Notes under the pieces: generated by a model | The model's input: only the letters and a program-made list of their open reading frames with translations | Database searches by the model: none | Told to the model about the DNA's origin: nothing | Sequence record: OR538032.1 | Strand: one strand, 5' to 3' | DNA length: 64,000 bases | Position numbers and translations under genes: made by a program | Shown: positions 1 to 64,000 of the stretch, piece by piece | How positions within the stretch are numbered: the stretch's first letter is position 1 | How the letters are laid out: the number at the start of each line of letters is the position of its first letter

Positions 1-572
1 ACGACTGTGTTGATACGTTCAACGGCATCATTCGTGAACACGTGTACAACACGTCAGAGCCATTCATTCCCGGTGAATATCTCGTGACTCAAATGCCAGT
101 AATGGTTTCAAACGGCAAATATCCTGTTTGTGTCATTGAAAATGGTGAAGTTGTGAAAATTCTAGACGTTCGCCAGAAGACTATCGACGGGATGCTACCA
201 AAAGTAGACAATGAAGCGTTTGATGTTGCTGTGCTGACTGTTGAGAAAGAAGATGGCAACGTGTATGAGTTCACAGTACTGTGGGATGACCTACAGAAAG
301 AGCGTTTTGCTCGTTACTTGTCTGTTGCTGCTGGTACTTACAAGTCAATGCGTGGTAATACAAAGCGTTACTGGCGTGCTTTCTGGGGTTTGAAAGAGCA
401 AATGATTGAAACTAAGTCTCTTGGTGCATCAACTGTTCACAAATCGCAAGGTACAACTGTCAAAGGCGTGTGCTTGTACACTCAAGACATGGGGTACGCT
501 GAGCCAGAGATTCTACAGCAATTGGTCTACGTTGGTTTGACTCGACCTACTGATTGGGCATTGTACAATTAA
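1..572 (+). CDS. dda: Dda-like SF1B DNA helicase, C-terminal part (5' truncated by window)
   Basis: SF1 motifs STVHKSQG and LVYVGLTRP; frame open from the window edge. Confidence 0.85.
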   Translation, partial: DCVDTFNGIIREHVYNTSEPFIPGEYLVTQMPVMVSNGKYPVCVIENGEVVKILDVRQKTIDGMLPKVDNEAFDVAVLTVEKEDGNVYEFTVLWDDLQKERFARYLSVAAGTYKSMRGNTKRYWRAFWGLKEQMIETKSLGASTVHKSQGTTVKGVCLYTQDMGYAEPEILQQLVYVGLTRPTDWALYN

Positions 573-577
573 TTTCA

Positions 578-650
578 AAAAGTAGTTGACAGAGCGTGTG
601 AGTGGCTGTAATATGTCACTCAACGCCTAACAAAACAAGAGAACAAAATC
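578..650 (+). promoter_or_regulatory. Early sigma70-like promoter and leader
   Basis: TTGACA(586)-17-TAATAT(609); GAGAAC leader; 34 nt identical to 50224-50257. Confidence 0.8.
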
Positions 651-980
651 ATGAAATTTAAACTACCGACGTTTACACGACCTAACTGGCTCGACAACAC
701 AATCATTCTTGCTGAAGAAGCAAAATCACATCCGCGCATCACTGCTGCTGTTCTTGTTGCTGTATTAGCAATGGGTTATGTGGCATACACTCGTGTGCCT
801 GCAATTGCATCCTGTACGTGGACTGCTGTTGTTGATCAATCAGTGCCGTGGGACTTGTGGCGTCATAACATGTGGAACAACAACTGTCAGTACTACAATG
901 GCACACGTTGGATTGCACTAGAAAAAGTCATGGACGTTGGTGCAGGTCACACTGAAGAGCTTGAGGATCTAGCACAATGA
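651..980 (+). CDS. Membrane-anchored hypothetical protein
   Basis: TM segment ITAAVLVAVLAMGYVAY; two Cys and several Trp in C-terminal domain. Confidence 0.7.
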   Translation: MKFKLPTFTRPNWLDNTIILAEEAKSHPRITAAVLVAVLAMGYVAYTRVPAIASCTWTAVVDQSVPWDLWRHNMWNNNCQYYNGTRWIALEKVMDVGAGHTEELEDLAQ

Positions 981-1156
981 TCTTAGCAACGGCTGAAGAA
1001 GTGCAAGAATACTTAGACAAAGCGCGTGCATGGTTATGCACGCCGTCTGGTAGAATGTTCAACGATTGTAAGTCTGTTGCTCGTACTGCATACGCTGAAG
1101 CACTAGCAAATGTAGACGGTAAAACTATCTACAATCTGAGACAAACAGAAAATTAA
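977..1156 (+). CDS. Hypothetical protein, 59 aa (below ORF-track cutoff)
   Basis: ATGA overlap with upstream stop; hand-translated MILATAEEVQEYL... Confidence 0.6.
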   Translation: MILATAEEVQEYLDKARAWLCTPSGRMFNDCKSVARTAYAEALANVDGKTIYNLRQTEN

Positions 1157-1223
1157 CAACATATTCATATTATATTAATGAATATTATATAACATTTCGA
1201 TAAATACAAGTGAGTGAAATATA

Positions 1224-1985
1224 ATGAGTATTGCAACTACATCTGGTCATCGCTTTGGTATGCTTGTTGAATCAATTGCAACGGGCTTACGTGGTACTGT
1301 AATTGGTATCACACAATGTATCGCGGGCTGCGAACTGCTTGAAGTTCAGTCAAAAGACAACAAAGGCATCGCCCGAACACACGTTTTTAGCTCAAAACTG
1401 GTTGAAATTATCAATTCTGACCGTGTAGATGAGTACGAAGCTATCTTTGCCGAGACTAATACGACTATGCCGATTCGTCTTGGTGATGAAGTAGAAGACA
1501 CAGTTTCAGAAGCGAAAGGGATCGTAACTGAAATTCAATACTCAGTGAATGCAGCACCGAATGTGCTTTTGATCAAGCCATACTCAGAGCATGAAACGAA
1601 TATTTATGCATCTGCGCGGGTCATTAGCTGTAAGAAAACGGGTCACTCGATTCATGATAAGATCATCAACAATCGTTTAAAACGTGAGCGTGATGAGCTT
1701 AAAGTGGAGCTGCTGCAAAAAGCTCGATGCATGGCAACTGGCGCGACTGGCTTAGTCACTGCCATTTTCAATCAAGCTAGTGGAACAATCTCAGTTGGCA
1801 TTCAGCCCGTGAGTAAAGAGGGGCGACTACTCGATACTCATTATACTGACATTGAATTAGTCGAAATCATCACTGAAGAAGCAAAGCAAATCGTTCAACC
1901 GAAAGAGACAAAGCTGAAGAAAAGTGGCTCACTGCGCTCTCATGAACTGTCTTCGCTGAAACGCAGTGGTATGCATACAGTGTAA
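1224..1985 (+). CDS. Hypothetical protein with three tandem beta-rich repeats
   Basis: Repeats GMLVESIATGLRGTVIGI / GDEVEDTVSEAKGIVTEI / QKARCMATGATGLVTAI. Confidence 0.7.
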   Translation: MSIATTSGHRFGMLVESIATGLRGTVIGITQCIAGCELLEVQSKDNKGIARTHVFSSKLVEIINSDRVDEYEAIFAETNTTMPIRLGDEVEDTVSEAKGIVTEIQYSVNAAPNVLLIKPYSEHETNIYASARVISCKKTGHSIHDKIINNRLKRERDELKVELLQKARCMATGATGLVTAIFNQASGTISVGIQPVSKEGRLLDTHYTDIELVEIITEEAKQIVQPKETKLKKSGSLRSHELSSLKRSGMHTV

Positions 1986-2048
1986 GAAAACAAACTCGCG
2001 TTACATATGTTGCACGTGTGCAGGTAATTTAGCACAAGGAAGCACATT

Positions 2049-2516
2049 ATGAAAATCGCATTGTTATTATTGACTGTGGCTTTACTGCCACAAATAGCGA
2101 ACGCTCACGTTCATGACGATTGGATGACAGTTCACCGCGTGGATGTTCGCACTCATGAGCTAATACATACAGCAAGTACGACCTCAACCAATCATCTTGC
2201 TGTCCTCAGCATTGACTGTGATAAGTCAGTCACGTTATATGAAGCAAGAGACTATTTGATTGCCTCGAATCCGGATGACGTTTGGTATTCTATCGACGGA
2301 AATCCATATGTGCGAATCAAAAACGATCAGCTTAAACATCAAGCGTCTGTTACTACCTTTGTCGGTAGTATCAAAGCGATTGAGACACTTAAAACAGGCA
2401 ATGAACTCGAATATGTTGTTAACAACAACGTTCGAGGAGTGAAATATTCGTATCACTTCAGTCTGAAAGGAATGAATGATGCATACGAAGCATTAGGTGA
2501 ATTATGTAAGTGGTAA
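2049..2516 (+). CDS. Secreted/periplasmic hypothetical protein
   Basis: Signal peptide MKIALLLLTVALLPQIANA; two Cys; RBS AAGGA. Confidence 0.7.
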   Translation: MKIALLLLTVALLPQIANAHVHDDWMTVHRVDVRTHELIHTASTTSTNHLAVLSIDCDKSVTLYEARDYLIASNPDDVWYSIDGNPYVRIKNDQLKHQASVTTFVGSIKAIETLKTGNELEYVVNNNVRGVKYSYHFSLKGMNDAYEALGELCKW

Positions 2517-2520
2517 CACT

Positions 2521-3039
2521 ATGAAAATTATATTCTTGGATATTGACGGCGTTCTAAACAATGCTTTAGAAGCCGATGAGCACAAGGACGTGCTACTTAA
2601 TGGTGAGTATCAGGGGATTTATTCTCCTCGATGCGTAGACCGCTTAAACGATCTCGTTGAAATGACTGACGCACGCATTGTCCTTACCAGTGTGTGGCGT
2701 TGTGGTCTGTCAATTGATGAGATCAACACAGTGCTTCGAGCCATGGGAGTCAACGCTGAATGCATTGGTAAAACCGATATGCTCGATCACAAATACTCAT
2801 GGGCGTTTCGTGGCAATGAGATTCTTAAATGGATTCATGACAACGAAGAGCTTATTGGTAAACGTAGATACGAGTATCGAAGCTATGTCATCTTAGATGA
2901 TGACACTGATATGCTGTTATGGCAACGTCATAACTATGTAAACTGCGACCCTGAGATTGGCATGACTGATCGCGTGGTCGCAAAAGCTGCTGCAATACTG
3001 AATAACGCACCTTGTACCGATACTGGTCAAGAGTTTTAA
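2521..3039 (+). CDS. HAD-superfamily hydrolase (HAD_SAK_2-like)
   Basis: IFLDIDGVLN, IVLTSVWR, YVILDDD motifs; start moved to ATG 2521. Confidence 0.75.
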   Translation: MKIIFLDIDGVLNNALEADEHKDVLLNGEYQGIYSPRCVDRLNDLVEMTDARIVLTSVWRCGLSIDEINTVLRAMGVNAECIGKTDMLDHKYSWAFRGNEILKWIHDNEELIGKRRYEYRSYVILDDDTDMLLWQRHNYVNCDPEIGMTDRVVAKAAAILNNAPCTDTGQEF

Positions 3040-3113
3040 AAAGTAGTTGACACGCACAATAAAAGATGTAATAATCTAATCTCAATCAACAATGACAAAA
3101 TGGGGAGCCCAAC
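3040..3113 (+). promoter_or_regulatory. Early promoter of natV
   Basis: TTGACA(3047)...TAATAAT; leader AAAATGGGGAGCC. Confidence 0.7.
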
Positions 3114-4139
3114 ATGTCACACGCAATCTTTATCGGACGTTTTCGTCCATTCCACAACGGTCATCTATCTGCAATCACTCAAGCATTCGACGCGCTTGAC
3201 TTAGATAAGATGACTATCTTAATCGGTAGCTCTAACCGACATCGTTCAGTTAAAAACCCTTTCACGTTCGAAGAAGTACGCGATATGATGGGTGTTGCAT
3301 TGCCTGATCACATTCGAAGCAAAGTTCGCTTTGTACCGCTTGGTGATTACGCGAAAGACGACGTTTGGCAGTCAAATGTTCGTTCTCGTGCAAGAGGCGC
3401 AACTCACATCGTTGGTTACGACAAAGACGAAAGCAGCTACTACCTCAAGCTATTCCCTGAGCTAAAGCTATTTCAACCTGAACCAGTGAAGATGTATAAC
3501 AAAGTTATCTCTGCAACTGACTTCAGAGAACTGTATTTCAGCGAGATTCTACTGAATCACCCTGTAATGTCTGGTCTTATCCCTAAAGAAACGATGATGT
3601 TTCTTGATAACTGGAGCAAAACAGAGTTTTTCACTGAAATGAAAGCTGAATACGATAGCTCAGTGCGAGAAATCGAGAAGTTTAAAGACTATCCTTACCA
3701 AGGTCACTTGAATATCGCGTGTGCTGATAACGTTGTTACGTGTGCAGGTCATGTTCTTCTTGTTGAGCGTAAGTTCAACCCAGGCAAAGGCTGTTTAGCA
3801 TTACCTGGCGGTCATAAGCATGAGAAAGAAACATTCTTAGATGCTGCGATTCGTGAACTGCAAGAAGAAACTAATATCAAAGTACCTGAAAAAGTACTGC
3901 GTGGCTCGCTTGTGGGTGAAAAGATGTTCGATAATCCAAATCGCTCTTACCCTCACACTCGCATCACAATGGCATATCACTTGAAAGTGCAGCCAAACCC
4001 AGACAACACTTTCCCGAAAGTGAAACCTGCTGATGATGCTGTATCAGCGAAATGGTATCCACTGAGTGAAGTGCGCGACATGCAAGAACGTTTGTATGAC
4101 GATCACTACCAAATCATTCAGTATTTCACTGGCATCTAA
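3114..4139 (+). CDS. natV: Bifunctional NMN adenylyltransferase / ADP-ribose pyrophosphatase (NadM-Nudix)
   Basis: GRFRPFHNGH nucleotidyltransferase motif, ISAT, Nudix box GGHKHEKETFLDAAIRELQEETNI. Confidence 0.92.
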   Translation: MSHAIFIGRFRPFHNGHLSAITQAFDALDLDKMTILIGSSNRHRSVKNPFTFEEVRDMMGVALPDHIRSKVRFVPLGDYAKDDVWQSNVRSRARGATHIVGYDKDESSYYLKLFPELKLFQPEPVKMYNKVISATDFRELYFSEILLNHPVMSGLIPKETMMFLDNWSKTEFFTEMKAEYDSSVREIEKFKDYPYQGHLNIACADNVVTCAGHVLLVERKFNPGKGCLALPGGHKHEKETFLDAAIRELQEETNIKVPEKVLRGSLVGEKMFDNPNRSYPHTRITMAYHLKVQPNPDNTFPKVKPADDAVSAKWYPLSEVRDMQERLYDDHYQIIQYFTGI

Positions 4140-4147
4140 TAACTAAC

Positions 4148-4166
4148 GGGGCAGCAATGCCCCTTT
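4148..4166 (+). terminator. Intrinsic terminator
   Basis: GGGGCA-GCAA-TGCCCC-TTT. Confidence 0.65.
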
Positions 4167-4177
4167 GAGGAAATATT

Positions 4178-4453
4178 ATGAACATCAATCTGCTTATTCG
4201 CAATGAAGTGAAGAACAACACGAGTCGTTATGCTACGGCATACGACATCATGGACGATATGCTTGAGAAGTTCCCTCAAGCGCGTGCCTCTGCTGCGAAA
4301 AACGATGGAACAATGAAGAACAGCACACTGCGACGTGAAATCGCTCGTGCTCTTGATAACTCAAGCAACTGGAAAGCAATCGGCAAGACCGAGACTGGTC
4401 GTAAACTATACGAACGCTTACCTAATGGCAATTCACTAGAGAACTTTGTATGA
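4178..4453 (+). CDS. Hypothetical protein
   Basis: RBS GAGG; coupled to next ORF. Confidence 0.7.
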   Translation: MNINLLIRNEVKNNTSRYATAYDIMDDMLEKFPQARASAAKNDGTMKNSTLRREIARALDNSSNWKAIGKTETGRKLYERLPNGNSLENFV

Positions 4454-5076
4454 ACGCATATGACTTAGTAAGAAAAATGCAAAAGGTTGTTAACTCTTGC
4501 GAGACAATTGAACAACTACGTAATGCAAGAAAGTATCTCATGCGCTGTCAAGACTATGCACTAGATGGTGGCAATGACAATTACATCACTACTATCATGG
4601 TAGAAGTTGATGACTTAGATGAACGCATTACCAATAAGATCGTTGAGTTGTCTGATACTCGTGGCATGAACGCTATCGAAACTGGCATTATCAAAGTCGG
4701 CATTGATATTCATGGAGTCATTGACCAATCACCAGAGTTCTTCGCGCTGTTAAGCAAACTACCAGTTGAAGTGCATATCATCACTGGCATTAAAGAAGAA
4801 CTCGACACTGATGTACCAGATGACTTAGAGTACGATCACTGGTTCTCGATCCATCAAGAGTGTGAAGATCGCGGCGTTGAAATCAAATACGACGAGAAAG
4901 GGCGCCCATGGGTCGATGATGAAATCTGGAACAACATGAAAGCAGAATACTGCAAAGAGAACCACATCAACATCATGATCGATGACTCACCAACGTATGC
5001 TAAAACATTCGAAGGTCTTGATACATTCTACTTGCAACTAACCAATACTGTTCGTGATGAATGGAGACGCAAATGA
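4450..5076 (+). CDS. Hypothetical protein with C-terminal HAD-like domain
   Basis: GIDIHGVID (variant of DxDGV) and IMIDDSP motifs. Confidence 0.6.
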   Translation: MNAYDLVRKMQKVVNSCETIEQLRNARKYLMRCQDYALDGGNDNYITTIMVEVDDLDERITNKIVELSDTRGMNAIETGIIKVGIDIHGVIDQSPEFFALLSKLPVEVHIITGIKEELDTDVPDDLEYDHWFSIHQECEDRGVEIKYDEKGRPWVDDEIWNNMKAEYCKENHINIMIDDSPTYAKTFEGLDTFYLQLTNTVRDEWRRK

Positions 5077-5258
5077 AAAACTTCGGCATTATAGACCGTG
5101 AAGGCAAACATCTACTTGAACTCGATGTTGACAATGAACTAAAAGTCATGGCAATCTTCTCTGAAATTGAAGATGCTAACCGTGTGCTGTACAAATTTGG
5201 CTTTGATAAGCAAGGCTTTCGCGTAATCGAACTAAAACCACTTGAGAAGAAAGTATGA
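5073..5258 (+). CDS. Hypothetical protein
   Basis: ATGA coupling; start MKNFG. Confidence 0.65.
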   Translation: MKNFGIIDREGKHLLELDVDNELKVMAIFSEIEDANRVLYKFGFDKQGFRVIELKPLEKKV

Positions 5259-5464
5259 ATGTAGCAAATGTAATGTCACAACACGCATCAATCCAATATG
5301 CGTTGATTAGCTATCTTGATGCTCAATACGACGGCGAAGGTCATATCGAATATGCTGAATACTTCGAAGACATTCAAGCATGGGAAGTTCAATACTACGA
5401 TGGTGAGTTCTTACATGAGCTAACCGTTACTGCACAAGCAATTGAGCAATGGATGAACAAATGA
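5255..5464 (+). CDS. Hypothetical acidic protein
   Basis: ATGA coupling. Confidence 0.65.
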   Translation: MNVANVMSQHASIQYALISYLDAQYDGEGHIEYAEYFEDIQAWEVQYYDGEFLHELTVTAQAIEQWMNK

Positions 5465-5667
5465 TTGACCAAACAATGTCAGACTACAGTCGCATCATGA
5501 ATGCAATTGAAGAATATTTGGACTTGCGACATTATCAATACACTGATGTCATTCAATATGATAAAGAACGTAAGGGCTTTGATGTCGCGATTGTAGAAGA
5601 AACTGAAAACGGATCCGAATACCTAGATGTATTCGTGCCAAACGAAAGGCTAGAAACATTCCTATGA
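5461..5667 (+). CDS. Hypothetical acidic protein
   Basis: ATGA coupling; start MIDQT. Confidence 0.65.
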   Translation: MIDQTMSDYSRIMNAIEEYLDLRHYQYTDVIQYDKERKGFDVAIVEETENGSEYLDVFVPNERLETFL

Positions 5668-5897
5668 ATATAAACGATGTAATGATCTCACACGAGCAAA
5701 TCATGAAGTCATTGCATCGTGTCATAGAAAGTCGCACTGATAATCGCGTTGTCGAAATCACTTACGATAAAGACAAAATGTATTTCATTGTGACTCTAAG
5801 CTCATCCGATGCCGTCGCCGATGACGTTTATCAATGGACGATGAAAGTCACCAACGAAACAATAGACAATCAAATGCACATGGAGAAGTTCAGATGA
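5664..5897 (+). CDS. Hypothetical protein
   Basis: ATGA coupling. Confidence 0.65.
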   Translation: MNINDVMISHEQIMKSLHRVIESRTDNRVVEITYDKDKMYFIVTLSSSDAVADDVYQWTMKVTNETIDNQMHMEKFR

Positions 5898-6067
5898 AAC
5901 TACCAGAATACTTGAGCCACGTTACTGTAAAAGAAAACGTAATCATAATCGACTCAGCGCGAGATAAAGCGTTGGTCGTCGATTATCTAACCAATATCAA
6001 AGCACGATTCCATATCGTCCAAAAGACGATTAGCCGCTGCGAAATCCACGTGAAGAGAACATCATGA
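5894..6067 (+). CDS. Hypothetical protein
   Basis: ATGA coupling; start MKLPEY; RBS GGAG. Confidence 0.6.
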   Translation: MKLPEYLSHVTVKENVIIIDSARDKALVVDYLTNIKARFHIVQKTISRCEIHVKRTS

Positions 6068-6393
6068 AAGAACTACTGAACACACTGAATCAAGTTGAAA
6101 CTCAAATCGCTAAACAGTTCGGTCTCGACCATCTATGGCACGGACTAGTAGACTGCACTAATAGCGTATTCGCTGCCGATAACGATGATCTACTAAAAGC
6201 ACGTGAATTCCAATACGCTGATACAGAGAAAGCAATCACAGAAGGCGACTGCTATGGCATTGAAGTATACGGCACAAGCGTATGGCTATCAACTGATGGC
6301 AAATACGTATTGACTGTAGCTGATGACGGCTGTGGCAATCGAGACTTCTATATCTTCGATGCGTCTAAGCACTCAGATTGCGAAATGTACTAA
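6064..6393 (+). CDS. Hypothetical protein
   Basis: ATGA coupling; last gene before terminator. Confidence 0.7.
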   Translation: MKELLNTLNQVETQIAKQFGLDHLWHGLVDCTNSVFAADNDDLLKAREFQYADTEKAITEGDCYGIEVYGTSVWLSTDGKYVLTVADDGCGNRDFYIFDASKHSDCEMY

Positions 6394-6401
6394 AAACAAA
6401 T

Positions 6402-6471
6402 AAAAAGGGTTGACAGATGTCAGCCCTTTTCTGTATTATACAACTACTGAAACGAAACAAGGAAAATCATT
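6402..6471 (+). promoter_or_regulatory. Fused terminator / early promoter
   Basis: AAAAGGGTTGAC-AGAT-GTCAGCCCTTTT hairpin containing TTGACA; TATTAT at 6434. Confidence 0.75.
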
Positions 6472-6663
6472 ATGACTACAGTAATTCTATTAGGCGCAGT
6501 AATGTTCATCATTCTATTACTCGTGCTAGTAAACGAAATGCGCCCGTTCATGTCAGAAGAAAACAAAACTATGATGCTGACGTTCGCCGTAGCTATCAGC
6601 TTAATCAATCTGTCCTTTATCGTGAAGTACGCAAGCTTCTTCCAATTACTACTGGAGAAATAA
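6472..6663 (+). CDS. Small two-TM membrane protein
   Basis: Two hydrophobic segments; RBS AAGGA. Confidence 0.65.
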   Translation: MTTVILLGAVMFIILLLVLVNEMRPFMSEENKTMMLTFAVAISLINLSFIVKYASFFQLLLEK

Positions 6664-6666
6664 ATC

Positions 6667-6822
6667 ATGTCACTAACCGCTATGCTATTGACATTACTAT
6701 GCTGTGCAATACTCACTGGCATTAGTGTCTTCAGCTTCATCAACAAACCCGGATTCTTTAGCTTACTATTCGCATTAGTATTCGGCACTGTCTCTTATGT
6801 TATGCTAATGGCTATCGTATGA
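6667..6822 (+). CDS. Small membrane protein, 51 aa
   Basis: Hand-translated MSLTAMLLTLLCC...; coupled to next ORF by ATGA. Confidence 0.55.
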   Translation: MSLTAMLLTLLCCAILTGISVFSFINKPGFFSLLFALVFGTVSYVMLMAIV

Positions 6823-7154
6823 GCGCAATACTATTAATGAAAATCGGTATATCTCTAATGATATTCGGCATCGCGCTACTCGTGCTCGGCAATATCACTA
6901 TATGGTATCTTAAACGTAGAGAGAAAACTATGAACCAAACAACTCAATCAATCCGCGCTATCTGTGTTGACAATCAATCAACTCGTATAGACAAGCCAGA
7001 ACCACCTACTGGCTTAACAGAAGGCAAAGAGTATGTCGTTCACATGTATAACGTAAACGAACATATCAATAAACCACCTATGATTCGTATCACTAACGAT
7101 CTAGGTCAACGCGCAAGCTATGTCGCTTCTCGATTCAATCTAATAGTAGGATAA
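6819..7154 (+). CDS. Membrane-anchored hypothetical protein
   Basis: N-terminal TM segment; small beta-rich C-terminal domain. Confidence 0.65.
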   Translation: MSAILLMKIGISLMIFGIALLVLGNITIWYLKRREKTMNQTTQSIRAICVDNQSTRIDKPEPPTGLTEGKEYVVHMYNVNEHINKPPMIRITNDLGQRASYVASRFNLIVG

Positions 7155-7157
7155 CTC

Positions 7158-7325
7158 ATGTTTGTACTATCACTCTTAATGCTTATTCTCGTTGTATATC
7201 TGTTTGTAACCGATAAAACAAACCGCACAATTCCTTTCATGATACTGCTAATAGCAACTGCGTTTAACTCTATCATACACTATTACCTCATGGATATTCT
7301 CTCATTGAGCGTTAGTCTATCGTAA
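7158..7325 (+). CDS. Small membrane protein, 55 aa
   Basis: Hand-translated MFVLSLLMLILVV...; RBS AGGA. Confidence 0.5.
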   Translation: MFVLSLLMLILVVYLFVTDKTNRTIPFMILLIATAFNSIIHYYLMDILSLSVSLS

Positions 7326-7868
7326 TAGCTTCTATCAGATAGTAGCTCAAAACCGCTTAGAATGCGATTCAGAACGTCTCAGAGCATGGTACAGATACAA
7401 TGCTTTTTAATATATCGCACCATGCCTCGTTAAAATCATCTTGGTAAGGAAAACCGTGTAAAAAGCCAGTTGGTCAGATACGGTAAGTTACTGAAAAAAC
7501 TTCGGAAATACACGATTTTAATCAGTTGAAAGACTATGCTGCAACACGTGTGTAATATAGTGAAAAAATCGGTGAACCCTCATCGGCTCCTGTGTAGAAA
7601 AATGCAGTTGCTGATGGTACTCGCCTTATGAAAATCTAAATCGCTTCGCATCTTTCCGCTTGACAGCCAATGCCATTCTGTGAGAGAATGAGAAGAGATT
7701 TGAACCGCCGACGGAGGTAATTGTGATTACATTGGCGTTATTTTATATGAGTCGCGACATGCAATACAGTGAGCGACCAAGTGACTTGTATCTCGGTACA
7801 TGTATTTTAGACTTTGCATTAATCATTACGTTGTTCTGTGGTGTAATGATGTTCACGGGGAATTGGTA
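7326..7868. other. Long non-coding tract, candidate replication origin or packaging site
   Basis: Longest gene-free gap in window; 21-bp near-palindrome at 7327-7347; A-tracts; C/G skew flips across it; possible promoter TTGACA(7660)-18-GAGAAT. Confidence 0.4.
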
Positions 7869-8177
7869 ATGAGACGATTTAAACTTGGTAATCTCTTACG
7901 CGGTGGTTTTGCTGGTGATTTTGAGACGATAGAAGAAGCATGGGAGAAGCTTGGTTCACGCTTTCTACTGTCATTTCCGTGTGATGCATGGTCAAAAGAG
8001 CGTGGTGTTTACATCAATGAAGACGGCGGTCGGCATGTTTACATGTATGTAAAAGAAGAGAACAAGTATGGTCATCTTGATTGGGCTATGTGTAAAGGTG
8101 ATGTGTTTTACATGAAAGACCGCGTGCCGGTTACTGCTGACGATTATGAATACTGTCGTGATGCTGAATTTTTCTAA
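7869..8177 (+). CDS. Hypothetical protein
   Basis: Start MRRFKL at 7869; RBS GGGG. Confidence 0.65.
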   Translation: MRRFKLGNLLRGGFAGDFETIEEAWEKLGSRFLLSFPCDAWSKERGVYINEDGGRHVYMYVKEENKYGHLDWAMCKGDVFYMKDRVPVTADDYEYCRDAEFF

Positions 8178-8186
8178 GGGTTAAAG

Positions 8187-8792
8187 ATGAAAAGAGTTGA
8201 GTTACACAAGAAAGTGGTAGACAAGCAAGCTGTTCTTCCAGATCATTCTCATGTGCAAGTTGAGACGTATTACCACACGTACAAGGGTTACATGAATTAT
8301 CTAACTGGTTTGCGTGGTGTAGAAGGTGATCAGTATCTACTTGTTACAGATGATGGTCGTTTTGTTCGAGTAGAAGAGAAGCATCTAAACGGTCAAGAGC
8401 AGAAACAGCGCAAGATCAGTGGTGGTTTAATTGATGTACGAGCGCGTTTGCAACTGCCAGCGAAAGATTGGGATTGGTATGACTGTATCTGGCGTAATGG
8501 TAAGATTGTTTACAAGTACCGCGAGACAGATTTCGTTACTGAAGAACACGAGTTAGTGGTTGGTGAGATAGTAGACATTTACGAGTCTAACGACTTTAAT
8601 GGTGATTATCCGCATGATGCTACAGTGGTGTTATCTAGACCGAAGCAAATGGTACTTGAAGCATATGGTAAACTAGTAGTGTTTACAGTGCCGAAAGAGC
8701 CATGTGGTGATAGTTTAGTCTCTGACTGTGGTGATTATCGTATTGCTGGTAATTACGCCGCGAGTGAATACGACGAAGAACTGCATTCGTAA
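8187..8792 (+). CDS. Hypothetical protein
   Basis: 201-aa ORF; RBS AAGG. Confidence 0.7.
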   Translation: MKRVELHKKVVDKQAVLPDHSHVQVETYYHTYKGYMNYLTGLRGVEGDQYLLVTDDGRFVRVEEKHLNGQEQKQRKISGGLIDVRARLQLPAKDWDWYDCIWRNGKIVYKYRETDFVTEEHELVVGEIVDIYESNDFNGDYPHDATVVLSRPKQMVLEAYGKLVVFTVPKEPCGDSLVSDCGDYRIAGNYAASEYDEELHS

Positions 8793-8797
8793 TTGAA

Positions 8798-8876
8798 GAA
8801 AAGGGTTGACGCTTGTCAGCCCTTTCTTGTATTATCTCTATATCGAAACGACATCGACTAACAGAGAGAGAAAATT
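8798..8876 (+). promoter_or_regulatory. Fused terminator / early promoter
   Basis: AAAGGGTTGAC-GCTT-GTCAGCCCTTT; TATTAT at 8830; ATCGAAACGA leader. Confidence 0.8.
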
Positions 8877-9233
8877 ATGTTTAACGCTACTACTGTTCTG
8901 AATCAACTAACTGCTTCAAACCATGGTCATTCACGTCTTGTTGCTATGACTGGTGCTAAGAATATCATGCAATCTGTAGAAAATCGTTTTGTTTCTTTCA
9001 AGTTGCCGAAAGCAGTACGTGGTATTAACTACGTGAAAATCACTCTGACTGACGCTGATTTGTATGATATTGAGTTTGGTAAGCAATCTAGCAAAGCTTG
9101 TCCAGACATGAAAGCAATTGGTATTAAAGTGATGATGCCGCATTACGCTCAGAAGAAAGTCGTAAATGGTGTATACAACGACATGCTAAAAGAGATTTTC
9201 GAGCAAGAAACTGGTCTTTATTTGTCACTTTAA
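8877..9233 (+). CDS. Hypothetical early protein
   Basis: First gene after early promoter. Confidence 0.75.
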   Translation: MFNATTVLNQLTASNHGHSRLVAMTGAKNIMQSVENRFVSFKLPKAVRGINYVKITLTDADLYDIEFGKQSSKACPDMKAIGIKVMMPHYAQKKVVNGVYNDMLKEIFEQETGLYLSL

Positions 9234-9235
9234 GC

Positions 9236-9312
9236 AAAAAGTGGTTGCATGGTGTAGCCACTTACTGTATTATCTCTATATCGAAACGAGAACGACTAAC
9301 AGAGAGAACATT
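9236..9312 (+). promoter_or_regulatory. Fused terminator / early promoter
   Basis: AAGTGGTTGC-ATGGT-GTAGCCACTT; TTGCAT-17-TATTAT; ATCGAAACGA...GAGAGAACATTATG. Confidence 0.8.
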
Positions 9313-9594
9313 ATGTTTAACCAAGTAGAAAGCAAAATCCGTGAATTCAAGACACGCATCGAAGCTAACGAAGAGCCGACTATCGTATGGCCCGAGTTAG
9401 CAGAGTACATCGAAACGCTATTGAAATTCGCTGGTGTTACTATTGGTTGGGGTGATTTCAATGAAATGATTATTGAACATATCTCTAGTTGGGAAGATGT
9501 ATCGTGGGAATACACTGAAGCGCGTTACCAGCCAAACAACATTGAGCTTGTGAAGTCTATTCTATTGCCATTTGCAGTGTTCAAAAACTACTAA
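9313..9594 (+). CDS. Hypothetical early protein
   Basis: Start at leader ATG 9313 (track start lies inside the promoter). Confidence 0.75.
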   Translation: MFNQVESKIREFKTRIEANEEPTIVWPELAEYIETLLKFAGVTIGWGDFNEMIIEHISSWEDVSWEYTEARYQPNNIELVKSILLPFAVFKNY

Positions 9595-9617
9595 TTCGCC
9601 AAAAAAGAGAGAAAATT

Positions 9618-10007
9618 ATGCAAAATAACACCGAAATTCGCCGTGTAATCAGCGAAAAAGCACTTGAATTACGTCAAAACACCGAGATTTTGAGTGATGA
9701 CGACTCTTACACGTGTCATATTCTTGAAGATCACGTTGCTGACACGCTTGGCGAGCATTGTCGCTTAGAAAGTATGCTTCTCATTCATGATCTTGGTATT
9801 GCTTTTTGTAAGCATGTACGCGCTGAACCAGAAGCTGTTTTCGGTCGTGAATTGAATTCAACCACGGTTGAATACATCGACGAGATACTTACACACAAGC
9901 TTACTGCATTTGTACATAGCATTTCGCGTTCATTTGACGATGACGAAGGTATTGAGTTTGCAGATGTGCGTAAAGCATGGTTAAAATTCTTGATTAATTC
10001 ACTATAA
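9618..10007 (+). CDS. Hypothetical protein, paralogue of 10344-10757
   Basis: AFVHSISRSF...RKAWLKFL motif. Confidence 0.75.
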   Translation: MQNNTEIRRVISEKALELRQNTEILSDDDSYTCHILEDHVADTLGEHCRLESMLLIHDLGIAFCKHVRAEPEAVFGRELNSTTVEYIDEILTHKLTAFVHSISRSFDDDEGIEFADVRKAWLKFLINSL

Positions 10008-10011
10008 AGTG

Positions 10012-10083
10012 CAAAAAGTGGTTGCGTGCTGTAGCCACTTTCTGTATTATCTCTATATCGAAACGAGATACAGAGAGAACATT
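10012..10083 (+). promoter_or_regulatory. Fused terminator / early promoter
   Basis: AAAGTGGTTGC-GTGCT-GTAGCCACTTT; TATTAT; ATCGAAACGAGA leader. Confidence 0.8.
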
Positions 10084-10332
10084 ATGAACTTAATCACACG
10101 CAGCAAAATCAATCACGATTCACTTTGGCTTAAAATCATTGCTTCTGACAAGAGCGAAGTAAAGCTATTCATCGGTCGTACTGGTGTAAAAATCAGTCAC
10201 AAAACGACTGCTGCTTCAGCTACTGTTATTCGTGAAGTTGCGAACAACGTAAACAAAATGTTCAATGAGCTATACAAGAGTGGTTTGCCTTACGGTCAAA
10301 TCATTGAGAAAATCGAAGCCGCTTACAAATAA
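10084..10332 (+). CDS. Hypothetical early protein
   Basis: Start at leader ATG 10084. Confidence 0.75.
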   Translation: MNLITRSKINHDSLWLKIIASDKSEVKLFIGRTGVKISHKTTAASATVIREVANNVNKMFNELYKSGLPYGQIIEKIEAAYK

Positions 10333-10343
10333 GGGATAAAAAT

Positions 10344-10757
10344 ATGTCTTACAATGTCGTGCCAGTTATTAAGAAAACAGCTTTAGCCATGTCTGAAGAC
10401 GATTCACTCTTACGTGACACGTTCGCGTATAGCTGCTGTGTCGTCTGTGATAAGGCAGCACTTGAAATCGACGATGAATTGCCAGAGAGTGATTATGCCG
10501 TAATCTGGACAACTTGCAATCGCTTTGTTGAAAAAGCAGGTGAAGCGTTCTTGCGTCGAGTAATTGCCGATACCAAGTCTGTCCTTGGCTTTGATATACC
10601 GCAATTGGTTAAAAACGAGATTCTAGAAGATCTTGAATACGATATGGTTGGTGCTTTTGTTCATACACTAGCGCGTTCATACGGGCCGTTGAATGAAGAG
10701 CATTTTGTACTTGCTCGTAAAGCATGGCTGCAATTTTTATCAAAATATGAGGGTTAG
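10344..10757 (+). CDS. Hypothetical protein, paralogue of 9618-10007
   Basis: AFVHTLARSY...RKAWLQFL motif. Confidence 0.75.
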   Translation: MSYNVVPVIKKTALAMSEDDSLLRDTFAYSCCVVCDKAALEIDDELPESDYAVIWTTCNRFVEKAGEAFLRRVIADTKSVLGFDIPQLVKNEILEDLEYDMVGAFVHTLARSYGPLNEEHFVLARKAWLQFLSKYEG

Positions 10758-10759
10758 AA

Positions 10760-11110
10760 ATGACTTTAGCTGAATTAGCAGTAGACCATCCGTATTACTG
10801 TGCTGACTGTAATTACTACAGTCGCGAAGCTGGTGCAACTTACGACACAATGAAAGAGTTTTTAGACGAGTTCGAAGACGCTGACGTTGACTACAACCTT
10901 GTTTTTCGTTGGGATGTAAAGCCGATTTTAGACGATGAACACGACAAGCCAACTGGTGAGTTTTACGCTGAAGTCTTTATCATGCAGCAACGCAAAGGTA
11001 TTTTCGCGCCGTTTTACATTCGTTCTATTACGGAAGATGACGTGCCGCGTTTTGTCGAGTACTTGAAGCCGCATAAAGAACGCCTTGAAGAAATCTGGAT
11101 GCCGCTATGA
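10760..11110 (+). CDS. Hypothetical protein
   Basis: HPYYC...NLVFRWD motifs; RBS GAGG. Confidence 0.7.
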   Translation: MTLAELAVDHPYYCADCNYYSREAGATYDTMKEFLDEFEDADVDYNLVFRWDVKPILDDEHDKPTGEFYAEVFIMQQRKGIFAPFYIRSITEDDVPRFVEYLKPHKERLEEIWMPL

Positions 11111-11355
11111 TTCTGAATATCTTAATGTGGTACTTCGGGATTGCACTTGTGTACTTTCTTTACTGTGAAGCACACGACTGGATTTTGTACTTCAAGAACG
11201 GTCGTCGTGCAGACAACAAGTTCCCGATTACACACTCTGGCACTCATACGCTTTATTTGTTTATGGGTTTATTATGGTTCCCTTTGATGTTACTTTTGTT
11301 AAAGTGTGAACTTGAACTGCGTTTTAAAATGGTGAAACTATGGCTGAAGAAGTAA
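11107..11355 (+). CDS. Membrane protein
   Basis: Two hydrophobic segments; ATGA coupling. Confidence 0.65.
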   Translation: MILNILMWYFGIALVYFLYCEAHDWILYFKNGRRADNKFPITHSGTHTLYLFMGLLWFPLMLLLLKCELELRFKMVKLWLKK

Positions 11356-11651
11356 AAGACTATGACCGCGCTGTTGTCGTGATCAACTACAAGAGTGGTA
11401 GAGCCGTTGCGTTTTGGGTTTATTCCTTTACGCATGAAGAAACGATGCGTGGCGCGTCTGTTGAGTGGCATTCAGCGACCAATCCGCTTGATGAAAAAGA
11501 GAGTAATGAACTTCGTGAGCGTTTAGCACGTCAGAACATTGCATTGTTAGAAGACCCAGTTCGACTCGCTACCGACGTTTCAGACATTGAAAGTATCTGG
11601 GTAGCAGAGCGTTATCTAGGTCAAGATGGGGAAATTCCAGAAGATGAGTGA
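11340..11651 (+). CDS. Hypothetical protein
   Basis: Overlapping operon gene. Confidence 0.65.
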   Translation: MAEEVKDYDRAVVVINYKSGRAVAFWVYSFTHEETMRGASVEWHSATNPLDEKESNELRERLARQNIALLEDPVRLATDVSDIESIWVAERYLGQDGEIPEDE

Positions 11652-11874
11652 TTTAATTGCAGGTATTGTCGGCGTGTTCGTCGTCCTTTTCATGGCAATT
11701 GTCGGTCTAGTGTGGTCGATTATTGAGTTTATCATTGGTGTGCTTGTGCTACTAGGGGCAGTAGTAGTGGGTATTATCGCGACTGTACTAGGCGCTGCAA
11801 TTGCAACGATTGCATGGCCATTTGTAGAAGCGCGAAAAGCTTACAAAGAACACCGTCGCAAGAAGAATGATTAA
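11644..11874 (+). CDS. Membrane protein
   Basis: Long hydrophobic hairpin with basic tail; start MSDLI. Confidence 0.65.
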   Translation: MSDLIAGIVGVFVVLFMAIVGLVWSIIEFIIGVLVLLGAVVVGIIATVLGAAIATIAWPFVEARKAYKEHRRKKND

Positions 11875-12187
11875 TCTAAGATCATTGATTGCCAGAGTCA
11901 AACAAGAACGTGATGGCCCCGTAATGGATGAATGTCGCTGTACTGTATGTCATAAAGACTTTGCAGTTGCAGATTGCATTCATGATTACGGGCATCATGA
12001 CGGTTGGGAAATGCCGCCTTATACTGAAATTCAATGTCCCGAATGTGAATGTGGCGGTTGTATTGAAGATTTCTGGTCGAGCGATAAAGCCGTTCTTGAA
12101 TATGGTGAATATCTTCAAGAGCACGAATCGAGTCGATTTGAAGAATACAAGTCGTATTTCCCAGATGTGTATGGAGAGACAAAATGA
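11867..12187 (+). CDS. Zn-ribbon hypothetical protein
   Basis: CTVC ... CPEC. Confidence 0.65.
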   Translation: MINLRSLIARVKQERDGPVMDECRCTVCHKDFAVADCIHDYGHHDGWEMPPYTEIQCPECECGGCIEDFWSSDKAVLEYGEYLQEHESSRFEEYKSYFPDVYGETK

Positions 12188-12618
12188 TTTACCGTTTCTG
12201 GAAAACACCCGATAATATCTGTCTCATTGAAATGACAGACGACCATGCCAACGAAGGCACACGAGCTTACATGACCGATATGCATGATCTATACAATGAA
12301 AATCATGGTCGTTATATGCTTCTTGGTAACGTTCATTCTTGGGGTACGATTGACTTCACCACTTACGATATCCGTGAGTTACGTTGTCTCGGTTCGATTG
12401 AAACTGAAGAACTGACGCTTTCGGCACAAGATAAATCAGTCTTGTCTCGGACGGTTGGTAAAGAAGGGTTCGATTACGCCATGTTGCATTACAGCGATTA
12501 CCAGTCTGTAGAGTATAATGTCGTCGAGTCAAGAGAGTTTCACGCGCTGAGAAACAACTTGATTAACGCACGAACTGAACTCGAAACGTGGTTACAGCTA
12601 CAAGGGATAGTAGAATGA
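12184..12618 (+). CDS. Hypothetical protein
   Basis: ATGA coupling; RBS GGAG. Confidence 0.7.
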   Translation: MIYRFWKTPDNICLIEMTDDHANEGTRAYMTDMHDLYNENHGRYMLLGNVHSWGTIDFTTYDIRELRCLGSIETEELTLSAQDKSVLSRTVGKEGFDYAMLHYSDYQSVEYNVVESREFHALRNNLINARTELETWLQLQGIVE

Positions 12619-12800
12619 ACGTAGGTGATGTTGTTAAAGTCACTGCTGCGCCAGCTAGTCGTTATCACAACATCGACGGTCAGCCAGTGACTATAATTGC
12701 AATTACTGAACATGACAACAAGCCGTTGTACGTGTTCTTTCATGGCGGTCAGAACGGCACTGGTTATGGTGCAATGCAAGAACACGGGTTTAAACGATGA
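12615..12800 (+). CDS. Small SH3/KOW-like hypothetical protein
   Basis: MNVGDVVKV start; ATGA coupling. Confidence 0.6.
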   Translation: MNVGDVVKVTAAPASRYHNIDGQPVTIIAITEHDNKPLYVFFHGGQNGTGYGAMQEHGFKR

Positions 12801-12952
12801 ACAAAATGTACGCCGTCCGTTCTTCTCTATACGGGTTGTTATGGAAAGTCGTTATCTTCGCGGACAACTACGACCGCAGAACTGTTTCATATCATTTCAC
12901 TTACAACGGGGCTTATGAGCTTTGTCGTAAGCTAAACGAGGAAAGGCAATGA
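12797..12952 (+). CDS. Hypothetical protein, 51 aa
   Basis: ATGA-coupled at both ends; hand-translated. Confidence 0.55.
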   Translation: MNKMYAVRSSLYGLLWKVVIFADNYDRRTVSYHFTYNGAYELCRKLNEERQ

Positions 12953-13416
12953 TACAGGTACAACAAGTTTCACTAGACATTGACCAATGGCTTGAATATG
13001 CTTTGCAGAAATTCGAAGACGCGAAATCGCAATATCTCAAAGCCGTTGCTACAGCGAATGCATTCTCATGGAAGAAAGAAGAGCCAGTTCTGGTGAAAAC
13101 GTTCTTCATGGAATACGGTGGTGAAAGTGATCCCCGTTATCTGCTTGAGTTCTGGTCTGAAGTCAATGCATATATTGACGAGCACACGAGCGACGACTGG
13201 CAGTTTTGTTGTATTGAAGAAAACGAGTATGACGCCAACGATGACCCGTATGAAGATTACGAAATGCTATCGACTTCTATTGCAGTATATGCAACGGTCA
13301 AAGGCGATGATTACACGCAGTCTGAAGAGTATCGAGCGTTGAAAGATGACGTTGATCGTTGTCTAGAGCATCTATTAGAATGCAAGGAAAATTTCAAGCG
13401 GGAGTTTAACAAATGA
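12949..13416 (+). CDS. Hypothetical acidic protein
   Basis: ATGA coupling. Confidence 0.7.
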   Translation: MIQVQQVSLDIDQWLEYALQKFEDAKSQYLKAVATANAFSWKKEEPVLVKTFFMEYGGESDPRYLLEFWSEVNAYIDEHTSDDWQFCCIEENEYDANDDPYEDYEMLSTSIAVYATVKGDDYTQSEEYRALKDDVDRCLEHLLECKENFKREFNK

Positions 13417-13739
13417 GCCAAATGGAATACAATAAAGGCGTATTGCACCCGGCTAGCAAGTCGATTGAAGAACTAGCTGAAGAACTAGTGACAGATTTAC
13501 CAAGCTATTACGATTCTAAAGTCGAATATCTCTTGGATAATCATGTCGATTATGGGCTAGTTTTGGTTTGTGACAAGCCTTACACTGTCACTTTTGAAGC
13601 CGAACGCGAAGATCTGTATCAGATTGCACGTGCTGACGTTCAAGAAAACGGTGATATTCATTTCGAGACGTATCACTATAACGGTGGTGCTCATTGGACT
13701 GAAGTTGTAGAAGGTGCATTACGTGAGGTTAAGCAATGA
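13413..13739 (+). CDS. Hypothetical protein
   Basis: ATGA coupling; RBS GGAG. Confidence 0.7.
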   Translation: MSQMEYNKGVLHPASKSIEELAEELVTDLPSYYDSKVEYLLDNHVDYGLVLVCDKPYTVTFEAEREDLYQIARADVQENGDIHFETYHYNGGAHWTEVVEGALREVKQ

Positions 13740-13909
13740 TCATTCTTGAGTTTATTTTTACTCTATTAGCCGCATACGCAGGGAACTACATCGGTCGTTA
13801 TATCACGGTGAATAATGGCACATACACTAAGCCGTACCCGTTTGCGTTTGAAAATCTAAATCACGAAGTCAATTGGGTATTGGCGATTGTACTAATGGTG
13901 ATTATCTAA
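13736..13909 (+). CDS. Small membrane protein, 57 aa
   Basis: ATGA start, TAATG overlap with tk. Confidence 0.55.
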   Translation: MIILEFIFTLLAAYAGNYIGRYITVNNGTYTKPYPFAFENLNHEVNWVLAIVLMVII

Positions 13910-14493
13910 TGGCAAAACTTTACTACAATTATTCCGCTATGAACGCGGGCAAATCTGCACAGCTATTACAAGCTGCTCATAACTACGAACAAACTGGTTC
14001 TACTGTGTGGTATTTTAACTACTATCAAGACGACCGTTTTGGTGGTGTTGGCAAGATCTCAAGTCGTATTGGCTTAGAGCATGACGCAGTGTTATACAGT
14101 GAAGAGTTCGATTTCATTGACTATGCTTTATTTGAGCGAGTTCCAGCCGCGATTTTCGTCGATGAATGTCAGTTCCTTACTGAGAAACAAGTACTTCAGC
14201 TTGCTACGCTGGTTGATCAGTACAACATTCCAGTGCTTTGTTACGGTATACGCAATGATTACATGGGTAATTTGTTTGCGGGTTCTGCTGCATTGATGTG
14301 TCATGCCGATGAGATTCGCGAAATCAAAGCCATGTGTTCAGTCGAGGGTTGTCATAAGAAAGCAACTCATATCGGCTTGTATATCGGTGGTGAGCGTGTA
14401 ACACAAGGCGAACAGACATATATTGGTGATACTGATTACCGTAGTATGTGTCGTAAGCATTTTCTAAGGGATGCAAATGGACAGAGTACTTGA
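13909..14493 (+). CDS. tk: Thymidine kinase
   Basis: YSAMNAGKS P-loop, FVDECQF, CYGIRNDY, Zn site C...C and SMCRKH. Confidence 0.93.
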   Translation: MAKLYYNYSAMNAGKSAQLLQAAHNYEQTGSTVWYFNYYQDDRFGGVGKISSRIGLEHDAVLYSEEFDFIDYALFERVPAAIFVDECQFLTEKQVLQLATLVDQYNIPVLCYGIRNDYMGNLFAGSAALMCHADEIREIKAMCSVEGCHKKATHIGLYIGGERVTQGEQTYIGDTDYRSMCRKHFLRDANGQST

Positions 14494-14779
14494 ATTGGAG
14501 TCGCAGATTGCGGCTCTGCAACGGGAATTACAAGACGAGCGTAACCGATGTCGTCATACTCGCGTTACATATGAGTTCAAGTCGAATACGGGTAATTACG
14601 ATCCGCATTCTGATTGCTACTGGAATGAAGTGCAGTGCATTGACTGCGGTTCTCGTATGCACTTCGACTCAGATGATGACAATGTGAATTATCGTCTTGC
14701 TGGTGTAATCGGTTCTGAAGGTAAAGTTGAGAAGCACGATTACGAGACATATTTGAAAGTGAAAAAGGAACTAGAATGA
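14477..14779 (+). CDS. Hypothetical Cys-containing protein
   Basis: Coiled coil then CRH...CIDC. Confidence 0.65.
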   Translation: MDRVLELESQIAALQRELQDERNRCRHTRVTYEFKSNTGNYDPHSDCYWNEVQCIDCGSRMHFDSDDDNVNYRLAGVIGSEGKVEKHDYETYLKVKKELE

Positions 14780-15126
14780 AGTACGTACGTTATACTGAAT
14801 TCAACGACAACGAAGGCGAGACATGGCATCGTTTTATCCCGATGACAGATCCGTGTTTAGACAAGTTTCTAGATGTCATGAAGCTAGTTGAAGATGACCC
14901 CGAAGAAGCGTATTCGATTGAAGTCGATGCCAACGGAAAGCTTGTCCAATACGATGAGTCATACGTAAAAGTGCTAGTGGACGAAGCAGCCATGTATATG
15001 AGCGGTTACATGAACATGTATGCCGTATGTAATATTAACGAAAAGCTATTCGAATGGGTTGCCGATGTCGAAAATGACGTTGAAGCAGTTTGCGAAATGC
15101 TATACAAGATGGGGTGGGCGAAATGA
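14776..15126 (+). CDS. Hypothetical protein
   Basis: ATGA coupling. Confidence 0.7.
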   Translation: MKYVRYTEFNDNEGETWHRFIPMTDPCLDKFLDVMKLVEDDPEEAYSIEVDANGKLVQYDESYVKVLVDEAAMYMSGYMNMYAVCNINEKLFEWVADVENDVEAVCEMLYKMGWAK

Positions 15127-15446
15127 GCCAAGCACTATATGACGCAGTAAAAGCGTACAACGACGAACATGGTTATTCAAACGAGCCAGATTCGATGTAC
15201 GAGACGTTTGTAGAATGTCTAAGCAAACGCATTGTACAAGAAGAAACTGAATCTGAGCATCGTTGGTATGATGTTCGTTCTGTTGTACATGCTGTTGACA
15301 TCGACGGGACAGAGCGATACTTCCAGACCTTTGATTATCATATTACTGGTGATAACTGTGCCAGTGACATGGATTTAGACATGCCGACGCTTGATGATGT
15401 AACAGAAGTTCATCCGCATCAAGTAACCATGACTGTTTACAAGTAA
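15123..15446 (+). CDS. Hypothetical acidic protein
   Basis: ATGA coupling; start MSQAL. Confidence 0.7.
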   Translation: MSQALYDAVKAYNDEHGYSNEPDSMYETFVECLSKRIVQEETESEHRWYDVRSVVHAVDIDGTERYFQTFDYHITGDNCASDMDLDMPTLDDVTEVHPHQVTMTVYK

Positions 15447-15739
15447 TGGACATCGGTACATTAACTGCGTTATGTGAGCGGGCAGCGTTGTTGTCTGTTC
15501 ACTTACCAGTTGAGAAGCGTGACCGTTGTCTATCTATGATTGATGTGCTTCTAGCGAATTCATATTGGCCCGATCTAAAGATTGGTGGATGGTTAGAGCA
15601 CATTATCACAGTGTGCATTGAAAACGGTATAACGACTATCGACGCAGAGCGTGAATTCAGCCGTCCGATAAAACATGCGTATTACAGAAGTATAGGTCTT
15701 GAACCGCCAGTTACTATTGACTTATCCAGAGCCCCTTAA
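15446..15739 (+). CDS. Hypothetical protein
   Basis: TAATG coupling; stop codon lies in terminator loop. Confidence 0.7.
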   Translation: MDIGTLTALCERAALLSVHLPVEKRDRCLSMIDVLLANSYWPDLKIGGWLEHIITVCIENGITTIDAEREFSRPIKHAYYRSIGLEPPVTIDLSRAP

Positions 15740-15752
15740 TTGGGGCTTTTTT
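15730..15752 (+). terminator. Intrinsic terminator (copy 1 of 3 identical)
   Basis: AGCCCC-TTAATT-GGGGCTTTTTT. Confidence 0.8.
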
Positions 15753-15782
15753 AGGTCTGAAGAAAAAGTTTAAGTTTTTTGC

Positions 15783-15875
15783 AAAAAGTGGTTGCATGGC
15801 GAATGGTAATCTCCTATTATAGCTACATCGAAACGAGATACACAATCTTAAACGACTTAACTAAGAGAGAACATT
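15783..15875 (+). promoter_or_regulatory. Early promoter and leader
   Basis: AAAAAGTGGTTGCAT...TATTATAGCTACATCGAAACGAGA...GAGAGAACATTATG. Confidence 0.75.
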
Positions 15876-16475
15876 ATGCCAAGCAATCTAAACAACATCA
15901 AAATCAAAGACATTCGCGAATTCGGTATCAGCACTATTTCATACAAAGATTTCACTATCTTTGCTACTGAAGAAGCTGACGAGATTGTTCTACGCGCTGC
16001 TGTAGAATACGATGAGAACTCAGACGCTCACGTATCAGTTACTGAAGTGTGTGGTGACACTCTGAAAGAAGCGAAAGCTTACCTACAAGCTGAATTGAAC
16101 GACGTTGAGCACACTGCTGGTCAGATTGCTGAAATGGCGATTGCACTCGACTTCACTGGTCAATACGACGTTCTAGTTGAGAAATTCAACGCGCCAAAAG
16201 CGAAGCCAGTTGCAGTAGTCGCTCCTGTAGCTAAAGTATCTGCTCCAGTAGAAGAGACTAAGCCAGCGCCTAAGAAGACTAACGCACGCGGTGCTGCTGC
16301 ACGTGAGCTAGTCGCTGAGAAAGCAACTGAAGTTACAGGTCTGACTGACATCACTTTCGAACAGCGTGGCAAATACAAAGACTGGTACATCATGGGTACT
16401 GACGCTGAAGGCGAAGCATTTGAGCAACGTCTAGACGTATTCAAGAAGAAACTAGTAGTAATGGGAGCATTGTAA
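15876..16475 (+). CDS. Hypothetical two-domain protein with Ala/Pro/Lys/Val linker
   Basis: Linker APKAKPVAVVAPVAKVSAPVEETKPAPKK. Confidence 0.75.
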   Translation: MPSNLNNIKIKDIREFGISTISYKDFTIFATEEADEIVLRAAVEYDENSDAHVSVTEVCGDTLKEAKAYLQAELNDVEHTAGQIAEMAIALDFTGQYDVLVEKFNAPKAKPVAVVAPVAKVSAPVEETKPAPKKTNARGAAARELVAEKATEVTGLTDITFEQRGKYKDWYIMGTDAEGEAFEQRLDVFKKKLVVMGAL

Positions 16476-16645
16476 TGGTTAATCAAGTACGACGTATCAA
16501 TGGTGATGATTACATTGTCAAGTCTCACCGTGACAACAAGTGTGAAGTACAAAAGCTTTCACATATTGAATTAGTTCTTGACACGTACGACGTTCACGAG
16601 CTAGAATCTTTCGAACTTATTACAACACTATCTGATACTTTTTAA
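16475..16645 (+). CDS. Hypothetical protein, 56 aa
   Basis: TAATG coupling; RBS GGAG; hand-translated. Confidence 0.55.
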   Translation: MVNQVRRINGDDYIVKSHRDNKCEVQKLSHIELVLDTYDVHELESFELITTLSDTF

Positions 16646-16654
16646 GGACATATT

Positions 16655-17215
16655 ATGAACATCAAAGCAGGTCAAATCGTAGTTTCAACGGCAACATCAC
16701 ACAAGTCAGTTGGCAAGAATGGCGAGTACGGATTGGTTATGCACGCCAACAACACTCTAGCAATCGTATATTGGCCAAACGCAGGTCGTTGTGTCAAACA
16801 GTTTTTCAAAAATGCGACTATTGCATATGCGCCGTCTAGAACTACGTTTAATACCAATATCAATCGCGATAAAGCCGAAGCTGCATACGCACAATACAAA
16901 AACGATACTAAACCAGCAAAACGCAAACAAGAAAGTGAAGATAATAGTCAACCGTCATTGAATACGCCGATGGGATATGCAGTTGCGTTGATGCGCAATG
17001 ACTTATCAGCACGAGAACTAATTTCGATGCATGATGGTCTTATTTCGTCTGAGCAAATGTATTTGAGACACGTTGAGCGAGTTACTGGCGAATCAGCCTC
17101 GATTCACAGTGCGAAGATACAGTTACAGAAAACACTGCGTGCTCAAGAGCTATCAGAAATCGACGCAGAGATTAAGCGCCTTGAGCAACTAAAAGCACAA
17201 CTTGCAAACAAATAA
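16655..17215 (+). CDS. Hypothetical protein (beta-rich N-terminus, coiled-coil C-terminus)
   Basis: RBS AAGGA; heptads at C-terminus. Confidence 0.7.
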   Translation: MNIKAGQIVVSTATSHKSVGKNGEYGLVMHANNTLAIVYWPNAGRCVKQFFKNATIAYAPSRTTFNTNINRDKAEAAYAQYKNDTKPAKRKQESEDNSQPSLNTPMGYAVALMRNDLSARELISMHDGLISSEQMYLRHVERVTGESASIHSAKIQLQKTLRAQELSEIDAEIKRLEQLKAQLANK

Positions 17216-17247
17216 AACTTTATACCCAAACTTGAGAGAAAAACATT

Positions 17248-17805
17248 ATGAACAAATCAGTACAACTAGTAATCGCATTCGCTGGAACTTACATGCCAAC
17301 TGCATACGAACTTGGTCAGAACTTCTATGATGAAAGCAAAAGCAAGACATATATTGACTCGGTGCGTCGTCAATGTGCTAAAGAGCTTGAAGAAGGCGTG
17401 AAAGCGGGATTGCTAACTCGTGTTAAAGGTAAGAAGTATGCTGGTTCAACTAAGTTCGCGCATCGTTACACATGTCGTAAGTACGCTGATAAGATTGGTC
17501 TAAAGAACGTACCTTACCGTGACGGTCGTAATGCTCCACCACGCACTGGCATTATTGCACTGATTGAAAAATGCGTTGCTGAAATGATTATCGACAAAAC
17601 GTACCGTCACAAGAAGTTCACTTCAAACGAAGTTGGTATCGCTACTGTCATTCAATACATTCGCGAAGGAAAAACACCTGCTGCACGCAAGATCTTGAGC
17701 AGCCACGCGAACACATATGAAAAGAACGTGAAGTACGTTGTTCGCAATCACCGTGGTGTTCTTGATGACAAAGGGCTTAACTTACGCGACTTAGTGAAAG
17801 CATAA
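17248..17805 (+). CDS. Basic hypothetical protein
   Basis: GAGAG leader; Lys/Arg-rich. Confidence 0.7.
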   Translation: MNKSVQLVIAFAGTYMPTAYELGQNFYDESKSKTYIDSVRRQCAKELEEGVKAGLLTRVKGKKYAGSTKFAHRYTCRKYADKIGLKNVPYRDGRNAPPRTGIIALIEKCVAEMIIDKTYRHKKFTSNEVGIATVIQYIREGKTPAARKILSSHANTYEKNVKYVVRNHRGVLDDKGLNLRDLVKA

Positions 17806-17851
17806 TGCAACCAATAGATGTAAGAGATAGAATTGAACACGGGGCTACCAA

Positions 17852-18445
17852 ATGCACAAAATGACAGTTCATGTATGTGACTACTGCGACTTTCAAAGCA
17901 TATTACCAAAAGAAGTCGAAGCGCATGAAAAGCGTTGCGCACAGCACGACACGTTTTTAAAAGTCAAAGCGATTCAGCAAGCACAAGCTCATGCCTATCT
18001 TGATACGATTCGATTGCGTGCATGTTCGTTCAAGCACTTGTTTGAAATCATTCAAGACGAGGAAGACATGATCATCGAAGCGGTTCAGGTGTTGCACTTC
18101 TACGGCGAAGAGCGTAAAACACCGCGTATGATGAACTTCAAATGGAAATACTGTCATTTCTGTCACGAGCACGAGCAGTTTCGAGAACAGCGCAAGACAC
18201 ACAGCGCGCCAGTCGGTGAGAAAACTTGCCCGATGTGGTCAGAAAACAAAGACGACATCAAGAGCGGTCTTGCTTGTGCTATTGAATGCACATGGGAACA
18301 TCAAGGTAGTCGTAAATCAGTAGATCGCTATCGTAAATACCTTGGTTATATTCCGGGTGTGAATACTGGCTCAGGTGGTGGTGTTGATAAAGTTCATTAC
18401 TATCTGACACTGTGGAAAGATGATTTCCCATTAATTCAAAAATAA
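17852..18445 (+). CDS. Hypothetical protein with N-terminal C2HC Zn finger
   Basis: CDYC...HEKRC; GVNTGSGGG near C-terminus. Confidence 0.7.
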   Translation: MHKMTVHVCDYCDFQSILPKEVEAHEKRCAQHDTFLKVKAIQQAQAHAYLDTIRLRACSFKHLFEIIQDEEDMIIEAVQVLHFYGEERKTPRMMNFKWKYCHFCHEHEQFREQRKTHSAPVGEKTCPMWSENKDDIKSGLACAIECTWEHQGSRKSVDRYRKYLGYIPGVNTGSGGGVDKVHYYLTLWKDDFPLIQK

Positions 18446-18449
18446 CCAA

Positions 18450-18516
18450 AGAAAGGGGTTGCTTCGGCAGCCCTTTTTGCGTATTATAGCTCTATCGAAA
18501 CGAAAGAGAGAACATT
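18450..18516 (+). promoter_or_regulatory. Fused terminator / early promoter
   Basis: GGGTTGC-TTCG-GCAGCCC-TTTTT; TTGCTT-17-TATTAT. Confidence 0.8.
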
Positions 18517-18759
18517 ATGACTTCAGTAATCAACGAAAAATTCATGACAGTGATTCACAAAGCACAAGACGCAGTTGTTGCTGAAAATGCTTCTTTCGAT
18601 TACGTAGCATCTAACGCTGAGATCGCAACTGACATTTGGCACAATCACATGACTCCGTTCGAGCGTCTAGAGTTTGTTCAGTTGTTCACTAACGAGTCTC
18701 TAGTGATTGAACGCCGTTACGACCTTGCGCTTTGGTTAATTGAAAATTCTTTGAAATAA
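18517..18759 (+). CDS. Hypothetical early protein
   Basis: Leader-driven ATG. Confidence 0.75.
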   Translation: MTSVINEKFMTVIHKAQDAVVAENASFDYVASNAEIATDIWHNHMTPFERLEFVQLFTNESLVIERRYDLALWLIENSLK

Positions 18760-18817
18760 TGCTTGACGAGTTTCACCAAAAAGCCGATAATAGCTACATC
18801 AAAACGAGGAGAACATT
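18757..18817 (+). promoter_or_regulatory. Early promoter
   Basis: TTGACG(18763)-17-GATAAT; ATCAAAACGAGGAGAACATTATG. Confidence 0.7.
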
Positions 18818-19108
18818 ATGAACTACACAACTGAAACAATCAAAGCATGTCTTGAACTAGTTGCAACTTTGAAATCAGACAAGATTACAAAAGGCAACGT
18901 AGAGAAGCTACGCGCCGCATATCGTGCTCAATCTGACCAAGAAGTGTCTATTGCTATGTCTTCTATCTGTTCGATTGCAGAGCGTCATTTAGACCGCAAA
19001 GCAGCGAATCGTCCTGCAATGAGCAAGTGTGCTGAGTCTTACTTGAACTTTGATTGGCGTACAATCCCGGGTTGTGTTGGTTTTTCACGTGAAGTACTAG
19101 AGGTATAG
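18818..19108 (+). CDS. Hypothetical early protein
   Basis: Leader-driven ATG. Confidence 0.75.
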   Translation: MNYTTETIKACLELVATLKSDKITKGNVEKLRAAYRAQSDQEVSIAMSSICSIAERHLDRKAANRPAMSKCAESYLNFDWRTIPGCVGFSREVLEV

Positions 19109-19109
19109 C

Positions 19110-19220
19110 ATGAGCAAGATCGACGAAGCGTTTTTCTGCATTTTATTTTACCTATGCGTGTTTGTATACAAAACACGTTGGTTTCTAATTGGTATGGGGG
19201 TAGCATGGTTAGTCTTTTAA
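19110..19220 (+). CDS. Small hydrophobic peptide, 36 aa
   Basis: RBS GAGG; MSKIDEAFFCILFYLCVFVY... Confidence 0.45.
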   Translation: MSKIDEAFFCILFYLCVFVYKTRWFLIGMGVAWLVF

Positions 19221-19486
19221 AAGCAGTTAACAGTGAGTTCACAGACAAGACGGGTTATGTTTTGCCTGTTGAAATCGCAGAGAAAGTATCACGCGAGTGT
19301 GAGCAAGAATATTGGAATACGTTTTACACTCATGATTGCACGTCGTTAGACACTGCTGACCGCGATGTTGTATTCGATATGATTGCCGCAGAACTTGGAT
19401 TTGAAGACGGATGGCCAATGTACGGTTCGTCTGAAGAGTACACAAACAAATTTTGGCAAGCAATTCAAAAACTGGAGAAAGCATGA
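19205..19486 (+). CDS. Hypothetical protein
   Basis: Start uncertain (19154 or 19205); ATGA coupling at 3' end. Confidence 0.6.
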   Translation: MVSLLKAVNSEFTDKTGYVLPVEIAEKVSRECEQEYWNTFYTHDCTSLDTADRDVVFDMIAAELGFEDGWPMYGSSEEYTNKFWQAIQKLEKA

Positions 19487-19770
19487 AATTTTTAGCTAAA
19501 GTGAAAGAGTGGCTGTTCCCTACTATCACGCCACCATCAATTGGTGATAAATTTCGCCAAACCGAGAAAGATTGGGTTGACACTGAACGCGAAGCGACTA
19601 TAATCGAAGTCACCAACGTATCGAAAGACGGGAAATACGTGAAATACGAGTTCACGCAAATTGAAGGTAAGCCTGTTGTGCAGTCGCTTTCACTCAGTAG
19701 CTACTCATCAACGAGCACGTATGAAATCCCGACACAACACCTTTACAGATTATTTGAGAAAGTAGAATGA
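19483..19770 (+). CDS. Hypothetical protein, paralogous family with 20194 and 20622
   Basis: SIGDKF...IIEVTNVSKDGKYVKYEF. Confidence 0.7.
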   Translation: MKFLAKVKEWLFPTITPPSIGDKFRQTEKDWVDTEREATIIEVTNVSKDGKYVKYEFTQIEGKPVVQSLSLSSYSSTSTYEIPTQHLYRLFEKVE

Positions 19771-20183
19771 CACGAATCAATTGTATGCCGGTTGAAACGC
19801 TCTCTGACAAGCATTTGCTTGCAGAGTACAAAGAGATAACCAGACCGTTTAACAAGGTTGAGAAGCGCATACAAGCGCATACAATGGGTAATGTGACTAT
19901 TCCTAGTCATTACGTACTTGGTACAGGTCACGAAACGTTCTTTTTTGATAAGTTGCATTATCTTTACGTTCGTTATCGTGACCTTTGTGAAGAGTTATTA
20001 CATCGTGGCGTGAATATCAACGTTGATCAGTTCGATGAGATTTGTGAATGGATTGAACGAACGTTCGTTGACACGCCATATTGGAACTATTGGACACCGC
20101 GACCAGAAGACATGTATTTGAACATGGCGCGATTAGTAAAGCGTAGCAATTTCGACGCTGCAAAAGAAGAAGCACTAAACTGA
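19767..20183 (+). CDS. denV: Pyrimidine-dimer DNA glycosylase / endonuclease V
   Basis: MTRIN N-terminus, HLLAEYKEITR, YVLGTGHETFFFDKL. Confidence 0.92.
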   Translation: MTRINCMPVETLSDKHLLAEYKEITRPFNKVEKRIQAHTMGNVTIPSHYVLGTGHETFFFDKLHYLYVRYRDLCEELLHRGVNINVDQFDEICEWIERTFVDTPYWNYWTPRPEDMYLNMARLVKRSNFDAAKEEALN

Positions 20184-20193
20184 GGAAATTATT

Positions 20194-20625
20194 ATGGCAC
20201 TAGCACCCGACCCTAGAGAAGAGCTACCTGAACGTTTTGACTTCAAGATGCCAGAAGAGCCTAAGACTCGCAAGACGAACTGCAAAGTAACTGAAGAGAA
20301 AGACAAGAACATCTTCAAGATCATCATGTTCTGGTTCTTCTTTGCGATATTTGGTATTGCAGTTGCAGCGTTCTTTGGGGTTTTCAGCAAGATAGAAATT
20401 GGGGATCGTTATTACCTTCTGCAAGACGTGGGATGGGAACGCTCTCAAAGCGTATTGTTCGGTATTGAAATCACAGACGTGAATTACGCAGCCGAGCGAG
20501 TACGGTACAAGTACATCAACTTAGATGCTGTAGATGAGAAAGAAATGGCGTTTAGTGCTTTGAAACGTTCTTACGTACCGGCTGACAGTGTTGAAATCAA
20601 TCACTCTATGGAGAAAACAAAATGA
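20194..20625 (+). CDS. Membrane-anchored protein, paralogous family
   Basis: TM segment; EIGDRY...IEITDVNYAAERVRYKY. Confidence 0.7.
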   Translation: MALAPDPREELPERFDFKMPEEPKTRKTNCKVTEEKDKNIFKIIMFWFFFAIFGIAVAAFFGVFSKIEIGDRYYLLQDVGWERSQSVLFGIEITDVNYAAERVRYKYINLDAVDEKEMAFSALKRSYVPADSVEINHSMEKTK

Positions 20626-20975
20626 CAGCGACCAAATTCGTAGGCTCAATCGTAGCTGTATGGCTTGGTATTATATTTCTCGTAGCCATGAACATCACTG
20701 GGTATTCGTTATTCAAACCAGACATTAAAGTTGGTGACGTATATCAGTCTGTCAAAGAAGCAGAATTTGCCAGTGACCCCGATGAAGTAACGATCATCGA
20801 AATCACTGAAATCAGCAAAGACGGCGATGACGTTCGTTACATTTACAAAATGATAGACAACAAGGCGTATGAAAACGACGATCCATATCATTGGAAAATG
20901 AAAAAGCGTTATATCTACCGTTACTATGAGAAACTTGATTATGAAAGCAACGCAAAAACAGATCGAACTATGTAA
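20622..20975 (+). CDS. Membrane-anchored protein, paralogous family
   Basis: TM segment; KVGDVY...IIEITEISKDGDDVRYIY. Confidence 0.7.
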   Translation: MTATKFVGSIVAVWLGIIFLVAMNITGYSLFKPDIKVGDVYQSVKEAEFASDPDEVTIIEITEISKDGDDVRYIYKMIDNKAYENDDPYHWKMKKRYIYRYYEKLDYESNAKTDRTM

Positions 20976-21165
20976 CTTACTCATTGACAACGGTGCTCCG
21001 TTTGAACTAAAACACCCACACGAAGATTCCATCGAAGCTGCTGATCAGTTCATCAAAGCGAATCGTCATTATCTACAGCGTGGTATCGTCAAGCACGAGA
21101 ACTATTATCACAAAGCAGTTGAGAACGGTTTGATGCCTGAAGACATCGGTGTGTGGAATATGTAA
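20941..21165 (+). CDS. Hypothetical protein
   Basis: Start MKATQKQ. Confidence 0.6.
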   Translation: MKATQKQIELCNLLIDNGAPFELKHPHEDSIEAADQFIKANRHYLQRGIVKHENYYHKAVENGLMPEDIGVWNM

Positions 21166-21228
21166 AAAGTGGTTGCAAAGCCGAATCAGATGCGTATAAT
21201 GAACTCATCAACTAAAGAGAGACACGTT
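21164..21228 (+). promoter_or_regulatory. Early promoter
   Basis: TTGCAA(21173)-16-TATAAT; GAGAG leader. Confidence 0.7.
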
Positions 21229-21417
21229 ATGATTTTGAAATACATCATAATGCAATACGACGAAAAAGACGTAACGTATCACGACGAGTCTGTTTTCGAC
21301 TATCAACCAATATTCGTATCGTATGATTCTGCCGAAGCAATTGCCAAACTTGAATTGATGCGAAGATCTGAAACTAAAACACGTTGGTTTGCTTGCCACG
21401 TTGAGGAAGAGAAATGA
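21229..21417 (+). CDS. Hypothetical protein
   Basis: Start at leader ATG 21229. Confidence 0.65.
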   Translation: MILKYIIMQYDEKDVTYHDESVFDYQPIFVSYDSAEAIAKLELMRRSETKTRWFACHVEEEK

Positions 21418-21624
21418 GCTTTAAAACACGAGTACAAATTTGGCGCGTCGCACGAGTCATTGTGATGTTCACTTACAATCTCTCGGTCGCTATCTCGCGT
21501 AGCTTCTAACACACGAGGGATGGTATGCAGTTCACGCTATCCCTAAACGACTTATCACCAATGGGATTCGACGAGTTCAACAAAGCCGTCGATAAAGTCA
21601 GGGAAGAATCAGAGGAAGAAAATT

Positions 21625-21849
21625 ATGAAAGTAGTATACGAAAATGCGACAAAGCACGAGAAAGGTCTGCTTGTTTACTTGCATTTCAATGACGAGACTG
21701 AATATCGTGTTGGTAAGAATGGCACTGTTCAGCGTGGTAAGTCGTTTCACGGCAAAGTAAAGCGCGGTGAAAAGGTCTACGCAAACGAACATGTTGTCGG
21801 TCACAAAAGCAACACGCTTGAAGAAGCGAACAAGCGAGTATTCAAATGA
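21625..21849 (+). CDS. Basic hypothetical protein
   Basis: RBS GAGGA; ATGA coupling. Confidence 0.65.
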   Translation: MKVVYENATKHEKGLLVYLHFNDETEYRVGKNGTVQRGKSFHGKVKRGEKVYANEHVVGHKSNTLEEANKRVFK

Positions 21850-22229
21850 ACGATAACGAACTAAAAGGCTTACCAACTGACATCGACTTGCTAGAAACAG
21901 CAATTCAGTTGCTCAAAGCAAAACCTTATGATCAGCGCCGTCTAGAGCATTTAGCAAATGTCATGACTCGCGTTCAACCTCAAATACTCAAGCGAAAAGC
22001 TGAACTTGACTGCTGGGCAGTGAAGCCATTCACCAGAATGGATATGAAAAAGCTACAAATCGTACCAACGAACGGCGTGTTTTATCAAGAACAATTGATT
22101 CACACGTACGACAAAGACGCTCAAGCGTTTCACATGCTTGATTATTTCAAAGAGAACGACATCAAATCATATGGTGAGTTTCTTGACCATCTTAGCGAAT
22201 TGGAGAATAAAGTATGCACGCAGGTGTAA
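21846..22229 (+). CDS. Hypothetical protein
   Basis: ATGA coupling. Confidence 0.7.
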   Translation: MNDNELKGLPTDIDLLETAIQLLKAKPYDQRRLEHLANVMTRVQPQILKRKAELDCWAVKPFTRMDMKKLQIVPTNGVFYQEQLIHTYDKDAQAFHMLDYFKENDIKSYGEFLDHLSELENKVCTQV

Positions 22230-23194
22230 TTGGCAAGTTCAACAACTATCATCAAGGTCATTTCAAATTGATCAAGTTCGCGCTATCGCTTGCAGACAAA
22301 GTAACTGTTTTGCTTTGCACTGAAGACACTGACCCGATTCCAGTTGAAACGCGCATGAAGTGGATGCACCAGGACTTCGGTAATCGCATTAGCATTAGTG
22401 TAATCTGTCCGAGTGATGAAAATCTATCGAACAAATCAGAGTCCGACCGCGAAGTATCGAAGCAGTGGGCTGCTTTTATCGACGAGCGTTACCCTGAAAT
22501 TGATGCATTCGTTGGTTCTGAGCAATACATCAATTACTGTGCTGAGTACGGTAACTTTGACGGAATCATTTACGATGAAGAACGCGAGATCACTCCTTGC
22601 TCAAGCACTTCGGTTCGCGAGAACGATTCTCACGAGTTCTACAGCCCGAGCGCACAACAAGACCGAGTACGTCGAATTGCATTCATCGGTCCCGAGTCTT
22701 GTGGTAAGTCATGGAACGCAGCATCAATCGCAGCCGCTAACGGGTATGAACTTGTACTCGAAGCAGCACGCGACATCATGAGCGATAATCACTACACTGA
22801 ACACGATGTTCTTGAGTTCGCGATTGCACAAACTGCACGAATCGAAGCAACCGGTAAAGAAAGTGACACTGTAATCGTTGATTCTTCAGCTATTACGTCG
22901 GCAGTTTACAGTCAGTTTCAATTCAATCAATCATCGGTTCTTCTGAATGCATTAGCTGCTTTTGAAAACATTGATGCTTATGTACTCTTCCGACCAAACT
23001 GTGAGTTTGTTCAAGATGGTACACGCACACAGACGCAAGAAGACCGCGAACGCTGGTTTGAACTTGCAAAGGCTATGCTTCTTCGATTGAACAAGCCATT
23101 CTTGATTGTTCAGAAAGGGCAGAATTGGGAAGAACGTTTACACGAAACGGCAAGTCATGTTTCACTACTGAGAGATAAAGTAAAATGGGTATAA
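22214..23194 (+). CDS. nadR: NadR-type NMN adenylyltransferase / ribosylnicotinamide kinase (no HTH)
   Basis: GKFNNYHQGH, SSTSVR, P-loop GPESCGKS, IVDSSAITS, DGTR. Confidence 0.9.
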   Translation: MHAGVIGKFNNYHQGHFKLIKFALSLADKVTVLLCTEDTDPIPVETRMKWMHQDFGNRISISVICPSDENLSNKSESDREVSKQWAAFIDERYPEIDAFVGSEQYINYCAEYGNFDGIIYDEEREITPCSSTSVRENDSHEFYSPSAQQDRVRRIAFIGPESCGKSWNAASIAAANGYELVLEAARDIMSDNHYTEHDVLEFAIAQTARIEATGKESDTVIVDSSAITSAVYSQFQFNQSSVLLNALAAFENIDAYVLFRPNCEFVQDGTRTQTQEDRERWFELAKAMLLRLNKPFLIVQKGQNWEERLHETASHVSLLRDKVKWV

Positions 23195-23523
23195 TCTGGA
23201 TTTCAAATATTGCGATTGTCGTAGCGACGTTACTGGTGACATTCATCATCAAGTGTGTGTTCATGGTCGACATTGGGTGGGAACGTTACTTAGACAAACT
23301 GCAACGCTTTAAGTACCGCCATTTGTTCACTCGTGAAGTTCATGAATATTTCGAAGATCACAAACACGACGATATGCCATTCTGGTGTTTTTCGTTCATC
23401 ATTCTTGATATAGTCTGTTTGGGAGTATTGTGGTTAATCGCACACTTCGCGCCAGTTGTTGCAGTGGTTGTATTACTGCTTACTCTAATTCGAATCATTG
23501 TGATTAAGGTGAAAAAATGTTAG
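23185..23523 (+). CDS. Membrane protein
   Basis: Multiple TM segments. Confidence 0.65.
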   Translation: MGIIWISNIAIVVATLLVTFIIKCVFMVDIGWERYLDKLQRFKYRHLFTREVHEYFEDHKHDDMPFWCFSFIILDIVCLGVLWLIAHFAPVVAVVVLLLTLIRIIVIKVKKC

Positions 23524-23861
23524 TCAAGACGATTTCTTCAATTCTTCTACTGGCGTGGTTAATCAACTTAGCCATACCAGTTATTATATCGCTCGGCGGG
23601 ATGTTGATAAACTTCATGTTCCGCAGTGAAATCCCATTTGTTAAATGGGCTGAATCGTACCAAGAGTTCAAATATGGTTGGCTATTTGGGCCATACATGG
23701 AAGGTGACGATCACGCAATTGCGTTTTTCATGCTTGATTTGATTGTAGGATTCATAGTAACATTAATCAGCCTGTGGCTGATTGAGCAAAGCATCGTCGT
23801 GTGGTTGATTATCGCCATGCCATTCATTGTCCGATTTATTACAGGGTTGATTAAAAAATGA
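23517..23861 (+). CDS. Membrane protein
   Basis: Multiple TM segments. Confidence 0.65.
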   Translation: MLVKTISSILLLAWLINLAIPVIISLGGMLINFMFRSEIPFVKWAESYQEFKYGWLFGPYMEGDDHAIAFFMLDLIVGFIVTLISLWLIEQSIVVWLIIAMPFIVRFITGLIKK

Positions 23862-24124
23862 GTTTAGCAAATTACACCGAGAACGCTCTCCGCGAAGAAC
23901 TACAACGTCGCGAAGCTGAACGCGAACTACTTGGTAGCATTCAAGTAGTACTTGACAAGACACCGGTTCAAGAAGTCGAAACACGACTAGTCAATTTGGC
24001 TAAATCGTACCTCGAAGATGAATTGCAAGATCGAGAAATCGACACGCAATATGCATATGAAGAGATTATGATGCTCGTATACGGTAAAGACGTGTTTGAT
24101 AAACTGAATCGTCTTCGTCGCTAA
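23858..24124 (+). CDS. Hypothetical protein
   Basis: ATGA coupling. Confidence 0.7.
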   Translation: MSLANYTENALREELQRREAERELLGSIQVVLDKTPVQEVETRLVNLAKSYLEDELQDREIDTQYAYEEIMMLVYGKDVFDKLNRLRR

Positions 24125-24148
24125 CAATTACTTTGAGAGAAATATATC

Positions 24149-24814
24149 ATGTTTGATTTACTGTTTAACATTAACCACACTGTGTTTTCAATTGGTGATT
24201 ATGCAGTGTCTGGTCTAGAACTCTGGGCAACTCTTACTGGTTTGATTTGTGTCATCATGGCACGAATGAATATGAAGCACAACTTCACAGTCGGCATTGT
24301 GAACTGTATCGGGTTCGCAATTCTGTTCTTCCAGATTCAGTTGTATAGTGACGTGCTCTTGCAGGGGTTCTTCATTGCAATGTCGATCTTCGGCTTCTAT
24401 CAATGGAACAAACAAGGTACAGATGAAGTCAAAATCCGTTACTTGAAGATGCGTAAATTCGCAGGTTCGATTGTAGCGACGTTGATTGGTACTGCGGCAC
24501 TCGCGTACTTCATCGACCCGATTATGAACTTCAGTGGTTCACTGCTTGTTACCGATTACGTACACGCCCCTGCTGAACTCGCTGTGCAAGATGCATTCAC
24601 GACTGTAGCAAGTATCATGGCGTTTATGCTCATGATTCAGCGTAAAGTCGAAGCATGGTGGTACTGGGTTGCAGTAAACGTAGTGTGCATCGTGAACTAC
24701 AGCACGCAGGGCGTAATTGTAGTTGCTGCTGAATACTGCATTTTCCTAGCAAACGCGCTTTATGCAATCGTAATCTGGCATAAAGAAGGCATGAAAAACG
24801 AGGCACAAGCATGA
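24149..24814 (+). CDS. pnuC: Nicotinamide riboside transporter PnuC
   Basis: Polytopic; FFQIQLYSD, GFYQW, DAFTTVAS, QRKVEAWWYW; near nadR. Confidence 0.9.
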   Translation: MFDLLFNINHTVFSIGDYAVSGLELWATLTGLICVIMARMNMKHNFTVGIVNCIGFAILFFQIQLYSDVLLQGFFIAMSIFGFYQWNKQGTDEVKIRYLKMRKFAGSIVATLIGTAALAYFIDPIMNFSGSLLVTDYVHAPAELAVQDAFTTVASIMAFMLMIQRKVEAWWYWVAVNVVCIVNYSTQGVIVVAAEYCIFLANALYAIVIWHKEGMKNEAQA

Positions 24815-25059
24815 ATACATGGGACGAAGTGAAAGACGCTGTAAACGGCGTCTTCAAAACAACAGGTGAATTCACAAAGCGTTTCCCAGATACTGACGTA
24901 GTAGCAGTTGTTTTTGATAACGCACTACCGCAAGCACTAGACAAAGCGTTGCAGCTTGCATTCATTCACAATCTCGACCGTAACAGCGTTGATTGTCAAG
25001 TCATGTTAAACGGTTACGAGCAACTAAAAACAAAAGGTTGGATTGGCGATGGTTGTTAA
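24811..25059 (+). CDS. Hypothetical protein
   Basis: ATGA coupling. Confidence 0.65.
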   Translation: MNTWDEVKDAVNGVFKTTGEFTKRFPDTDVVAVVFDNALPQALDKALQLAFIHNLDRNSVDCQVMLNGYEQLKTKGWIGDGC

Positions 25060-25336
25060 AGGGTTACCTGTTTATCTAGTCGGCGCACCGGTCATCATGA
25101 TCGATGCGCAAACTAAAGCTCCACTAAATGGCACGGAAGGTGATGTCGAAAAGCAAGTATTGGAAATGCGAAGCTTCTTGAGCAAGCCGAACTGGTGGCT
25201 TGAGAAAGTACTTGAAGAACTCGCTGACGGTGCGATTCAAGAAGGCGCAACTGCCCTGTACTTGTATGACGTTGATCATCACGCAGAAATCCCGGGTACT
25301 GGTATCATTTACAAGCTTCGCGGGGCGTGGGCATGA
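25049..25336 (+). CDS. Hypothetical protein
   Basis: Overlapping operon gene; start approximate. Confidence 0.65.
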   Translation: MVVKGLPVYLVGAPVIMIDAQTKAPLNGTEGDVEKQVLEMRSFLSKPNWWLEKVLEELADGAIQEGATALYLYDVDHHAEIPGTGIIYKLRGAWA

Positions 25337-25830
25337 CATATCGAAAGTTCAACTTACGTGAGAACTTCGAACACTGCACTGAAGAGCAAATGACCGATTT
25401 GCATTTCGTATTTGATAAAGTCGAACCTTATTGGCGAGATTGCAAAATGCTAACCGAAGAGCAACGTTTTCGTTTAGCTCAGTGTCATGCAATGGCGGTT
25501 GTTCGAACGTTGAAGAACGCGATTATCGACGGCAAGCGTAATCGTATTATGAATCGACTACGACAAGAAGAAGCGGATCGACTATACAATGGCGATCAAT
25601 CAAAGCTATACTTGTACTACCCGCACCACTTAGTTGATGAAGAGTATCCGTTTCGCGCCGAATGGTGGGTAAGCTATTGCGAACAAGATATTGAAAACAT
25701 CGAAATCGCGCTTCAGAAAAGTCGCTATAGTGAAGGTCGCTTTATGAGCCGTGACCGTTATCACCTTGAAACGATGATGGAAGTTTTTGATGTAGTACGT
25801 GAAAAACTTGAAAGAAGATTCTTGATGTAG
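25333..25830 (+). CDS. Hypothetical protein
   Basis: ATGA coupling; start MTYRK. Confidence 0.7.
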   Translation: MTYRKFNLRENFEHCTEEQMTDLHFVFDKVEPYWRDCKMLTEEQRFRLAQCHAMAVVRTLKNAIIDGKRNRIMNRLRQEEADRLYNGDQSKLYLYYPHHLVDEEYPFRAEWWVSYCEQDIENIEIALQKSRYSEGRFMSRDRYHLETMMEVFDVVREKLERRFLM

Positions 25831-25872
25831 CGATTTGATTCGTGTATACTCTTAAAAAAAAAGGAGTATCAC

Positions 25873-26067
25873 ATGAACCAAGTACCAGATTTAATCTTCC
25901 ATCTAATGAACGACAATGAAATCATCACAATGTGTTTCATTGTCGTACTAACACTCGTGATAATGCACGCGATTACGTTCAAGAATTGCGCTGTGTTATT
26001 CATTTCATCATTCATTCACGGCATCATGACGTTTGTTGCCTTGTTCTATACGCCTATGGGAGGCTAA
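25873..26067 (+). CDS. Small membrane protein
   Basis: RBS AAGGAG; two TM segments. Confidence 0.65.
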   Translation: MNQVPDLIFHLMNDNEIITMCFIVVLTLVIMHAITFKNCAVLFISSFIHGIMTFVALFYTPMGG

Positions 26068-26068
26068 T

Positions 26069-26338
26069 ATGAGCGCACCTAGTACTGCACATTTCTTCGC
26101 TGTTCATGAGAATGGTGAGCGAGAACATTTAGGTCACATTTTCTGCAACTGTGGTTGGTTCTTTCATGAAGAACACTTCTTGGCTGATATTGCAGACGAC
26201 ATCGAACGCAGTCAGATTCTAAACGGCACTATGAAGAAAGGTGTTGAGTGGGATTATGTCGTTGCATACGGCATGGCATGGTCAAAAGAAACTGTCATGA
26301 GCCACTTACCAGATCTCGCACCAGTGAGAGGTGAGTAA
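26069..26338 (+). CDS. Hypothetical protein
   Basis: RBS GGGAGG; start MSAPS. Confidence 0.7.
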   Translation: MSAPSTAHFFAVHENGEREHLGHIFCNCGWFFHEEHFLADIADDIERSQILNGTMKKGVEWDYVVAYGMAWSKETVMSHLPDLAPVRGE

Positions 26339-26556
26339 TGTTAGATGCATTGCATTTCACTATCATCAAATCGCCAGTGATATTCTCTGTCATTGCGATT
26401 GTTCTAGGCGCGCTCATCATGGGAATTTGTGAATCGCTAGATGAGATTGTTTACAATGAAGATGCTGGTATTGTCATCCCTATCTTATTGGCGTTCATAG
26501 TCGCATTCGGTTCTATCGTGTATTGCGGCATTTTCTATGAACCATCATACTTCTAA
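26338..26556 (+). CDS. Small membrane protein
   Basis: TAATG coupling; two TM segments. Confidence 0.65.
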   Translation: MLDALHFTIIKSPVIFSVIAIVLGALIMGICESLDEIVYNEDAGIVIPILLAFIVAFGSIVYCGIFYEPSYF

Positions 26557-26577
26557 GACGCTTCGGCGTCTTTTTTT
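26555..26577 (+). terminator. Intrinsic terminator
   Basis: AAGACGC-TTCG-GCGTCTT-TTTTT. Confidence 0.85.
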
Positions 26578-26595
26578 GTATCTGAGAAAAATATT

Positions 26596-26668
26596 TGAAA
26601 AGTGGTTGCATTGCATGTCGTTTATGCCTAATATAGCTTCATCGAAACGAGATACGAAAGAGAACATT
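26596..26668 (+). promoter_or_regulatory. Early promoter and leader
   Basis: AAAAGTGGTTGCAT...CCTAATATAGCTTCATCGAAACGAGA...AGAGAACATTATG. Confidence 0.75.
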
Positions 26669-27031
26669 ATGAAAACTCATCTACGCGACAATGCAGTAAC
26701 AAGCACAACTCACATTGAACTTGAAATCACGACACCTGTTCTTGGTTGGTTCAACAATGAATTCAATCAAGCTGACGGCTGGGTGATTGTTGCACTAGAC
26801 GAGTTCGAAAAAGCGTTTCTTGAAAATGCATCAATCGACCACTCAAATGTGTATCGCGTCATGAACGATGATCGCACTAGCTTGTGTCGCATCAACGTTG
26901 AAAAAGAGACATATGCGTTTCTTGACAACGCTGAACTAATGGAAACTGGTATGTACAAGTTCGAGCGTCCTGCGAAATACCGCTCACTGTACATTGACAG
27001 CAAGAATGAGCTATTCAACCAAGGGAAATAA
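26669..27031 (+). CDS. Hypothetical early protein
   Basis: Start at leader ATG 26669. Confidence 0.75.
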   Translation: MKTHLRDNAVTSTTHIELEITTPVLGWFNNEFNQADGWVIVALDEFEKAFLENASIDHSNVYRVMNDDRTSLCRINVEKETYAFLDNAELMETGMYKFERPAKYRSLYIDSKNELFNQGK

Positions 27032-27032
27032 C

Positions 27033-27263
27033 ATGTTAAAGTTAACTGTATTTGATATTGAAACAATTGTACAGGTCGGTATGCCGATTCGTGTGCAGAA
27101 TGTACGCACCGAAGAAGTATTTACGACGCATGTCGGCTTGATTCGCGGTCACTTTGTTGCAGTGTATGACGATGACAGCATTTACATTTTCACTGACGGC
27201 ACTCGCTTAGATGAAACTGAGCTATTTCGCCTAGCTGACAACGCAACCCTAACACACATTTAA
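27033..27263 (+). CDS. Hypothetical protein
   Basis: RBS AAGGGA; start MLKLT. Confidence 0.65.
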   Translation: MLKLTVFDIETIVQVGMPIRVQNVRTEEVFTTHVGLIRGHFVAVYDDDSIYIFTDGTRLDETELFRLADNATLTHI

Positions 27264-27273
27264 GGAAAACATC

Positions 27274-27513
27274 ATGTTTGGTTTTGTAGAAGATATTTTT
27301 GACAGCGCAGTTAACACAGTAGACGACTTTATCAACGATCCGATTGGTCAAACTGTGCATCACGCAACTTCACCTATTCGCGACGCTGCTGAGATCATCG
27401 ACGGTCTAACTGAAGGCGAAATCCGAGGCATGGCTATTGCACGACTAGGTGCAGATGTCGCGGCTGGCATGGCAATTTCTGAAATCATCGAAGTACTTGA
27501 GTTGGGAGAGTAA
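27274..27513 (+). CDS. Hypothetical acidic amphipathic protein
   Basis: RBS AAGGA. Confidence 0.7.
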   Translation: MFGFVEDIFDSAVNTVDDFINDPIGQTVHHATSPIRDAAEIIDGLTEGEIRGMAIARLGADVAAGMAISEIIEVLELGE

Positions 27514-27515
27514 CA

Positions 27516-27794
27516 ATGACTGAAGCAAAACAAAGTATCTGGCTACCACATGTAACGTTAACTTACTTTCATGCATTCTTATTATTAGTCAACTTGTGGA
27601 CTGCTTCGACAATCTACGAACATTCTGTACCAATGCTGATCGGTCTAATACCTGGCATGGCTATCGGTCTGAGTGTCATGCTTGTAGTGAATCTATATGA
27701 AAAGAACTCAGAAACGTTTATCGCAGACGTTAAAAAGCCAATTCAACTACTGCTTACCAAGATTCGCGGTAAGATAGGTAAGAAAGATGTCTAA
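27516..27794 (+). CDS. Membrane protein
   Basis: Two TM segments. Confidence 0.65.
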   Translation: MTEAKQSIWLPHVTLTYFHAFLLLVNLWTASTIYEHSVPMLIGLIPGMAIGLSVMLVVNLYEKNSETFIADVKKPIQLLLTKIRGKIGKKDV

Positions 27795-27957
27795 AGCAAT
27801 CTTCACGCTATTTCGAATAGTATCAATCTACGGGGTTGGTGTGGTGACACCGACTCTATATGCAAGCAACCCGTTGACAGTTATCGCGCCAGCTATGGTA
27901 GTTATCGGATTTGGAATTTCACTAATCTCGGATATAGTATCAAATGAAAAAAACTAA
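27787..27957 (+). CDS. Small membrane protein, 56 aa
   Basis: Hand-translated MSKAIFTLFRIV... Confidence 0.5.
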   Translation: MSKAIFTLFRIVSIYGVGVVTPTLYASNPLTVIAPAMVVIGFGISLISDIVSNEKN

Positions 27958-28681
27958 AATCACAGCACAAATCGGTATGATGTCTCTTTGTGGTGTATCA
28001 GGTTCATTCCCATTCTCACACGGTAACTACTGTAGCAACACACAAGGCTATTACTTTGTCAATCTATGGGCAGAGAATCTTAAACATCTAGTAGCTAACG
28101 ATTACTTGCCTGACGGGCAAATCGAAGTGCTGCTGTTTAGAGACAATAAGCGCCAGAACTACGTTTATGCCTACGTTATTGACGAGCGTGTGCCGAAAGA
28201 AGCACTCCATGCGCCATACTTCTGCGGCATTGCGACCTCAGTTGAGATCATGCGCTATCATCATCAAACGCCAGACGATAAATGTCTATGCCATTCTGAA
28301 GACCACAGATTGCTTAGTATGCGTTCGCAAGACATGAAAGGTCGTTCAGTACGTCATTGCCCTGAGTGTGACACTCGCTACACGATTCAGCTACCGAGGC
28401 GCAACGATGTCTTCCGTGTTCAGACGTTCTCCGAGGATGGTTGGCACAAGTGGAATCTGTTCTATCACAAAGACGGTGTTTTCTACACGATTCCCGAAAA
28501 CGAGCCGGTAGCTGCCGAAGACATCATCAAGGTCGACGCGAAACCTGTCAGTAACTTCGGTACTGGCGAAGAACAGCAAGCGGCAATCTCGCTTGAAGAG
28601 TTCAACTTCAGCGGCGTTGTTGAGAAAGCTGTCCCGAAAATCGAGAATGGTCAGACTCGATATGAAGTTGTACAAAAATAG
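27944..28681 (+). CDS. Hypothetical Cys-rich protein
   Basis: CLCH...CPEC Zn-binding pattern. Confidence 0.7.
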   Translation: MKKTKITAQIGMMSLCGVSGSFPFSHGNYCSNTQGYYFVNLWAENLKHLVANDYLPDGQIEVLLFRDNKRQNYVYAYVIDERVPKEALHAPYFCGIATSVEIMRYHHQTPDDKCLCHSEDHRLLSMRSQDMKGRSVRHCPECDTRYTIQLPRRNDVFRVQTFSEDGWHKWNLFYHKDGVFYTIPENEPVAAEDIIKVDAKPVSNFGTGEEQQAAISLEEFNFSGVVEKAVPKIENGQTRYEVVQK

Positions 28682-28754
28682 TACAAAAATCGGCGTTCCT
28701 GCGGAGCTGAGTGTCTGGCGACACTGTATCAGCTCCTTGGGTATTGAGGTACTT

Positions 28755-29072
28755 ATGGTATTCACTGAAGAGCAGCTTGATCAAATCGAGCACAACTACT
28801 CGCATATTGATACTGTCAATCTTGCAGATAGAAAGGGCGTGCCACAAGCGAAGTATGTCATAGAGATACGACAAGGTACGTATACTAAGTTCAAAACATC
28901 TTGGTTAAGTCAAGATTCATGCGAAGAACGAGATATTGACCCAGAGCTAGTCGGCTACTGGATTCTATCTCACGAAATCGACCCTTATTGGTACTCAGTT
29001 CAAGAATGTTTGAAAGAGTATGAATGGGAACGAGCACACGAAGTAACAGTCACAACATGGGAAGCAATTTAA
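28755..29072 (+). CDS. Hypothetical protein
   Basis: RBS GAGG before ATG 28755 (alternative start 28662). Confidence 0.65.
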   Translation: MVFTEEQLDQIEHNYSHIDTVNLADRKGVPQAKYVIEIRQGTYTKFKTSWLSQDSCEERDIDPELVGYWILSHEIDPYWYSVQECLKEYEWERAHEVTVTTWEAI

Positions 29073-29446
29073 TGAGCACAAATTCAAGCATTAGCATTAC
29101 ACAAGAAAACGGTCACGTTCGTTCAATCTACTGTCACTGGGATGGTGGTATGTGGACGGGTGGCGTAGCTGAAACCCTGATCGAGAACTATCGCACCGAA
29201 GCTGAAGTCAATGCACTGATCGACCAAGGTGGCTGTAGCTCACTAGGCGGCACAATCGAAGATAGCGTTTTCTACGCACGTGACCGCGGCGAAGAACTTG
29301 AAATCTACATCGACAACATCCCAGAGCAAGAATACAACTACATGTTCCGCGACGGAAAGTGGTTTGTATGTTGCCCTGAAACAAATTGGGAAGATGTCGT
29401 TCTAACAAATGAACTTCGTGTTGAACTTGAAAACTGTGAAGAGTAG
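29072..29446 (+). CDS. Conserved-looking phage hypothetical protein
   Basis: MSTNSSI...SIYCHWDG, QEYNYMF motifs; TAATG coupling. Confidence 0.75.
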   Translation: MSTNSSISITQENGHVRSIYCHWDGGMWTGGVAETLIENYRTEAEVNALIDQGGCSSLGGTIEDSVFYARDRGEELEIYIDNIPEQEYNYMFRDGKWFVCCPETNWEDVVLTNELRVELENCEE

Positions 29447-29448
29447 TC

Positions 29449-29811
29449 ATGCCAGAATATAAACCCGCAGAAACAATCAAAGACCCTGCCGGTCGCGAAT
29501 ATCAGATCGGCGCGTATTATAAAGTGCGCTGCACTGACAATGGGCCGTTCGGTTATGGTGAAACTAAAATCGTCCCAATGACTGAAAATTTTGATTTTGC
29601 ATATCACGAAGTCGAAGAAGTCCACGGCGTGTTTGGTACAATTCGCAAGCCGCCACCGAAACTAATCGAAGGTAGAGCATATATGTTCTACATGCGCGAT
29701 TCTAACGAGCGTAGCGTGGGTATATGGGGCGGAATAGACAAAGGCTTTGTATGCGGTCCCGTTAATCTTAAAATGTCTCAAATCGACGCACAGACGCTCT
29801 CAGAGGTATAG
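29449..29811 (+). CDS. Hypothetical protein
   Basis: Operon position. Confidence 0.7.
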   Translation: MPEYKPAETIKDPAGREYQIGAYYKVRCTDNGPFGYGETKIVPMTENFDFAYHEVEEVHGVFGTIRKPPPKLIEGRAYMFYMRDSNERSVGIWGGIDKGFVCGPVNLKMSQIDAQTLSEV

Positions 29812-30090
29812 ATGAAAACTACGTTCTTTAATGCATCGGGAAATGAAATGACTTATCAATGGTTTCACATCCCGTTTGCTTATACTAAAGTGAATCTTGG
29901 TAACAAACAGCTTGTAATTGCTGAGGTATCACGCGGCGGTCGAAGTATCGCTTATGCATTACGAAACAATGAAACTGGTCGTATTGGTATGATTCGATTC
30001 ACAACGGTGCTTGAAGATCGTAAGCGTGGCAAATACTTCGAATACAAAGGCAATAAAGTGTTCTTGAAAGATGTCGGGGTTGTTCTATGA
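29812..30090 (+). CDS. Hypothetical protein
   Basis: RBS GAGG. Confidence 0.7.
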   Translation: MKTTFFNASGNEMTYQWFHIPFAYTKVNLGNKQLVIAEVSRGGRSIAYALRNNETGRIGMIRFTTVLEDRKRGKYFEYKGNKVFLKDVGVVL

Positions 30091-30266
30091 AATGTGAAAT
30101 CTGTGGACACCCTGACGGGTACAGTGACGGTGTTGGTATGATTCTGTGCAATGACTGCTACAGTGTAGCAAGAAAGCCATTAATCGGTTACACTGAAGAC
30201 AATCAGCCAGTTATCGTGCCACCGTCACTTGTAGACAAAATCAAAAAACTTTTCGAAAAGGGTTGA
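30087..30266 (+). CDS. Small Zn-finger protein, 59 aa
   Basis: CEIC...CNDC; its TGA stop lies within the next -35 box. Confidence 0.6.
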   Translation: MKCEICGHPDGYSDGVGMILCNDCYSVARKPLIGYTEDNQPVIVPPSLVDKIKKLFEKG

Positions 30267-30327
30267 CTTCGGTCAGCCCTTTCTTGTATTATTCTCATAT
30301 CGAAACGAAACACGAAAAGAGAACATT
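30255..30327 (+). promoter_or_regulatory. Fused terminator / early promoter
   Basis: AAAGGGTTGAC-TTCG-GTCAGCCCTTT; TATTAT at 30287. Confidence 0.8.
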
Positions 30328-30618
30328 ATGATTACACTATCTACTAACAAAGAACAACTAGCTATCTTCTGCGTACTTGATTCAGCACTTAGTGCTCCAA
30401 TCATGAACTTCGTTGAAACGAAGACAGTTCTAGACATGACTGTGTATCATCTTGTATTATCTCGCGAAGATGTTCTTGCACTAGCAAAAGCAGTTGAAGC
30501 AAGTGACTTTGATCACGAAGATGAGTTCGGTCTTATCTTTAACGAAACAATGTCAGAACTGCTTTTTGAAATCTACGAAGAAAACGACACAGAATCTGTT
30601 CACGGTATCGCACTATAA
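30328..30618 (+). CDS. Hypothetical acidic early protein
   Basis: Leader-driven ATG. Confidence 0.75.
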   Translation: MITLSTNKEQLAIFCVLDSALSAPIMNFVETKTVLDMTVYHLVLSREDVLALAKAVEASDFDHEDEFGLIFNETMSELLFEIYEENDTESVHGIAL

Positions 30619-30628
30619 GGAGCGCATT

Positions 30629-31081
30629 ATGATTTACTCATTATCACCTGTACTTTGGTCTTTTCAAGATGTTGAACGCGAAACAGGTCTTCGCATTTGG
30701 GAAGAAATGATCCCTAACGTCGAAGGTACTGGCATTCGTCTGTTTGCTGCGAAGTACAATCAATTTGTATTCGACGCTGTTCACCCTAAAGTACCGCTGT
30801 GCGATCACTTTAACGTACTGCCGCCTCTTGATGCAACAATCAACTTTCATAGCAATAGCTATACGATTGTTATCATCACTGAAGATTCATTCGATGTGCT
30901 CTTCTCAGAGCGTGCAAGCGAACGCACAATCGCAGACGTTGAACGTATCATTAATGATGCCGCAGAGAGTTGGAACGAACATCGTCTTTGTACTCACGAG
31001 CAGCGTTATACAATCGAGTGGTGCAGTGCTATTCAAGACTACATCATTAATACAGTCACGTTTGATCGCAAGTGGAGCTAA
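30629..31081 (+). CDS. Hypothetical protein
   Basis: RBS AAGGAG before ATG 30629. Confidence 0.7.
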   Translation: MIYSLSPVLWSFQDVERETGLRIWEEMIPNVEGTGIRLFAAKYNQFVFDAVHPKVPLCDHFNVLPPLDATINFHSNSYTIVIITEDSFDVLFSERASERTIADVERIINDAAESWNEHRLCTHEQRYTIEWCSAIQDYIINTVTFDRKWS

Positions 31082-31083
31082 TC

Positions 31084-31350
31084 ATGGAATACATGTCTTT
31101 CATTGCGTTTATTGGTTTTGTTGCATATGCAATATACATTCTAGTAAGAAAAGAACCTTGCAAGCACGACTGGATTACTATCAAAGACGAGACGACAAAA
31201 TCTCGCGGCGAAATATACGGCGAAATGACTGGCAAAGTTCCGTCACCTCGTAACTCGTATCACATGGAAGAGCTTACAAAGCGCAAACGTATCATAATTT
31301 TAAGCTGCTGCAAGTGCGGTAAGCTAGACAAAACAGTGGAGCATATCTAA
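31084..31350 (+). CDS. Membrane-anchored Cys-containing protein
   Basis: TM segment, CKHDW...CCKC. Confidence 0.65.
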   Translation: MEYMSFIAFIGFVAYAIYILVRKEPCKHDWITIKDETTKSRGEIYGEMTGKVPSPRNSYHMEELTKRKRIIILSCCKCGKLDKTVEHI

Positions 31351-31628
31351 TGCAGTACACACTTGATTTACTCAATGAAAAGCTTGAATCTCTCAAGTCA
31401 GAACAATTCGGTTGGGTTGTTGCATTACCTAAAAAACAAGGTGATGACATTGCAACTGTTCAGAAAATCATTACTGACATTGCAGTTCAGATTACATCAA
31501 TCGAGCACGATATTAAACTAATCGAAGCAGCACGCGGTCTAAATGCAAGAGTAGTTAAGCAAATCGTTGATGAGCATTACCGCGAACATTACAAACTTGA
31601 CGAAAACGACAACTTCATCGGAGATTAA
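31350..31628 (+). CDS. Coiled-coil hypothetical protein
   Basis: TAATG coupling. Confidence 0.65.
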   Translation: MQYTLDLLNEKLESLKSEQFGWVVALPKKQGDDIATVQKIITDIAVQITSIEHDIKLIEAARGLNARVVKQIVDEHYREHYKLDENDNFIGD

Positions 31629-31629
31629 C

Positions 31630-32454
31630 ATGGAAATTGAAATCGAGCGCAAATGGCTAGTTACTGCTGAACAGTATCGTGAATTCGTAAACTGGATGCA
31701 TTATCGCGATAACGGCGCCACTTCAATGAACATCTTTCAGCGTTATTTCAAGAAAGATGAGATCTCATTCGTCGATGGCTCGTTTTACATCAACAGTCGA
31801 GTGAAAGAAGGTCGCGGTTATTTGATTAAAGCACCGAAAGACTGTCCTGATCTAACTGGCGTGAATCTACGCAAGCTAGGTGCGCGTATGCGACTAACCA
31901 CGTCTGAGATCTTCTTTGACAAGCTTGAATTCACAATCAAGATCCCACACGGTGACGGCATTGCCAAGCGTGAAATCAACATCCCGCTTGAGTCTGGTTA
32001 TGCAGACTTGATCACAGATTCGATTGCGAAAGATGACAAGCTAAATCGCAATACAACCGAAGTCGTCCCGACGGGATTGATTAAAAAGGTTCGTTGGTCG
32101 GGTGAAGTTGACGACGTGCATTACGACGCTGACCGTTTCACGAATCGACCTTTTTACATCATCGAAGCTGAATTCAAAGATGAAGATGAAGCTGAATCAT
32201 TCGTTACACCGTTTGAGTTCATTCGCGAGGTGACAGAAGACAAGCGATTCAGCAACAAGCGAATGGCATGGAATCACGATGCCGCCGACGGGTTGGCTAG
32301 TAATATACGCCTGTATATCGAGAAGCTTGAGAAAGAAGCGAATGCATTGCGAAATGATACGCTAGTATCAATGCGCGAAAGCGTAACGAACGAAATCATG
32401 GCAGAACGTTACGAGAAAATTGCTCGTGATCTAAAACACATTGTAGGTGCGTAA
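31630..32454 (+). CDS. CYTH (triphosphate tunnel metalloenzyme) domain protein
   Basis: N-terminal EIERKWLV, RMR, EFTIK, KKVR, IIEAEF; RBS GGAG before ATG 31630. Confidence 0.8.
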   Translation: MEIEIERKWLVTAEQYREFVNWMHYRDNGATSMNIFQRYFKKDEISFVDGSFYINSRVKEGRGYLIKAPKDCPDLTGVNLRKLGARMRLTTSEIFFDKLEFTIKIPHGDGIAKREINIPLESGYADLITDSIAKDDKLNRNTTEVVPTGLIKKVRWSGEVDDVHYDADRFTNRPFYIIEAEFKDEDEAESFVTPFEFIREVTEDKRFSNKRMAWNHDAADGLASNIRLYIEKLEKEANALRNDTLVSMRESVTNEIMAERYEKIARDLKHIVGA

Positions 32455-32936
32455 TGAAAGTATATGCAATTCACATTAACAACTTAACAACTGGTATGAT
32501 GTGCGGGTCACCACTCGCACAAGGTTGTTTCAATCTAATCGTTGACCGTCTACCGAGAGAAGCAGTGTATGAACGTCACGGTCGCTTTCTGATTAGCAAC
32601 ACAGACGGCGTTTGGCGTCACTTTACAATCGGCGAACAAGGCGGATTTGCAGGTCGTACGTTCAAACTACGCATGAAGGGTGGTACTGTATTCAAGAACA
32701 AAGGCTATCATTATGAAGAATTCAAAGGTAATCTGTGGGATACTGCTGCTGGATTGCAAAAGTGCATGGAACTTGCTGGCGGTCCCTTGATGAGTGTTTC
32801 ACTGCGACCACATCACGAAAACGGCTGTTTCATTGGCGGGTATTACTTCAGTCAAGAAGAAATTCTCTTGAAGTTTAGCCACTTGATTCGTTTCGCACCC
32901 GCGACTCAAAACAGCGCGATTACATTCGGTGAGTAA
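32454..32936 (+). CDS. Hypothetical protein
   Basis: TAATG coupling. Confidence 0.7.
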   Translation: MKVYAIHINNLTTGMMCGSPLAQGCFNLIVDRLPREAVYERHGRFLISNTDGVWRHFTIGEQGGFAGRTFKLRMKGGTVFKNKGYHYEEFKGNLWDTAAGLQKCMELAGGPLMSVSLRPHHENGCFIGGYYFSQEEILLKFSHLIRFAPATQNSAITFGE

Positions 32937-32938
32937 AA

Positions 32939-33571
32939 ATGAAGATCAATAAATTTCAAGTAGACGGCAAGCCATTCTTGATGATTGATGACTTTCTACC
33001 TAGCGAAGTCGTTGATGAAATCGAGAACACGTTAAAATCAATTAACGATTGGGATCACGCCGACAACATCTTTGACTTCAATACGATTGTCAAAGACAAA
33101 ACCGCGATACTGCAAGGTGACCAATATCGTTTGCGAACTGGTGTGCTGGCTGAACTTGCTGAATCGACGCTTGACCGAATTCTTGAAATACTCGAAACTG
33201 AATTCGGATGCAAGTATGACAAGTCAGAACTTCGCAAAATAAACGAATGGGAATATGCGTTTCGTTTCAACACGTCATATTATGAAAAAGTAAACGATGA
33301 AATGCTGTTCCATTATGATAGCAAAGGCGTAACATTCATGTATATGCCGTGTGAACAGCATGACGACGGTACGTATTTTTTCTCTGACGGTGATCGTGAC
33401 AAGCACGTATACACACTGAAACATAAGCGCGGGTCGGTTGCGATATTCAATGCAAGCGATATTATGCATTGTAGCGCAAAACCGTCACCGTTAGATGAGT
33501 ATCGCTATACAATCGTTTGGCAGTTTGTGTTCCCACCTCATCTTAAACCAATCAGAGAAGTAATCGCATGA
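32939..33571 (+). CDS. 2OG-Fe(II) oxygenase
   Basis: IDDFL start, H-Y-D(FHYDS)...H(MHCS)...R(YRYTIV) pattern. Confidence 0.75.
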   Translation: MKINKFQVDGKPFLMIDDFLPSEVVDEIENTLKSINDWDHADNIFDFNTIVKDKTAILQGDQYRLRTGVLAELAESTLDRILEILETEFGCKYDKSELRKINEWEYAFRFNTSYYEKVNDEMLFHYDSKGVTFMYMPCEQHDDGTYFFSDGDRDKHVYTLKHKRGSVAIFNASDIMHCSAKPSPLDEYRYTIVWQFVFPPHLKPIREVIA

Positions 33572-34098
33572 ACAGTCACAGAGCAGAGATCATTCAATTA
33601 AAACGCCGCGTTTCTACGCTAGAAGAAATGGTGAAAACTCTCATGAACCGTGACGTTACACCCCGTAACGTTTTTGAAGATGAAGAAGACGAGCACATTT
33701 CATTGCATCCCGTCGATGACACGTTCGATATGTTCCGAATCAAGCGTGAGCTATTGCAAGCAATGTCTCAACAGTCGGTGCGTTATCTCGATATTACGTT
33801 CGAGAATTACCCGAACGTAGCGCGACACAAAGTGTATCAGAATCATCTAATGCAAGATGTCGGTATGTTAGATGCAGATCGCAAGAAACTTGCAAAGACT
33901 CGTTACATGATTGCCGATGAAATGTCAGTTGGTGATGAGTTTGAATGCCCTGGGTGTGGTGAGAAAGTCATCAAGAAATCTTATCAACATCGTTTCTGCG
34001 GCGTGAAGAAACAAGGTCAGAGCAATTGCAAAGACTTTATCAACAATTGGTTTAACCCTAGTCGATTAGAACGCACACTTGAATGGCTTGAAAAATGA
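33568..34098 (+). CDS. Hypothetical protein with C-terminal Zn finger
   Basis: CPGC...FCG...C. Confidence 0.7.
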   Translation: MNSHRAEIIQLKRRVSTLEEMVKTLMNRDVTPRNVFEDEEDEHISLHPVDDTFDMFRIKRELLQAMSQQSVRYLDITFENYPNVARHKVYQNHLMQDVGMLDADRKKLAKTRYMIADEMSVGDEFECPGCGEKVIKKSYQHRFCGVKKQGQSNCKDFINNWFNPSRLERTLEWLEK

Positions 34099-34343
34099 AG
34101 ATAAGAATAGTAAGATTCGAAGACGGTACGGGAAAATCACTGTATCGCATACAGTTCAAGAATTGGTATTGGCCATTCTGGACATTTTACAAACGCATGA
34201 ATGAAGCGGGAAGTGAAGGCATTGTTGAGTGTGAGACTATTGAAGGTGCAATTGAGTGTCTTCAATGCGACGCTCAACGAGAACTATACAAACAACGCGA
34301 GTTCAAAGAAGTTGTAGGAATTTATGATGATCAAATCCGTTAA
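34095..34343 (+). CDS. Hypothetical protein
   Basis: ATGA coupling. Confidence 0.65.
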   Translation: MKIRIVRFEDGTGKSLYRIQFKNWYWPFWTFYKRMNEAGSEGIVECETIEGAIECLQCDAQRELYKQREFKEVVGIYDDQIR

Positions 34344-34677
34344 AGCTTTATTCAGTAAACGCAAATGGAATGTGGTAGGTCGTTCTGAAAATCTCGATTT
34401 ATGGACGGTGACTGATCGTAGACCAAAGGTGAAGTGCCGATTGCTACTGAAAGAAGATCAGTTTGGCAATCGTGACTATGAACTTGACATGCTCGACGAT
34501 ACAAAATCAAATTACAACTCTCATACTCGATACTTGATGATTGATCAAATCATACCGAGAGAATACATTCAAAAGTTCTTGAAAGGTTGGTCAGTAGACA
34601 AAATCAACCGCATTTACGGGAAGACTGTCTTTACCATTGAGAAAACGCCATACGAGTCTTTCAAAGACTGGCGTTAA
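34324..34677 (+). CDS. Hypothetical protein
   Basis: Operon end, precedes terminator. Confidence 0.65.
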   Translation: MMIKSVKALFSKRKWNVVGRSENLDLWTVTDRRPKVKCRLLLKEDQFGNRDYELDMLDDTKSNYNSHTRYLMIDQIIPREYIQKFLKGWSVDKINRIYGKTVFTIEKTPYESFKDWR

Positions 34678-34681
34678 TAAA

Positions 34682-34704
34682 AGCCCCTTAATTGGGGCTT
34701 TTTT
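34682..34704 (+). terminator. Intrinsic terminator (copy 2 of 3 identical)
   Basis: AGCCCC-TTAATT-GGGGCTTTTTT. Confidence 0.8.
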
Positions 34705-34724
34705 AGGTTTGATGAAAATAATTG

Positions 34725-34798
34725 AAAAAAGTTATTGACGAGTGTTTAGAATTTGCCTAATATGTGTCTATCGAAACGAAACAGCGAAAGAGAAAATT
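34725..34798 (+). promoter_or_regulatory. Early promoter and leader
   Basis: TTGACG...CCTAATAT...ATCGAAACGA...AGAGAAAATTATG. Confidence 0.75.
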
Positions 34799-35128
34799 AT
34801 GACTACAATCACATTTACGAGCGACACTCACTTCGGTCACGCTTCTGTATCATCAAATGATTTAGTGACTAAGCTGTTCAAAGAGATTCTTCGCAAGAAT
34901 AACATTAGTTATCGCAAATTGTACCGCGAGAAACGCACGTCAGCGCATCGTAGCAACATTGACGGTAAGAGCGTACGATTCGTCGGGATTAGTCATACAA
35001 TCGCTGAGAAGCGCATACAAGACGTTTTAAACGAGTTCAACGCTATCATGCCAGATACTTACGTGGCTGAGTACAACAAGCCATGGTCTCGTTATGCATG
35101 TGCATCATTTCAAATTTTTAAGAAGTAG
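34799..35128 (+). CDS. Basic hypothetical protein with orphan metallophosphoesterase motif I
   Basis: FTSDTHFGH at N-terminus, no other calcineurin-like motifs. Confidence 0.7.
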   Translation: MTTITFTSDTHFGHASVSSNDLVTKLFKEILRKNNISYRKLYREKRTSAHRSNIDGKSVRFVGISHTIAEKRIQDVLNEFNAIMPDTYVAEYNKPWSRYACASFQIFKK

Positions 35129-35131
35129 ATT

Positions 35132-35479
35132 ATGATTAAAAAAGACGTTAGTCGCCTCACGGTAGGCGACATCAATTACGACACCGATTGGACGAGTACT
35201 ATCATCTTAGATGAAGGCGTCTACAAACTTTCAGGTGTTCAAAAAGACGGTGAGAAACTGCCTGACTTTGAGCACGAAGAACTTGAACACGTGATCGCGG
35301 TTGTTAATCAATCAATCGCTGATAGAACAAGCGGATCATTCATGCGACAGTTCAATCGTCACATTGTCATTGAATCGACAAACAGCTTGCTGCATGTTCG
35401 CTTAGGTTACGGTTCGTATGATAGTAAATCACCAATGCATTACTTGCACGAGATTAAAATCGAGGTTAAAAATGACTAA
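35132..35479 (+). CDS. Hypothetical protein
   Basis: Operon position. Confidence 0.7.
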   Translation: MIKKDVSRLTVGDINYDTDWTSTIILDEGVYKLSGVQKDGEKLPDFEHEELEHVIAVVNQSIADRTSGSFMRQFNRHIVIESTNSLLHVRLGYGSYDSKSPMHYLHEIKIEVKND

Positions 35480-35906
35480 AGGTTGGTCAGATTACGAGCT
35501 TGAAGGTCGCTCAAAACAAGAACCTGTTCGACACAAGATGCAAGATTCAGTCGATGAAATGTGTCGTATTATGCGAGACGAGCATGATCGTTTCAGCGTC
35601 TCGACTCACACGGTTGATTTCGACAATGGGATTGAGTTATGGCGCAGCGATATGACTTGCATTTGGACTGGTAGAACTACTCAAAAGGTATTCACGTGGG
35701 AGCAAGCAAAACAGCTTCGTGATGCATATGACGACGGTATGCAGACTAAGAAGACTAAAGCACAAGAAGAAATCGAACGCAAATTCTTGCGCAAAAAACA
35801 ACGTCCTCAAGAGGCAGTAGCTGAGAAAAATAGTGATCGTGGCATTGGCGTTGAAATGGTTGGGATTAAGAAGTCAGATAAACGCTGGTGGGAGTTTTGG
35901 AAATGA
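35472..35906 (+). CDS. Hypothetical protein
   Basis: RBS GAGG before ATG 35472; C-terminus KRWWEFWK. Confidence 0.7.
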   Translation: MTKGWSDYELEGRSKQEPVRHKMQDSVDEMCRIMRDEHDRFSVSTHTVDFDNGIELWRSDMTCIWTGRTTQKVFTWEQAKQLRDAYDDGMQTKKTKAQEEIERKFLRKKQRPQEAVAEKNSDRGIGVEMVGIKKSDKRWWEFWK

Positions 35907-36367
35907 AATCACAAGAAGAATTTGCACGCCAAGCAATGCGCGTAAGAGCAGCCGTTGGCTTGTTTGATACAGACATTAGCTTCCAAGAAGCATTAAACGA
36001 TGATTTGTCTCATCGTGGTCAGCGTGTCATGTCTGCGTTGCCAGACAACATTCAGTTCATGTGGCAGAAACGCGACGAAATGAACGAAAAGATTTTAGCT
36101 GAAATCAGTTGTATCCAAAAACGCATTGACAAAACGCTATGCGAAATCAACGACCCGTTATATGCAATCGGCAAATACGTAGCGAAGAAATCAGGCAAGC
36201 CGTTTAAAGGTGGCGAAGATATTGTCAAAGTGACGGGTATTACAAGACACCCTCACGTCGATGGGTATGCGTTTACTTACAACTACTCAGAAGAAGACGG
36301 TACACTGGCACAATCATACATTCACACAGCTATGGTAATTATCAACTATTCTAGTTTGAAATTATGA
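35903..36367 (+). CDS. Hypothetical protein
   Basis: ATGA coupling; RBS GGGAG. Confidence 0.7.
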   Translation: MKSQEEFARQAMRVRAAVGLFDTDISFQEALNDDLSHRGQRVMSALPDNIQFMWQKRDEMNEKILAEISCIQKRIDKTLCEINDPLYAIGKYVAKKSGKPFKGGEDIVKVTGITRHPHVDGYAFTYNYSEEDGTLAQSYIHTAMVIINYSSLKL

Positions 36368-36834
36368 TCATTTATGAAAACGGGATCCCCGTCAAGACTC
36401 ACGAACATCAACCAGAGAGTAAAACAATGTTAGAAAAAGTAAACGAATTTGTAAAAGCAAAGCCACTTGTATCACTTGCACTTGCCGTTGCAATCGGTGT
36501 AATTGGTACTAAAGTGATTCAATCTGATCCACTTGCTGAAAAACCGCTATTGAAATACCGCGTCGTGTACGAATACAACAAAGATTACGGTCGTGATTGT
36601 GGTGATTTAGGCGACGGTTACTACTGGTACACGCAAGAACTCAACGAAGGCATCATCTTCGATAACTGGAAGCCAAGTGGCTGGTGTTCAGAAACTGAAT
36701 CAGGTGCGCGTGAGTTGGCAGAAAGCGCGATTAAAAAGCGCATCGAAACTGAAAACTCGAAAGCGCGTGTATATCAAGCATGGGCAACTAAGGAAGACTC
36801 GGTTCGTTTCGAGCCTCTAAAGGTGAATGAATGA
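36364..36834 (+). CDS. Membrane-anchored protein
   Basis: TM segment PLVSLALAVAIGVIG; two Cys. Confidence 0.7.
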   Translation: MIIYENGIPVKTHEHQPESKTMLEKVNEFVKAKPLVSLALAVAIGVIGTKVIQSDPLAEKPLLKYRVVYEYNKDYGRDCGDLGDGYYWYTQELNEGIIFDNWKPSGWCSETESGARELAESAIKKRIETENSKARVYQAWATKEDSVRFEPLKVNE

Positions 36835-37160
36835 TCTCACTAGGTACATTGATTGCACTGTTCGCAGTGCATTTCATTGCAGATTTCTTCGTACAAACTG
36901 AACATCAAGCAATGAACAAGAGCAAATACATATGGCCATTAGCTAGACACTGCCTAACATACGCACTGTGCTTCTTGCCATTTGGTATTATGTTCGCAAT
37001 CGTAACTGGTATACTGCACATGGTTGTCGATTACATGACTTCAAGAATGACAAGCTCACTTTGGGCGAAAGGTGAAACTCGTAAATTCTTCCAAGTCATC
37101 GGGTTCGATCAGTTCTTACATGCAGTTAGTTTAGTAACGATGTACGTAATTTTGAATTAA
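36831..37160 (+). CDS. DUF3307-like membrane protein
   Basis: HFIADFFVQT, LARH, HMVVDY, GFDQFLH. Confidence 0.75.
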   Translation: MISLGTLIALFAVHFIADFFVQTEHQAMNKSKYIWPLARHCLTYALCFLPFGIMFAIVTGILHMVVDYMTSRMTSSLWAKGETRKFFQVIGFDQFLHAVSLVTMYVILN

Positions 37161-37165
37161 TTAAA

Positions 37166-37242
37166 GAAAAGTGGTTGCTCTATGCAGCCACTTTCTGTAT
37201 TATAGCTACATCAAGTGACGAGTTAAACAAAAAGAGAACATT
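37166..37242 (+). promoter_or_regulatory. Fused terminator / early promoter
   Basis: AAAGTGGTTGC-TCTAT-GCAGCCACTTT; TTGCTC-17-TATTAT. Confidence 0.8.
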
Positions 37243-37491
37243 ATGAAAATCAATCTTCGCAAACTTCTAATGTGGTGGGACGAAAACGAACAAGCTGCTG
37301 ACGAGTTCACGAACTTCGTGCTTGAGTATGCAATGAAAGCTGGTAGTGACAACTTCATTTCAGATTATGCAACGTATCTTCGTGATTCTGGCAAGTACAC
37401 TGTGCCAAATCTAGCTGACTTAGAATCTCTTCTTCGCCATGCGGGATTGAAATCTGAGTTTGATGGTCGTCACACTCGAATCGTTCTATAA
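37243..37491 (+). CDS. Hypothetical early protein
   Basis: Leader-driven ATG. Confidence 0.75.
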   Translation: MKINLRKLLMWWDENEQAADEFTNFVLEYAMKAGSDNFISDYATYLRDSGKYTVPNLADLESLLRHAGLKSEFDGRHTRIVL

Positions 37492-37500
37492 GAGGTCAAT

Positions 37501-37920
37501 ATGTTAAAGAAAATATGGCAAACATTATTTCCAGACCCTGAATGGAAAGTAGCAGCATACACAGCTCAGAAGTCGTTCGATGTATCTAGCTCTTGGTGTC
37601 ACAAGGGGGTTATTAAGTGTCGTGCAGTTATTCTAGTAGACAAGCATGACCGCCGACAAGTTAGAGTCGTATTCGATGAGTACGATTATGGTCGAGAAAT
37701 ATCAGCGTACAATGAGAACTTAATTCGAAAAATCTTATCGAGTAATAGTCTGGCATTGATTCGAGGCTCGATGAGTACTAGAAAGTTGAATAGCTATGAT
37801 GGATTTGATCTGTGCGAACACCACGAAGCATTCTACGATTGGGAAACATTCAAGAATAACTTCATTTATGGTGAAGTTGATTTATGCGGGAACTTAATTG
37901 AGAAAAGCGAAGCGGAATAG
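37501..37920 (+). CDS. Hypothetical protein
   Basis: RBS GAGG. Confidence 0.7.
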   Translation: MLKKIWQTLFPDPEWKVAAYTAQKSFDVSSSWCHKGVIKCRAVILVDKHDRRQVRVVFDEYDYGREISAYNENLIRKILSSNSLALIRGSMSTRKLNSYDGFDLCEHHEAFYDWETFKNNFIYGEVDLCGNLIEKSEAE

Positions 37921-37925
37921 CCAAC

Positions 37926-37948
37926 TGAGGCGGAAAAATTCCGTCTCA
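37926..37948 (+). terminator. Hairpin, possible terminator or processing stem
   Basis: TGAGGCGGAA-AAA-TTCCGTCTCA (one G-T pair), no long T tract. Confidence 0.4.
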
Positions 37949-37950
37949 TC

Positions 37951-38001
37951 TTAGTAGAATTAGTAGTTTTAGTGAAGTTAGTAATATTAGGAGTATTAGA
38001 A
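37951..38001 (+). repeat. Six TTAG-headed units with exact 9-bp period
   Basis: TTAG at 37951, 37960, 37969, 37978, 37987, 37996. Confidence 0.85.
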
Positions 38002-38696
38002 TGAAGAAGCTCGTACTTGTAGCTGCCGCTGCTGTAGCTCTTGTTGGATGTGGTGATTTGCCACGTCTGGAAACTAAGACAGACAAGAAATTCACCACGG
38101 TTAATGCAGTTGTGAACAAAAAAGAGCGTGAAATGATTAACTACTGGATGGCAGATGCTGACGGTAGTAACTATCTTTACAACAAGCTTTGGACTGCTCT
38201 TGCTACTCGTAACAAATACGGTTCTAATGCTGTGCGTCGTTCAGATGATGAAGTCCCGTTCTGTGATGTCATTGTAGCCCTTGCTAAATCTGAAGAAGGT
38301 ATTCGAAGCACGTACGAGCGCACATTTAACAATCAGTGGCGAACTCAATACGGCATTAGTCTTAATCAGCAATGTGGCTATACTCCACCAGAAACACTCG
38401 AAGAGCAAGCAGAGCGCATTGAGCAACTTGAAATGCAAGCTGATTTGAAAAAGCGTGAGCAACAAGCACAGAGTATTGAAACGCTTGATGACGTTGCCGA
38501 CGCGACGACTGAGTTACTTGATCCGCATGAGTACGACTATCTGATCGAATCGGCACGCGAGTGTAATCGAGCCAAAACCAAATTGCTTGAACTAACGCAA
38601 GCAGGCAAACCTCTGACACAAGCTGACGGCTCAGATGCACGTAAGCTAATTATCGAATGCAAAATGCATAAACTTGAAGTTGAATTGAATAAGTGA
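38001..38696 (+). CDS. Lipoprotein, paralogue of 50544-51263
   Basis: Lipobox ALVG-C; EVPFCDVI, NQW..QYGI, CNRAK, KLEVELNK. Confidence 0.8.
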   Translation: MKKLVLVAAAAVALVGCGDLPRLETKTDKKFTTVNAVVNKKEREMINYWMADADGSNYLYNKLWTALATRNKYGSNAVRRSDDEVPFCDVIVALAKSEEGIRSTYERTFNNQWRTQYGISLNQQCGYTPPETLEEQAERIEQLEMQADLKKREQQAQSIETLDDVADATTELLDPHEYDYLIESARECNRAKTKLLELTQAGKPLTQADGSDARKLIIECKMHKLEVELNK

Positions 38697-38703
38697 GAAA
38701 AGC

Positions 38704-39486
38704 ATGTTGAGAACAAATATTGCGATTGAAGAACTGAAAATCCGAATGCATCCGTTCGATCAAGTTGCGAACGCAAACAACGACGATAGCTCAGTTCGCG
38801 ACTGGCGGCAAATCCCTGACGTTGCTAATGACAATATCCTGAAGAACTCGGTTCTGCCGTCGTGGGTAATTCGAGAGTTTCACTGGCGTGATATTTCATT
38901 CAATCAACCATCAATGGGTGATCTGCTCGTTGAGTACAAAACAGAAGCAGGTGAAATTGGTAAGTGCCAATCGCATTATCTCGGTGAACTTGATGATTGC
39001 AAGTTCTGGCGCCCTGACATTGTATCTTTGAATGCTCAGTTCATTGATTCAAAAGACGTTGATAAAGCCCTTGCCGAATTGCAAGCCGTTGATGTGTTTG
39101 ACGCCTCACAAGGATTCGCTGACGGTCGACCTGACCCGGTTAGTCACAATGAACACGGTATCACCGATGATGAGCTTGAAGCTGCAATCGTCGAAGCTGA
39201 AATGGCAGCGGCTGTGGATGCTTTAAAAGTTGAGTCGCAATCGTTGTTCGATCCAGATCATGTTTATTACATGAATGAAAAGTATTATATTATCGGTGAC
39301 GACCCGTTTGACGAAAATTACTGCTATGCGTTGAATGCTGCAAAATACCCACAGCGTATTGCAAAATCTCAAATCGTAACCGATGAGCAATACAAAGAAG
39401 CCGAAGTGTTGAAGAGTCAGTTCCCGCAGATGTGGACTGCTCAAGATTACGCAAAGCTTGCTAAGTTCATTCGCAGCAAAAAGTAG
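38704..39486 (+). CDS. Hypothetical acidic protein
   Basis: 260-aa ORF; no motif recognised. Confidence 0.7.
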   Translation: MLRTNIAIEELKIRMHPFDQVANANNDDSSVRDWRQIPDVANDNILKNSVLPSWVIREFHWRDISFNQPSMGDLLVEYKTEAGEIGKCQSHYLGELDDCKFWRPDIVSLNAQFIDSKDVDKALAELQAVDVFDASQGFADGRPDPVSHNEHGITDDELEAAIVEAEMAAAVDALKVESQSLFDPDHVYYMNEKYYIIGDDPFDENYCYALNAAKYPQRIAKSQIVTDEQYKEAEVLKSQFPQMWTAQDYAKLAKFIRSKK

Positions 39487-39491
39487 TTCCG

Positions 39492-39522
39492 ATGCGGGTT
39501 GTTACGACATCCCGCATAAATA
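39492..39522 (+). promoter_or_regulatory. Hairpin overlapping a T4 late-promoter-like CATAAATA
   Basis: ATGCGGG...CCCGCAT stem; CATAAATA at 39515-39522 (T4 late consensus TATAAATA). Confidence 0.45.
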
Positions 39523-39554
39523 GTTCTATATGGACTAACAAGGAAATTACGACA

Positions 39555-40085
39555 ATGCCAACTCCTACAACAGGTGCGATTTCAATCGGTACCGTTCGTG
39601 ATTATTTCAGTAGAACCGGCGCTGCTTCATTGTCTCAGTACTACAGAGGCGGCGGTATTGTTCCTGATATTACTGAAAACGCTCACGTACCAACTTCAGG
39701 CGCGATTAGCTTGAATGATTTGCGCGGTGTATATCGCTTGTCAACGTATACGACATCGTTTACGACAACATACAACACCACGGTTTCGACATCGAATACG
39801 ACTTCGCGTAGTACGTCAAGAAGTACAACTAGAAGTACTGCATACAATACAACTCGCTCGACTGCGTATACTACTACTTGGACAACTAGTCGAACTACGT
39901 CGGTGACTAAAGGTTCGTATTCGACATCATACACGACTTCTCGTGCTACATCACGTTCAACAGCATATAGCACGACACGTTCAACAGCTTATACGTCTAC
40001 GTGGACAACATCATGGACAACTACGTACAACACAACAATATCAACATCAAACACAACTTCACGAAGCACGCAAGTTGCAGTTTAA
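39555..40085 (+). CDS. Ser/Thr-rich repeat protein, probable fibre/needle or modification substrate
   Basis: RBS AAGGAA; start MPTPTT; two GAIS-type motifs; 28 tetrapeptide units around a TKGS turn. Confidence 0.8.
   Translation: MPTPTTGAISIGTVRDYFSRTGAASLSQYYRGGGIVPDITENAHVPTSGAISLNDLRGVYRLSTYTTSFTTTYNTTVSTSNTTSRSTSRSTTRSTAYNTTRSTAYTTTWTTSRTTSVTKGSYSTSYTTSRATSRSTAYSTTRSTAYTSTWTTSWTTTYNTTISTSNTTSRSTQVAV
39747..40082 (+). repeat. Coding tetrapeptide repeat (large residue + three mostly S/T), 14+14 units
   Basis: Y/F/W/R/V/I/N every fourth residue; arms share TTTYNTT[VI]STSNTTSRST and RSTAY.TTRSTAYT.TWTTS blocks. Confidence 0.9.
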
Positions 40086-40097
40086 CAAGGTTAAATT

Positions 40098-40316
40098 ATG
40101 AGCTACAATGAAGAACACGAGAACCGAATCAACGAGCTTGAGAACAAGGTTTCAAAGCTTGAGTCGATAATTGAAAATCTGGTTGAGTCAATGACTTCGA
40201 ACAGCGAAGCTATTATCGAACATATTGCATCACTTGAGACCGAGAGAGATTCGATTCTTGCATCATATGATGACAAACTTAATGAGATCGTGACCAAATA
40301 TGAACCCAAGCAATAG
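40098..40316 (+). CDS. Small coiled-coil protein
   Basis: Heptads INELENKVSKLESIIENL. Confidence 0.7.
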   Translation: MSYNEEHENRINELENKVSKLESIIENLVESMTSNSEAIIEHIASLETERDSILASYDDKLNEIVTKYEPKQ

Positions 40317-41154
40317 AGAAATGACTGGGTTCAATAACATTTCTCGCACCGGTAAGTTGAAATTACAAGCCGATGCAGACAACGTCCGTGCCATGTGTAT
40401 GGACGTTGTTCGTTTATTGAACTCCAAAAATATACCATCTAACTTCGACATCAATCACAATGACGGTGGTAACATCGGCGTGCATGAATGGGTGTCACAA
40501 ATCCGCTTCATTCACTTGAAATACATGAACGTTAATTTTCAAACGAAGATTTTCAAGCATGCCTATCACAACACTGAAAACGTCGTTGACTATTTTGACA
40601 CGTTCAAACATTCTGACAAATATCATCTTTCAGCGAAGCCTCGATTCTTAGAATATGAAAACGTCGTATTTCTATGCGGATCGAATGTACTTGAATTGGC
40701 AATTGACTTTGACAAGATTGATGCGTTGGTCGAACAATATCCTGATTTGGTGATTAAACCTCACCCGATTACGACGTTGTATTACATCAATATGCTTAAA
40801 TCTCGATATGGTTCAAAGCGAATTCTATCTCAGAAGATCAGTGGTGTTGATGTGCTTAAAGCTTCTAAACGTGTTTGGCTGCCTTCAACGTCTGAGTTCT
40901 GGTTCAGTGCTTTGAACTACGACAAAGAAATCGGGTTTATATCTAAAGATGGTTTCTGTGGAACATACACGTCAATCATCAACGCAGTGTGGGAATTGCA
41001 TGAAGAAACTGGTGATTCGCTGAAAGATATTGTGAATAAAATTATCTCGTCACCTTACTCAGGTCTTTATGGTAATATGACAGACTTTGAAGCGCATCAC
41101 GAGAAATACTGCAATGTGATTCTAGAACTCGGGGGCAATTTCGATAATGTATGA
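40300..41154 (+). CDS. GT-B fold glycosyltransferase-like (KpsS/sialyltransferase-type motifs)
   Basis: LVIKPHP followed by VLKASKRVWLPSTSEFWFSALNYDKEI. Confidence 0.6.
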   Translation: MNPSNREMTGFNNISRTGKLKLQADADNVRAMCMDVVRLLNSKNIPSNFDINHNDGGNIGVHEWVSQIRFIHLKYMNVNFQTKIFKHAYHNTENVVDYFDTFKHSDKYHLSAKPRFLEYENVVFLCGSNVLELAIDFDKIDALVEQYPDLVIKPHPITTLYYINMLKSRYGSKRILSQKISGVDVLKASKRVWLPSTSEFWFSALNYDKEIGFISKDGFCGTYTSIINAVWELHEETGDSLKDIVNKIISSPYSGLYGNMTDFEAHHEKYCNVILELGGNFDNV

Positions 41155-41779
41155 TTATGTAATTCACACGTCGATCAGTGACAAAAGTCAGTTAAACCAA
41201 CTTGCAATGTTTGTCGGGTCTTTCATCGAGACACACAAGAAAGGTCGCGTTGTCTGCGTGACTGATCTTGAACTTGATTTCACGATGCCTCGGCTGTCAT
41301 TTGAGAAAAAACTACCCGAAGAGTACGTTTTCATTTCAGTTGACAATCTATTTTTGCAAAAAACATACGGCGTGGTTAGCTACATTGATAGCGGCACTTG
41401 GCGATGTACTTGGCAAAAGAATGACCATGATGAGTTCGTTATTAAAAAGCATGGCGAAAGAAGCGGGTTGATTAACCCTGATATTGCGATTGCAAATTAC
41501 AATGTTTCGAGACATGGTGACCTCGACATGTATTACAACGCGCTTCGTTACATTGAGAACGCCATCACGATCAACTGCAAAGACTTTGCTCCTGCTGCTG
41601 AGAATAAAATCAACAGCTTTTACACGCTTGTATTTCCATGGGAGATTTATTTTCACGTTATGATCACTTACCAAGAGTATATTGATTCTGAATACGTTGA
41701 GCGAGTTCGCGCTAACTGTCATAAGTTCGCACACTCGGTTTATTACAGAAAATCAGGGTTGTTGCGTGATGGGTTATGA
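41147..41779 (+). CDS. Possible degenerate GT-A (GT8-like) glycosyltransferase
   Basis: AMFVGSFIETH...VVCVTD and YVFISVDNLF (imperfect DxD). Confidence 0.35.
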   Translation: MYDYVIHTSISDKSQLNQLAMFVGSFIETHKKGRVVCVTDLELDFTMPRLSFEKKLPEEYVFISVDNLFLQKTYGVVSYIDSGTWRCTWQKNDHDEFVIKKHGERSGLINPDIAIANYNVSRHGDLDMYYNALRYIENAITINCKDFAPAAENKINSFYTLVFPWEIYFHVMITYQEYIDSEYVERVRANCHKFAHSVYYRKSGLLRDGL

Positions 41780-42452
41780 TGAGATAATTCTAGTATCTGG
41801 GCTTGATAGTTTAGTTCTATACGAATTTCTTGAACGAAAGCCACACCCTGTTTACTTTAAATGGGGTTTTGCTATCGACGAACTTGAAATGGCTGCTTTG
41901 CCTGAAGAAACAACTATCATAGAAATGCCAGAGATTTTGCATTTGAAACATGATCCGTATGAGTTCAAGACGCCACGAAATCCCGATTTAATTGGTCGGA
42001 ATACGTTGATGTTTAACTCAGTTTTCCATGCATTTAGACCAAACGTAATTTATCGCGGGATGTTGAAAGGTGATGATTTCTATTACGACGCATCGCCTAC
42101 GCATTCGGATGAAATCGCAGCTATGTGGTCGAAAATGCTGAATAAAGATTGTCGAATTGAACAACCGTTCAAAGACAAAACGAAACGTGACATAATGCAA
42201 ATGGCGGTTGAATACGGGATTGACGCGAATTCATTGCAGCATTGTTACAATCGAGAACATAACTGTGGTCGATGTAGCAAGTGTGTAGATGCACATGTTA
42301 ATTCTATGTATACCGACAATCCAGACATCATGTGGCTGAAACGAATAGTTAATGACTCGGGTATGGCAGCATTGGCTAATCACATGTTTGGTGTTGATAC
42401 CGTTGACAGAATCAAGGAATTTCTAGATGAATTTGATCGAACAGACCGCTGA
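41769..42452 (+). CDS. QueC-like PP-loop ATPase
   Basis: VSGLDS, GRNTLMF, YYDAS, EQPF...TKRDI, CYNREHNCGRCSKC; start moved to ATG 41769. Confidence 0.75.
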   Translation: MGYDEIILVSGLDSLVLYEFLERKPHPVYFKWGFAIDELEMAALPEETTIIEMPEILHLKHDPYEFKTPRNPDLIGRNTLMFNSVFHAFRPNVIYRGMLKGDDFYYDASPTHSDEIAAMWSKMLNKDCRIEQPFKDKTKRDIMQMAVEYGIDANSLQHCYNREHNCGRCSKCVDAHVNSMYTDNPDIMWLKRIVNDSGMAALANHMFGVDTVDRIKEFLDEFDRTDR

Positions 42453-43320
42453 TAAATTCGAGCATAGTTACCGAGAAGACGTTCAAGGCGTACAGTGGTA
42501 TTTCGGTAGTCGAACGCATGATTTTTATCTGTATGGAATAGACTCTCTTATTGATAAAGTCAAAGACTACGATTTTATTGAAATCAAGCATGTTCAAGAG
42601 GGTACGCTGGTTAAACGAGGCGAAGCTGCGGTCACGATTACGATTACAGATCATAGTCGTATCGCATATGGGAACATGATTGAAACATTGTTGTACAATG
42701 AGTTGTGGTATTCGAGCACGGTCGGTACGATTTTACACCGTTGCCTTGATGTGTTGCATGAAAACGGCTATGACGCTCGGTCAGCATACCCTCAAATCGG
42801 ACGAGCGAGTTCAACGCCAGAACAATCAGCTAAAGCAAGGGATATGTTCGCTCGTATATTTTATCAATCATCGAATGAGAAAATACCCGTTGCGATGCAC
42901 AGTGATATTCTAATCAACGGTGAGGAATATTGCATGGAGCATTATAACGGCATCATGATTGATACTTTCGATAAGCAAGCTTGCATTGACTTGATCAACA
43001 AGAAAGACTTTCGAGGGACTGTGATGGTTGACTCTCAGCCAATAATTGAAACAATTGAGAAAGTTCTAGCTGAAACAAAATGCTTTGTTGCACAAGCTGA
43101 AAGTGTTACACTCGATGAGTGGATAGAGATAGTGCGACATTTTAAAGGTAATAATCGAATTTTCTACGGGATTGGTAGCTTTGCATTTAGCAATATATCA
43201 CGAGACACATTTGGGTTGATTTACAAAGTGTGTGCAGTTAAGAGAAACGACAATTGGATCGGTGTTTCAAAGATGACGACAGGTAAACAAACATCGGCTG
43301 GTTATAAGGTTATAGGTTAG
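42427..43320 (+). CDS. Compact divergent NAMPT/NadV-like phosphoribosyltransferase
   Basis: Colinear motifs with NadV at 46486: EGTLV, IETLL...LWYSSTVGT, MHS, IDTFD, YGIG...SRDT, SKM. Confidence 0.75.
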   Translation: MNLIEQTADKFEHSYREDVQGVQWYFGSRTHDFYLYGIDSLIDKVKDYDFIEIKHVQEGTLVKRGEAAVTITITDHSRIAYGNMIETLLYNELWYSSTVGTILHRCLDVLHENGYDARSAYPQIGRASSTPEQSAKARDMFARIFYQSSNEKIPVAMHSDILINGEEYCMEHYNGIMIDTFDKQACIDLINKKDFRGTVMVDSQPIIETIEKVLAETKCFVAQAESVTLDEWIEIVRHFKGNNRIFYGIGSFAFSNISRDTFGLIYKVCAVKRNDNWIGVSKMTTGKQTSAGYKVIG

Positions 43321-43322
43321 TT

Positions 43323-44312
43323 ATGAATTATTGTATATCGCCATTTACATCGCCGTCTATTACACCAGACGGTTTTAAAATTTGCACCATGCCGGGTCAG
43401 AAAGTATACCCTGATATTTCATTCTGGAATAGTGATGAAGTGATCAAGATTCGCGAACAGATTATCGCTGGTGAAATACCTGAATCGTGTAAGACATGTC
43501 GTAGTATGCGTGACGGGTTGATTGTGTCAAAAGAAAAACCAACTGATACTCATGTTGACTTGAATTTCAAAGCTCTTTACATTGCGCGGTCGAACAAGTG
43601 TGAATATGCTTGTGAAATGTGCAGTTCATCAATCTCACATAGCTATGACAAGAAATACAATGACGGTAAGTTGGGGATTATCGAGAATGACTTTGATGTT
43701 ATTCCGTACCTGCACGAAACACAAGCCGTTGCTATTTCGGGCGGGAACCCTGTCATTGACAAAAAGGTTGCAGAGATTCTTGAGAATCTAGACCCTGACG
43801 TGGTAAAACATTTCATCATTACCTCAAATGGTACAGTCTTTCCAGACAGATTCTTGAATGCAATTAAGCGATTGAAATGCAACGCGACTATGATATTCTC
43901 TATGGACGGACCGAAAGAGTTTAATGAAGTGGTTCGATCTGGTGCGAAGCAAGAGAGAATCTATCGCACCATTAATCGAGTTCTTGACGAGATTGAAGAT
44001 TACCCAAACTTGCATGTGGCAATTGAATACACTTTCACGAATAAGTCAATTCATCACTACGTTGATTTGTATGATGAAATGCTCTTCGAGATCAACCCGA
44101 AGCATTTGAAAAACAACAAAGTTAATGTGATTGCGAATATGTGTACATACCCGCATCACCTTAGCGTTACAACTGTTCCCAAATCCGTCATTGATGACAT
44201 ATTGTTCAATCAGTTGCCATATTTGAGAAAGCAACCCAGCCCATTGTCAAATCAATTCAAACTTGGTTATGATAAGTTTTTGACTCAGTATCACAACAGC
44301 GTGATTATGTGA
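43323..44312 (+). CDS. Radical SAM protein with N-terminal twitch domain
   Basis: YCISPF..C..CKTC N-terminus; CEYACEMC; SGGNP; TSNGT; SMDG. Confidence 0.85.
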   Translation: MNYCISPFTSPSITPDGFKICTMPGQKVYPDISFWNSDEVIKIREQIIAGEIPESCKTCRSMRDGLIVSKEKPTDTHVDLNFKALYIARSNKCEYACEMCSSSISHSYDKKYNDGKLGIIENDFDVIPYLHETQAVAISGGNPVIDKKVAEILENLDPDVVKHFIITSNGTVFPDRFLNAIKRLKCNATMIFSMDGPKEFNEVVRSGAKQERIYRTINRVLDEIEDYPNLHVAIEYTFTNKSIHHYVDLYDEMLFEINPKHLKNNKVNVIANMCTYPHHLSVTTVPKSVIDDILFNQLPYLRKQPSPLSNQFKLGYDKFLTQYHNSVIM

Positions 44313-45429
44313 TCAGATCATACGCTTTGATGTGTGAGTAAAACTCTGGACACGCAGACGATAAATTAGTTTTCGTCTTCGTGTCTATTCTCTTGTTAAG
44401 CACAAAGAATTCAGGGTTGAATTTACAAACACTGTGTTTCAGAGTAAGACATTCAGCAACGTGCTTGAATGGTCTAGACAAATCCTCACGCCCATCTTTT
44501 AAATACGCTTCTTCTTTCACTTTGAATCTTGATAATAGCTGGTCTCGAAATGCAACTGGAATGTTGTAAATTGAGTATGGATTATCAGGCTCACCAACGA
44601 CATGTACAGACAGACGTACACGTTCACCATCATAAAGCGAATCAAAATCTGAAACCAGTGTTTCAAGATGTTCAAGAGTCACGTTTGACACGGTCGCAGT
44701 GATAACTACATCAAAGTGTTCCTTGATGATTTCAATGTTTGATTTGACTTTCTTGATGTCTGCAAACAATCGAATATAATCTTGGTATTCTCGTAGACCG
44801 TCGATTGATACGAACACCGTTGATGCATTAGCTTCTTTAAGCGATTTGATGAGATCTGAGCCATCGGCTAACACTAGTGATGAACCATTCGTGAAAATAT
44901 TCACCGTGCCTTTAATGTCGCCTACGCTGCGAAGAACTTCAGGAGCATTTGACGAGCGGGTAATTTCACCACCTAGAATTGTCAATGATGAAAGCCCTTT
45001 GCTGATTGTGTTGATTGTCGTACTCAAATCATTGAATCGAGTACTTGAATCTTCTTCATTAAACAATCTAGCTTTCAAGTCTGATAATTTGCTATAGCAG
45101 TAACGACAAGCGTGGTTACATTCATTACTAGGGAATACTTGTAGCCAGCGAACTGAATCGGCAGGCATGATTGGTGAAACTTCAGAATCGTGTTCGGTTA
45201 GGCGCTGTGGATCATTATCAGTGATGCACATTTGACATGCCTTTGATAGCTTGCTCATGTCGTGGTTTAGCATTGCTTCACGATAAGCGACAAGCTTTTC
45301 ATCATTCCAAGCGTCTGCTAGTGTTTTTTCATCAGTAAACCATTCATAATCAGCCGAACAGCAAAACGTAATTTGATTGTTTGCTCGTGTGATGAACTGC
45401 TTGAACGGCATATAACATAGTGGTTTCAT
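44305..45429 (-). CDS. Radical SAM protein with N-terminal twitch domain
   Basis: LCYMPF..FCC..CQMC; CNHACRYC; LGGE; FTNGS; SIDG. Confidence 0.85.
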   Translation of the reverse strand: MKPLCYMPFKQFITRANNQITFCCSADYEWFTDEKTLADAWNDEKLVAYREAMLNHDMSKLSKACQMCITDNDPQRLTEHDSEVSPIMPADSVRWLQVFPSNECNHACRYCYSKLSDLKARLFNEEDSSTRFNDLSTTINTISKGLSSLTILGGEITRSSNAPEVLRSVGDIKGTVNIFTNGSSLVLADGSDLIKSLKEANASTVFVSIDGLREYQDYIRLFADIKKVKSNIEIIKEHFDVVITATVSNVTLEHLETLVSDFDSLYDGERVRLSVHVVGEPDNPYSIYNIPVAFRDQLLSRFKVKEEAYLKDGREDLSRPFKHVAECLTLKHSVCKFNPEFFVLNKRIDTKTKTNLSSACPEFYSHIKAYDLIT

Positions 45430-45439
45430 GCTTCTGTCC

Positions 45440-46012
45440 TTAGTTAAAAATGCTACTTGTATATATAGCGGTCTTCAGGGCATTGAAATGATCGTCAACT
45501 CTATTCACGTGTATGCATTCAATGTCAAATCTTTCTTGGATTTCTCGGATGTTGTCTAGCGAGTCGTCGATGAAGTACTTCACATCATGCAGTTCACACA
45601 GCTTCTCGACATACTTTGCCTTCGAGTCGAAGTACTCAATCGAAATCACTTCACTTATCATTCCTGGGAATAACGCATTTAGATTATGCACGCGATTTGA
45701 CCATGAAGTTCTACTCATGCTGAACTTGGTTAGTGCAATGATGTTATAACGGTCTGAGAGTTCGCGTAACGCATCGTAAGCGTCTTCATATGCTGGTATG
45801 TACTTTGCACACTCATGTTCATTGTATGCCCCTATAAGCTTTCCTAGTTGCATGTCGCTCACGTTAATAAATAAAGAGCGTGCATCGGTATCAGTATTTG
45901 AACCGTTGATATTCAAATTATCAAGCATGCCTAATTGCATCATGAAGAATGGCAAGTTGGCTTTCCAGTTAAGCAAAACCCCGTCTACATCTATGATGAT
46001 AGTCTTTTTCAT
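45440..46012 (-). CDS. HAD phosphatase, 5'(3')-nucleotidase-like
   Basis: IDVDGVLL, ALTK, K, FIDDSLDN; RBS GAGG. Confidence 0.8.
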   Translation of the reverse strand: MKKTIIIDVDGVLLNWKANLPFFMMQLGMLDNLNINGSNTDTDARSLFINVSDMQLGKLIGAYNEHECAKYIPAYEDAYDALRELSDRYNIIALTKFSMSRTSWSNRVHNLNALFPGMISEVISIEYFDSKAKYVEKLCELHDVKYFIDDSLDNIREIQERFDIECIHVNRVDDHFNALKTAIYTSSIFN

Positions 46013-46043
46013 TACTACCTCGAAAAAAAATTAAAATTTTTCG

Positions 46044-46147
46044 AAAAAAAGTATTGACACTTCGTTTCGTTCATGTAATACTTATCTCAACTTAACGAAA
46101 CAAGTTAAACAAACAAGACAACATTTAATCAAAAAAAGGAAATACAC
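46044..46147 (+). promoter_or_regulatory. Early promoter
   Basis: A-tract, TTGACA(46054)...TAATACT; RBS AAGGA. Confidence 0.7.
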
Positions 46148-46384
46148 ATGAAAAACTTCAAATCAATCGCAACTGCACTTCTTCTAACTATGACTTTCTC
46201 TGCTGGTGCTTTCGCACACGGCTCAGGTGGTACGCTAGGTGGTAACCTTGGCATCGAAATGTGCAAAATCGGAGCAATCAACTGCGGCTTCCCTAAACAA
46301 GAAGTTAAAGTTGAAAAAGAAGCACCAAAAGCTGAAAAGGCTGAGGTGAAAGAAGTTAAGCTGGCAACTGATCTGACAGCTTAA
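46148..46384 (+). CDS. Small secreted protein
   Basis: Signal peptide ending AGAFA; mature part with C-x6-C and Lys/Glu tail. Confidence 0.7.
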   Translation: MKNFKSIATALLLTMTFSAGAFAHGSGGTLGGNLGIEMCKIGAINCGFPKQEVKVEKEAPKAEKAEVKEVKLATDLTA

Positions 46385-46387
46385 TTG

Positions 46388-46414
46388 AAATGTGCAGATT
46401 CGTCTGCACATTTT
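46388..46414 (+). terminator. Intrinsic terminator
   Basis: AAATGTGCAGA-TTCG-TCTGCACATTT-T. Confidence 0.8.
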
Positions 46415-46485
46415 GTTTAATAACGACGCATCGAGACATATACTAAAGTCTCACACACAATCAAGCATAAAATGGGAGCCATACA

Positions 46486-47979
46486 ATGCTAAATCTTACT
46501 CAAAATATCGCAATCGCAACTGACAGCTACAAAGTTTCACACTGGTCTCAATTCCCTCGTGGTCTAGAGTACAGCCAATATTACGTCGAAAGCCGGGGTG
46601 GTAAGTTCGACAAAATTATGGTCGATGGTATGGCATACATGTGTCGTATTCTCGAAAAAGGTGTTTCGATGAACGATGTCAAGCGTGCGAAACGTCTGTT
46701 CAAAAAGCACTTCGGTTCTGAAGTCTTCAATGACAAGGGTTGGGACATCATCGTTAACGAACTGAAAGGCAAACTGCCTATTAAGATTCGTGCGGTCAAA
46801 GAAGGTACTGTAGTACCAGTTAAACACCCTATCTTGACGATTGAGAACACAGATCCGCGTTTTGGTTGGCTGCCTGGCTATCTTGAAACGTTCATCTTGC
46901 GTGCTCTTTGGTACCCGACAACTGTAGCAACGATCTCGTTCGAAGTGAAGAAAATCATTCGCCAATTCATGAAGAAGACGGTTGATGATGAACGCATTGC
47001 AGAACAAGAGCCGTTCAAACTTCACGACTTTGGTTCTCGTGGTGTATCAAGTGGCGAATCAGCGGCTATCGGCGGCTCTGCTCACTTGAAAAACTTCTTG
47101 GGTACTGACACTGTAGAAGCACTTGTTGCAGTTGAAGAACTTTACGCTGAAGATGTTGAAGATTTCATTGCGGGATTCTCTATCCCTGCACGTGAACACT
47201 CAACAACTACAATCTACAAAGAAGTTGGTGAAGATCAAGCATTCTTGAACTCTATCGAGCAATGGGGTGCGGCATTATACGCTTGTGTAATGGACAGCTA
47301 CGACTACGAAGCAGCAATGAATCGTGTCTCGACTGGTCGCTTCAAAGAGCTAATCATCAGCAAAGGCGGTACGTTTGTTGCTCGTCCTGACTCTGGTGTG
47401 CCTGTAGATGTAGTAATGAAAGGTCTTGAGATTCTTGGTAAAAACGTTGGTTATACAATCAACAGCAAGGGTTACAAAGTATTGCACCCTAGCTACCGCA
47501 TCATTCAAGGCGACGGCGTGAACATCGAAGAAATTCGTCGAATTCTGTCTTACATGGAAAGTAAAGGCTGGTCGGCAGAAAACATTGCATTTGGCATGGG
47601 TGGTGGTTTGCTTCAGCAACTCGACCGTGATACTCAACGCTTTGCAATGAAAATGTCAGCGGCAATCATCAACGGCGAATACGTTAGCGTGTTCAAAATG
47701 CCGAAGACTGACCCGACAAAAGCATCAAAAGCAGGTTTCTTAGATTTGATTGCAGTCGATGCAGACAATCCGAACCCAGCGGCTCGTGGTTACGTGACGT
47801 TCTCTTCTGAAGATTACGACAATCGCGTACACCCGAAAAGCGTGATGCAGACAATCTTTGAAGACGGTGTAACAGTTGCTGACTTCTCACTCGAAGAAGC
47901 TCGTAAACTGTCTGACGTACAAGCTGATTTCCTGAACGAAGGTGAATGGAAAATCGCGAAAAAGATTCAAACTGCGTAA
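46486..47979 (+). CDS. nadV: Nicotinamide phosphoribosyltransferase
   Basis: ATDSYKVSH, LHDFGSRG, GTDT, PAREHS, RPDSG, QGDGV, GMGGGLLQ, RDT. Confidence 0.95.
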   Translation: MLNLTQNIAIATDSYKVSHWSQFPRGLEYSQYYVESRGGKFDKIMVDGMAYMCRILEKGVSMNDVKRAKRLFKKHFGSEVFNDKGWDIIVNELKGKLPIKIRAVKEGTVVPVKHPILTIENTDPRFGWLPGYLETFILRALWYPTTVATISFEVKKIIRQFMKKTVDDERIAEQEPFKLHDFGSRGVSSGESAAIGGSAHLKNFLGTDTVEALVAVEELYAEDVEDFIAGFSIPAREHSTTTIYKEVGEDQAFLNSIEQWGAALYACVMDSYDYEAAMNRVSTGRFKELIISKGGTFVARPDSGVPVDVVMKGLEILGKNVGYTINSKGYKVLHPSYRIIQGDGVNIEEIRRILSYMESKGWSAENIAFGMGGGLLQQLDRDTQRFAMKMSAAIINGEYVSVFKMPKTDPTKASKAGFLDLIAVDADNPNPAARGYVTFSSEDYDNRVHPKSVMQTIFEDGVTVADFSLEEARKLSDVQADFLNEGEWKIAKKIQTA

Positions 47980-48010
47980 AACGTGACATTGATCACTAAA
48001 AATCGTAAAT

Positions 48011-48086
48011 TTAGGGTTGCTTCGGCAGCCCTTTTTTCGTATTATAGCTACATCGAAACGAGATACGAAAACAAAGAGAGAACATT
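48011..48086 (+). promoter_or_regulatory. Fused terminator / early promoter
   Basis: GGGTTGC-TTCG-GCAGCCC-TTTTTT; TTGCTT-17-TATTAT; ATCGAAACGAGA. Confidence 0.8.
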
Positions 48087-48413
48087 ATGCAACTAACTTC
48101 TAAAATGACTAAAGCTCAAAAAACTAAAGTTGTTGAAGGTTTCAACTTCGAGCGTGAAACAGGTCAAAGTCAATACAAATACCGCAACGGTACTTACAAC
48201 ATGGAAGGCGGTGATGTTGCACGTCGATTCAATCTAATCTCTACTATCGTGACTGGTAAGCCAGCGATTATTCCTGAAGCGACAGTTGCTGATTTCGACC
48301 GCATTGTTCTTATGCAAGCAATGACTGATCAGTTCTTAACAATGAGTGCTGGTAAAGCTTCTCTTGAAGAATCTAACGAATTTGGTAAAAAAGTGCTTGC
48401 ACACTTCGCTTAA
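48087..48413 (+). CDS. Hypothetical early protein
   Basis: Leader-driven ATG. Confidence 0.75.
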   Translation: MQLTSKMTKAQKTKVVEGFNFERETGQSQYKYRNGTYNMEGGDVARRFNLISTIVTGKPAIIPEATVADFDRIVLMQAMTDQFLTMSAGKASLEESNEFGKKVLAHFA

Positions 48414-48454
48414 TTCAATTAGAATACTTACATCAACTGAGAAGAGAGAACATT

Positions 48455-48697
48455 ATGAAAGCAACTATCCCACAACTTAAAAAGAAAATCAATTCACTTG
48501 CTGACAAATACGGTTACGCTTTTGATAAAAACGCACCGTACTACGTAAACGACGGTCGCATCAAAGCAATCGAAGCTGCCATCATTACTGTCAAAGAAGA
48601 CGGTGAAGCGAATCCAACTCGTCGCTACGAAATCAGCGAAAAGCAGCTTGTGTCACTGAACAACTGGGTTCGTGATTTGAAACACAAATATCTGTGA
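48455..48697 (+). CDS. Hypothetical protein
   Basis: GAGAGAACATTATG leader. Confidence 0.75.
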   Translation: MKATIPQLKKKINSLADKYGYAFDKNAPYYVNDGRIKAIEAAIITVKEDGEANPTRRYEISEKQLVSLNNWVRDLKHKYL

Positions 48698-48703
48698 GGT
48701 AGT

Positions 48704-48943
48704 ATGTACGCAATACAAGCAACTAGTCATTTCGTTCAATTCGTTCTAAAGAGCGTGAGCGTAAATGGCTTCCCGAAATACGTGCCAATGTATACGTTTA
48801 ATTTGGGAATCATAACAACATTCGCAACTCTTGAAGAATGTCAAAAGTTCATCGACGAGTACGATCCCAACCCCGACGCATGTCTGCCATGGCGTGCATA
48901 TAAACTACACGATCTTGAAATCGCTCAACTGGAGACAAAATAA
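48704..48943 (+). CDS. Hypothetical protein
   Basis: RBS GAGG. Confidence 0.65.
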   Translation: MYAIQATSHFVQFVLKSVSVNGFPKYVPMYTFNLGIITTFATLEECQKFIDEYDPNPDACLPWRAYKLHDLEIAQLETK

Positions 48944-50211
48944 TGGGTTCATTTAACACTACTTGCGCAATCACTCGTACACCAATTCAAGAAGGCGGTC
49001 TTGCGCGTGTCTTTTTCTTAGAAATGGACGCATTTGCAACAAACTATTACGGTCGTCAAGGTCTGTTTAAGAACATCATGATGGGATGTGGTTGCTACCC
49101 ATGGGATAATTTCAAGATCATCGGTTACCCGCTGCTCGGCAAATATGCCGATTACAACAATTACGAGTTTGAAGATGCAGATATGGCTAATATGACGCTG
49201 GCTGCAATCAACAAACGATACGTACCAAATCGAGTAGCTGAAGGTAAGACGCTTGAAGATTACAATGAATATCATGATTACATGGAAATCGACGAGATTT
49301 CAGACATGAGTCAGCTTCAAGATATGGAACACAGTGGTTCGCTTCGAGTTAAAGGTGCGCATGGTAATGTAACTGCGGTTGTTAAAATGGCAATGCATGA
49401 AGAAGTGTACCAAATGATGCTTGAAGGTAACGTGACTGAGGGTTGGGGTGATGATGCGAAGACATATTCATTTGCCGACGACTTGAAACGTCTCACAGAT
49501 AAGTATAGTGGTTCAGTATCAGGTTTTGATGCATTAACCGAGCAACAACAGAAGCGAATGAATGACATGCGTGATGAGCTTTACGCTAAGGCTGACGCGG
49601 GCGAAATCAATGAACGCACTGGCGAACCATATACTCGTGAAGAGGCTGACAAGAGCTTCGAACAAATGGTTGAATGGCTTGCTGAAGACCGTATTGAGCT
49701 TGGCGGCGAACGCGCTGAATGGTTTGCACATCAATCTCATAGCCGAGATATGGCAAATCTTAAAGACAATCAAGAACTACTTCACAAACTAGCTGAAGCA
49801 GTCGTAGGTGCAAAATGGTGTGCTCGATGGATGATGTGTAACAACTACGAATTTGCACCTGTGATGACATGCGGTCAAGATTACGATACTGCTTCTCATG
49901 CGTCGCGTCTTCGTAAGCTTGCTGACATCATCGAATCGAAGAAAAACAAATATCACTACGAAGAGCACGTTGAACTTGATGTAGTTCGTTCTGAGCGCGT
50001 TGAACTGTCTCTAAGTAATCTGAAAGAGCGTTTTGCTGATTGGTACGATGAAGATGAACAAGAATATCAAGATCTACTGTCAGCGATTGAAAGTGTAAAA
50101 GAACAATCAAGCTTTGTTTACGGTGATGGTTCTATTTTCGATAAATTCATTGAAGAATACGACGTTCTACGTGATGTTGAAGAAAATACACAAATTCATT
50201 TCAAAAAGTAG
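48943..50211 (+). CDS. Large acidic hypothetical protein
   Basis: 422 aa; MGSFNTTCAITRTPI start; TAATG coupling. Confidence 0.75.
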   Translation: MGSFNTTCAITRTPIQEGGLARVFFLEMDAFATNYYGRQGLFKNIMMGCGCYPWDNFKIIGYPLLGKYADYNNYEFEDADMANMTLAAINKRYVPNRVAEGKTLEDYNEYHDYMEIDEISDMSQLQDMEHSGSLRVKGAHGNVTAVVKMAMHEEVYQMMLEGNVTEGWGDDAKTYSFADDLKRLTDKYSGSVSGFDALTEQQQKRMNDMRDELYAKADAGEINERTGEPYTREEADKSFEQMVEWLAEDRIELGGERAEWFAHQSHSRDMANLKDNQELLHKLAEAVVGAKWCARWMMCNNYEFAPVMTCGQDYDTASHASRLRKLADIIESKKNKYHYEEHVELDVVRSERVELSLSNLKERFADWYDEDEQEYQDLLSAIESVKEQSSFVYGDGSIFDKFIEEYDVLRDVEENTQIHFKK

Positions 50212-50271
50212 TTGACAAGGTGCGTGAGTGGCTGTAATATGTCACTCAACGCCTAACGAGAGAACAATATT
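50204..50271 (+). promoter_or_regulatory. Early promoter, duplicate of 578-650
   Basis: AAAAGTAGTTGACA...GTGAGTGGCTGTAATATGTCACTCAACGCCTAAC. Confidence 0.8.
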
Positions 50272-50532
50272 ATGAAAGATGAAATTACGCTGCACATTAA
50301 GAATCATTGGTTGCACCGTCGCGCATATTTCGTACTTTACAATAAACCGATGAAATTCAGAAAGAAAGCATTGGCTGAGTGGGAAGAAAAACGCAGTGAA
50401 TTTTGGTACGTAGTTCAACGACTTAATCCTGAGTTTTTCGCGCAGTGTCCTGAAGGTATGCAACCGTATTTGTCTTGCGTACCAACCCCGCGCAATGGCG
50501 CACAATACTTCTACATCAAATTTGACAAATAA
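50272..50532 (+). CDS. Hypothetical protein
   Basis: Leader-driven ATG. Confidence 0.7.
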   Translation: MKDEITLHIKNHWLHRRAYFVLYNKPMKFRKKALAEWEEKRSEFWYVVQRLNPEFFAQCPEGMQPYLSCVPTPRNGAQYFYIKFDK

Positions 50533-50543
50533 GAGAGAACATC

Positions 50544-51263
50544 ATGAAAAAATTAATCGCAATCGTAGCACTAGCAGCATCAGTAGCAATGACTGGTTGT
50601 ACTGACACCATCGACAATTCAGCAACTGATCAGCTAAAAGCAGCCATGCCAGTTCTTTCTCAAACTGAAAAAGATATGCTGAATGTATTCGCTGCTCCGA
50701 ACTTCTTGAGCCGTTACGACAACATGTATGCAGAAGTGGTCAAAAATCGCGTACACTTCGGTCAGAAGCCGATTCCACGAGCAGATACAGAAGTGCCGTT
50801 CTGTGATGTAATCGACGCTGTAATCGCAGCAGAGCGCGAAAACAATCTAACAGAACGTGATTACTCACTGAGCAATCAATGGAAGATGAAATACGGCATC
50901 ACACTTCTTGAGCAATGTAATCAATCAGACCGTGCTCGTATTGAAATGCAGATCGCTAAAGCAAAAGCCGATGCTGAAGCAGCTAAAGATCGAGTAATCA
51001 TCGAAGAACAAGAATTCAGCAAGAAAGAAATCAAAGCTGAGAAAATCATCGAAGACACCGTTGTAATCAAAGATGATGTGCTACTATCACCTGAACTTGT
51101 TCGTGAACTACGTGGCTCAGTTAAAGACTGTAATCGCGCTAAAGTCAAGCTAATGAGTGTAGTTGATGCCGGTGAGCAGCTAACTACAAAGCACTACGAC
51201 GAAGTTAAAGGTCTAGTTCTACAGTGTGAAATGTTGAAACTAGAAGTCGAACTCAACAAATAA
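50544..51263 (+). CDS. Lipoprotein, paralogue of 38001-38696
   Basis: Lipobox AMTG-C; EVPFCDVI, NQW..KYGI, CNRAK, KLEVELNK. Confidence 0.8.
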   Translation: MKKLIAIVALAASVAMTGCTDTIDNSATDQLKAAMPVLSQTEKDMLNVFAAPNFLSRYDNMYAEVVKNRVHFGQKPIPRADTEVPFCDVIDAVIAAERENNLTERDYSLSNQWKMKYGITLLEQCNQSDRARIEMQIAKAKADAEAAKDRVIIEEQEFSKKEIKAEKIIEDTVVIKDDVLLSPELVRELRGSVKDCNRAKVKLMSVVDAGEQLTTKHYDEVKGLVLQCEMLKLEVELNK

Positions 51264-51283
51264 CATGACTTGAATCACATAAA

Positions 51284-51306
51284 AGCCCCTTAATTGGGGC
51301 TTTTTT
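51284..51306 (+). terminator. Intrinsic terminator (copy 3 of 3 identical)
   Basis: AGCCCC-TTAATT-GGGGCTTTTTT. Confidence 0.8.
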
Positions 51307-51311
51307 CGTTT

Positions 51312-51381
51312 TAGCGGTTGTATGATGAATGGCAATTGCCTAATATAGCTACATCGAAACGACGAACACAAAGAGAACATT
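51312..51381 (+). promoter_or_regulatory. Early promoter and leader
   Basis: GGTTGTAT...CCTAATATAGCTACATCGAAACGA...AGAGAACATTATG. Confidence 0.7.
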
Positions 51382-51690
51382 ATGATTATCACAGACTTCC
51401 ACGCATTTGCACGCAGCGACATCGACTATAACGATAACGAGTACTTTTACATCGTAGCTGAACTACCATGCGGTTTTCGATTCGCACTTCAGGGAACTAA
51501 TTTCGGTGATGATGGTGACCGAGCAGAACGTTTCGCAGATAAGATTAATAAAGCGGGGCGTATTGACACAAATAATTGGTCAGAGATTGACCCTTGCTAT
51601 GGGTCTGAAGCTCATCAACGAATCGGTGATTTTCATCTAATGAGCGAAGATGAACTCGAACACGGTAGAAAAATGGGTTATTGGTTATAA
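51382..51690 (+). CDS. Hypothetical early protein
   Basis: Leader-driven ATG. Confidence 0.75.
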   Translation: MIITDFHAFARSDIDYNDNEYFYIVAELPCGFRFALQGTNFGDDGDRAERFADKINKAGRIDTNNWSEIDPCYGSEAHQRIGDFHLMSEDELEHGRKMGYWL

Positions 51691-51691
51691 A

Positions 51692-51714
51692 AAAGGGAGC
51701 ACTAAGCTCCCTTT
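51692..51714. terminator. Bidirectional terminator between convergent genes
   Basis: AAAGGGAGC-ACTAA-GCTCCCTTT. Confidence 0.75.
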
Positions 51715-51715
51715 C

Positions 51716-52768
51716 TCATTTCACCATTTTGATTTGAATCTGATTGTCCATGTAAGCCATTTTCTTTTCAAATTCAACATCATATTCTGGTCGATGTTCG
51801 TATTCGACTGAAAGCATTTGCTTCAGACAACGGTACAATTCCGACTTGTAATACCCTTCTTTCATTCCCTTCATCTGTTCATATTGCTTTTTCATAGCAG
51901 CTTTGATTATCTTCGGGTCCATGAATTTGATTGACATTTCTCGCGGTGCTTTTACTGTGCCAAAGTCAACAAACACCTGAGCCTTTTCAGCTACTTGAAT
52001 GAAGTCATAAATCGTGTCATAACTCATTCGACTTAGCGTGTGGTGCATACAAACATGTTTGCTATGTTCTTTTAGCAACGGTACATTTGCAAGCATCAAG
52101 TCGTGGTCGATGTTCTGACGAATGTATTCGTTGCGCTCTTTTCCGCCGTCACATGAAATTGTAAACACTAGACGATGTTTGTACTTTTTACATATGGCTA
52201 GAATCTTCTTCGCAAGTGTCGTATGCAACACAGTACCATTTGTCAGAATGTAAACTTCCGCATTTGTTTCTTCCATGACTTCAGTCAGAACTTCGACTGT
52301 TCTCTTGTCCATGAACGGTTCGCCGCCGTATAGCACAACAGTTTCAACACCCTTCGGGATACTGAAATCGAGTTGTGTGTAATCGTAATGGTCGTCAATG
52401 TCATACAAGTCCATGTATGTTTTGCTATTCTTGCCATAGCACATTCGACACGCTAGGTTACATTTGTTTGACATCAATATTTGAATTGTTCTAGGATGCT
52501 CTTCGAGTGCTTCATATTCGAAGTACTTCTGATCAGACAATTCGCCATAACTCATACATTCTTTGCAGTATTCTGGTAAAGTGTCATACTCAAACATTTT
52601 GGCACGATGTTCATTGATGATGTCACTGTGCCACCAGTCTTCAACGTTCGGGAATGGTTCACTTAGCTGAGAACAGCAAATGTGATACCCATCTGGTTTT
52701 GCGTCACGTGTATTAAAGGGAGAGCCACAAAGTGGTCTCTTCCCGTCTTTAAATCCGAATTTATCCAT
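51716..52768 (-). CDS. Radical SAM protein with N-terminal twitch domain
   Basis: LCGSPF..ICC..CKEC; CNLACRMC; YGGEPF; LTNGT; SCDG. Confidence 0.85.
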   Translation of the reverse strand: MDKFGFKDGKRPLCGSPFNTRDAKPDGYHICCSQLSEPFPNVEDWWHSDIINEHRAKMFEYDTLPEYCKECMSYGELSDQKYFEYEALEEHPRTIQILMSNKCNLACRMCYGKNSKTYMDLYDIDDHYDYTQLDFSIPKGVETVVLYGGEPFMDKRTVEVLTEVMEETNAEVYILTNGTVLHTTLAKKILAICKKYKHRLVFTISCDGGKERNEYIRQNIDHDLMLANVPLLKEHSKHVCMHHTLSRMSYDTIYDFIQVAEKAQVFVDFGTVKAPREMSIKFMDPKIIKAAMKKQYEQMKGMKEGYYKSELYRCLKQMLSVEYEHRPEYDVEFEKKMAYMDNQIQIKMVK

Positions 52769-53040
52769 TAATCTAGCTCATCAAGAAGTGATTGAAATTC
52801 TTCGTCGCGTTCAGCGTCGATTGTACCAGTCATCAACTCTGTTAGAGTCTTCAACGACTTGATCTCTGGTGGTTGAGGGCGTAGATCTTCGAGAATGTGA
52901 ATGATTGACTCGGCTGGGAGATCGTGATTTACAATCTCATCAGGCAGGTGGTGTTTGTAAACGCAGTCGTCGCCCCAATCAATAACTACTGCATGTTCCC
53001 ATTTGTCGATTTCTAGTATTTTAAAATTTGGTTTCATCAT
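52768..53040 (-). CDS. Small acidic hypothetical protein
   Basis: ATGA and TAATG coupling to both neighbours; start MMKPNF. Confidence 0.7.
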   Translation of the reverse strand: MMKPNFKILEIDKWEHAVVIDWGDDCVYKHHLPDEIVNHDLPAESIIHILEDLRPQPPEIKSLKTLTELMTGTIDAERDEEFQSLLDELD

Positions 53041-54038
53041 AAGCCCCAGAGTTCTTTCCAATGTGTTTTAGCATCTTGTCGATACTTCTCAATGTCAAAT
53101 TTTTGATATTTCTGTTCGATTGCATCATCAATGACGCGAATCAACGTATCATTGTTTATATCAGCACGAATCACTGGGAAAATAAAATCCCTTGTGTAAG
53201 GTGCGTCATGCTGAACAATACAAGGTATGTACTGACATGCTTCTAATAACGCATATGGCATAATCTCGATTCTAGACATATGAAGCAAAACTTTACTTTT
53301 CATCATATGTGCCATGACTCGCTCACGCCGTTGACAAGTTTCGACTATACAATCAACCCCACTCGGGATTCTTATTGGTTCGGTTGTGAATAGACGAATT
53401 TTAAGACCGCTGTATGCAAGCGCGTTTAGCATTTCGGGTATCTGCTTACGTTTGTATGCACCTGACACGATAATCACGTCAGACGCTTCAGCAGCGTCAA
53501 TATCAGCTTGTGATATAGACGGAAGCTCAAATGGTTCAAATGCAGTCACATGTTTGCCACCAATTACTTCTCGACCCCATTGTGCAATCCCGTTCGATTG
53601 AGCAATGTTAGTGACTAATGACGTTGACATCATGTGTCGCCATTGAGGTAAGTTGTAAATTTGATGAATGTCCATGTATTCGCGATATGAATCTGGTACT
53701 ATCAAGTCACCGAAATGATGTTGGTTGTAACAACGGCGCTTCGCTTCGATACATGCGCGGAGTGCTTCATATGAATGCGTGTAGATAATCGCTTCGCTAT
53801 CAATCGCGTTGATAACCATTGCGTTTGCCTTGTAGTCTTTATAAGACCGTTTCGTTAAAATGAAGTCACACCCGAAATCCCATTTGCTCACGTGTGGACA
53901 CGATTCGTCTCCGAGTACAATAACTTTGACATCACAGTTTAGTGATTGCATTAAACGAACGTGATCTTGAATGAATGTGTAAATACCGCCGCCAATTCCC
54001 AACATAAAGTCAGTTACTACGTAGCGAACTTTTTTCAT
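53037..54038 (-). CDS. GT4-like glycosyltransferase
   Basis: GIGGGIYTF acceptor loop; E-x7-E motif EIMPYALLEA followed by IPCI; RBS AGGAG. Confidence 0.7.
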   Translation of the reverse strand: MKKVRYVVTDFMLGIGGGIYTFIQDHVRLMQSLNCDVKVIVLGDESCPHVSKWDFGCDFILTKRSYKDYKANAMVINAIDSEAIIYTHSYEALRACIEAKRRCYNQHHFGDLIVPDSYREYMDIHQIYNLPQWRHMMSTSLVTNIAQSNGIAQWGREVIGGKHVTAFEPFELPSISQADIDAAEASDVIIVSGAYKRKQIPEMLNALAYSGLKIRLFTTEPIRIPSGVDCIVETCQRRERVMAHMMKSKVLLHMSRIEIMPYALLEACQYIPCIVQHDAPYTRDFIFPVIRADINNDTLIRVIDDAIEQKYQKFDIEKYRQDAKTHWKELWGL

Positions 54039-54039
54039 A

Positions 54040-54107
54040 AAAAGTGTTGACTCCTACTGTGTTTGTCTGTAGACTAATTGTATCTCAAGCAGACTGGGAA
54101 TTAAACA
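54040..54107 (+). promoter_or_regulatory. Promoter whose -35 overlaps the RBS of the opposite-strand GT gene
   Basis: TTGACT-17-TAGACT; complement reads AGGAGTCAA. Confidence 0.65.
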
Positions 54108-54314
54108 ATGCGACTATTATCTCAAGACCTAGTTCGCTTACGTGTAGAAGAGCTACCGTTCGTGAATTTAAGTGTTGAAACGCAGATCAAAATATGCGAT
54201 TATCTCAACACGCTCGACGATGAGACTATTTACTCGCTTGAGAAGCATACTGAGACACCGCAAGGTGCAAGAAAACTATTAAACTTTTTATTAAAGAAGA
54301 TTGGAGACACATAA
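54108..54314 (+). CDS. Hypothetical protein
   Basis: First gene after promoter. Confidence 0.65.
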   Translation: MRLLSQDLVRLRVEELPFVNLSVETQIKICDYLNTLDDETIYSLEKHTETPQGARKLLNFLLKKIGDT

Positions 54315-54315
54315 T

Positions 54316-54792
54316 ATGGCATATGAATCAGTTTTTAACGGTACAAACCGTTACAAAGTTCTACGTGAAGGTCGTGAATACATCAACAAAGTTGCACATC
54401 GTCATGGCGCAGTTGACAAAGGTATTTACGTCACTATGGACTATCACGTGATTGATCGCATCATGGATCATTCGTTCCCTGCACGTGTATTTGAAATCAT
54501 CGTTGGTCGATTGATCAAAAATCACCAAGACGAGATTTTGAAAATCGCGAATATGCCAGCAGAAGAACGACCGAAGCACATCAATGTGTACGGCAACAAG
54601 CCAGATTCACCGTACATGGTTGGCATTACAATCAACAAAGCGCAAACAGGTAAAGTTTATGTGAACTTGAGAACGTGCTATAAAGAACGCAACAGCAAAT
54701 ACCGTCAACGCATCATCGAAGCATACAAGATTCGTGTAAAATCTTCTTCAGAACTTGAAGGCGCAGAAAGTGAGGTTGATTCAGATCAATAA
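54316..54792 (+). CDS. regB: Probable RegB-like endoribonuclease
   Basis: YHVIDRIMD...KNHQDEILKIANMP...VGIT...LRTC resembles T4 RegB as I recall it; not aligned by tool. Confidence 0.45.
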   Translation: MAYESVFNGTNRYKVLREGREYINKVAHRHGAVDKGIYVTMDYHVIDRIMDHSFPARVFEIIVGRLIKNHQDEILKIANMPAEERPKHINVYGNKPDSPYMVGITINKAQTGKVYVNLRTCYKERNSKYRQRIIEAYKIRVKSSSELEGAESEVDSDQ

Positions 54793-54824
54793 ATAGAAAA
54801 CAATTAACAAACGAGGGAATTTTG

Positions 54825-57050
54825 ATGCTTGTAGTGAAGTCTTCTGGCATTACAGAAGAATTTGAAGAAAGTAAATTGATGCGCGTACTTGGTGACGCAT
54901 GTAAGAATACGACAATTGATCCACATCAATTACTTGCCCGCGTGAAAGCTCAACTTAGCGACGGGATGACGAGCAAAGACATTCAAAAGGCAGCGATCAA
55001 AATCGCTGCCGATAGCATTTCAGTAGAAGAGCCAGATTATCAATACGTCGCGGCTCGACTGGCTATGTATGGTCTTCGCAAAGATGTATATGGTCAATTC
55101 GACCCTATTCCATTCAAACAACTCATTGAAAGAAACACTGCAATCGAAGTTTACGATTCCGAGATTCTTGAAAAATGGTCAGACTCAGAGCTAGAATACC
55201 TGGAATCTCAAGTCAAGCATGAGCGCGACTTTGATTTTGCGTATGCAGGTGTAATGCAATTCAAAGAAAAATACTTGTGCAAAAACCGTGGTACTGGTGC
55301 GATTTACGAAACACCGCAATATGCTTACATGCTCATTGCTATGTGTTTGCACCAAGAAGAGAAATACGACCGATTAAAGCACGTTATTGACTTTTATAAC
55401 GCTGTTTCAACTCAAAAACTTTCGCTACCTACACCGATTATGGCAGGCGTTCGTACCCCGACACGTCAATTTAGCTCGTGTGTGAAAATCGAATCTGGCG
55501 ACTCGCTGCGTTCGATCAACAAGGTATCTGAAGCTATCGTTGATTACATTAGTAAACGTGCGGGTATTGGCGTAAACGGTGGTGCAATTCGAGCAGAGGG
55601 TTCGGTTGTACGTGCGGGTGAAATTCGTCACACTGGCGTAATTCCTTTCTGGAAACACTTTCAGACTGCGGTTAAATCGTGTTCTCAAGGTGGTGTACGT
55701 GGCGGTGCTGCGACTCTGACTTACCCGATCTGGCACTTAGAAGTAGAAAAGCTTCTTGTTCTGAAGAACAACAAAGGTGTTGAAGAGAACCGTATTCGTC
55801 ATCTTGACTACAGCGTATCAATTAACCGATTGATGATGCAACGCCTGGTTAATAACGAGTACATCACGCTATTCAGCCCCGATGAGCGTCACGGTGCGCT
55901 TTACGGTGAGTATCACACAAACCCAGAAGAGTTTGAGCGTCTTTACCTAGAGCTTGAAGCTGATCCGAAAGTGCGCAAGAAACGCATCAAGGCAACTGAA
56001 CTATTCAGTATCTTTGGTCAAGAGCGTTCAAGTACGGGTCGTATCTACCCGATCTTCGTAGATAACTTGAATGCACAGTCACCGTACATCGAAGCAATCA
56101 AGCAATCTAACTTGTGTATGGAAATCGCGCTACCGACGTACCCGCTTGGTACTTCATATGAAGAAATCGCACTTTGTACGCTTGCTGCTTACAACTTAGG
56201 TGCAATCGAATCGCCGAGTGAATTTGCTCGACTGGCGCCAATCGTTATTCGTGCGCTTGATAATCTACTAGATTACCAAGATTATCCAGTAGAAGCCGCT
56301 GAAAAAGCAAAATATCGTCGCGCATTGGGTATCGGTATCACTAACTTTGCATATTTCTTGGCAAAGAACTTCGTTGGATACGACTCATCAGCTAAGTATC
56401 TCGTGCATGAATGGATGGAAGCAATGTCTTACTACAACATTCAAGCATCAATGATGTTAGCAAAAGAGCGTGGCGCGAACAAATGGCATCGTAAGACGCG
56501 CTGGGCTAAAGGTCAGTTGCCAATTGACTGGTACAATAAAAATGTTGATAAGCTTGTCAAGCCGAATTATAATCTAGACTGGGAAGCACTTCGCGCTGAC
56601 GTAATTCGTTACGGTATGCGAAATGACACCACTTCAGCTTTCATGCCATGTGAAAGTAGTTCTCAGATTAGCAACAGCACGAACGGTATTGAGCCACCAC
56701 GTGGTCTAGTATCGACTAAGCAATCAAAAGATGGCGTTTTCAACCAAGTTGTGCCTGAAGTTGACTTGCTGAAAGATGAATACGGACTTGCGTGGAAAGT
56801 TTGCGAAAAAGATAACTTTGGTTATCTGACGCTAGTTGCAATCATGCAGAAGTTTGTTGATCAAAGCATTTCAGCGAACCAATATTACGATCCTTCTAAA
56901 TTCCCAAATGGGAAGATTCCGATGGAACGTATTTTTGAAGAACTAGCGTTCTGTAGCCATTACGGTATCAAGACTCTTTATTATTCTAACACTCGTGACG
57001 GTGCTGACGGCACTGAAGACGGGGAAGACTGTGACGGTTGCAAAGTTTAA
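54825..57050 (+). CDS. nrdA: Class Ia ribonucleotide reductase alpha subunit
   Basis: ATP cone, PTPIM, FSSC, QGGVRGG, QSNLCMEI, MPCESSS, TLYY, C-terminal CDGC. Confidence 0.96.
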   Translation: MLVVKSSGITEEFEESKLMRVLGDACKNTTIDPHQLLARVKAQLSDGMTSKDIQKAAIKIAADSISVEEPDYQYVAARLAMYGLRKDVYGQFDPIPFKQLIERNTAIEVYDSEILEKWSDSELEYLESQVKHERDFDFAYAGVMQFKEKYLCKNRGTGAIYETPQYAYMLIAMCLHQEEKYDRLKHVIDFYNAVSTQKLSLPTPIMAGVRTPTRQFSSCVKIESGDSLRSINKVSEAIVDYISKRAGIGVNGGAIRAEGSVVRAGEIRHTGVIPFWKHFQTAVKSCSQGGVRGGAATLTYPIWHLEVEKLLVLKNNKGVEENRIRHLDYSVSINRLMMQRLVNNEYITLFSPDERHGALYGEYHTNPEEFERLYLELEADPKVRKKRIKATELFSIFGQERSSTGRIYPIFVDNLNAQSPYIEAIKQSNLCMEIALPTYPLGTSYEEIALCTLAAYNLGAIESPSEFARLAPIVIRALDNLLDYQDYPVEAAEKAKYRRALGIGITNFAYFLAKNFVGYDSSAKYLVHEWMEAMSYYNIQASMMLAKERGANKWHRKTRWAKGQLPIDWYNKNVDKLVKPNYNLDWEALRADVIRYGMRNDTTSAFMPCESSSQISNSTNGIEPPRGLVSTKQSKDGVFNQVVPEVDLLKDEYGLAWKVCEKDNFGYLTLVAIMQKFVDQSISANQYYDPSKFPNGKIPMERIFEELAFCSHYGIKTLYYSNTRDGADGTEDGEDCDGCKV

Positions 57051-57059
57051 GGTAGATAC

Positions 57060-58184
57060 ATGTCTAAGACGATTTTCAATAAAAATAAGGTTGACCATCT
57101 TGGTCAACCTCTTTTCTTGGGCGAAGACCCAAACATTTCACGATTCGAAACGGTAAAACACGGCGTATTCGAACAGCTTACTGAAAAACAACTTTCATTC
57201 TTCTGGCGTCCAGAAGAAGTCGATTTGACTCTTGACTCTCAAGAATTTGATCGAATGCCTGAACACTGGAAACACGTGTTCACGCAAAATCTGAAGTATC
57301 AATCACTGCTAGACTCAGTGCAGGGTCGTGCGCCTAATATCGCGTTCTTGCCTATCTGTAGTGACAACTCGCTTGAAAACTGGATCACTACGTGGGACTT
57401 CAGTGAAACTATTCACAGTCGCTCTTACACGCACATCATGCGTAACTTGTATTCAAACCCGAGTGCGGTGTTTGACGAAATTGTTCTTGACAAGTCAATC
57501 ATGGCACGTGCTGAAGCAGTTACCGAGCATTATGACAAGCTAATTGCCGAAACGCAAAAGCTAAATCAGCTCAAAACTATGAATCTAGATGAAGCTCACA
57601 TTCTTATGCAAGAGAGTGCAGTGAAAGAAGCTCTTTATCTGTGTATGCACGCAGTAAATGCTCTTGAAGCTATTCGATTCTACGTTTCATTCGCGTGTAC
57701 GTTCAACTTTGCCGAGCAAGGCATTATGGAAGGTAACGCTAAAGTAATGAAGCTGATTGCTCGTGATGAACAGCTTCACTTGAAAGGTACACAAGCGTTA
57801 ATCAGCATCTGGCAGAACTACAAAGACGACCCAGAAATGGCAGAAATTTCGCTTCGCCTTCAACCAGAAGCCGAAAAGATTTTCATGCAAGTCGTTGATC
57901 AAGAGAAAGAATGGGCACATTCTCTGTTCTCACAAGGTACAGTTCCAGGTCTAAACGCTCAAATTCTTTGTGAATATGTTGAATATCTTGCAGATAGTCG
58001 TATGCGTTCAGTTGGTTTGAATAGTCCGTACCCTCGACGTAAACACCCACTTCCATGGATTCGTAAGTGGCTAAATAGTGATTCAGTACAAGTGGCAGCG
58101 CAAGAAGCTGAACTTAGTTCGTACCTTGTTGGTCAGATTGATTCGACAGTACGCCCTGAATTCCTAAAAACGTTAGAGGTGTAA
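57060..58184 (+). CDS. nrdB: Class Ia ribonucleotide reductase beta subunit
   Basis: FWRPEE, DSVQG, ETIHSRSY, EAIRFYVSF, RDEQLH. Confidence 0.96.
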   Translation: MSKTIFNKNKVDHLGQPLFLGEDPNISRFETVKHGVFEQLTEKQLSFFWRPEEVDLTLDSQEFDRMPEHWKHVFTQNLKYQSLLDSVQGRAPNIAFLPICSDNSLENWITTWDFSETIHSRSYTHIMRNLYSNPSAVFDEIVLDKSIMARAEAVTEHYDKLIAETQKLNQLKTMNLDEAHILMQESAVKEALYLCMHAVNALEAIRFYVSFACTFNFAEQGIMEGNAKVMKLIARDEQLHLKGTQALISIWQNYKDDPEMAEISLRLQPEAEKIFMQVVDQEKEWAHSLFSQGTVPGLNAQILCEYVEYLADSRMRSVGLNSPYPRRKHPLPWIRKWLNSDSVQVAAQEAELSSYLVGQIDSTVRPEFLKTLEV

Positions 58185-58185
58185 T

Positions 58186-58485
58186 TTGGTAGAAATATTT
58201 GGTTGGGACGAAAGCGATTTTCGCTGCGTTCCTTGCTTGAAAGCAAAACGACTAGCTGAAACACGCGGCATGATCTTTGACTTCATCCCGCTTGCAAAAG
58301 AAAAGGTAACAGACGCACACAAACACAATCGAGAAGAACTAGAAAGGCGAATGCATGAAATGGGTAAAGAGCTAAAGACTCTCCCTCAAGTGTTCTTCGA
58401 CGGTGTTCATGTGGGTGGTTTTGACGACTTCAAGGCTAAGATACATTCCATTGAAGAAGCTCGTTGGGATGCACGCATCAAATAA
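58186..58485 (+). CDS. nrdC: Glutaredoxin/thioredoxin (T4 NrdC-like), TTG start
   Basis: CVPC, TLPQVF, HVGGFDD. Confidence 0.85.
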   Translation: MVEIFGWDESDFRCVPCLKAKRLAETRGMIFDFIPLAKEKVTDAHKHNREELERRMHEMGKELKTLPQVFFDGVHVGGFDDFKAKIHSIEEARWDARIK

Positions 58486-58489
58486 TTAA

Positions 58490-58559
58490 AGAAAAGGGTT
58501 GACACATGTCAGCCCTTTTTTGTATGCTTCGTTTGCTAAATCGACAAAGAGTGAGAAAT
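58490..58559 (+). promoter_or_regulatory. Fused terminator / promoter
   Basis: AAAAGGGTTGAC-ACAT-GTCAGCCCTTTT; TATGCT at 58523. Confidence 0.75.
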
Positions 58560-59132
58560 ATGAAAAAGCTAATGACACTGCTTCTAGCAGTTTGCGCGTT
58601 CAATGCATCTGCAAGCAATGTATGTCACGTCAAGTTCAACGGTCAAGAACTATCCGAGAAGCAATGGCACAATGTTCGTGCTGTGTTCATCAACGGCTGG
58701 TACAATGACTTGAGTTGGTCACTTGCTGCTATCGCTATTGTCGAATCTAGTGCTGGTGAGCAAATGATTAACAATCGAACGAAAGATTATGGTTTGATGC
58801 AAAACAACATCAAAACTGCGACTGCTCGATTGAAACGATGGGAGAAAGCGGGTCGAGACTTCGGTCCCTATGATCTCAACAATCCAGAAGATGTAAAAAC
58901 AATATTGCTTACTGACCGTACGGTTTCAGTTCAGCTTGCAATTGAAGAGCTTGAATACTGGAAGAAGATACGCGGTAAAAACAACTGGCGTGAAATCTAT
59001 GCGAGTTACAATGGGGGTTTTTACAAAGATAAAACATGGGAAGCGCGTGCTGAAAAGTACTCTGAAAAAATCGTAATGACTATGCGCAAACTAAAACCTT
59101 GCAAAGAGCAACTATTGAGAGGGTTATACTAA
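58560..59132 (+). CDS. Secreted lytic transglycosylase / lysozyme-fold protein (T4 Vs.1-like)
   Basis: Signal peptide; AIAIVESS, YGLMQ, ASYNGG. Confidence 0.75.
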   Translation: MKKLMTLLLAVCAFNASASNVCHVKFNGQELSEKQWHNVRAVFINGWYNDLSWSLAAIAIVESSAGEQMINNRTKDYGLMQNNIKTATARLKRWEKAGRDFGPYDLNNPEDVKTILLTDRTVSVQLAIEELEYWKKIRGKNNWREIYASYNGGFYKDKTWEARAEKYSEKIVMTMRKLKPCKEQLLRGLY

Positions 59133-59317
59133 TGGGACAGATATTAATTTGGGCAACTGCGTGGGCGATTGTGATGAACAATCAGTGGATGTTGAAAATC
59201 TTTTGTGCGTTTGGTTGGCACACGTGGGAATATACGAAAGGCAGTAAGCGCGTATGTAAGCATTGCCAGAAGCGTCAAAGCCTAATTCGTGTCGGCAATG
59301 ACACTGAATGGAAATAA
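59132..59317 (+). CDS. Small membrane/Zn-ribbon protein
   Basis: TAATG coupling; CAFGWH...CKHC. Confidence 0.6.
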   Translation: MGQILIWATAWAIVMNNQWMLKIFCAFGWHTWEYTKGSKRVCKHCQKRQSLIRVGNDTEWK

Positions 59318-59332
59318 ATTAAAAAAAAAATG

Positions 59333-59418
59333 AAAAAAGTGGTTGCGTTGGTCTCAAAAATCATTAATATAGACGGTGTTGAAGAGAACAACGCAACTAA
59401 CTAAAGAGAGAACATTAT
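59333..59418 (+). promoter_or_regulatory. Early promoter and leader
   Basis: A-tract, GTGGTTGCG...TAATAT; GAGAGAACATTAT. Confidence 0.7.
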
Positions 59419-60423
59419 ATGCAAGCTATCATCACTAACGCACTTTACCGCAACACTGAAATCAACGGCACTTACACTCTAATCGAGAAAGTTTGGAATA
59501 GCTCAGACGCAGCACCAAAAAATGGTCGTATGAAAATCATGCTTGACGGTGCAGTACGTACTATTCGCGTTAATAAAGAAGACGTGCAATACGTTGATGA
59601 AGCTGACGCATCACAAACAGCAGTACCTGCACTTGCACCAGTAATTGAAGCTGAAACTGAAGAGCAAATCGCACAACGCATCACTGAAGCGTTTGAAGCA
59701 ATGGACATTTTCACAATCGGTGCTATCGCTGGTCACGTTAAATCACTAATTATCTCTGGTGCAGCAGGTGTTGGTAAGACGTTCACACTTGAGCGCGAAC
59801 TAAACAAAGCTCAAGATCGCGGTGACATTAACTTCAAGAAAGTTGCTGGTACATGTTCTGGTATCGGTCTGTTCACCAAGCTTTGGGAATGTCGCAACCC
59901 AGGTGATGTTCTTCTTCTAGATGACGTAGACGTTTTCAAAGACGAAGATCAGCTAAACCTTCTTAAAGCAGCACTAGACACTGGTGAAGAGCGTTGGGTT
60001 TCTTGGATGAAAGCAAGTTCTTACCTAGAAGAGCAAGGTATCGAGCAAGAATTCTTGTTTGAAGGTACAGTAATCTTTATCTCAAACAAAGACTTCGACC
60101 GTGAACTTGATGCAAACACAAAGTTATCACCGCACTTCAGCGCACTGATTTCACGTAGCATCTACCTTGATCTTGGTGTTCACACTAAAGAAGAAATCAT
60201 GGTTCGCATCAAGCAAGTTGTTACAGCAACTACAATGCTAGAAGACCTTGGTCTAAACGGCGAGCAGATTGCTGAAATGCTAGTGTGGATTGAAAAGCAC
60301 ATGCTTGAACTGCGTACACTATCACTACGCACGTGTTTACACATTGCAGACATGATGCTAACATCACCTACTAAATGGGAAATGCTTGCTAAGATGACTA
60401 TGCTATCTAAGAAGCGTAAATAA
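59419..60423 (+). CDS. AAA+ family ATPase
   Basis: Walker A GAAGVGKT, Walker B LLLDDVD, IFISN, ALISRS. Confidence 0.85.
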   Translation: MQAIITNALYRNTEINGTYTLIEKVWNSSDAAPKNGRMKIMLDGAVRTIRVNKEDVQYVDEADASQTAVPALAPVIEAETEEQIAQRITEAFEAMDIFTIGAIAGHVKSLIISGAAGVGKTFTLERELNKAQDRGDINFKKVAGTCSGIGLFTKLWECRNPGDVLLLDDVDVFKDEDQLNLLKAALDTGEERWVSWMKASSYLEEQGIEQEFLFEGTVIFISNKDFDRELDANTKLSPHFSALISRSIYLDLGVHTKEEIMVRIKQVVTATTMLEDLGLNGEQIAEMLVWIEKHMLELRTLSLRTCLHIADMMLTSPTKWEMLAKMTMLSKKRK

Positions 60424-60432
60424 ACTCTTTGA

Positions 60433-60454
60433 GGGGCTGAAAAGCCCCGTTTTT
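60433..60454 (+). terminator. Intrinsic terminator
   Basis: GGGGCT-GAAA-AGCCCC-GTTTTT. Confidence 0.75.
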
Positions 60455-60468
60455 CATATGAGGGATAT

Positions 60469-61755
60469 ATGCAACGTACACTATCAAGTATCGTTAATGA
60501 CGAAGCGTTAGAATACGCTATGTACACAATTGAAAACCGAGCACTAGCAAACGGGATTGATGGTCTTAAACCTGTTCAGCGATTTGTTCTGTACAACGTG
60601 ATTAAAGACGCTAGTACATCGTTTGACAAGGTCGCAGCGTTAGGTAGCTCAGTGTCAAAGATTGGTTACAATCATGGTGAGACTTCGGCACAAGACGCTC
60701 TAGCACTAATGGCAGCAGAATGGCAGAACAATGTCCCGATTGTACAAGGGCGCGGCAACTTCGGTTCTCGAATGGTTAAAGAGTCGGCTTCTGCTCGTTA
60801 CGTTTATGCAAAGCTGCATGACAATTTTGATCTGTACTTCAAAGACATTCACTTGTCGCCTGAACATAAAGATCTCGAACACGTGCCGCCACAGTTTTAT
60901 GTGCCTGTACTTCCGATGATTCTCATGAACGGTGTTCAAGGGATTGCGACGGGTTTCGCGTGTAACATTCTACCGCATGACCCTGAGTGGGTTAAGAAAG
61001 CTGTTCTTGAATATCTAGCGGGTAAAGAAATCAGCGAACCAGTTGTTAAGTTCCCTGAGTTTTACGGCAAGATTGAAAAGCTCGAACATAACAAATATGC
61101 TCAGATTGGTACAGTTGAAATTAGCGGTCTGACTGCGGTTGTTACTGAAATCCCGACAGGATTCGATCACGCGAAATACATCATTGAACTTGACAAACTC
61201 GTTGAGAAAGGTAAAATCAGTAGCTACGTAGACGAGACTAGCGAAACGTTTCAGTTTCGTGTGCGATTCAAACGTGGCGCGAAGATGACTGAAGAATCTG
61301 TAATCAAGACTCTGAAGCTGCAAAGCACTTTCACGCAGAACATCAACGTCATCGACGAGAACTATCAAATTCGTCATTTTGACGACGTGAGAGAGCTTGT
61401 GAAGTGGTTTGTTGATTTTCGCATGTCGTTCTTACCTAAACGCATTCAAGACTCGACAGAGCGCACAGAGAAGCGTGCTTCACTAGCAATTGCAAAAGTT
61501 GAGTTTATCAAACGTGTTGTTTCGGGTACAATTATATTATTCGGTAAGAAGCGTGCTGAAGTAGCAGCAGAACTTAAAGCCGATGAAGCATTTTCTGAGC
61601 ATGTTACAGAGCTTCTAAATATGTCGGTCGACAAAATGACTGACGATGAGATTGCTCGTCTTGAGAAAGATGCCGCAGTAGCTCAGAAAGAACTTTCCTA
61701 CTGGCAGAAAACAACTGCACAGAAAGAGTTTATCAAAGACATCAAGGCAATATAA
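60469..61755 (+). CDS. 52: DNA topoisomerase II medium subunit (T4 gp52 / GyrA-like)
   Basis: DGLKPVQR, YNHGE, GNFGSR, ASARY (catalytic Tyr), GIATGF. Confidence 0.93.
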   Translation: MQRTLSSIVNDEALEYAMYTIENRALANGIDGLKPVQRFVLYNVIKDASTSFDKVAALGSSVSKIGYNHGETSAQDALALMAAEWQNNVPIVQGRGNFGSRMVKESASARYVYAKLHDNFDLYFKDIHLSPEHKDLEHVPPQFYVPVLPMILMNGVQGIATGFACNILPHDPEWVKKAVLEYLAGKEISEPVVKFPEFYGKIEKLEHNKYAQIGTVEISGLTAVVTEIPTGFDHAKYIIELDKLVEKGKISSYVDETSETFQFRVRFKRGAKMTEESVIKTLKLQSTFTQNINVIDENYQIRHFDDVRELVKWFVDFRMSFLPKRIQDSTERTEKRASLAIAKVEFIKRVVSGTIILFGKKRAEVAAELKADEAFSEHVTELLNMSVDKMTDDEIARLEKDAAVAQKELSYWQKTTAQKEFIKDIKAI

Positions 61756-61997
61756 TGAACATAATCGTCGAAAACGGCAACATTTTGCCGACTGATCAAG
61801 CGACGTTATTTGCTGACGAAGAAGTATTGAGAGTGCCTGGCACTTTCAATCTTACTGACTTGGTTTGTCATCTTGGTCTTTACAAATCAAAATCACAAGC
61901 CAGACAAGCGAATCGTGTCGGTGAAATCCCGACTGGTTACACTGAATTCAAAGGCAATAAGAAAACGCCTTTGTACGTCTGGAATCCAACAGAGTAA
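61755..61997 (+). CDS. Small protein, S4-like fragment
   Basis: LVCHLGLYKSKSQARQ resembles S4 RNA-binding helix-turn-helix. Confidence 0.55.
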   Translation: MNIIVENGNILPTDQATLFADEEVLRVPGTFNLTDLVCHLGLYKSKSQARQANRVGEIPTGYTEFKGNKKTPLYVWNPTE

Positions 61998-62005
61998 GGT
62001 AAATT

Positions 62006-62887
62006 ATGCAGGTAAGATGGACAGAAATGTTTTACAGCATTCAAGGCGAAGGGAAATACACTGGTCAAGCTAGTTTATTCTTTCGCTTCTGGGGTTGTAA
62101 CTTAGAATGTCACGGCTTCGGGCAAGAAGATCCGACGAATAAAGATACATGGGTATTAGACTTCAAAGACTACGACCCGAAAGCTAACAACGTGACTTCA
62201 GTCGAAGAACTGCCTGTATGGACTCGTGGATGTGACTCTTCTTACACGTGGGCTAAAAAGTATGCTCATCTTGCTTCAAAGTCTGAAGTTGCAGACGTAT
62301 GCGAAGCAATGCTTGAGAAACTGCCTAATCGAGTTTGGGGAGATATTCATTGGGTAATTACAGGTGGTGAGCCGATGATGAATCAAGCTCAAATCATCGA
62401 AATGATGAATTACTTCATCAAAATTGACAATTATCCAAAACATGTCACGATTGAAACTAATGGTACGCGAGAACTCAAGCCAGAATTTGCAGAGCGTTGG
62501 GCGCTAATTCAGTGGAATACGCATCGTAATGTTCACTTGAGTTTCAGCGTGTCGGCTAAGTTGTACAACGTAACGGGCGAAGTGCATGAAAAAGCAATCA
62601 AGCCAAAAGTTGTCAACAAGTATGCACGCATCGGAGAAGTCTGGCTCAAGCCAGTCGTCGTAGACAAGGAAGCGTGTTGGGACGAGCTTGATGCTGTGAT
62701 CGCACAGTTCAAAGCAGAACGCAACTTACACAACGTTCCAGTGTATATCATGCCATGTGGTGCTACTCAAGAAGAGCAAGAGCAAGATGGTTATATGGCG
62801 TCAATCGCAGGGAAAGCATTGGCGCGTGGTTACAACGTTTCTGTACGAACACACGTATGGATTTGGGGTAACGCGGTGGGCACGTAA
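62006..62887 (+). CDS. queE: 7-carboxy-7-deazaguanine synthase (radical SAM)
   Basis: EMFYSIQGEG, FFRFWGCNLEC...CDS, ITGGEP, IETNGT, RTHVWIWG. Confidence 0.88.
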   Translation: MQVRWTEMFYSIQGEGKYTGQASLFFRFWGCNLECHGFGQEDPTNKDTWVLDFKDYDPKANNVTSVEELPVWTRGCDSSYTWAKKYAHLASKSEVADVCEAMLEKLPNRVWGDIHWVITGGEPMMNQAQIIEMMNYFIKIDNYPKHVTIETNGTRELKPEFAERWALIQWNTHRNVHLSFSVSAKLYNVTGEVHEKAIKPKVVNKYARIGEVWLKPVVVDKEACWDELDAVIAQFKAERNLHNVPVYIMPCGATQEEQEQDGYMASIAGKALARGYNVSVRTHVWIWGNAVGT

Positions 62888-62897
62888 GTGCCCTTTT
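62878..62897 (+). terminator. Intrinsic terminator containing the queE stop codon
   Basis: GGGCAC-GTAA-GTGCCC-TTTT. Confidence 0.75.
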
Positions 62898-62922
62898 ATT
62901 CCCTTTGAAGTGAGAAATTATT

Positions 62923-63177
62923 ATGATTCTATTTGGTCACGTGGTTGGTACAATCGGTATGATTCTAATCTGTCTAGCATTCTGGATGGTGACGAGTGAA
63001 AAATATAAGCCTACCGATGATAAGTACTTGTGGACTAATATGTCGGGTGCTATACTGCTTACGATTAGCTTGCTAATCAACTTCAATCTCGGTAGCTTCA
63101 TGATTGAGCTATTCTGGATTTACATTAGCGGCACCGCGCTATACAAGAACTACAAATTGCGAAAAAACGCTAAATAG
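62923..63177 (+). CDS. Three-TM membrane protein (CBU_0592-like)
   Basis: GTIG...Y...N..GA..L..SL....N......E.FW..I pattern. Confidence 0.65.
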   Translation: MILFGHVVGTIGMILICLAFWMVTSEKYKPTDDKYLWTNMSGAILLTISLLINFNLGSFMIELFWIYISGTALYKNYKLRKNAK

Positions 63178-63242
63178 TAGTTGATAAGCTTGTCGATTCG
63201 TGTATAATCAACTGCGAATCGACAAACAAACTGGAGAATCTA
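63172..63242 (+). promoter_or_regulatory. Promoter with 11-bp inverted repeat flanking the -10 box
   Basis: TTGATA-16-TATAAT; TTGTCGATTCG / CGAATCGACAA. Confidence 0.7.
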
Positions 63243-63401
63243 ATGTCTAAAAATAAAAAGCCAAGCAATAAGCCACAAAACTTCGTTGCAAAGCACATGA
63301 ATACTTTCAATCATGCTTCAGTTGAAGAAGATAGAAAGAAGAAATCAAAGCGTTTAACTAAGCGCAAAATGAAACACAAAGGGAAAGCCTATGATGAATG
63401 A
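63243..63401 (+). CDS. Small basic protein, 52 aa
   Basis: RBS GGAG; NFVAKH...DRKKK...KHK; hand-translated. Confidence 0.65.
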   Translation: MSKNKKPSNKPQNFVAKHMNTFNHASVEEDRKKKSKRLTKRKMKHKGKAYDE

Positions 63402-63690
63402 TGTTTTAGCTGGTATACCCATGCCGCCTCAGAAACCCAAGTTCATCCCAGAATCTGACGACCATCAATTCTTTCACGATTGTGCTGGGTTTGATTGGTT
63501 CTATCAATTCAGTGATGATCACAGCGTATATCTTCGCGGTGAACGTGAATTGTCTAAGCTAAAGTCGCGAATGACAAACGAACGCAGAAATAAAATCTAT
63601 GAAGCGTGGTGTCAGTATATGTTCAGCGGTCCCAATTTCGGGCTAGAGCAACACCCTGAACCAAAGTGGGAAGATTTTAAAGATGCATAA
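63391..63690 (+). CDS. Hypothetical protein
   Basis: FDWFYQFSDD...GERE motif. Confidence 0.7.
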   Translation: MMNDVLAGIPMPPQKPKFIPESDDHQFFHDCAGFDWFYQFSDDHSVYLRGERELSKLKSRMTNERRNKIYEAWCQYMFSGPNFGLEQHPEPKWEDFKDA

Positions 63691-63952
63691 AGATGTACTC
63701 GGCAATGTAATCGAAATGAAAGATATTGTGTTTCGTCTTTCGAAAGAGAGATTATGCGTCGAACCGTGCATCGTAACCGGGTTTACACAGTACAAAGTGC
63801 TGTTAAATGATGGTCTTCAATGCGACCCAAATCGTGTCGTCGTTGTGACCGAACAAATTCAAAATAACGGTATCGACTTGTGGTCAAACACACTCGAATT
63901 CAAATATCGTGAGTATATCATCAAAGGCTATAAACGCCTGCAAAATAAGTGA
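63683..63952 (+). CDS. Hypothetical SH3-like protein
   Basis: KDVLGNVIEMKDIV start. Confidence 0.65.
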   Translation: MHKDVLGNVIEMKDIVFRLSKERLCVEPCIVTGFTQYKVLLNDGLQCDPNRVVVVTEQIQNNGIDLWSNTLEFKYREYIIKGYKRLQNK

Positions 63953-64000
63953 GAAAAACATGACATTCTTTCAAAAACTAGTAGCAATCTTCACCAACAC

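Follow-up and report, generated by a model that had tools for sequence, protein, structure and literature searches.

Characterised radical SAM enzymes with SPASM or twitch domains mostly modify peptides or proteins. Among those in which the twitch domain lies at the N-terminus, the NF033640 type, we know of no member with a known substrate or product. Copy number alone says little about the role of such enzymes because genes of the wider NF033640-type family commonly occur as multi-copy arrays and tandem fusions. TPR-rSAM fusions are also found in this wider family, and a canonical family array is flanked by genes for a UDP-sugar dehydrogenase and a NodU-type carbamoyltransferase. We analyzed three genes of this kind in the first 64 kb (the window) of Vibrio phage PG216, a cultured KVP40-like phage. 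These genes were first annotated in 2003; what is new is the analysis of their gene context.

Results

Three uninterrupted ORFs encode predicted N-terminal-twitch radical SAM enzymes: rS1 (43323-44312, plus strand, 329 aa), rS2 (44305-45429, minus strand, 374 aa) and rS3 (51716-52768, minus strand, 350 aa). rS1 starts 2 nt past the stop of a NAPRT-like gene, rS2 is convergent with rS1 with an 8-nt overlap, and the ATG of rS3 overlaps the stop of a 97-aa ORF upstream. All three are intact and, as the initial annotation had claimed, share one set of motifs. These are, in rS1, rS2 and rS3 respectively, C-x-x-P-F at residues 4, 5 and 14, a single or double Cys at 21, 23/24 and 31/32, CxxC at 56, 65 and 68, CxxxCxxC at 93, 104 and 103, GG(E/N) at 140, 153 and 148, and (S/T)NG at 168, 180 and 176. 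Orthologues in four further phage lineages retain all of them. The three proteins are 23-30% identical to one another (BLASTP E 7e-10 to 1e-23), which marks them as true but old paralogues; the matches of all three to NF033640, PF04055 and phrog_14086 given below are far beyond chance.

In each protein, a domain of ~90 aa with four invariant Cys precedes CxxxCxxC. These Cys align with C169/C188/C232/C235 of BtrN, the ligands of its fully ligated auxiliary cluster, and are placed likewise; the twitch region of BtrN is also the top-scoring stretch against the N-terminus of a rS1-rS3-type profile (39 bits). The inverted architecture proposed earlier, with the auxiliary domain at the N-terminus, is real. 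All three proteins exceed the gathering score of PF04055, and significant N-terminal PF13186 matches were obtained in their relatives. AF2 modelling predicts a beta-hairpin between the first two Cys with helices after it; the rS3 model has a moderate pLDDT of 68, lower still in the N-terminal domain, and fold comparison with the PDB matched it to generic radical SAM cores (TM about 0.4).

The assignment to NF033640 held in part. This model is the best match of rS1, rS2 and rS3 over nearly their full length (E = 8e-34, 9e-37 and 4e-39), but the scores of 117, 127 and 135 bits all fall under its curated cutoff of 170 bits. phrog_14086 takes in all three (E 1e-147 to 2e-173), and a rS1-rS3-type profile reaches bona fide NF033640 members (204-361 bits). 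Given the scores under the cutoff, rS1-rS3 are, by sequence, a divergent phage sister branch of NF033640 (phrog_14086) and not members by the NCBI rule. Models of the characterised families MoaA, anSME, QueE, NirJ and viperin came nowhere near their cutoffs.

rS1 lies in a tightly packed operon of cassette A (39492-46012), headed by a candidate substrate, a Thr/Ser-repeat protein of 197 aa (39492-40085, plus strand). Its conserved N-terminal head domain of ~60 aa is common to the proteins of L002/L006, with 9 invariant columns, and was found in 215 viral stretches, where most of its carriers are fibre-like proteins. Thr+Ser make up 64% of the 115-aa tail, and every fourth position holds a bulky residue (Arg/Lys/Tyr/Trp/Phe); the autocorrelation at lags 4 and 8 is 18 and 15, compared to 0-1 at other lags. 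A small coiled-coil ORF (40098-40316, plus strand, 72 aa, phrog_5851) precedes the gene of a KPHP-motif enzyme (40300-41154, plus strand, 284 aa) in the lineages examined, with equivalents of 51-107 aa in L002, L006, L090, L165, L168, Cr30 and L340. The KPHP enzyme is a candidate CMP-sugar (GT52/KpsC-type) glycosyltransferase on the strength of three weak convergent matches, to PF07922 (E 6e-4), to KpsC PDB entries (E 0.009 and 0.03) and, for its homologue in the Caulobacter phage Lullwater, to PF05159 (E 0.006). The KpsC alignment pairs its invariant K-P-H-P and S-E..A..G-K blocks. Homologues occur in at least 9 phage lineages; its AF2 model has a pLDDT of 33.

The gene of a 210-aa protein (41147-41779, plus strand) always follows in KVP40-type cassettes. 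Its orthologues in 6E35.1a, D479 and L165 are 33-38% identical; no match was found in Pfam, NCBIfam or PADLOC, and a GT2 relationship was not demonstrable. Next comes a QueC-like PP-loop ATPase (41769-42452, plus strand; PF06508, 36 bits), whose ORF stays open as far upstream as 41682; its first internal Met codon is the ATG at 41769, and the start annotated in KVP40 maps close to it. It scored 28.5 bits with TIGR00364 (cutoff 150) and 47.7 bits with the PADLOC CBASS-type QueC. Its identification as the QueC of the 7-deazaguanine pathway was rejected, the true QueC lying elsewhere, adjoining FolE (PMC12028318 Table S8). A short NAPRTase/NadV-like paralogue of 297 aa (42427-43320, plus strand) matches PF04095 (E 3.5e-6) and NF006629 (E 3e-18, far under its cutoff), with orthologues at 50-51% identity. 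Beyond rS1 and rS2 lies a T4 30.2-like HAD-superfamily protein of 190 aa (45440-46012, minus strand), identified by a weak PF00702 match, phrog_420 and the KVP40 annotation; its orthologues in 6E35.1a and L165 are 48-52% identical. The QueC-like, NAPRTase-like and HAD partners would fit nucleotide chemistry too. rS1 orthologues are 52-61% identical (6E35.1a, D479, L165), with a published dN/dS of 0.0066, and in L165 one is naturally fused to the QueC-like protein (P0052). The counterpart of rS2 in 6E35.1a is only 29% identical, and the presence/absence matrix has none in D479 or L165.

rS3 belongs to cassette B (51716-54038, minus strand), together with a 97-aa acidic protein (52768-53061) and a GT4-like (GT-B) candidate glycosyltransferase of 333 aa (53037-54038). 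The GT4-like gene always adjoins rS3 in the lineages of the presence/absence matrix, with the gene of the acidic protein between the two. The acidic protein is 52-82% identical across four lineages (published dN/dS 0.098), with no PDB or Pfam relative found, and rS3 orthologues in nt-1, 6E35.1a and D479 are 71-89% identical (published dN/dS 0.070). In the GT4-like protein, E258 and E266 form an invariant E-x7-E pair; it weakly matches the NCBIfam GlcN-PG synthase model (E 0.0025), the KVP40 record notes PF00534 for it, and no PDB sequence match was found. Weak matches (E 6e-4 to 0.03) combined with motif agreement make the KPHP enzyme and the GT4-like protein candidate glycosyltransferases.

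The two cassettes differ in distribution. Vibrio phage records with rS3 number 40, those with the head protein 35 and those with the KPHP enzyme likewise 35; in a published comparison, cassette A genes occur in 16 of 18 genomes and cassette B genes in all 18 (PMC12028318 Table S8). Phage nt-1 carries cassette B only; the repeat protein, rS1 and rS2 were looked for there and not found. rS2 is variable and limited to some lineages. Combined, these results indicate that rS1, with the variable rS2, is part of an accessory cassette and that rS3 belongs to a separate core three-gene operon. The three copies do not form one pathway, and the proposal that they perform sequential tailoring steps is not upheld.

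The gene order around the repeat protein recurs in other phages. Among the 16 KPHP lineages with upstream sequence, 13 have a Ser/Thr-rich ORF upstream of the KPHP gene, most with lag-4 periodicity. At 74 control loci selected by the head motif, a KPHP neighbour was found only at five, L090-L094, which have Ser/Thr tails; the same repeat-protein/KPHP pairing is present in the Caulobacter phages Lullwater and Cr30. The synteny of the repeat protein with rSAM genes is also seen in L002/L006 and L165. Because the same order recurs in unrelated phages, the repeat protein is credible as the neighbouring candidate substrate of rS1/rS2 that had been suggested, and it is a plausible target of the KPHP enzyme. 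The units of L090-L094, Lullwater and Cr30 are without N-twitch rSAMs, and an N-twitch rSAM beside the repeat-protein/KPHP unit was found in 0 of 18 groups. As the unit usually occurs without them, the rSAMs are therefore optional to it.

Elsewhere, rSAMs were found with glycosyltransferases. GT8-rSAM natural fusions occur (P0050, P0051, P0071), and P0007 lies between two GT8 genes, adjoining GT2 and KPHP genes. L168 has a KPHP gene, a GT2-like gene, GT8 genes, two GT8-rSAM fusions and one more rSAM. Phage K566 carries four N-twitch rSAMs with a homologue of the GT4-like protein and a GT8, without any repeat protein or KPHP enzyme. In the wider family, narrow HMMs for GT8, GT4-like and KPHP neighbours were matched at 1 of 79 viral and 0 of 78 cellular loci, which shows that, at this setting, such genes do not generally adjoin members of the family; other genomic contexts are heterogeneous.

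Discussion

The explanation that we tentatively favour is BtrN/anSME-type radical tailoring within glycoconjugate synthesis. A direct, RiPP-like modification is rather unlikely. The rSAMs would then modify the tetrapeptide repeats themselves, at the backbone or the side chains, for instance by cross-linking the regularly spaced Arg/Tyr/Trp, oxidising Ser/Thr in an anSME-like manner or epimerising residues, and the transferases would decorate the protein independently. The usual substrates of SPASM/twitch enzymes, PDB matches that include SkfB, CteB, SuiB, anSME, EpeE/YydG and TigE, and the TPR-rSAM fusions speak for this, as do the position of the repeat protein at the head of the rS1 operon, with its recurrence in L002/L006 and L165, and the strictly periodic bulky residues, which suit a repeat-recognising enzyme. 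However, neither the rSAMs nor their neighbours yielded an RRE/PqqD-like recognition domain, rS3 is retained in nt-1, where no repeat protein was found, and four N-twitch rSAMs occur in K566, again without a repeat protein. Moreover, most repeat-protein/KPHP units are without rSAM, tails are alike with or without one, and the GT8-rSAM fusions point to sugar-linked chemistry.

Equally improbable is a nucleotide or small-molecule pathway, possibly anti-defence, in which rS1 (with rS2) and the QueC-like, NAPRTase-like and HAD proteins, plus a nucleotidyltransferase in relatives, would make a modified base, nucleoside or nucleotide analogous to QueE-QueC or viperin products and unrelated to the repeat protein. 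QueE, a radical SAM enzyme, acts directly before QueC in the preQ0 pathway, and the fusion in L165 joins a radical SAM protein to a QueC-like one. A phosphoribosyltransferase-like and a HAD protein, a 435-aa 'nucleotidyl transferase' in 6E35.1a and NadV/NARP2 0.5 kb away would also fit. A published analysis termed the region an anti-defence island and the rS1 orthologue 'Viperin, Defense?', and there are weak PADLOC matches to pVip and CBASS-type QueC. Yet the viperin matches reach 25-48 bits (NF038283 cutoff 180) over the cluster-binding half of the core only, and viperins and QueE are without an N-terminal twitch domain. The true FolE/QueD/QueE/QueC lie elsewhere and occur in nt-1 as well, a phage in which no cassette A genes were found; the L002/L006/L168 cassettes have rSAMs and transferases with no QueC-like or NAPRT-like gene, and rS3 with its GT4-like partner and the GT8 fusions would be left unexplained.

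A little less probable again is remodelling of the host envelope, in which the cassettes, cassette B and the K566 island above all, would alter surface glycans of the infected host such as LPS or capsule, the target not being a phage protein. GT8, GT4, GT2 and KpsC-type enzymes are typical of LPS and capsule synthesis. The K566 island that replaces cassette A has PagP and a LpxC-like gene adjoining its four N-twitch rSAMs, GT4-like gene and GT8; nt-1 has PagP in the same region, and the UDP-sugar dehydrogenase and carbamoyltransferase genes of the canonical array would agree. No cassette enzyme was detected in virions, but protein-modifying enzymes are equally expected to be absent from them. 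Against this reading, a Thr/Ser-repeat protein accompanies the KPHP enzyme in nearly every case, next to tail-fibre genes, and does so even in small podoviruses without other envelope genes; the cassettes also showed no genes for a flippase, a polymerase or a lipid carrier. Finally, a housekeeping enzyme (MoaA, anSME, QueE, NirJ/heme, PqqE), as in deposited names of older KVP40-like annotations ('moaA/nifB/pqqE family', 'heme biosynthesis domain protein', '7-carboxy-7-deazaguanine synthase'), is very improbable and refuted at the sequence level, each model giving 15-48 bits over the core only against cutoffs of 200-650, with the auxiliary domain N-terminal and not C-terminal and a separate QueE-like gene present in these phages.

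The favoured explanation takes the three copies to serve two separable cassettes. Cassette A, accessory and prone to recombination, rests on a widespread tail-fibre-adjacent unit of Thr/Ser tetrapeptide-repeat protein, small coiled-coil ORF and KPHP-motif GT52/KpsC-like enzyme. KVP40-type phages have this unit with the QueC-like PP-loop ATPase, the short NAPRTase-like protein, rS1, rS2 and the HAD protein added. Cassette B, core to these Vibrio phages, comprises the GT4-like E-x7-E protein, the 97-aa acidic protein and rS3 as a translationally coupled set. For glycoconjugate tailoring, we propose that each rSAM may tailor a sugar or sugar-like unit handled by its partner transferase; rS1/rS2 would in the end give a Thr/Ser-repeat protein that carries a modified glycan.

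rS1, rS2 and rS3 are predicted to be functional radical SAM enzymes of the N-terminal-twitch type, with CxxxCxxC as the site of the SAM-cleaving [4Fe-4S] cluster; the retention of all motifs in orthologues and the published dN/dS values for the rS1 and rS3 orthologues speak for their being functional. Reductive cleavage of SAM would generate a 5'-deoxyadenosyl radical, and this radical would remove an H atom from the substrate. By analogy with BtrN and anSME, the auxiliary cluster, with Cys at every ligand position, would be the electron sink. Methylation is therefore not expected, and the most probable net reaction is a two-electron oxidation that turns a secondary alcohol into a ketone, or else a closely related epimerisation or cross-link.

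Three intact radical SAM paralogues

The window is the start of a KVP40-like Schizotequatrovirus genome (its first 64 kb), and bases 40000-54000 are 98% identical to KVP40. The three radical SAM ORFs reported in the initial annotation are all intact: rS1 (43323-44312, + strand), rS2 (44305-45429, - strand) and rS3 (51716-52768, - strand). Every motif described in them is present, with CxxxCxxC at residues 93, 104 and 103 (rS1, rS2 and rS3, respectively), GGN/GGE/GGE at 140/153/148 and (S/T)NG at 168/180/176, the latter two being kept in all orthologues. The three proteins score above the PF04055 gathering score (38, 50 and 51 bits against 29.5) and all belong to phrog_14086; at 23-30% mutual identity they are, as had been supposed, divergent copies. 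The orthologues of rS1 and rS3 have published dN/dS values of 0.0066 and 0.070, respectively (PMC12028318 Table S8). The trio consists of three intact N-terminal-twitch radical SAM paralogues under selection.

The proposed membership in NF033640 stands in part. This model is by far the best NCBIfam match and covers the proteins nearly end to end (profile positions 3-330, 2-396 and 4-382 of 398, with E = 8e-34, 9e-37 and 4e-39 for rS1, rS2 and rS3), but the scores of 117.3, 127.1 and 134.8 bits lie below the curated cutoff of 170. The Pfam SPASM model PF13186 reached at best E 0.11 in the trio, whose N-terminal domain is too diverged for it, but gave significant N-terminal matches in more typical family members. 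A profile of the trio retrieved bona fide NF033640 members (P0008, P0040, P0057, P0058 and P0065, 204-361 bits). Since the scores are below the cutoff and yet the profile links to bona fide members, the trio is a divergent phage-borne branch of this family, although outside its membership by the NCBI threshold. With profile A1, made from the trio and a few distant matches, about 6,000 representative clusters (50% identity) were obtained at E<1e-30; NF033640-type enzymes are thus a large family. The KVP40 counterparts of the three ORFs (KVP40.0260,.0261 and.0272) have been labelled radical SAM or 'moaA/nifB/pqqE family' since the original genome annotation, and the KVP40 papers merely list them. 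Given these old annotations and the existing family model, the enzymes represent a divergent form of a kind that is known but uncharacterised; literature searches on NF033640 or on the N-terminal twitch/SPASM arrangement found no paper and no characterised member.

The initial annotation had left room for a characterised family such as MoaA or anSME, and the trio scores as none of those compared. The MoaA, anSME, QueE, NirJ, PqqE-type and viperin models gave 15-48 bits against cutoffs of 180-650 and covered only the core. MoaA (TIGR02666) reached 22-35 bits against 284, and the conserved C-terminal Cys for its three-Cys cluster are absent; anSME (TIGR03942), QueE (TIGR03365) and NirJ (TIGR04051) reached at most 17, 29 and 44 bits against 349, 206 and 515. 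For viperin/pVip, NF038283 gave 25-42 bits against 180, and the PADLOC models PDLC02903/4 gave 27-48 bits, mostly over about positions 2-107 of 257. The rS1 orthologue was listed as 'Viperin, Defense?' on a DefenseFinder match of E 2.6e-4 (PMC12028318), a label that we regard as a generic radical SAM cross-hit.

A single predicted N-terminal auxiliary-cluster domain

Across eight diverse N-termini only four Cys (C14, C32, C68 and C71 in rS3) and one Arg are invariant, and the alignment holds no other conserved Cys, C-terminal ones included. When the full-length profile was compared with BtrN, the top-scoring stretch (39 bits) placed the profile N-terminus on the BtrN C-terminal twitch domain. 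An N-terminal-only profile had BtrN as its sole match in the PDB and returned the same alignment with just 14 bits (E 0.4), which is alignment evidence and not a significance test. In this 14-bit alignment the four invariant Cys are placed on BtrN C169, C188, C232 and C235, the auxiliary-cluster ligands of that enzyme. In an AF2 model of rS3 (mean pLDDT 68), strands 21-24 and 27-30 make a beta-hairpin that lies between the first two Cys and precedes helices, the pLDDT in this part being 45-70; by Foldseek the model resembled only generic radical SAM cores in the PDB (TM about 0.4) and unnamed phage radical SAM proteins in BFVD, and neither database gave a functional lead. The trio has the Cys arrangement expected of a twitch (Cys, beta-hairpin, Cys, helix, CxxC), whereas a full SPASM domain would have 7-8 Cys. 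Because no Cys is conserved beyond the four, the best-supported reading of the sequences is that the domain would hold one fully ligated auxiliary cluster and be a twitch, not a SPASM domain.

The genes lie in two separable cassettes

The locus was compared with those of the Vibrio phages nt-1, 6E35.1a and D479 and of a metagenomic contig (L165). Cassette A (39492-46012, rS2 and a HAD protein included) has a series of genes that runs from a 197-aa repeat protein (39492-40085) through a coiled-coil ORF, a 284-aa KPHP-motif enzyme (40300-41154), a 210-aa protein, a QueC-like protein (41769-42452) and a NAPRTase-like protein (42427-43320) to rS1. It is found as a block in 6E35.1a, D479 and L165 (33-61% identity) and is absent from the nt-1 locus; nt-1 is also not among the matches listed for the head domain of the repeat protein or for the KPHP enzyme in phage-wide searches (35 Vibrio records each). 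For rS2, 6E35.1a has just a 29%-identical counterpart, and D479 and L165 lack one. In cassette B (51716-54038), rS3 follows the genes of a 333-aa GT4-like protein and a 97-aa acidic protein. The cassette adjoins nrdA in each of the four Vibrio phage lineages (rS3 identity 71-89%) and occurs in 40 phage records. In a published set, cassette A genes are present in 16/18 genomes and cassette B genes in 18/18 (PMC12028318 Table S8). The two cassettes are separable. The idea that three copies represent sequential tailoring steps is not borne out, as the copies fall into two separate cassettes of which A is absent and B present at the nt-1 locus.

The tight spacing of the genes is in favour of operons: only 2 nt separate the stop of the NAPRTase-like gene from the start of rS1, the 97-aa ORF ends within the ATG of rS3, and rS1 and rS2 are convergent with an 8-nt overlap. 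The T4-type late-promoter consensus (8 bases) has 0 sites in the window against 2.4 expected, which is too weak to indicate timing, and sigma-70 and terminator scans remained at background level. None of the cassette proteins was detected in virions (PMC12028318); for the repeat protein this absence is uninformative, because its gene was uncalled in the re-annotation used there.

Several other genes surround or accompany the cassettes. At a distance of 0.5 kb from cassette A is a full-length NadV (46486-47979), the anti-defence enzyme of NARP2 NAD+ reconstitution, which was detected in virions (PMC12028318); the product of 42427-43320 in cassette A is a 297-aa truncated NAPRTase/NadV-like paralogue. 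Between the cassettes, small ORFs at 46148-46384 and 50544-51263 have signal-peptide-like or lipoprotein-like N-termini by eye. Cassette A relatives (L165:9800-10432, L165:12266-13642 and L170:28861-30195) bring extra genes missing from the window: a 210-aa ORF with a 2OG-Fe(II) oxygenase-like H-x-D...H pattern by eye and no Pfam match, and a protein of 435-458 aa with a weak fructosamine-kinase-like match, called 'nucleotidyl transferase' in Table S8 (PMC12028318). D479 has one more radical SAM protein (363 aa, L171:34588-35679), encoded directly upstream of the rS1 orthologue; it has no twitch, and its cluster motif stands at the very N-terminus.

Association with candidate transferases in the phage branch

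Proteins of the phage branch are recurrently adjacent or fused to candidate transferases and to a PP-loop enzyme. In L165, orthologues of the QueC-like protein and rS1 form one protein (P0052, 558 aa), and P0050, P0051 and P0071 are phage-branch members fused to GT8 domains. On an unrelated phage backbone (L002/L006) the order is two proteins with the head domain and a Ser/Thr/Trp tail, a coiled-coil ORF, a KPHP homologue, GT2, GT8, the N-twitch radical SAM protein P0007 and GT8; in L168 it is a radical SAM protein, a coiled-coil ORF, a KPHP homologue, a GT2-like protein, GT8, two GT8-radical SAM fusions and GT8. In the Vibrio phages K566 and K567, cassette A is replaced at the same locus by an island of four N-twitch radical SAM genes, a homologue of the cassette B GT4-like gene, GT8, PagP and an LpxC-like gene, from which the repeat protein and the KPHP enzyme are both missing; this looks like a cassette exchange at a hot spot of recombination. 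The K566 island (L179, OZ196521.1 158000-180000) also holds a 475-aa protein with a lipoprotein-like N-terminus by eye.

In the wider family, multi-copy arrays and tandem fusions are the rule: viral loci have about 3.5 radical SAM ORFs each and cellular loci 2.7, and double proteins of about 800 aa are numerous. Many members (P0015-P0049 and others; L178) are proteins of about 800-1,400 aa with two or three complete N-twitch radical SAM modules in tandem, and others are fused to TPR repeats. Most cellular relatives come from MAGs assigned to Bdellovibrionota and Chitinophagales. Genes for a UDP-sugar dehydrogenase and a NodU-type carbamoyltransferase flank one canonical array, which has six copies; other contexts hold B12-radical SAM genes and methyltransferases, or nothing telling. 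A neighbour census of 38 dereplicated viral loci was uninformative, the top neighbours being further radical SAM genes, unknowns, one homing endonuclease and one epimerase. Custom GT8, GT4-like and KPHP HMMs detected no general transferase association of the family, and the claim that the whole family is transferase-linked was dropped after this negative enrichment. Given these varied contexts and the lack of a general association, our conclusions are limited to the phage sub-clade.

Repeat protein and KPHP enzyme as a conserved pair

The head domain of the repeat protein (about 60 aa) was found in 215 viral stretches; most of the proteins that bear it have a Gly-rich, fibre-like C-terminus and are encoded beside tail genes. 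Among 74 control loci with a head protein, a KPHP neighbour occurs only in L090-L094, whose head proteins bear a Ser/Thr-rich tail; the locus-level Fisher P of 6e-8 overstates independence, because these five loci are one lineage. A KPHP-anchored search found 78 viral loci, which form 18 groups. Upstream sequence was available for 16 of these, and in 13 the ORF preceding the KPHP gene on the same strand has a Ser/Thr-rich region, in most with lag-4 periodicity; these ORFs reach 2,084 aa, and the inspected examples adjoin tail-fibre genes. The same pairing is present in the Caulobacter phages Lullwater (gp41/gp42; L172) and Cr30 (gp254/gp255; L173, gp252-gp255). Thr and Ser make up 45-64% of the tail in head-bearing lineages and 27-40% of the whole Lullwater and Cr30 proteins, and in KVP40-type tails every fourth position is a bulky residue. 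The pairing of repeat protein and KPHP enzyme is conserved. None of the 18 KPHP groups contains an N-twitch radical SAM gene; such genes are rare add-ons to the unit, in 3 independent lineages of roughly 24 against 0/74 control loci (P = 0.013).

Aquatic phage contigs (L265-L343; for example L342:4315-8541, L288:4468-8754 and L340:5777-9645) carry the unit as a Thr-rich repeat protein of up to about 2,000 aa, a small coiled-coil ORF and a KPHP-motif GT52/KpsC-like enzyme; the repeats are tetrapeptides with one aromatic or basic residue each, and the inspected loci adjoin tail-fibre genes. The literature searched held no description of a Thr-rich repeat and KPHP unit. The comparison exposes in aquatic phages a widespread, apparently undescribed tail-fibre-adjacent unit of a Thr-rich tetrapeptide-repeat protein and a KPHP enzyme. 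In phi-pp2, PC-Liy1 and 6E35.1a the repeat-protein gene, which is KVP40.0254 in KVP40, is named 'cell wall mannoprotein (Tir1p-like)'.

Three weak matches converge for the KPHP enzyme: PF07922 (19.6 bits against 26.1), PF05159 for the Lullwater homologue (16.5 bits against 20) and KpsC in the PDB (E 0.009-0.03). An invariant K-x-H-P motif, shared by 7 sequences, lines up with the KPHP of KpsC; an H-P motif in a C-terminal Rossmann-like domain is a sialyl/Kdo-transferase signature. From these matches and the motif alignment the enzyme is a candidate GT52/KpsC-type (CMP-sugar) transferase; an AF2 model from a 3-sequence alignment had a pLDDT of 33, too low for a fold. In the GT4-like protein of cassette B, E258 and E266 are invariant, E-x7-E being the GT4 (GT-B retaining) motif; it gave a weak NCBIfam match (E 0.0025), no Pfam match at E<0.01 and no PDB match. 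A PDB search with the 97-aa protein found nothing, and a GT2 identity for the 210-aa protein received no hhalign support.

Discussion

What is new here is the two-cassette split, the fusion and synteny evidence, the correction of labels and the widespread Thr-rich repeat and KPHP unit. The published labels corrected are viperin, QueE, MoaA, heme biosynthesis and cell wall mannoprotein. The trio is found among the cultured phages KVP40, nt-1, 6E35.1a and PG216. Natural presence/absence variation among cultured phages assigns the copies to two cassettes and points to candidate partners as well as to a single candidate substrate; owing to this variation, a first functional assignment is approachable by descriptive comparison alone.

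We tentatively favour an oxidative chemistry of the BtrN/anSME type, on the ground of the four-Cys auxiliary site, which is predicted to be fully ligated, and we place it in a glycoconjugate context: with such a site the radical SAM enzymes may carry out a BtrN/anSME-like oxidation, and the repeat protein would be the end acceptor of cassette A. A more specific proposal, rather doubtful in its entirety, is that KVP40-type phages decorate the fibre-anchored Thr/Ser tetrapeptide-repeat protein with an unusual moiety made or finished by the set of radical SAM, PP-loop, phosphoribosyltransferase-like and HAD (45440-46012) enzymes and installed by the CMP-sugar-type KPHP transferase. If true, this would amount to a class of viral protein modification not described before, and a first substrate would be at hand for the orphan N-terminal-twitch radical SAM family, in an already cultured phage.

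Direct, RiPP-like modification of the repeat protein is unlikely. The adjoining repeat protein could act as a precursor, and SPASM maturases such as SkfB, CteB, SuiB and PapB are, with anSME, among the top structural and sequence neighbours of the trio and share a radical SAM core with a Cys-rich auxiliary domain. However, anSME and the RiPP maturases have a C-terminal SPASM or twitch domain, usually two auxiliary clusters and often an RRE, whereas the trio has a single N-terminal four-Cys domain, and the protein proposed as its substrate, of 197 aa, has a folded head and is no leader-core peptide. No RRE or PqqD-like domain was detected by Pfam in the radical SAM proteins or the 97-aa neighbour, nor any PDB relative, at a level where remote homology is still possible. 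The QueC-like, NAPRTase-like and HAD partners would also suit a pathway of nucleotide chemistry or anti-defence, which seems no likelier than direct modification; the FolE/QueD/QueE/QueC pathway of 7-deazaguanine DNA modification sits elsewhere in the genome (PMC12028318), and the QueC-like gene adjoining rS1 is hence a divergent paralogue. Host envelope remodelling is suggested by the K566 island, with its PagP and LpxC-like genes, and is less probable still. Housekeeping identities, given the model scores and the architecture, are scarcely credible.

Compared with known systems, the trio shares with the NF033640 family the order of N-terminal Cys domain, CxxxCxxC core and helical C-terminus, as well as multi-copy arrays and tandem fusions, and differs in forming, with its nearest relatives P0005 and P0007, a divergent phage branch (phrog_14086). 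Viperins and pVips resemble it in the radical SAM core across the cluster-binding half; in contrast to the trio they lack an auxiliary-cluster domain, and the trio does not lie in a host defence locus. BtrN, the 2-deoxy-scyllo-inosamine dehydrogenase of butirosin synthesis (PDB 4m7s/4m7t) and the founding twitch-domain enzyme, has the same Cys spacing (Cys, hairpin, Cys, helices, CxxC); full Cys ligation, predicted for the trio too, suggests an electron-transfer role for the auxiliary cluster, and the BtrN substrate is carbohydrate-like. However, its twitch is C-terminal where that of the trio is N-terminal, and the cores are just generically similar. Phage-encoded glycosylation of virion proteins, as in the O-glycosylation of mycobacteriophage capsid and tail proteins, likewise involves transferase genes adjoining the Ser/Thr-rich segment of a structural-type protein. 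The present unit, a putative case, differs in its strict tetrapeptide repeat with periodic bulky residues and in its neighbour, a KPHP-motif (CMP-sugar-type) candidate; in some lineages it is joined by enzymes of the radical SAM, PP-loop and phosphoribosyltransferase-like kinds.
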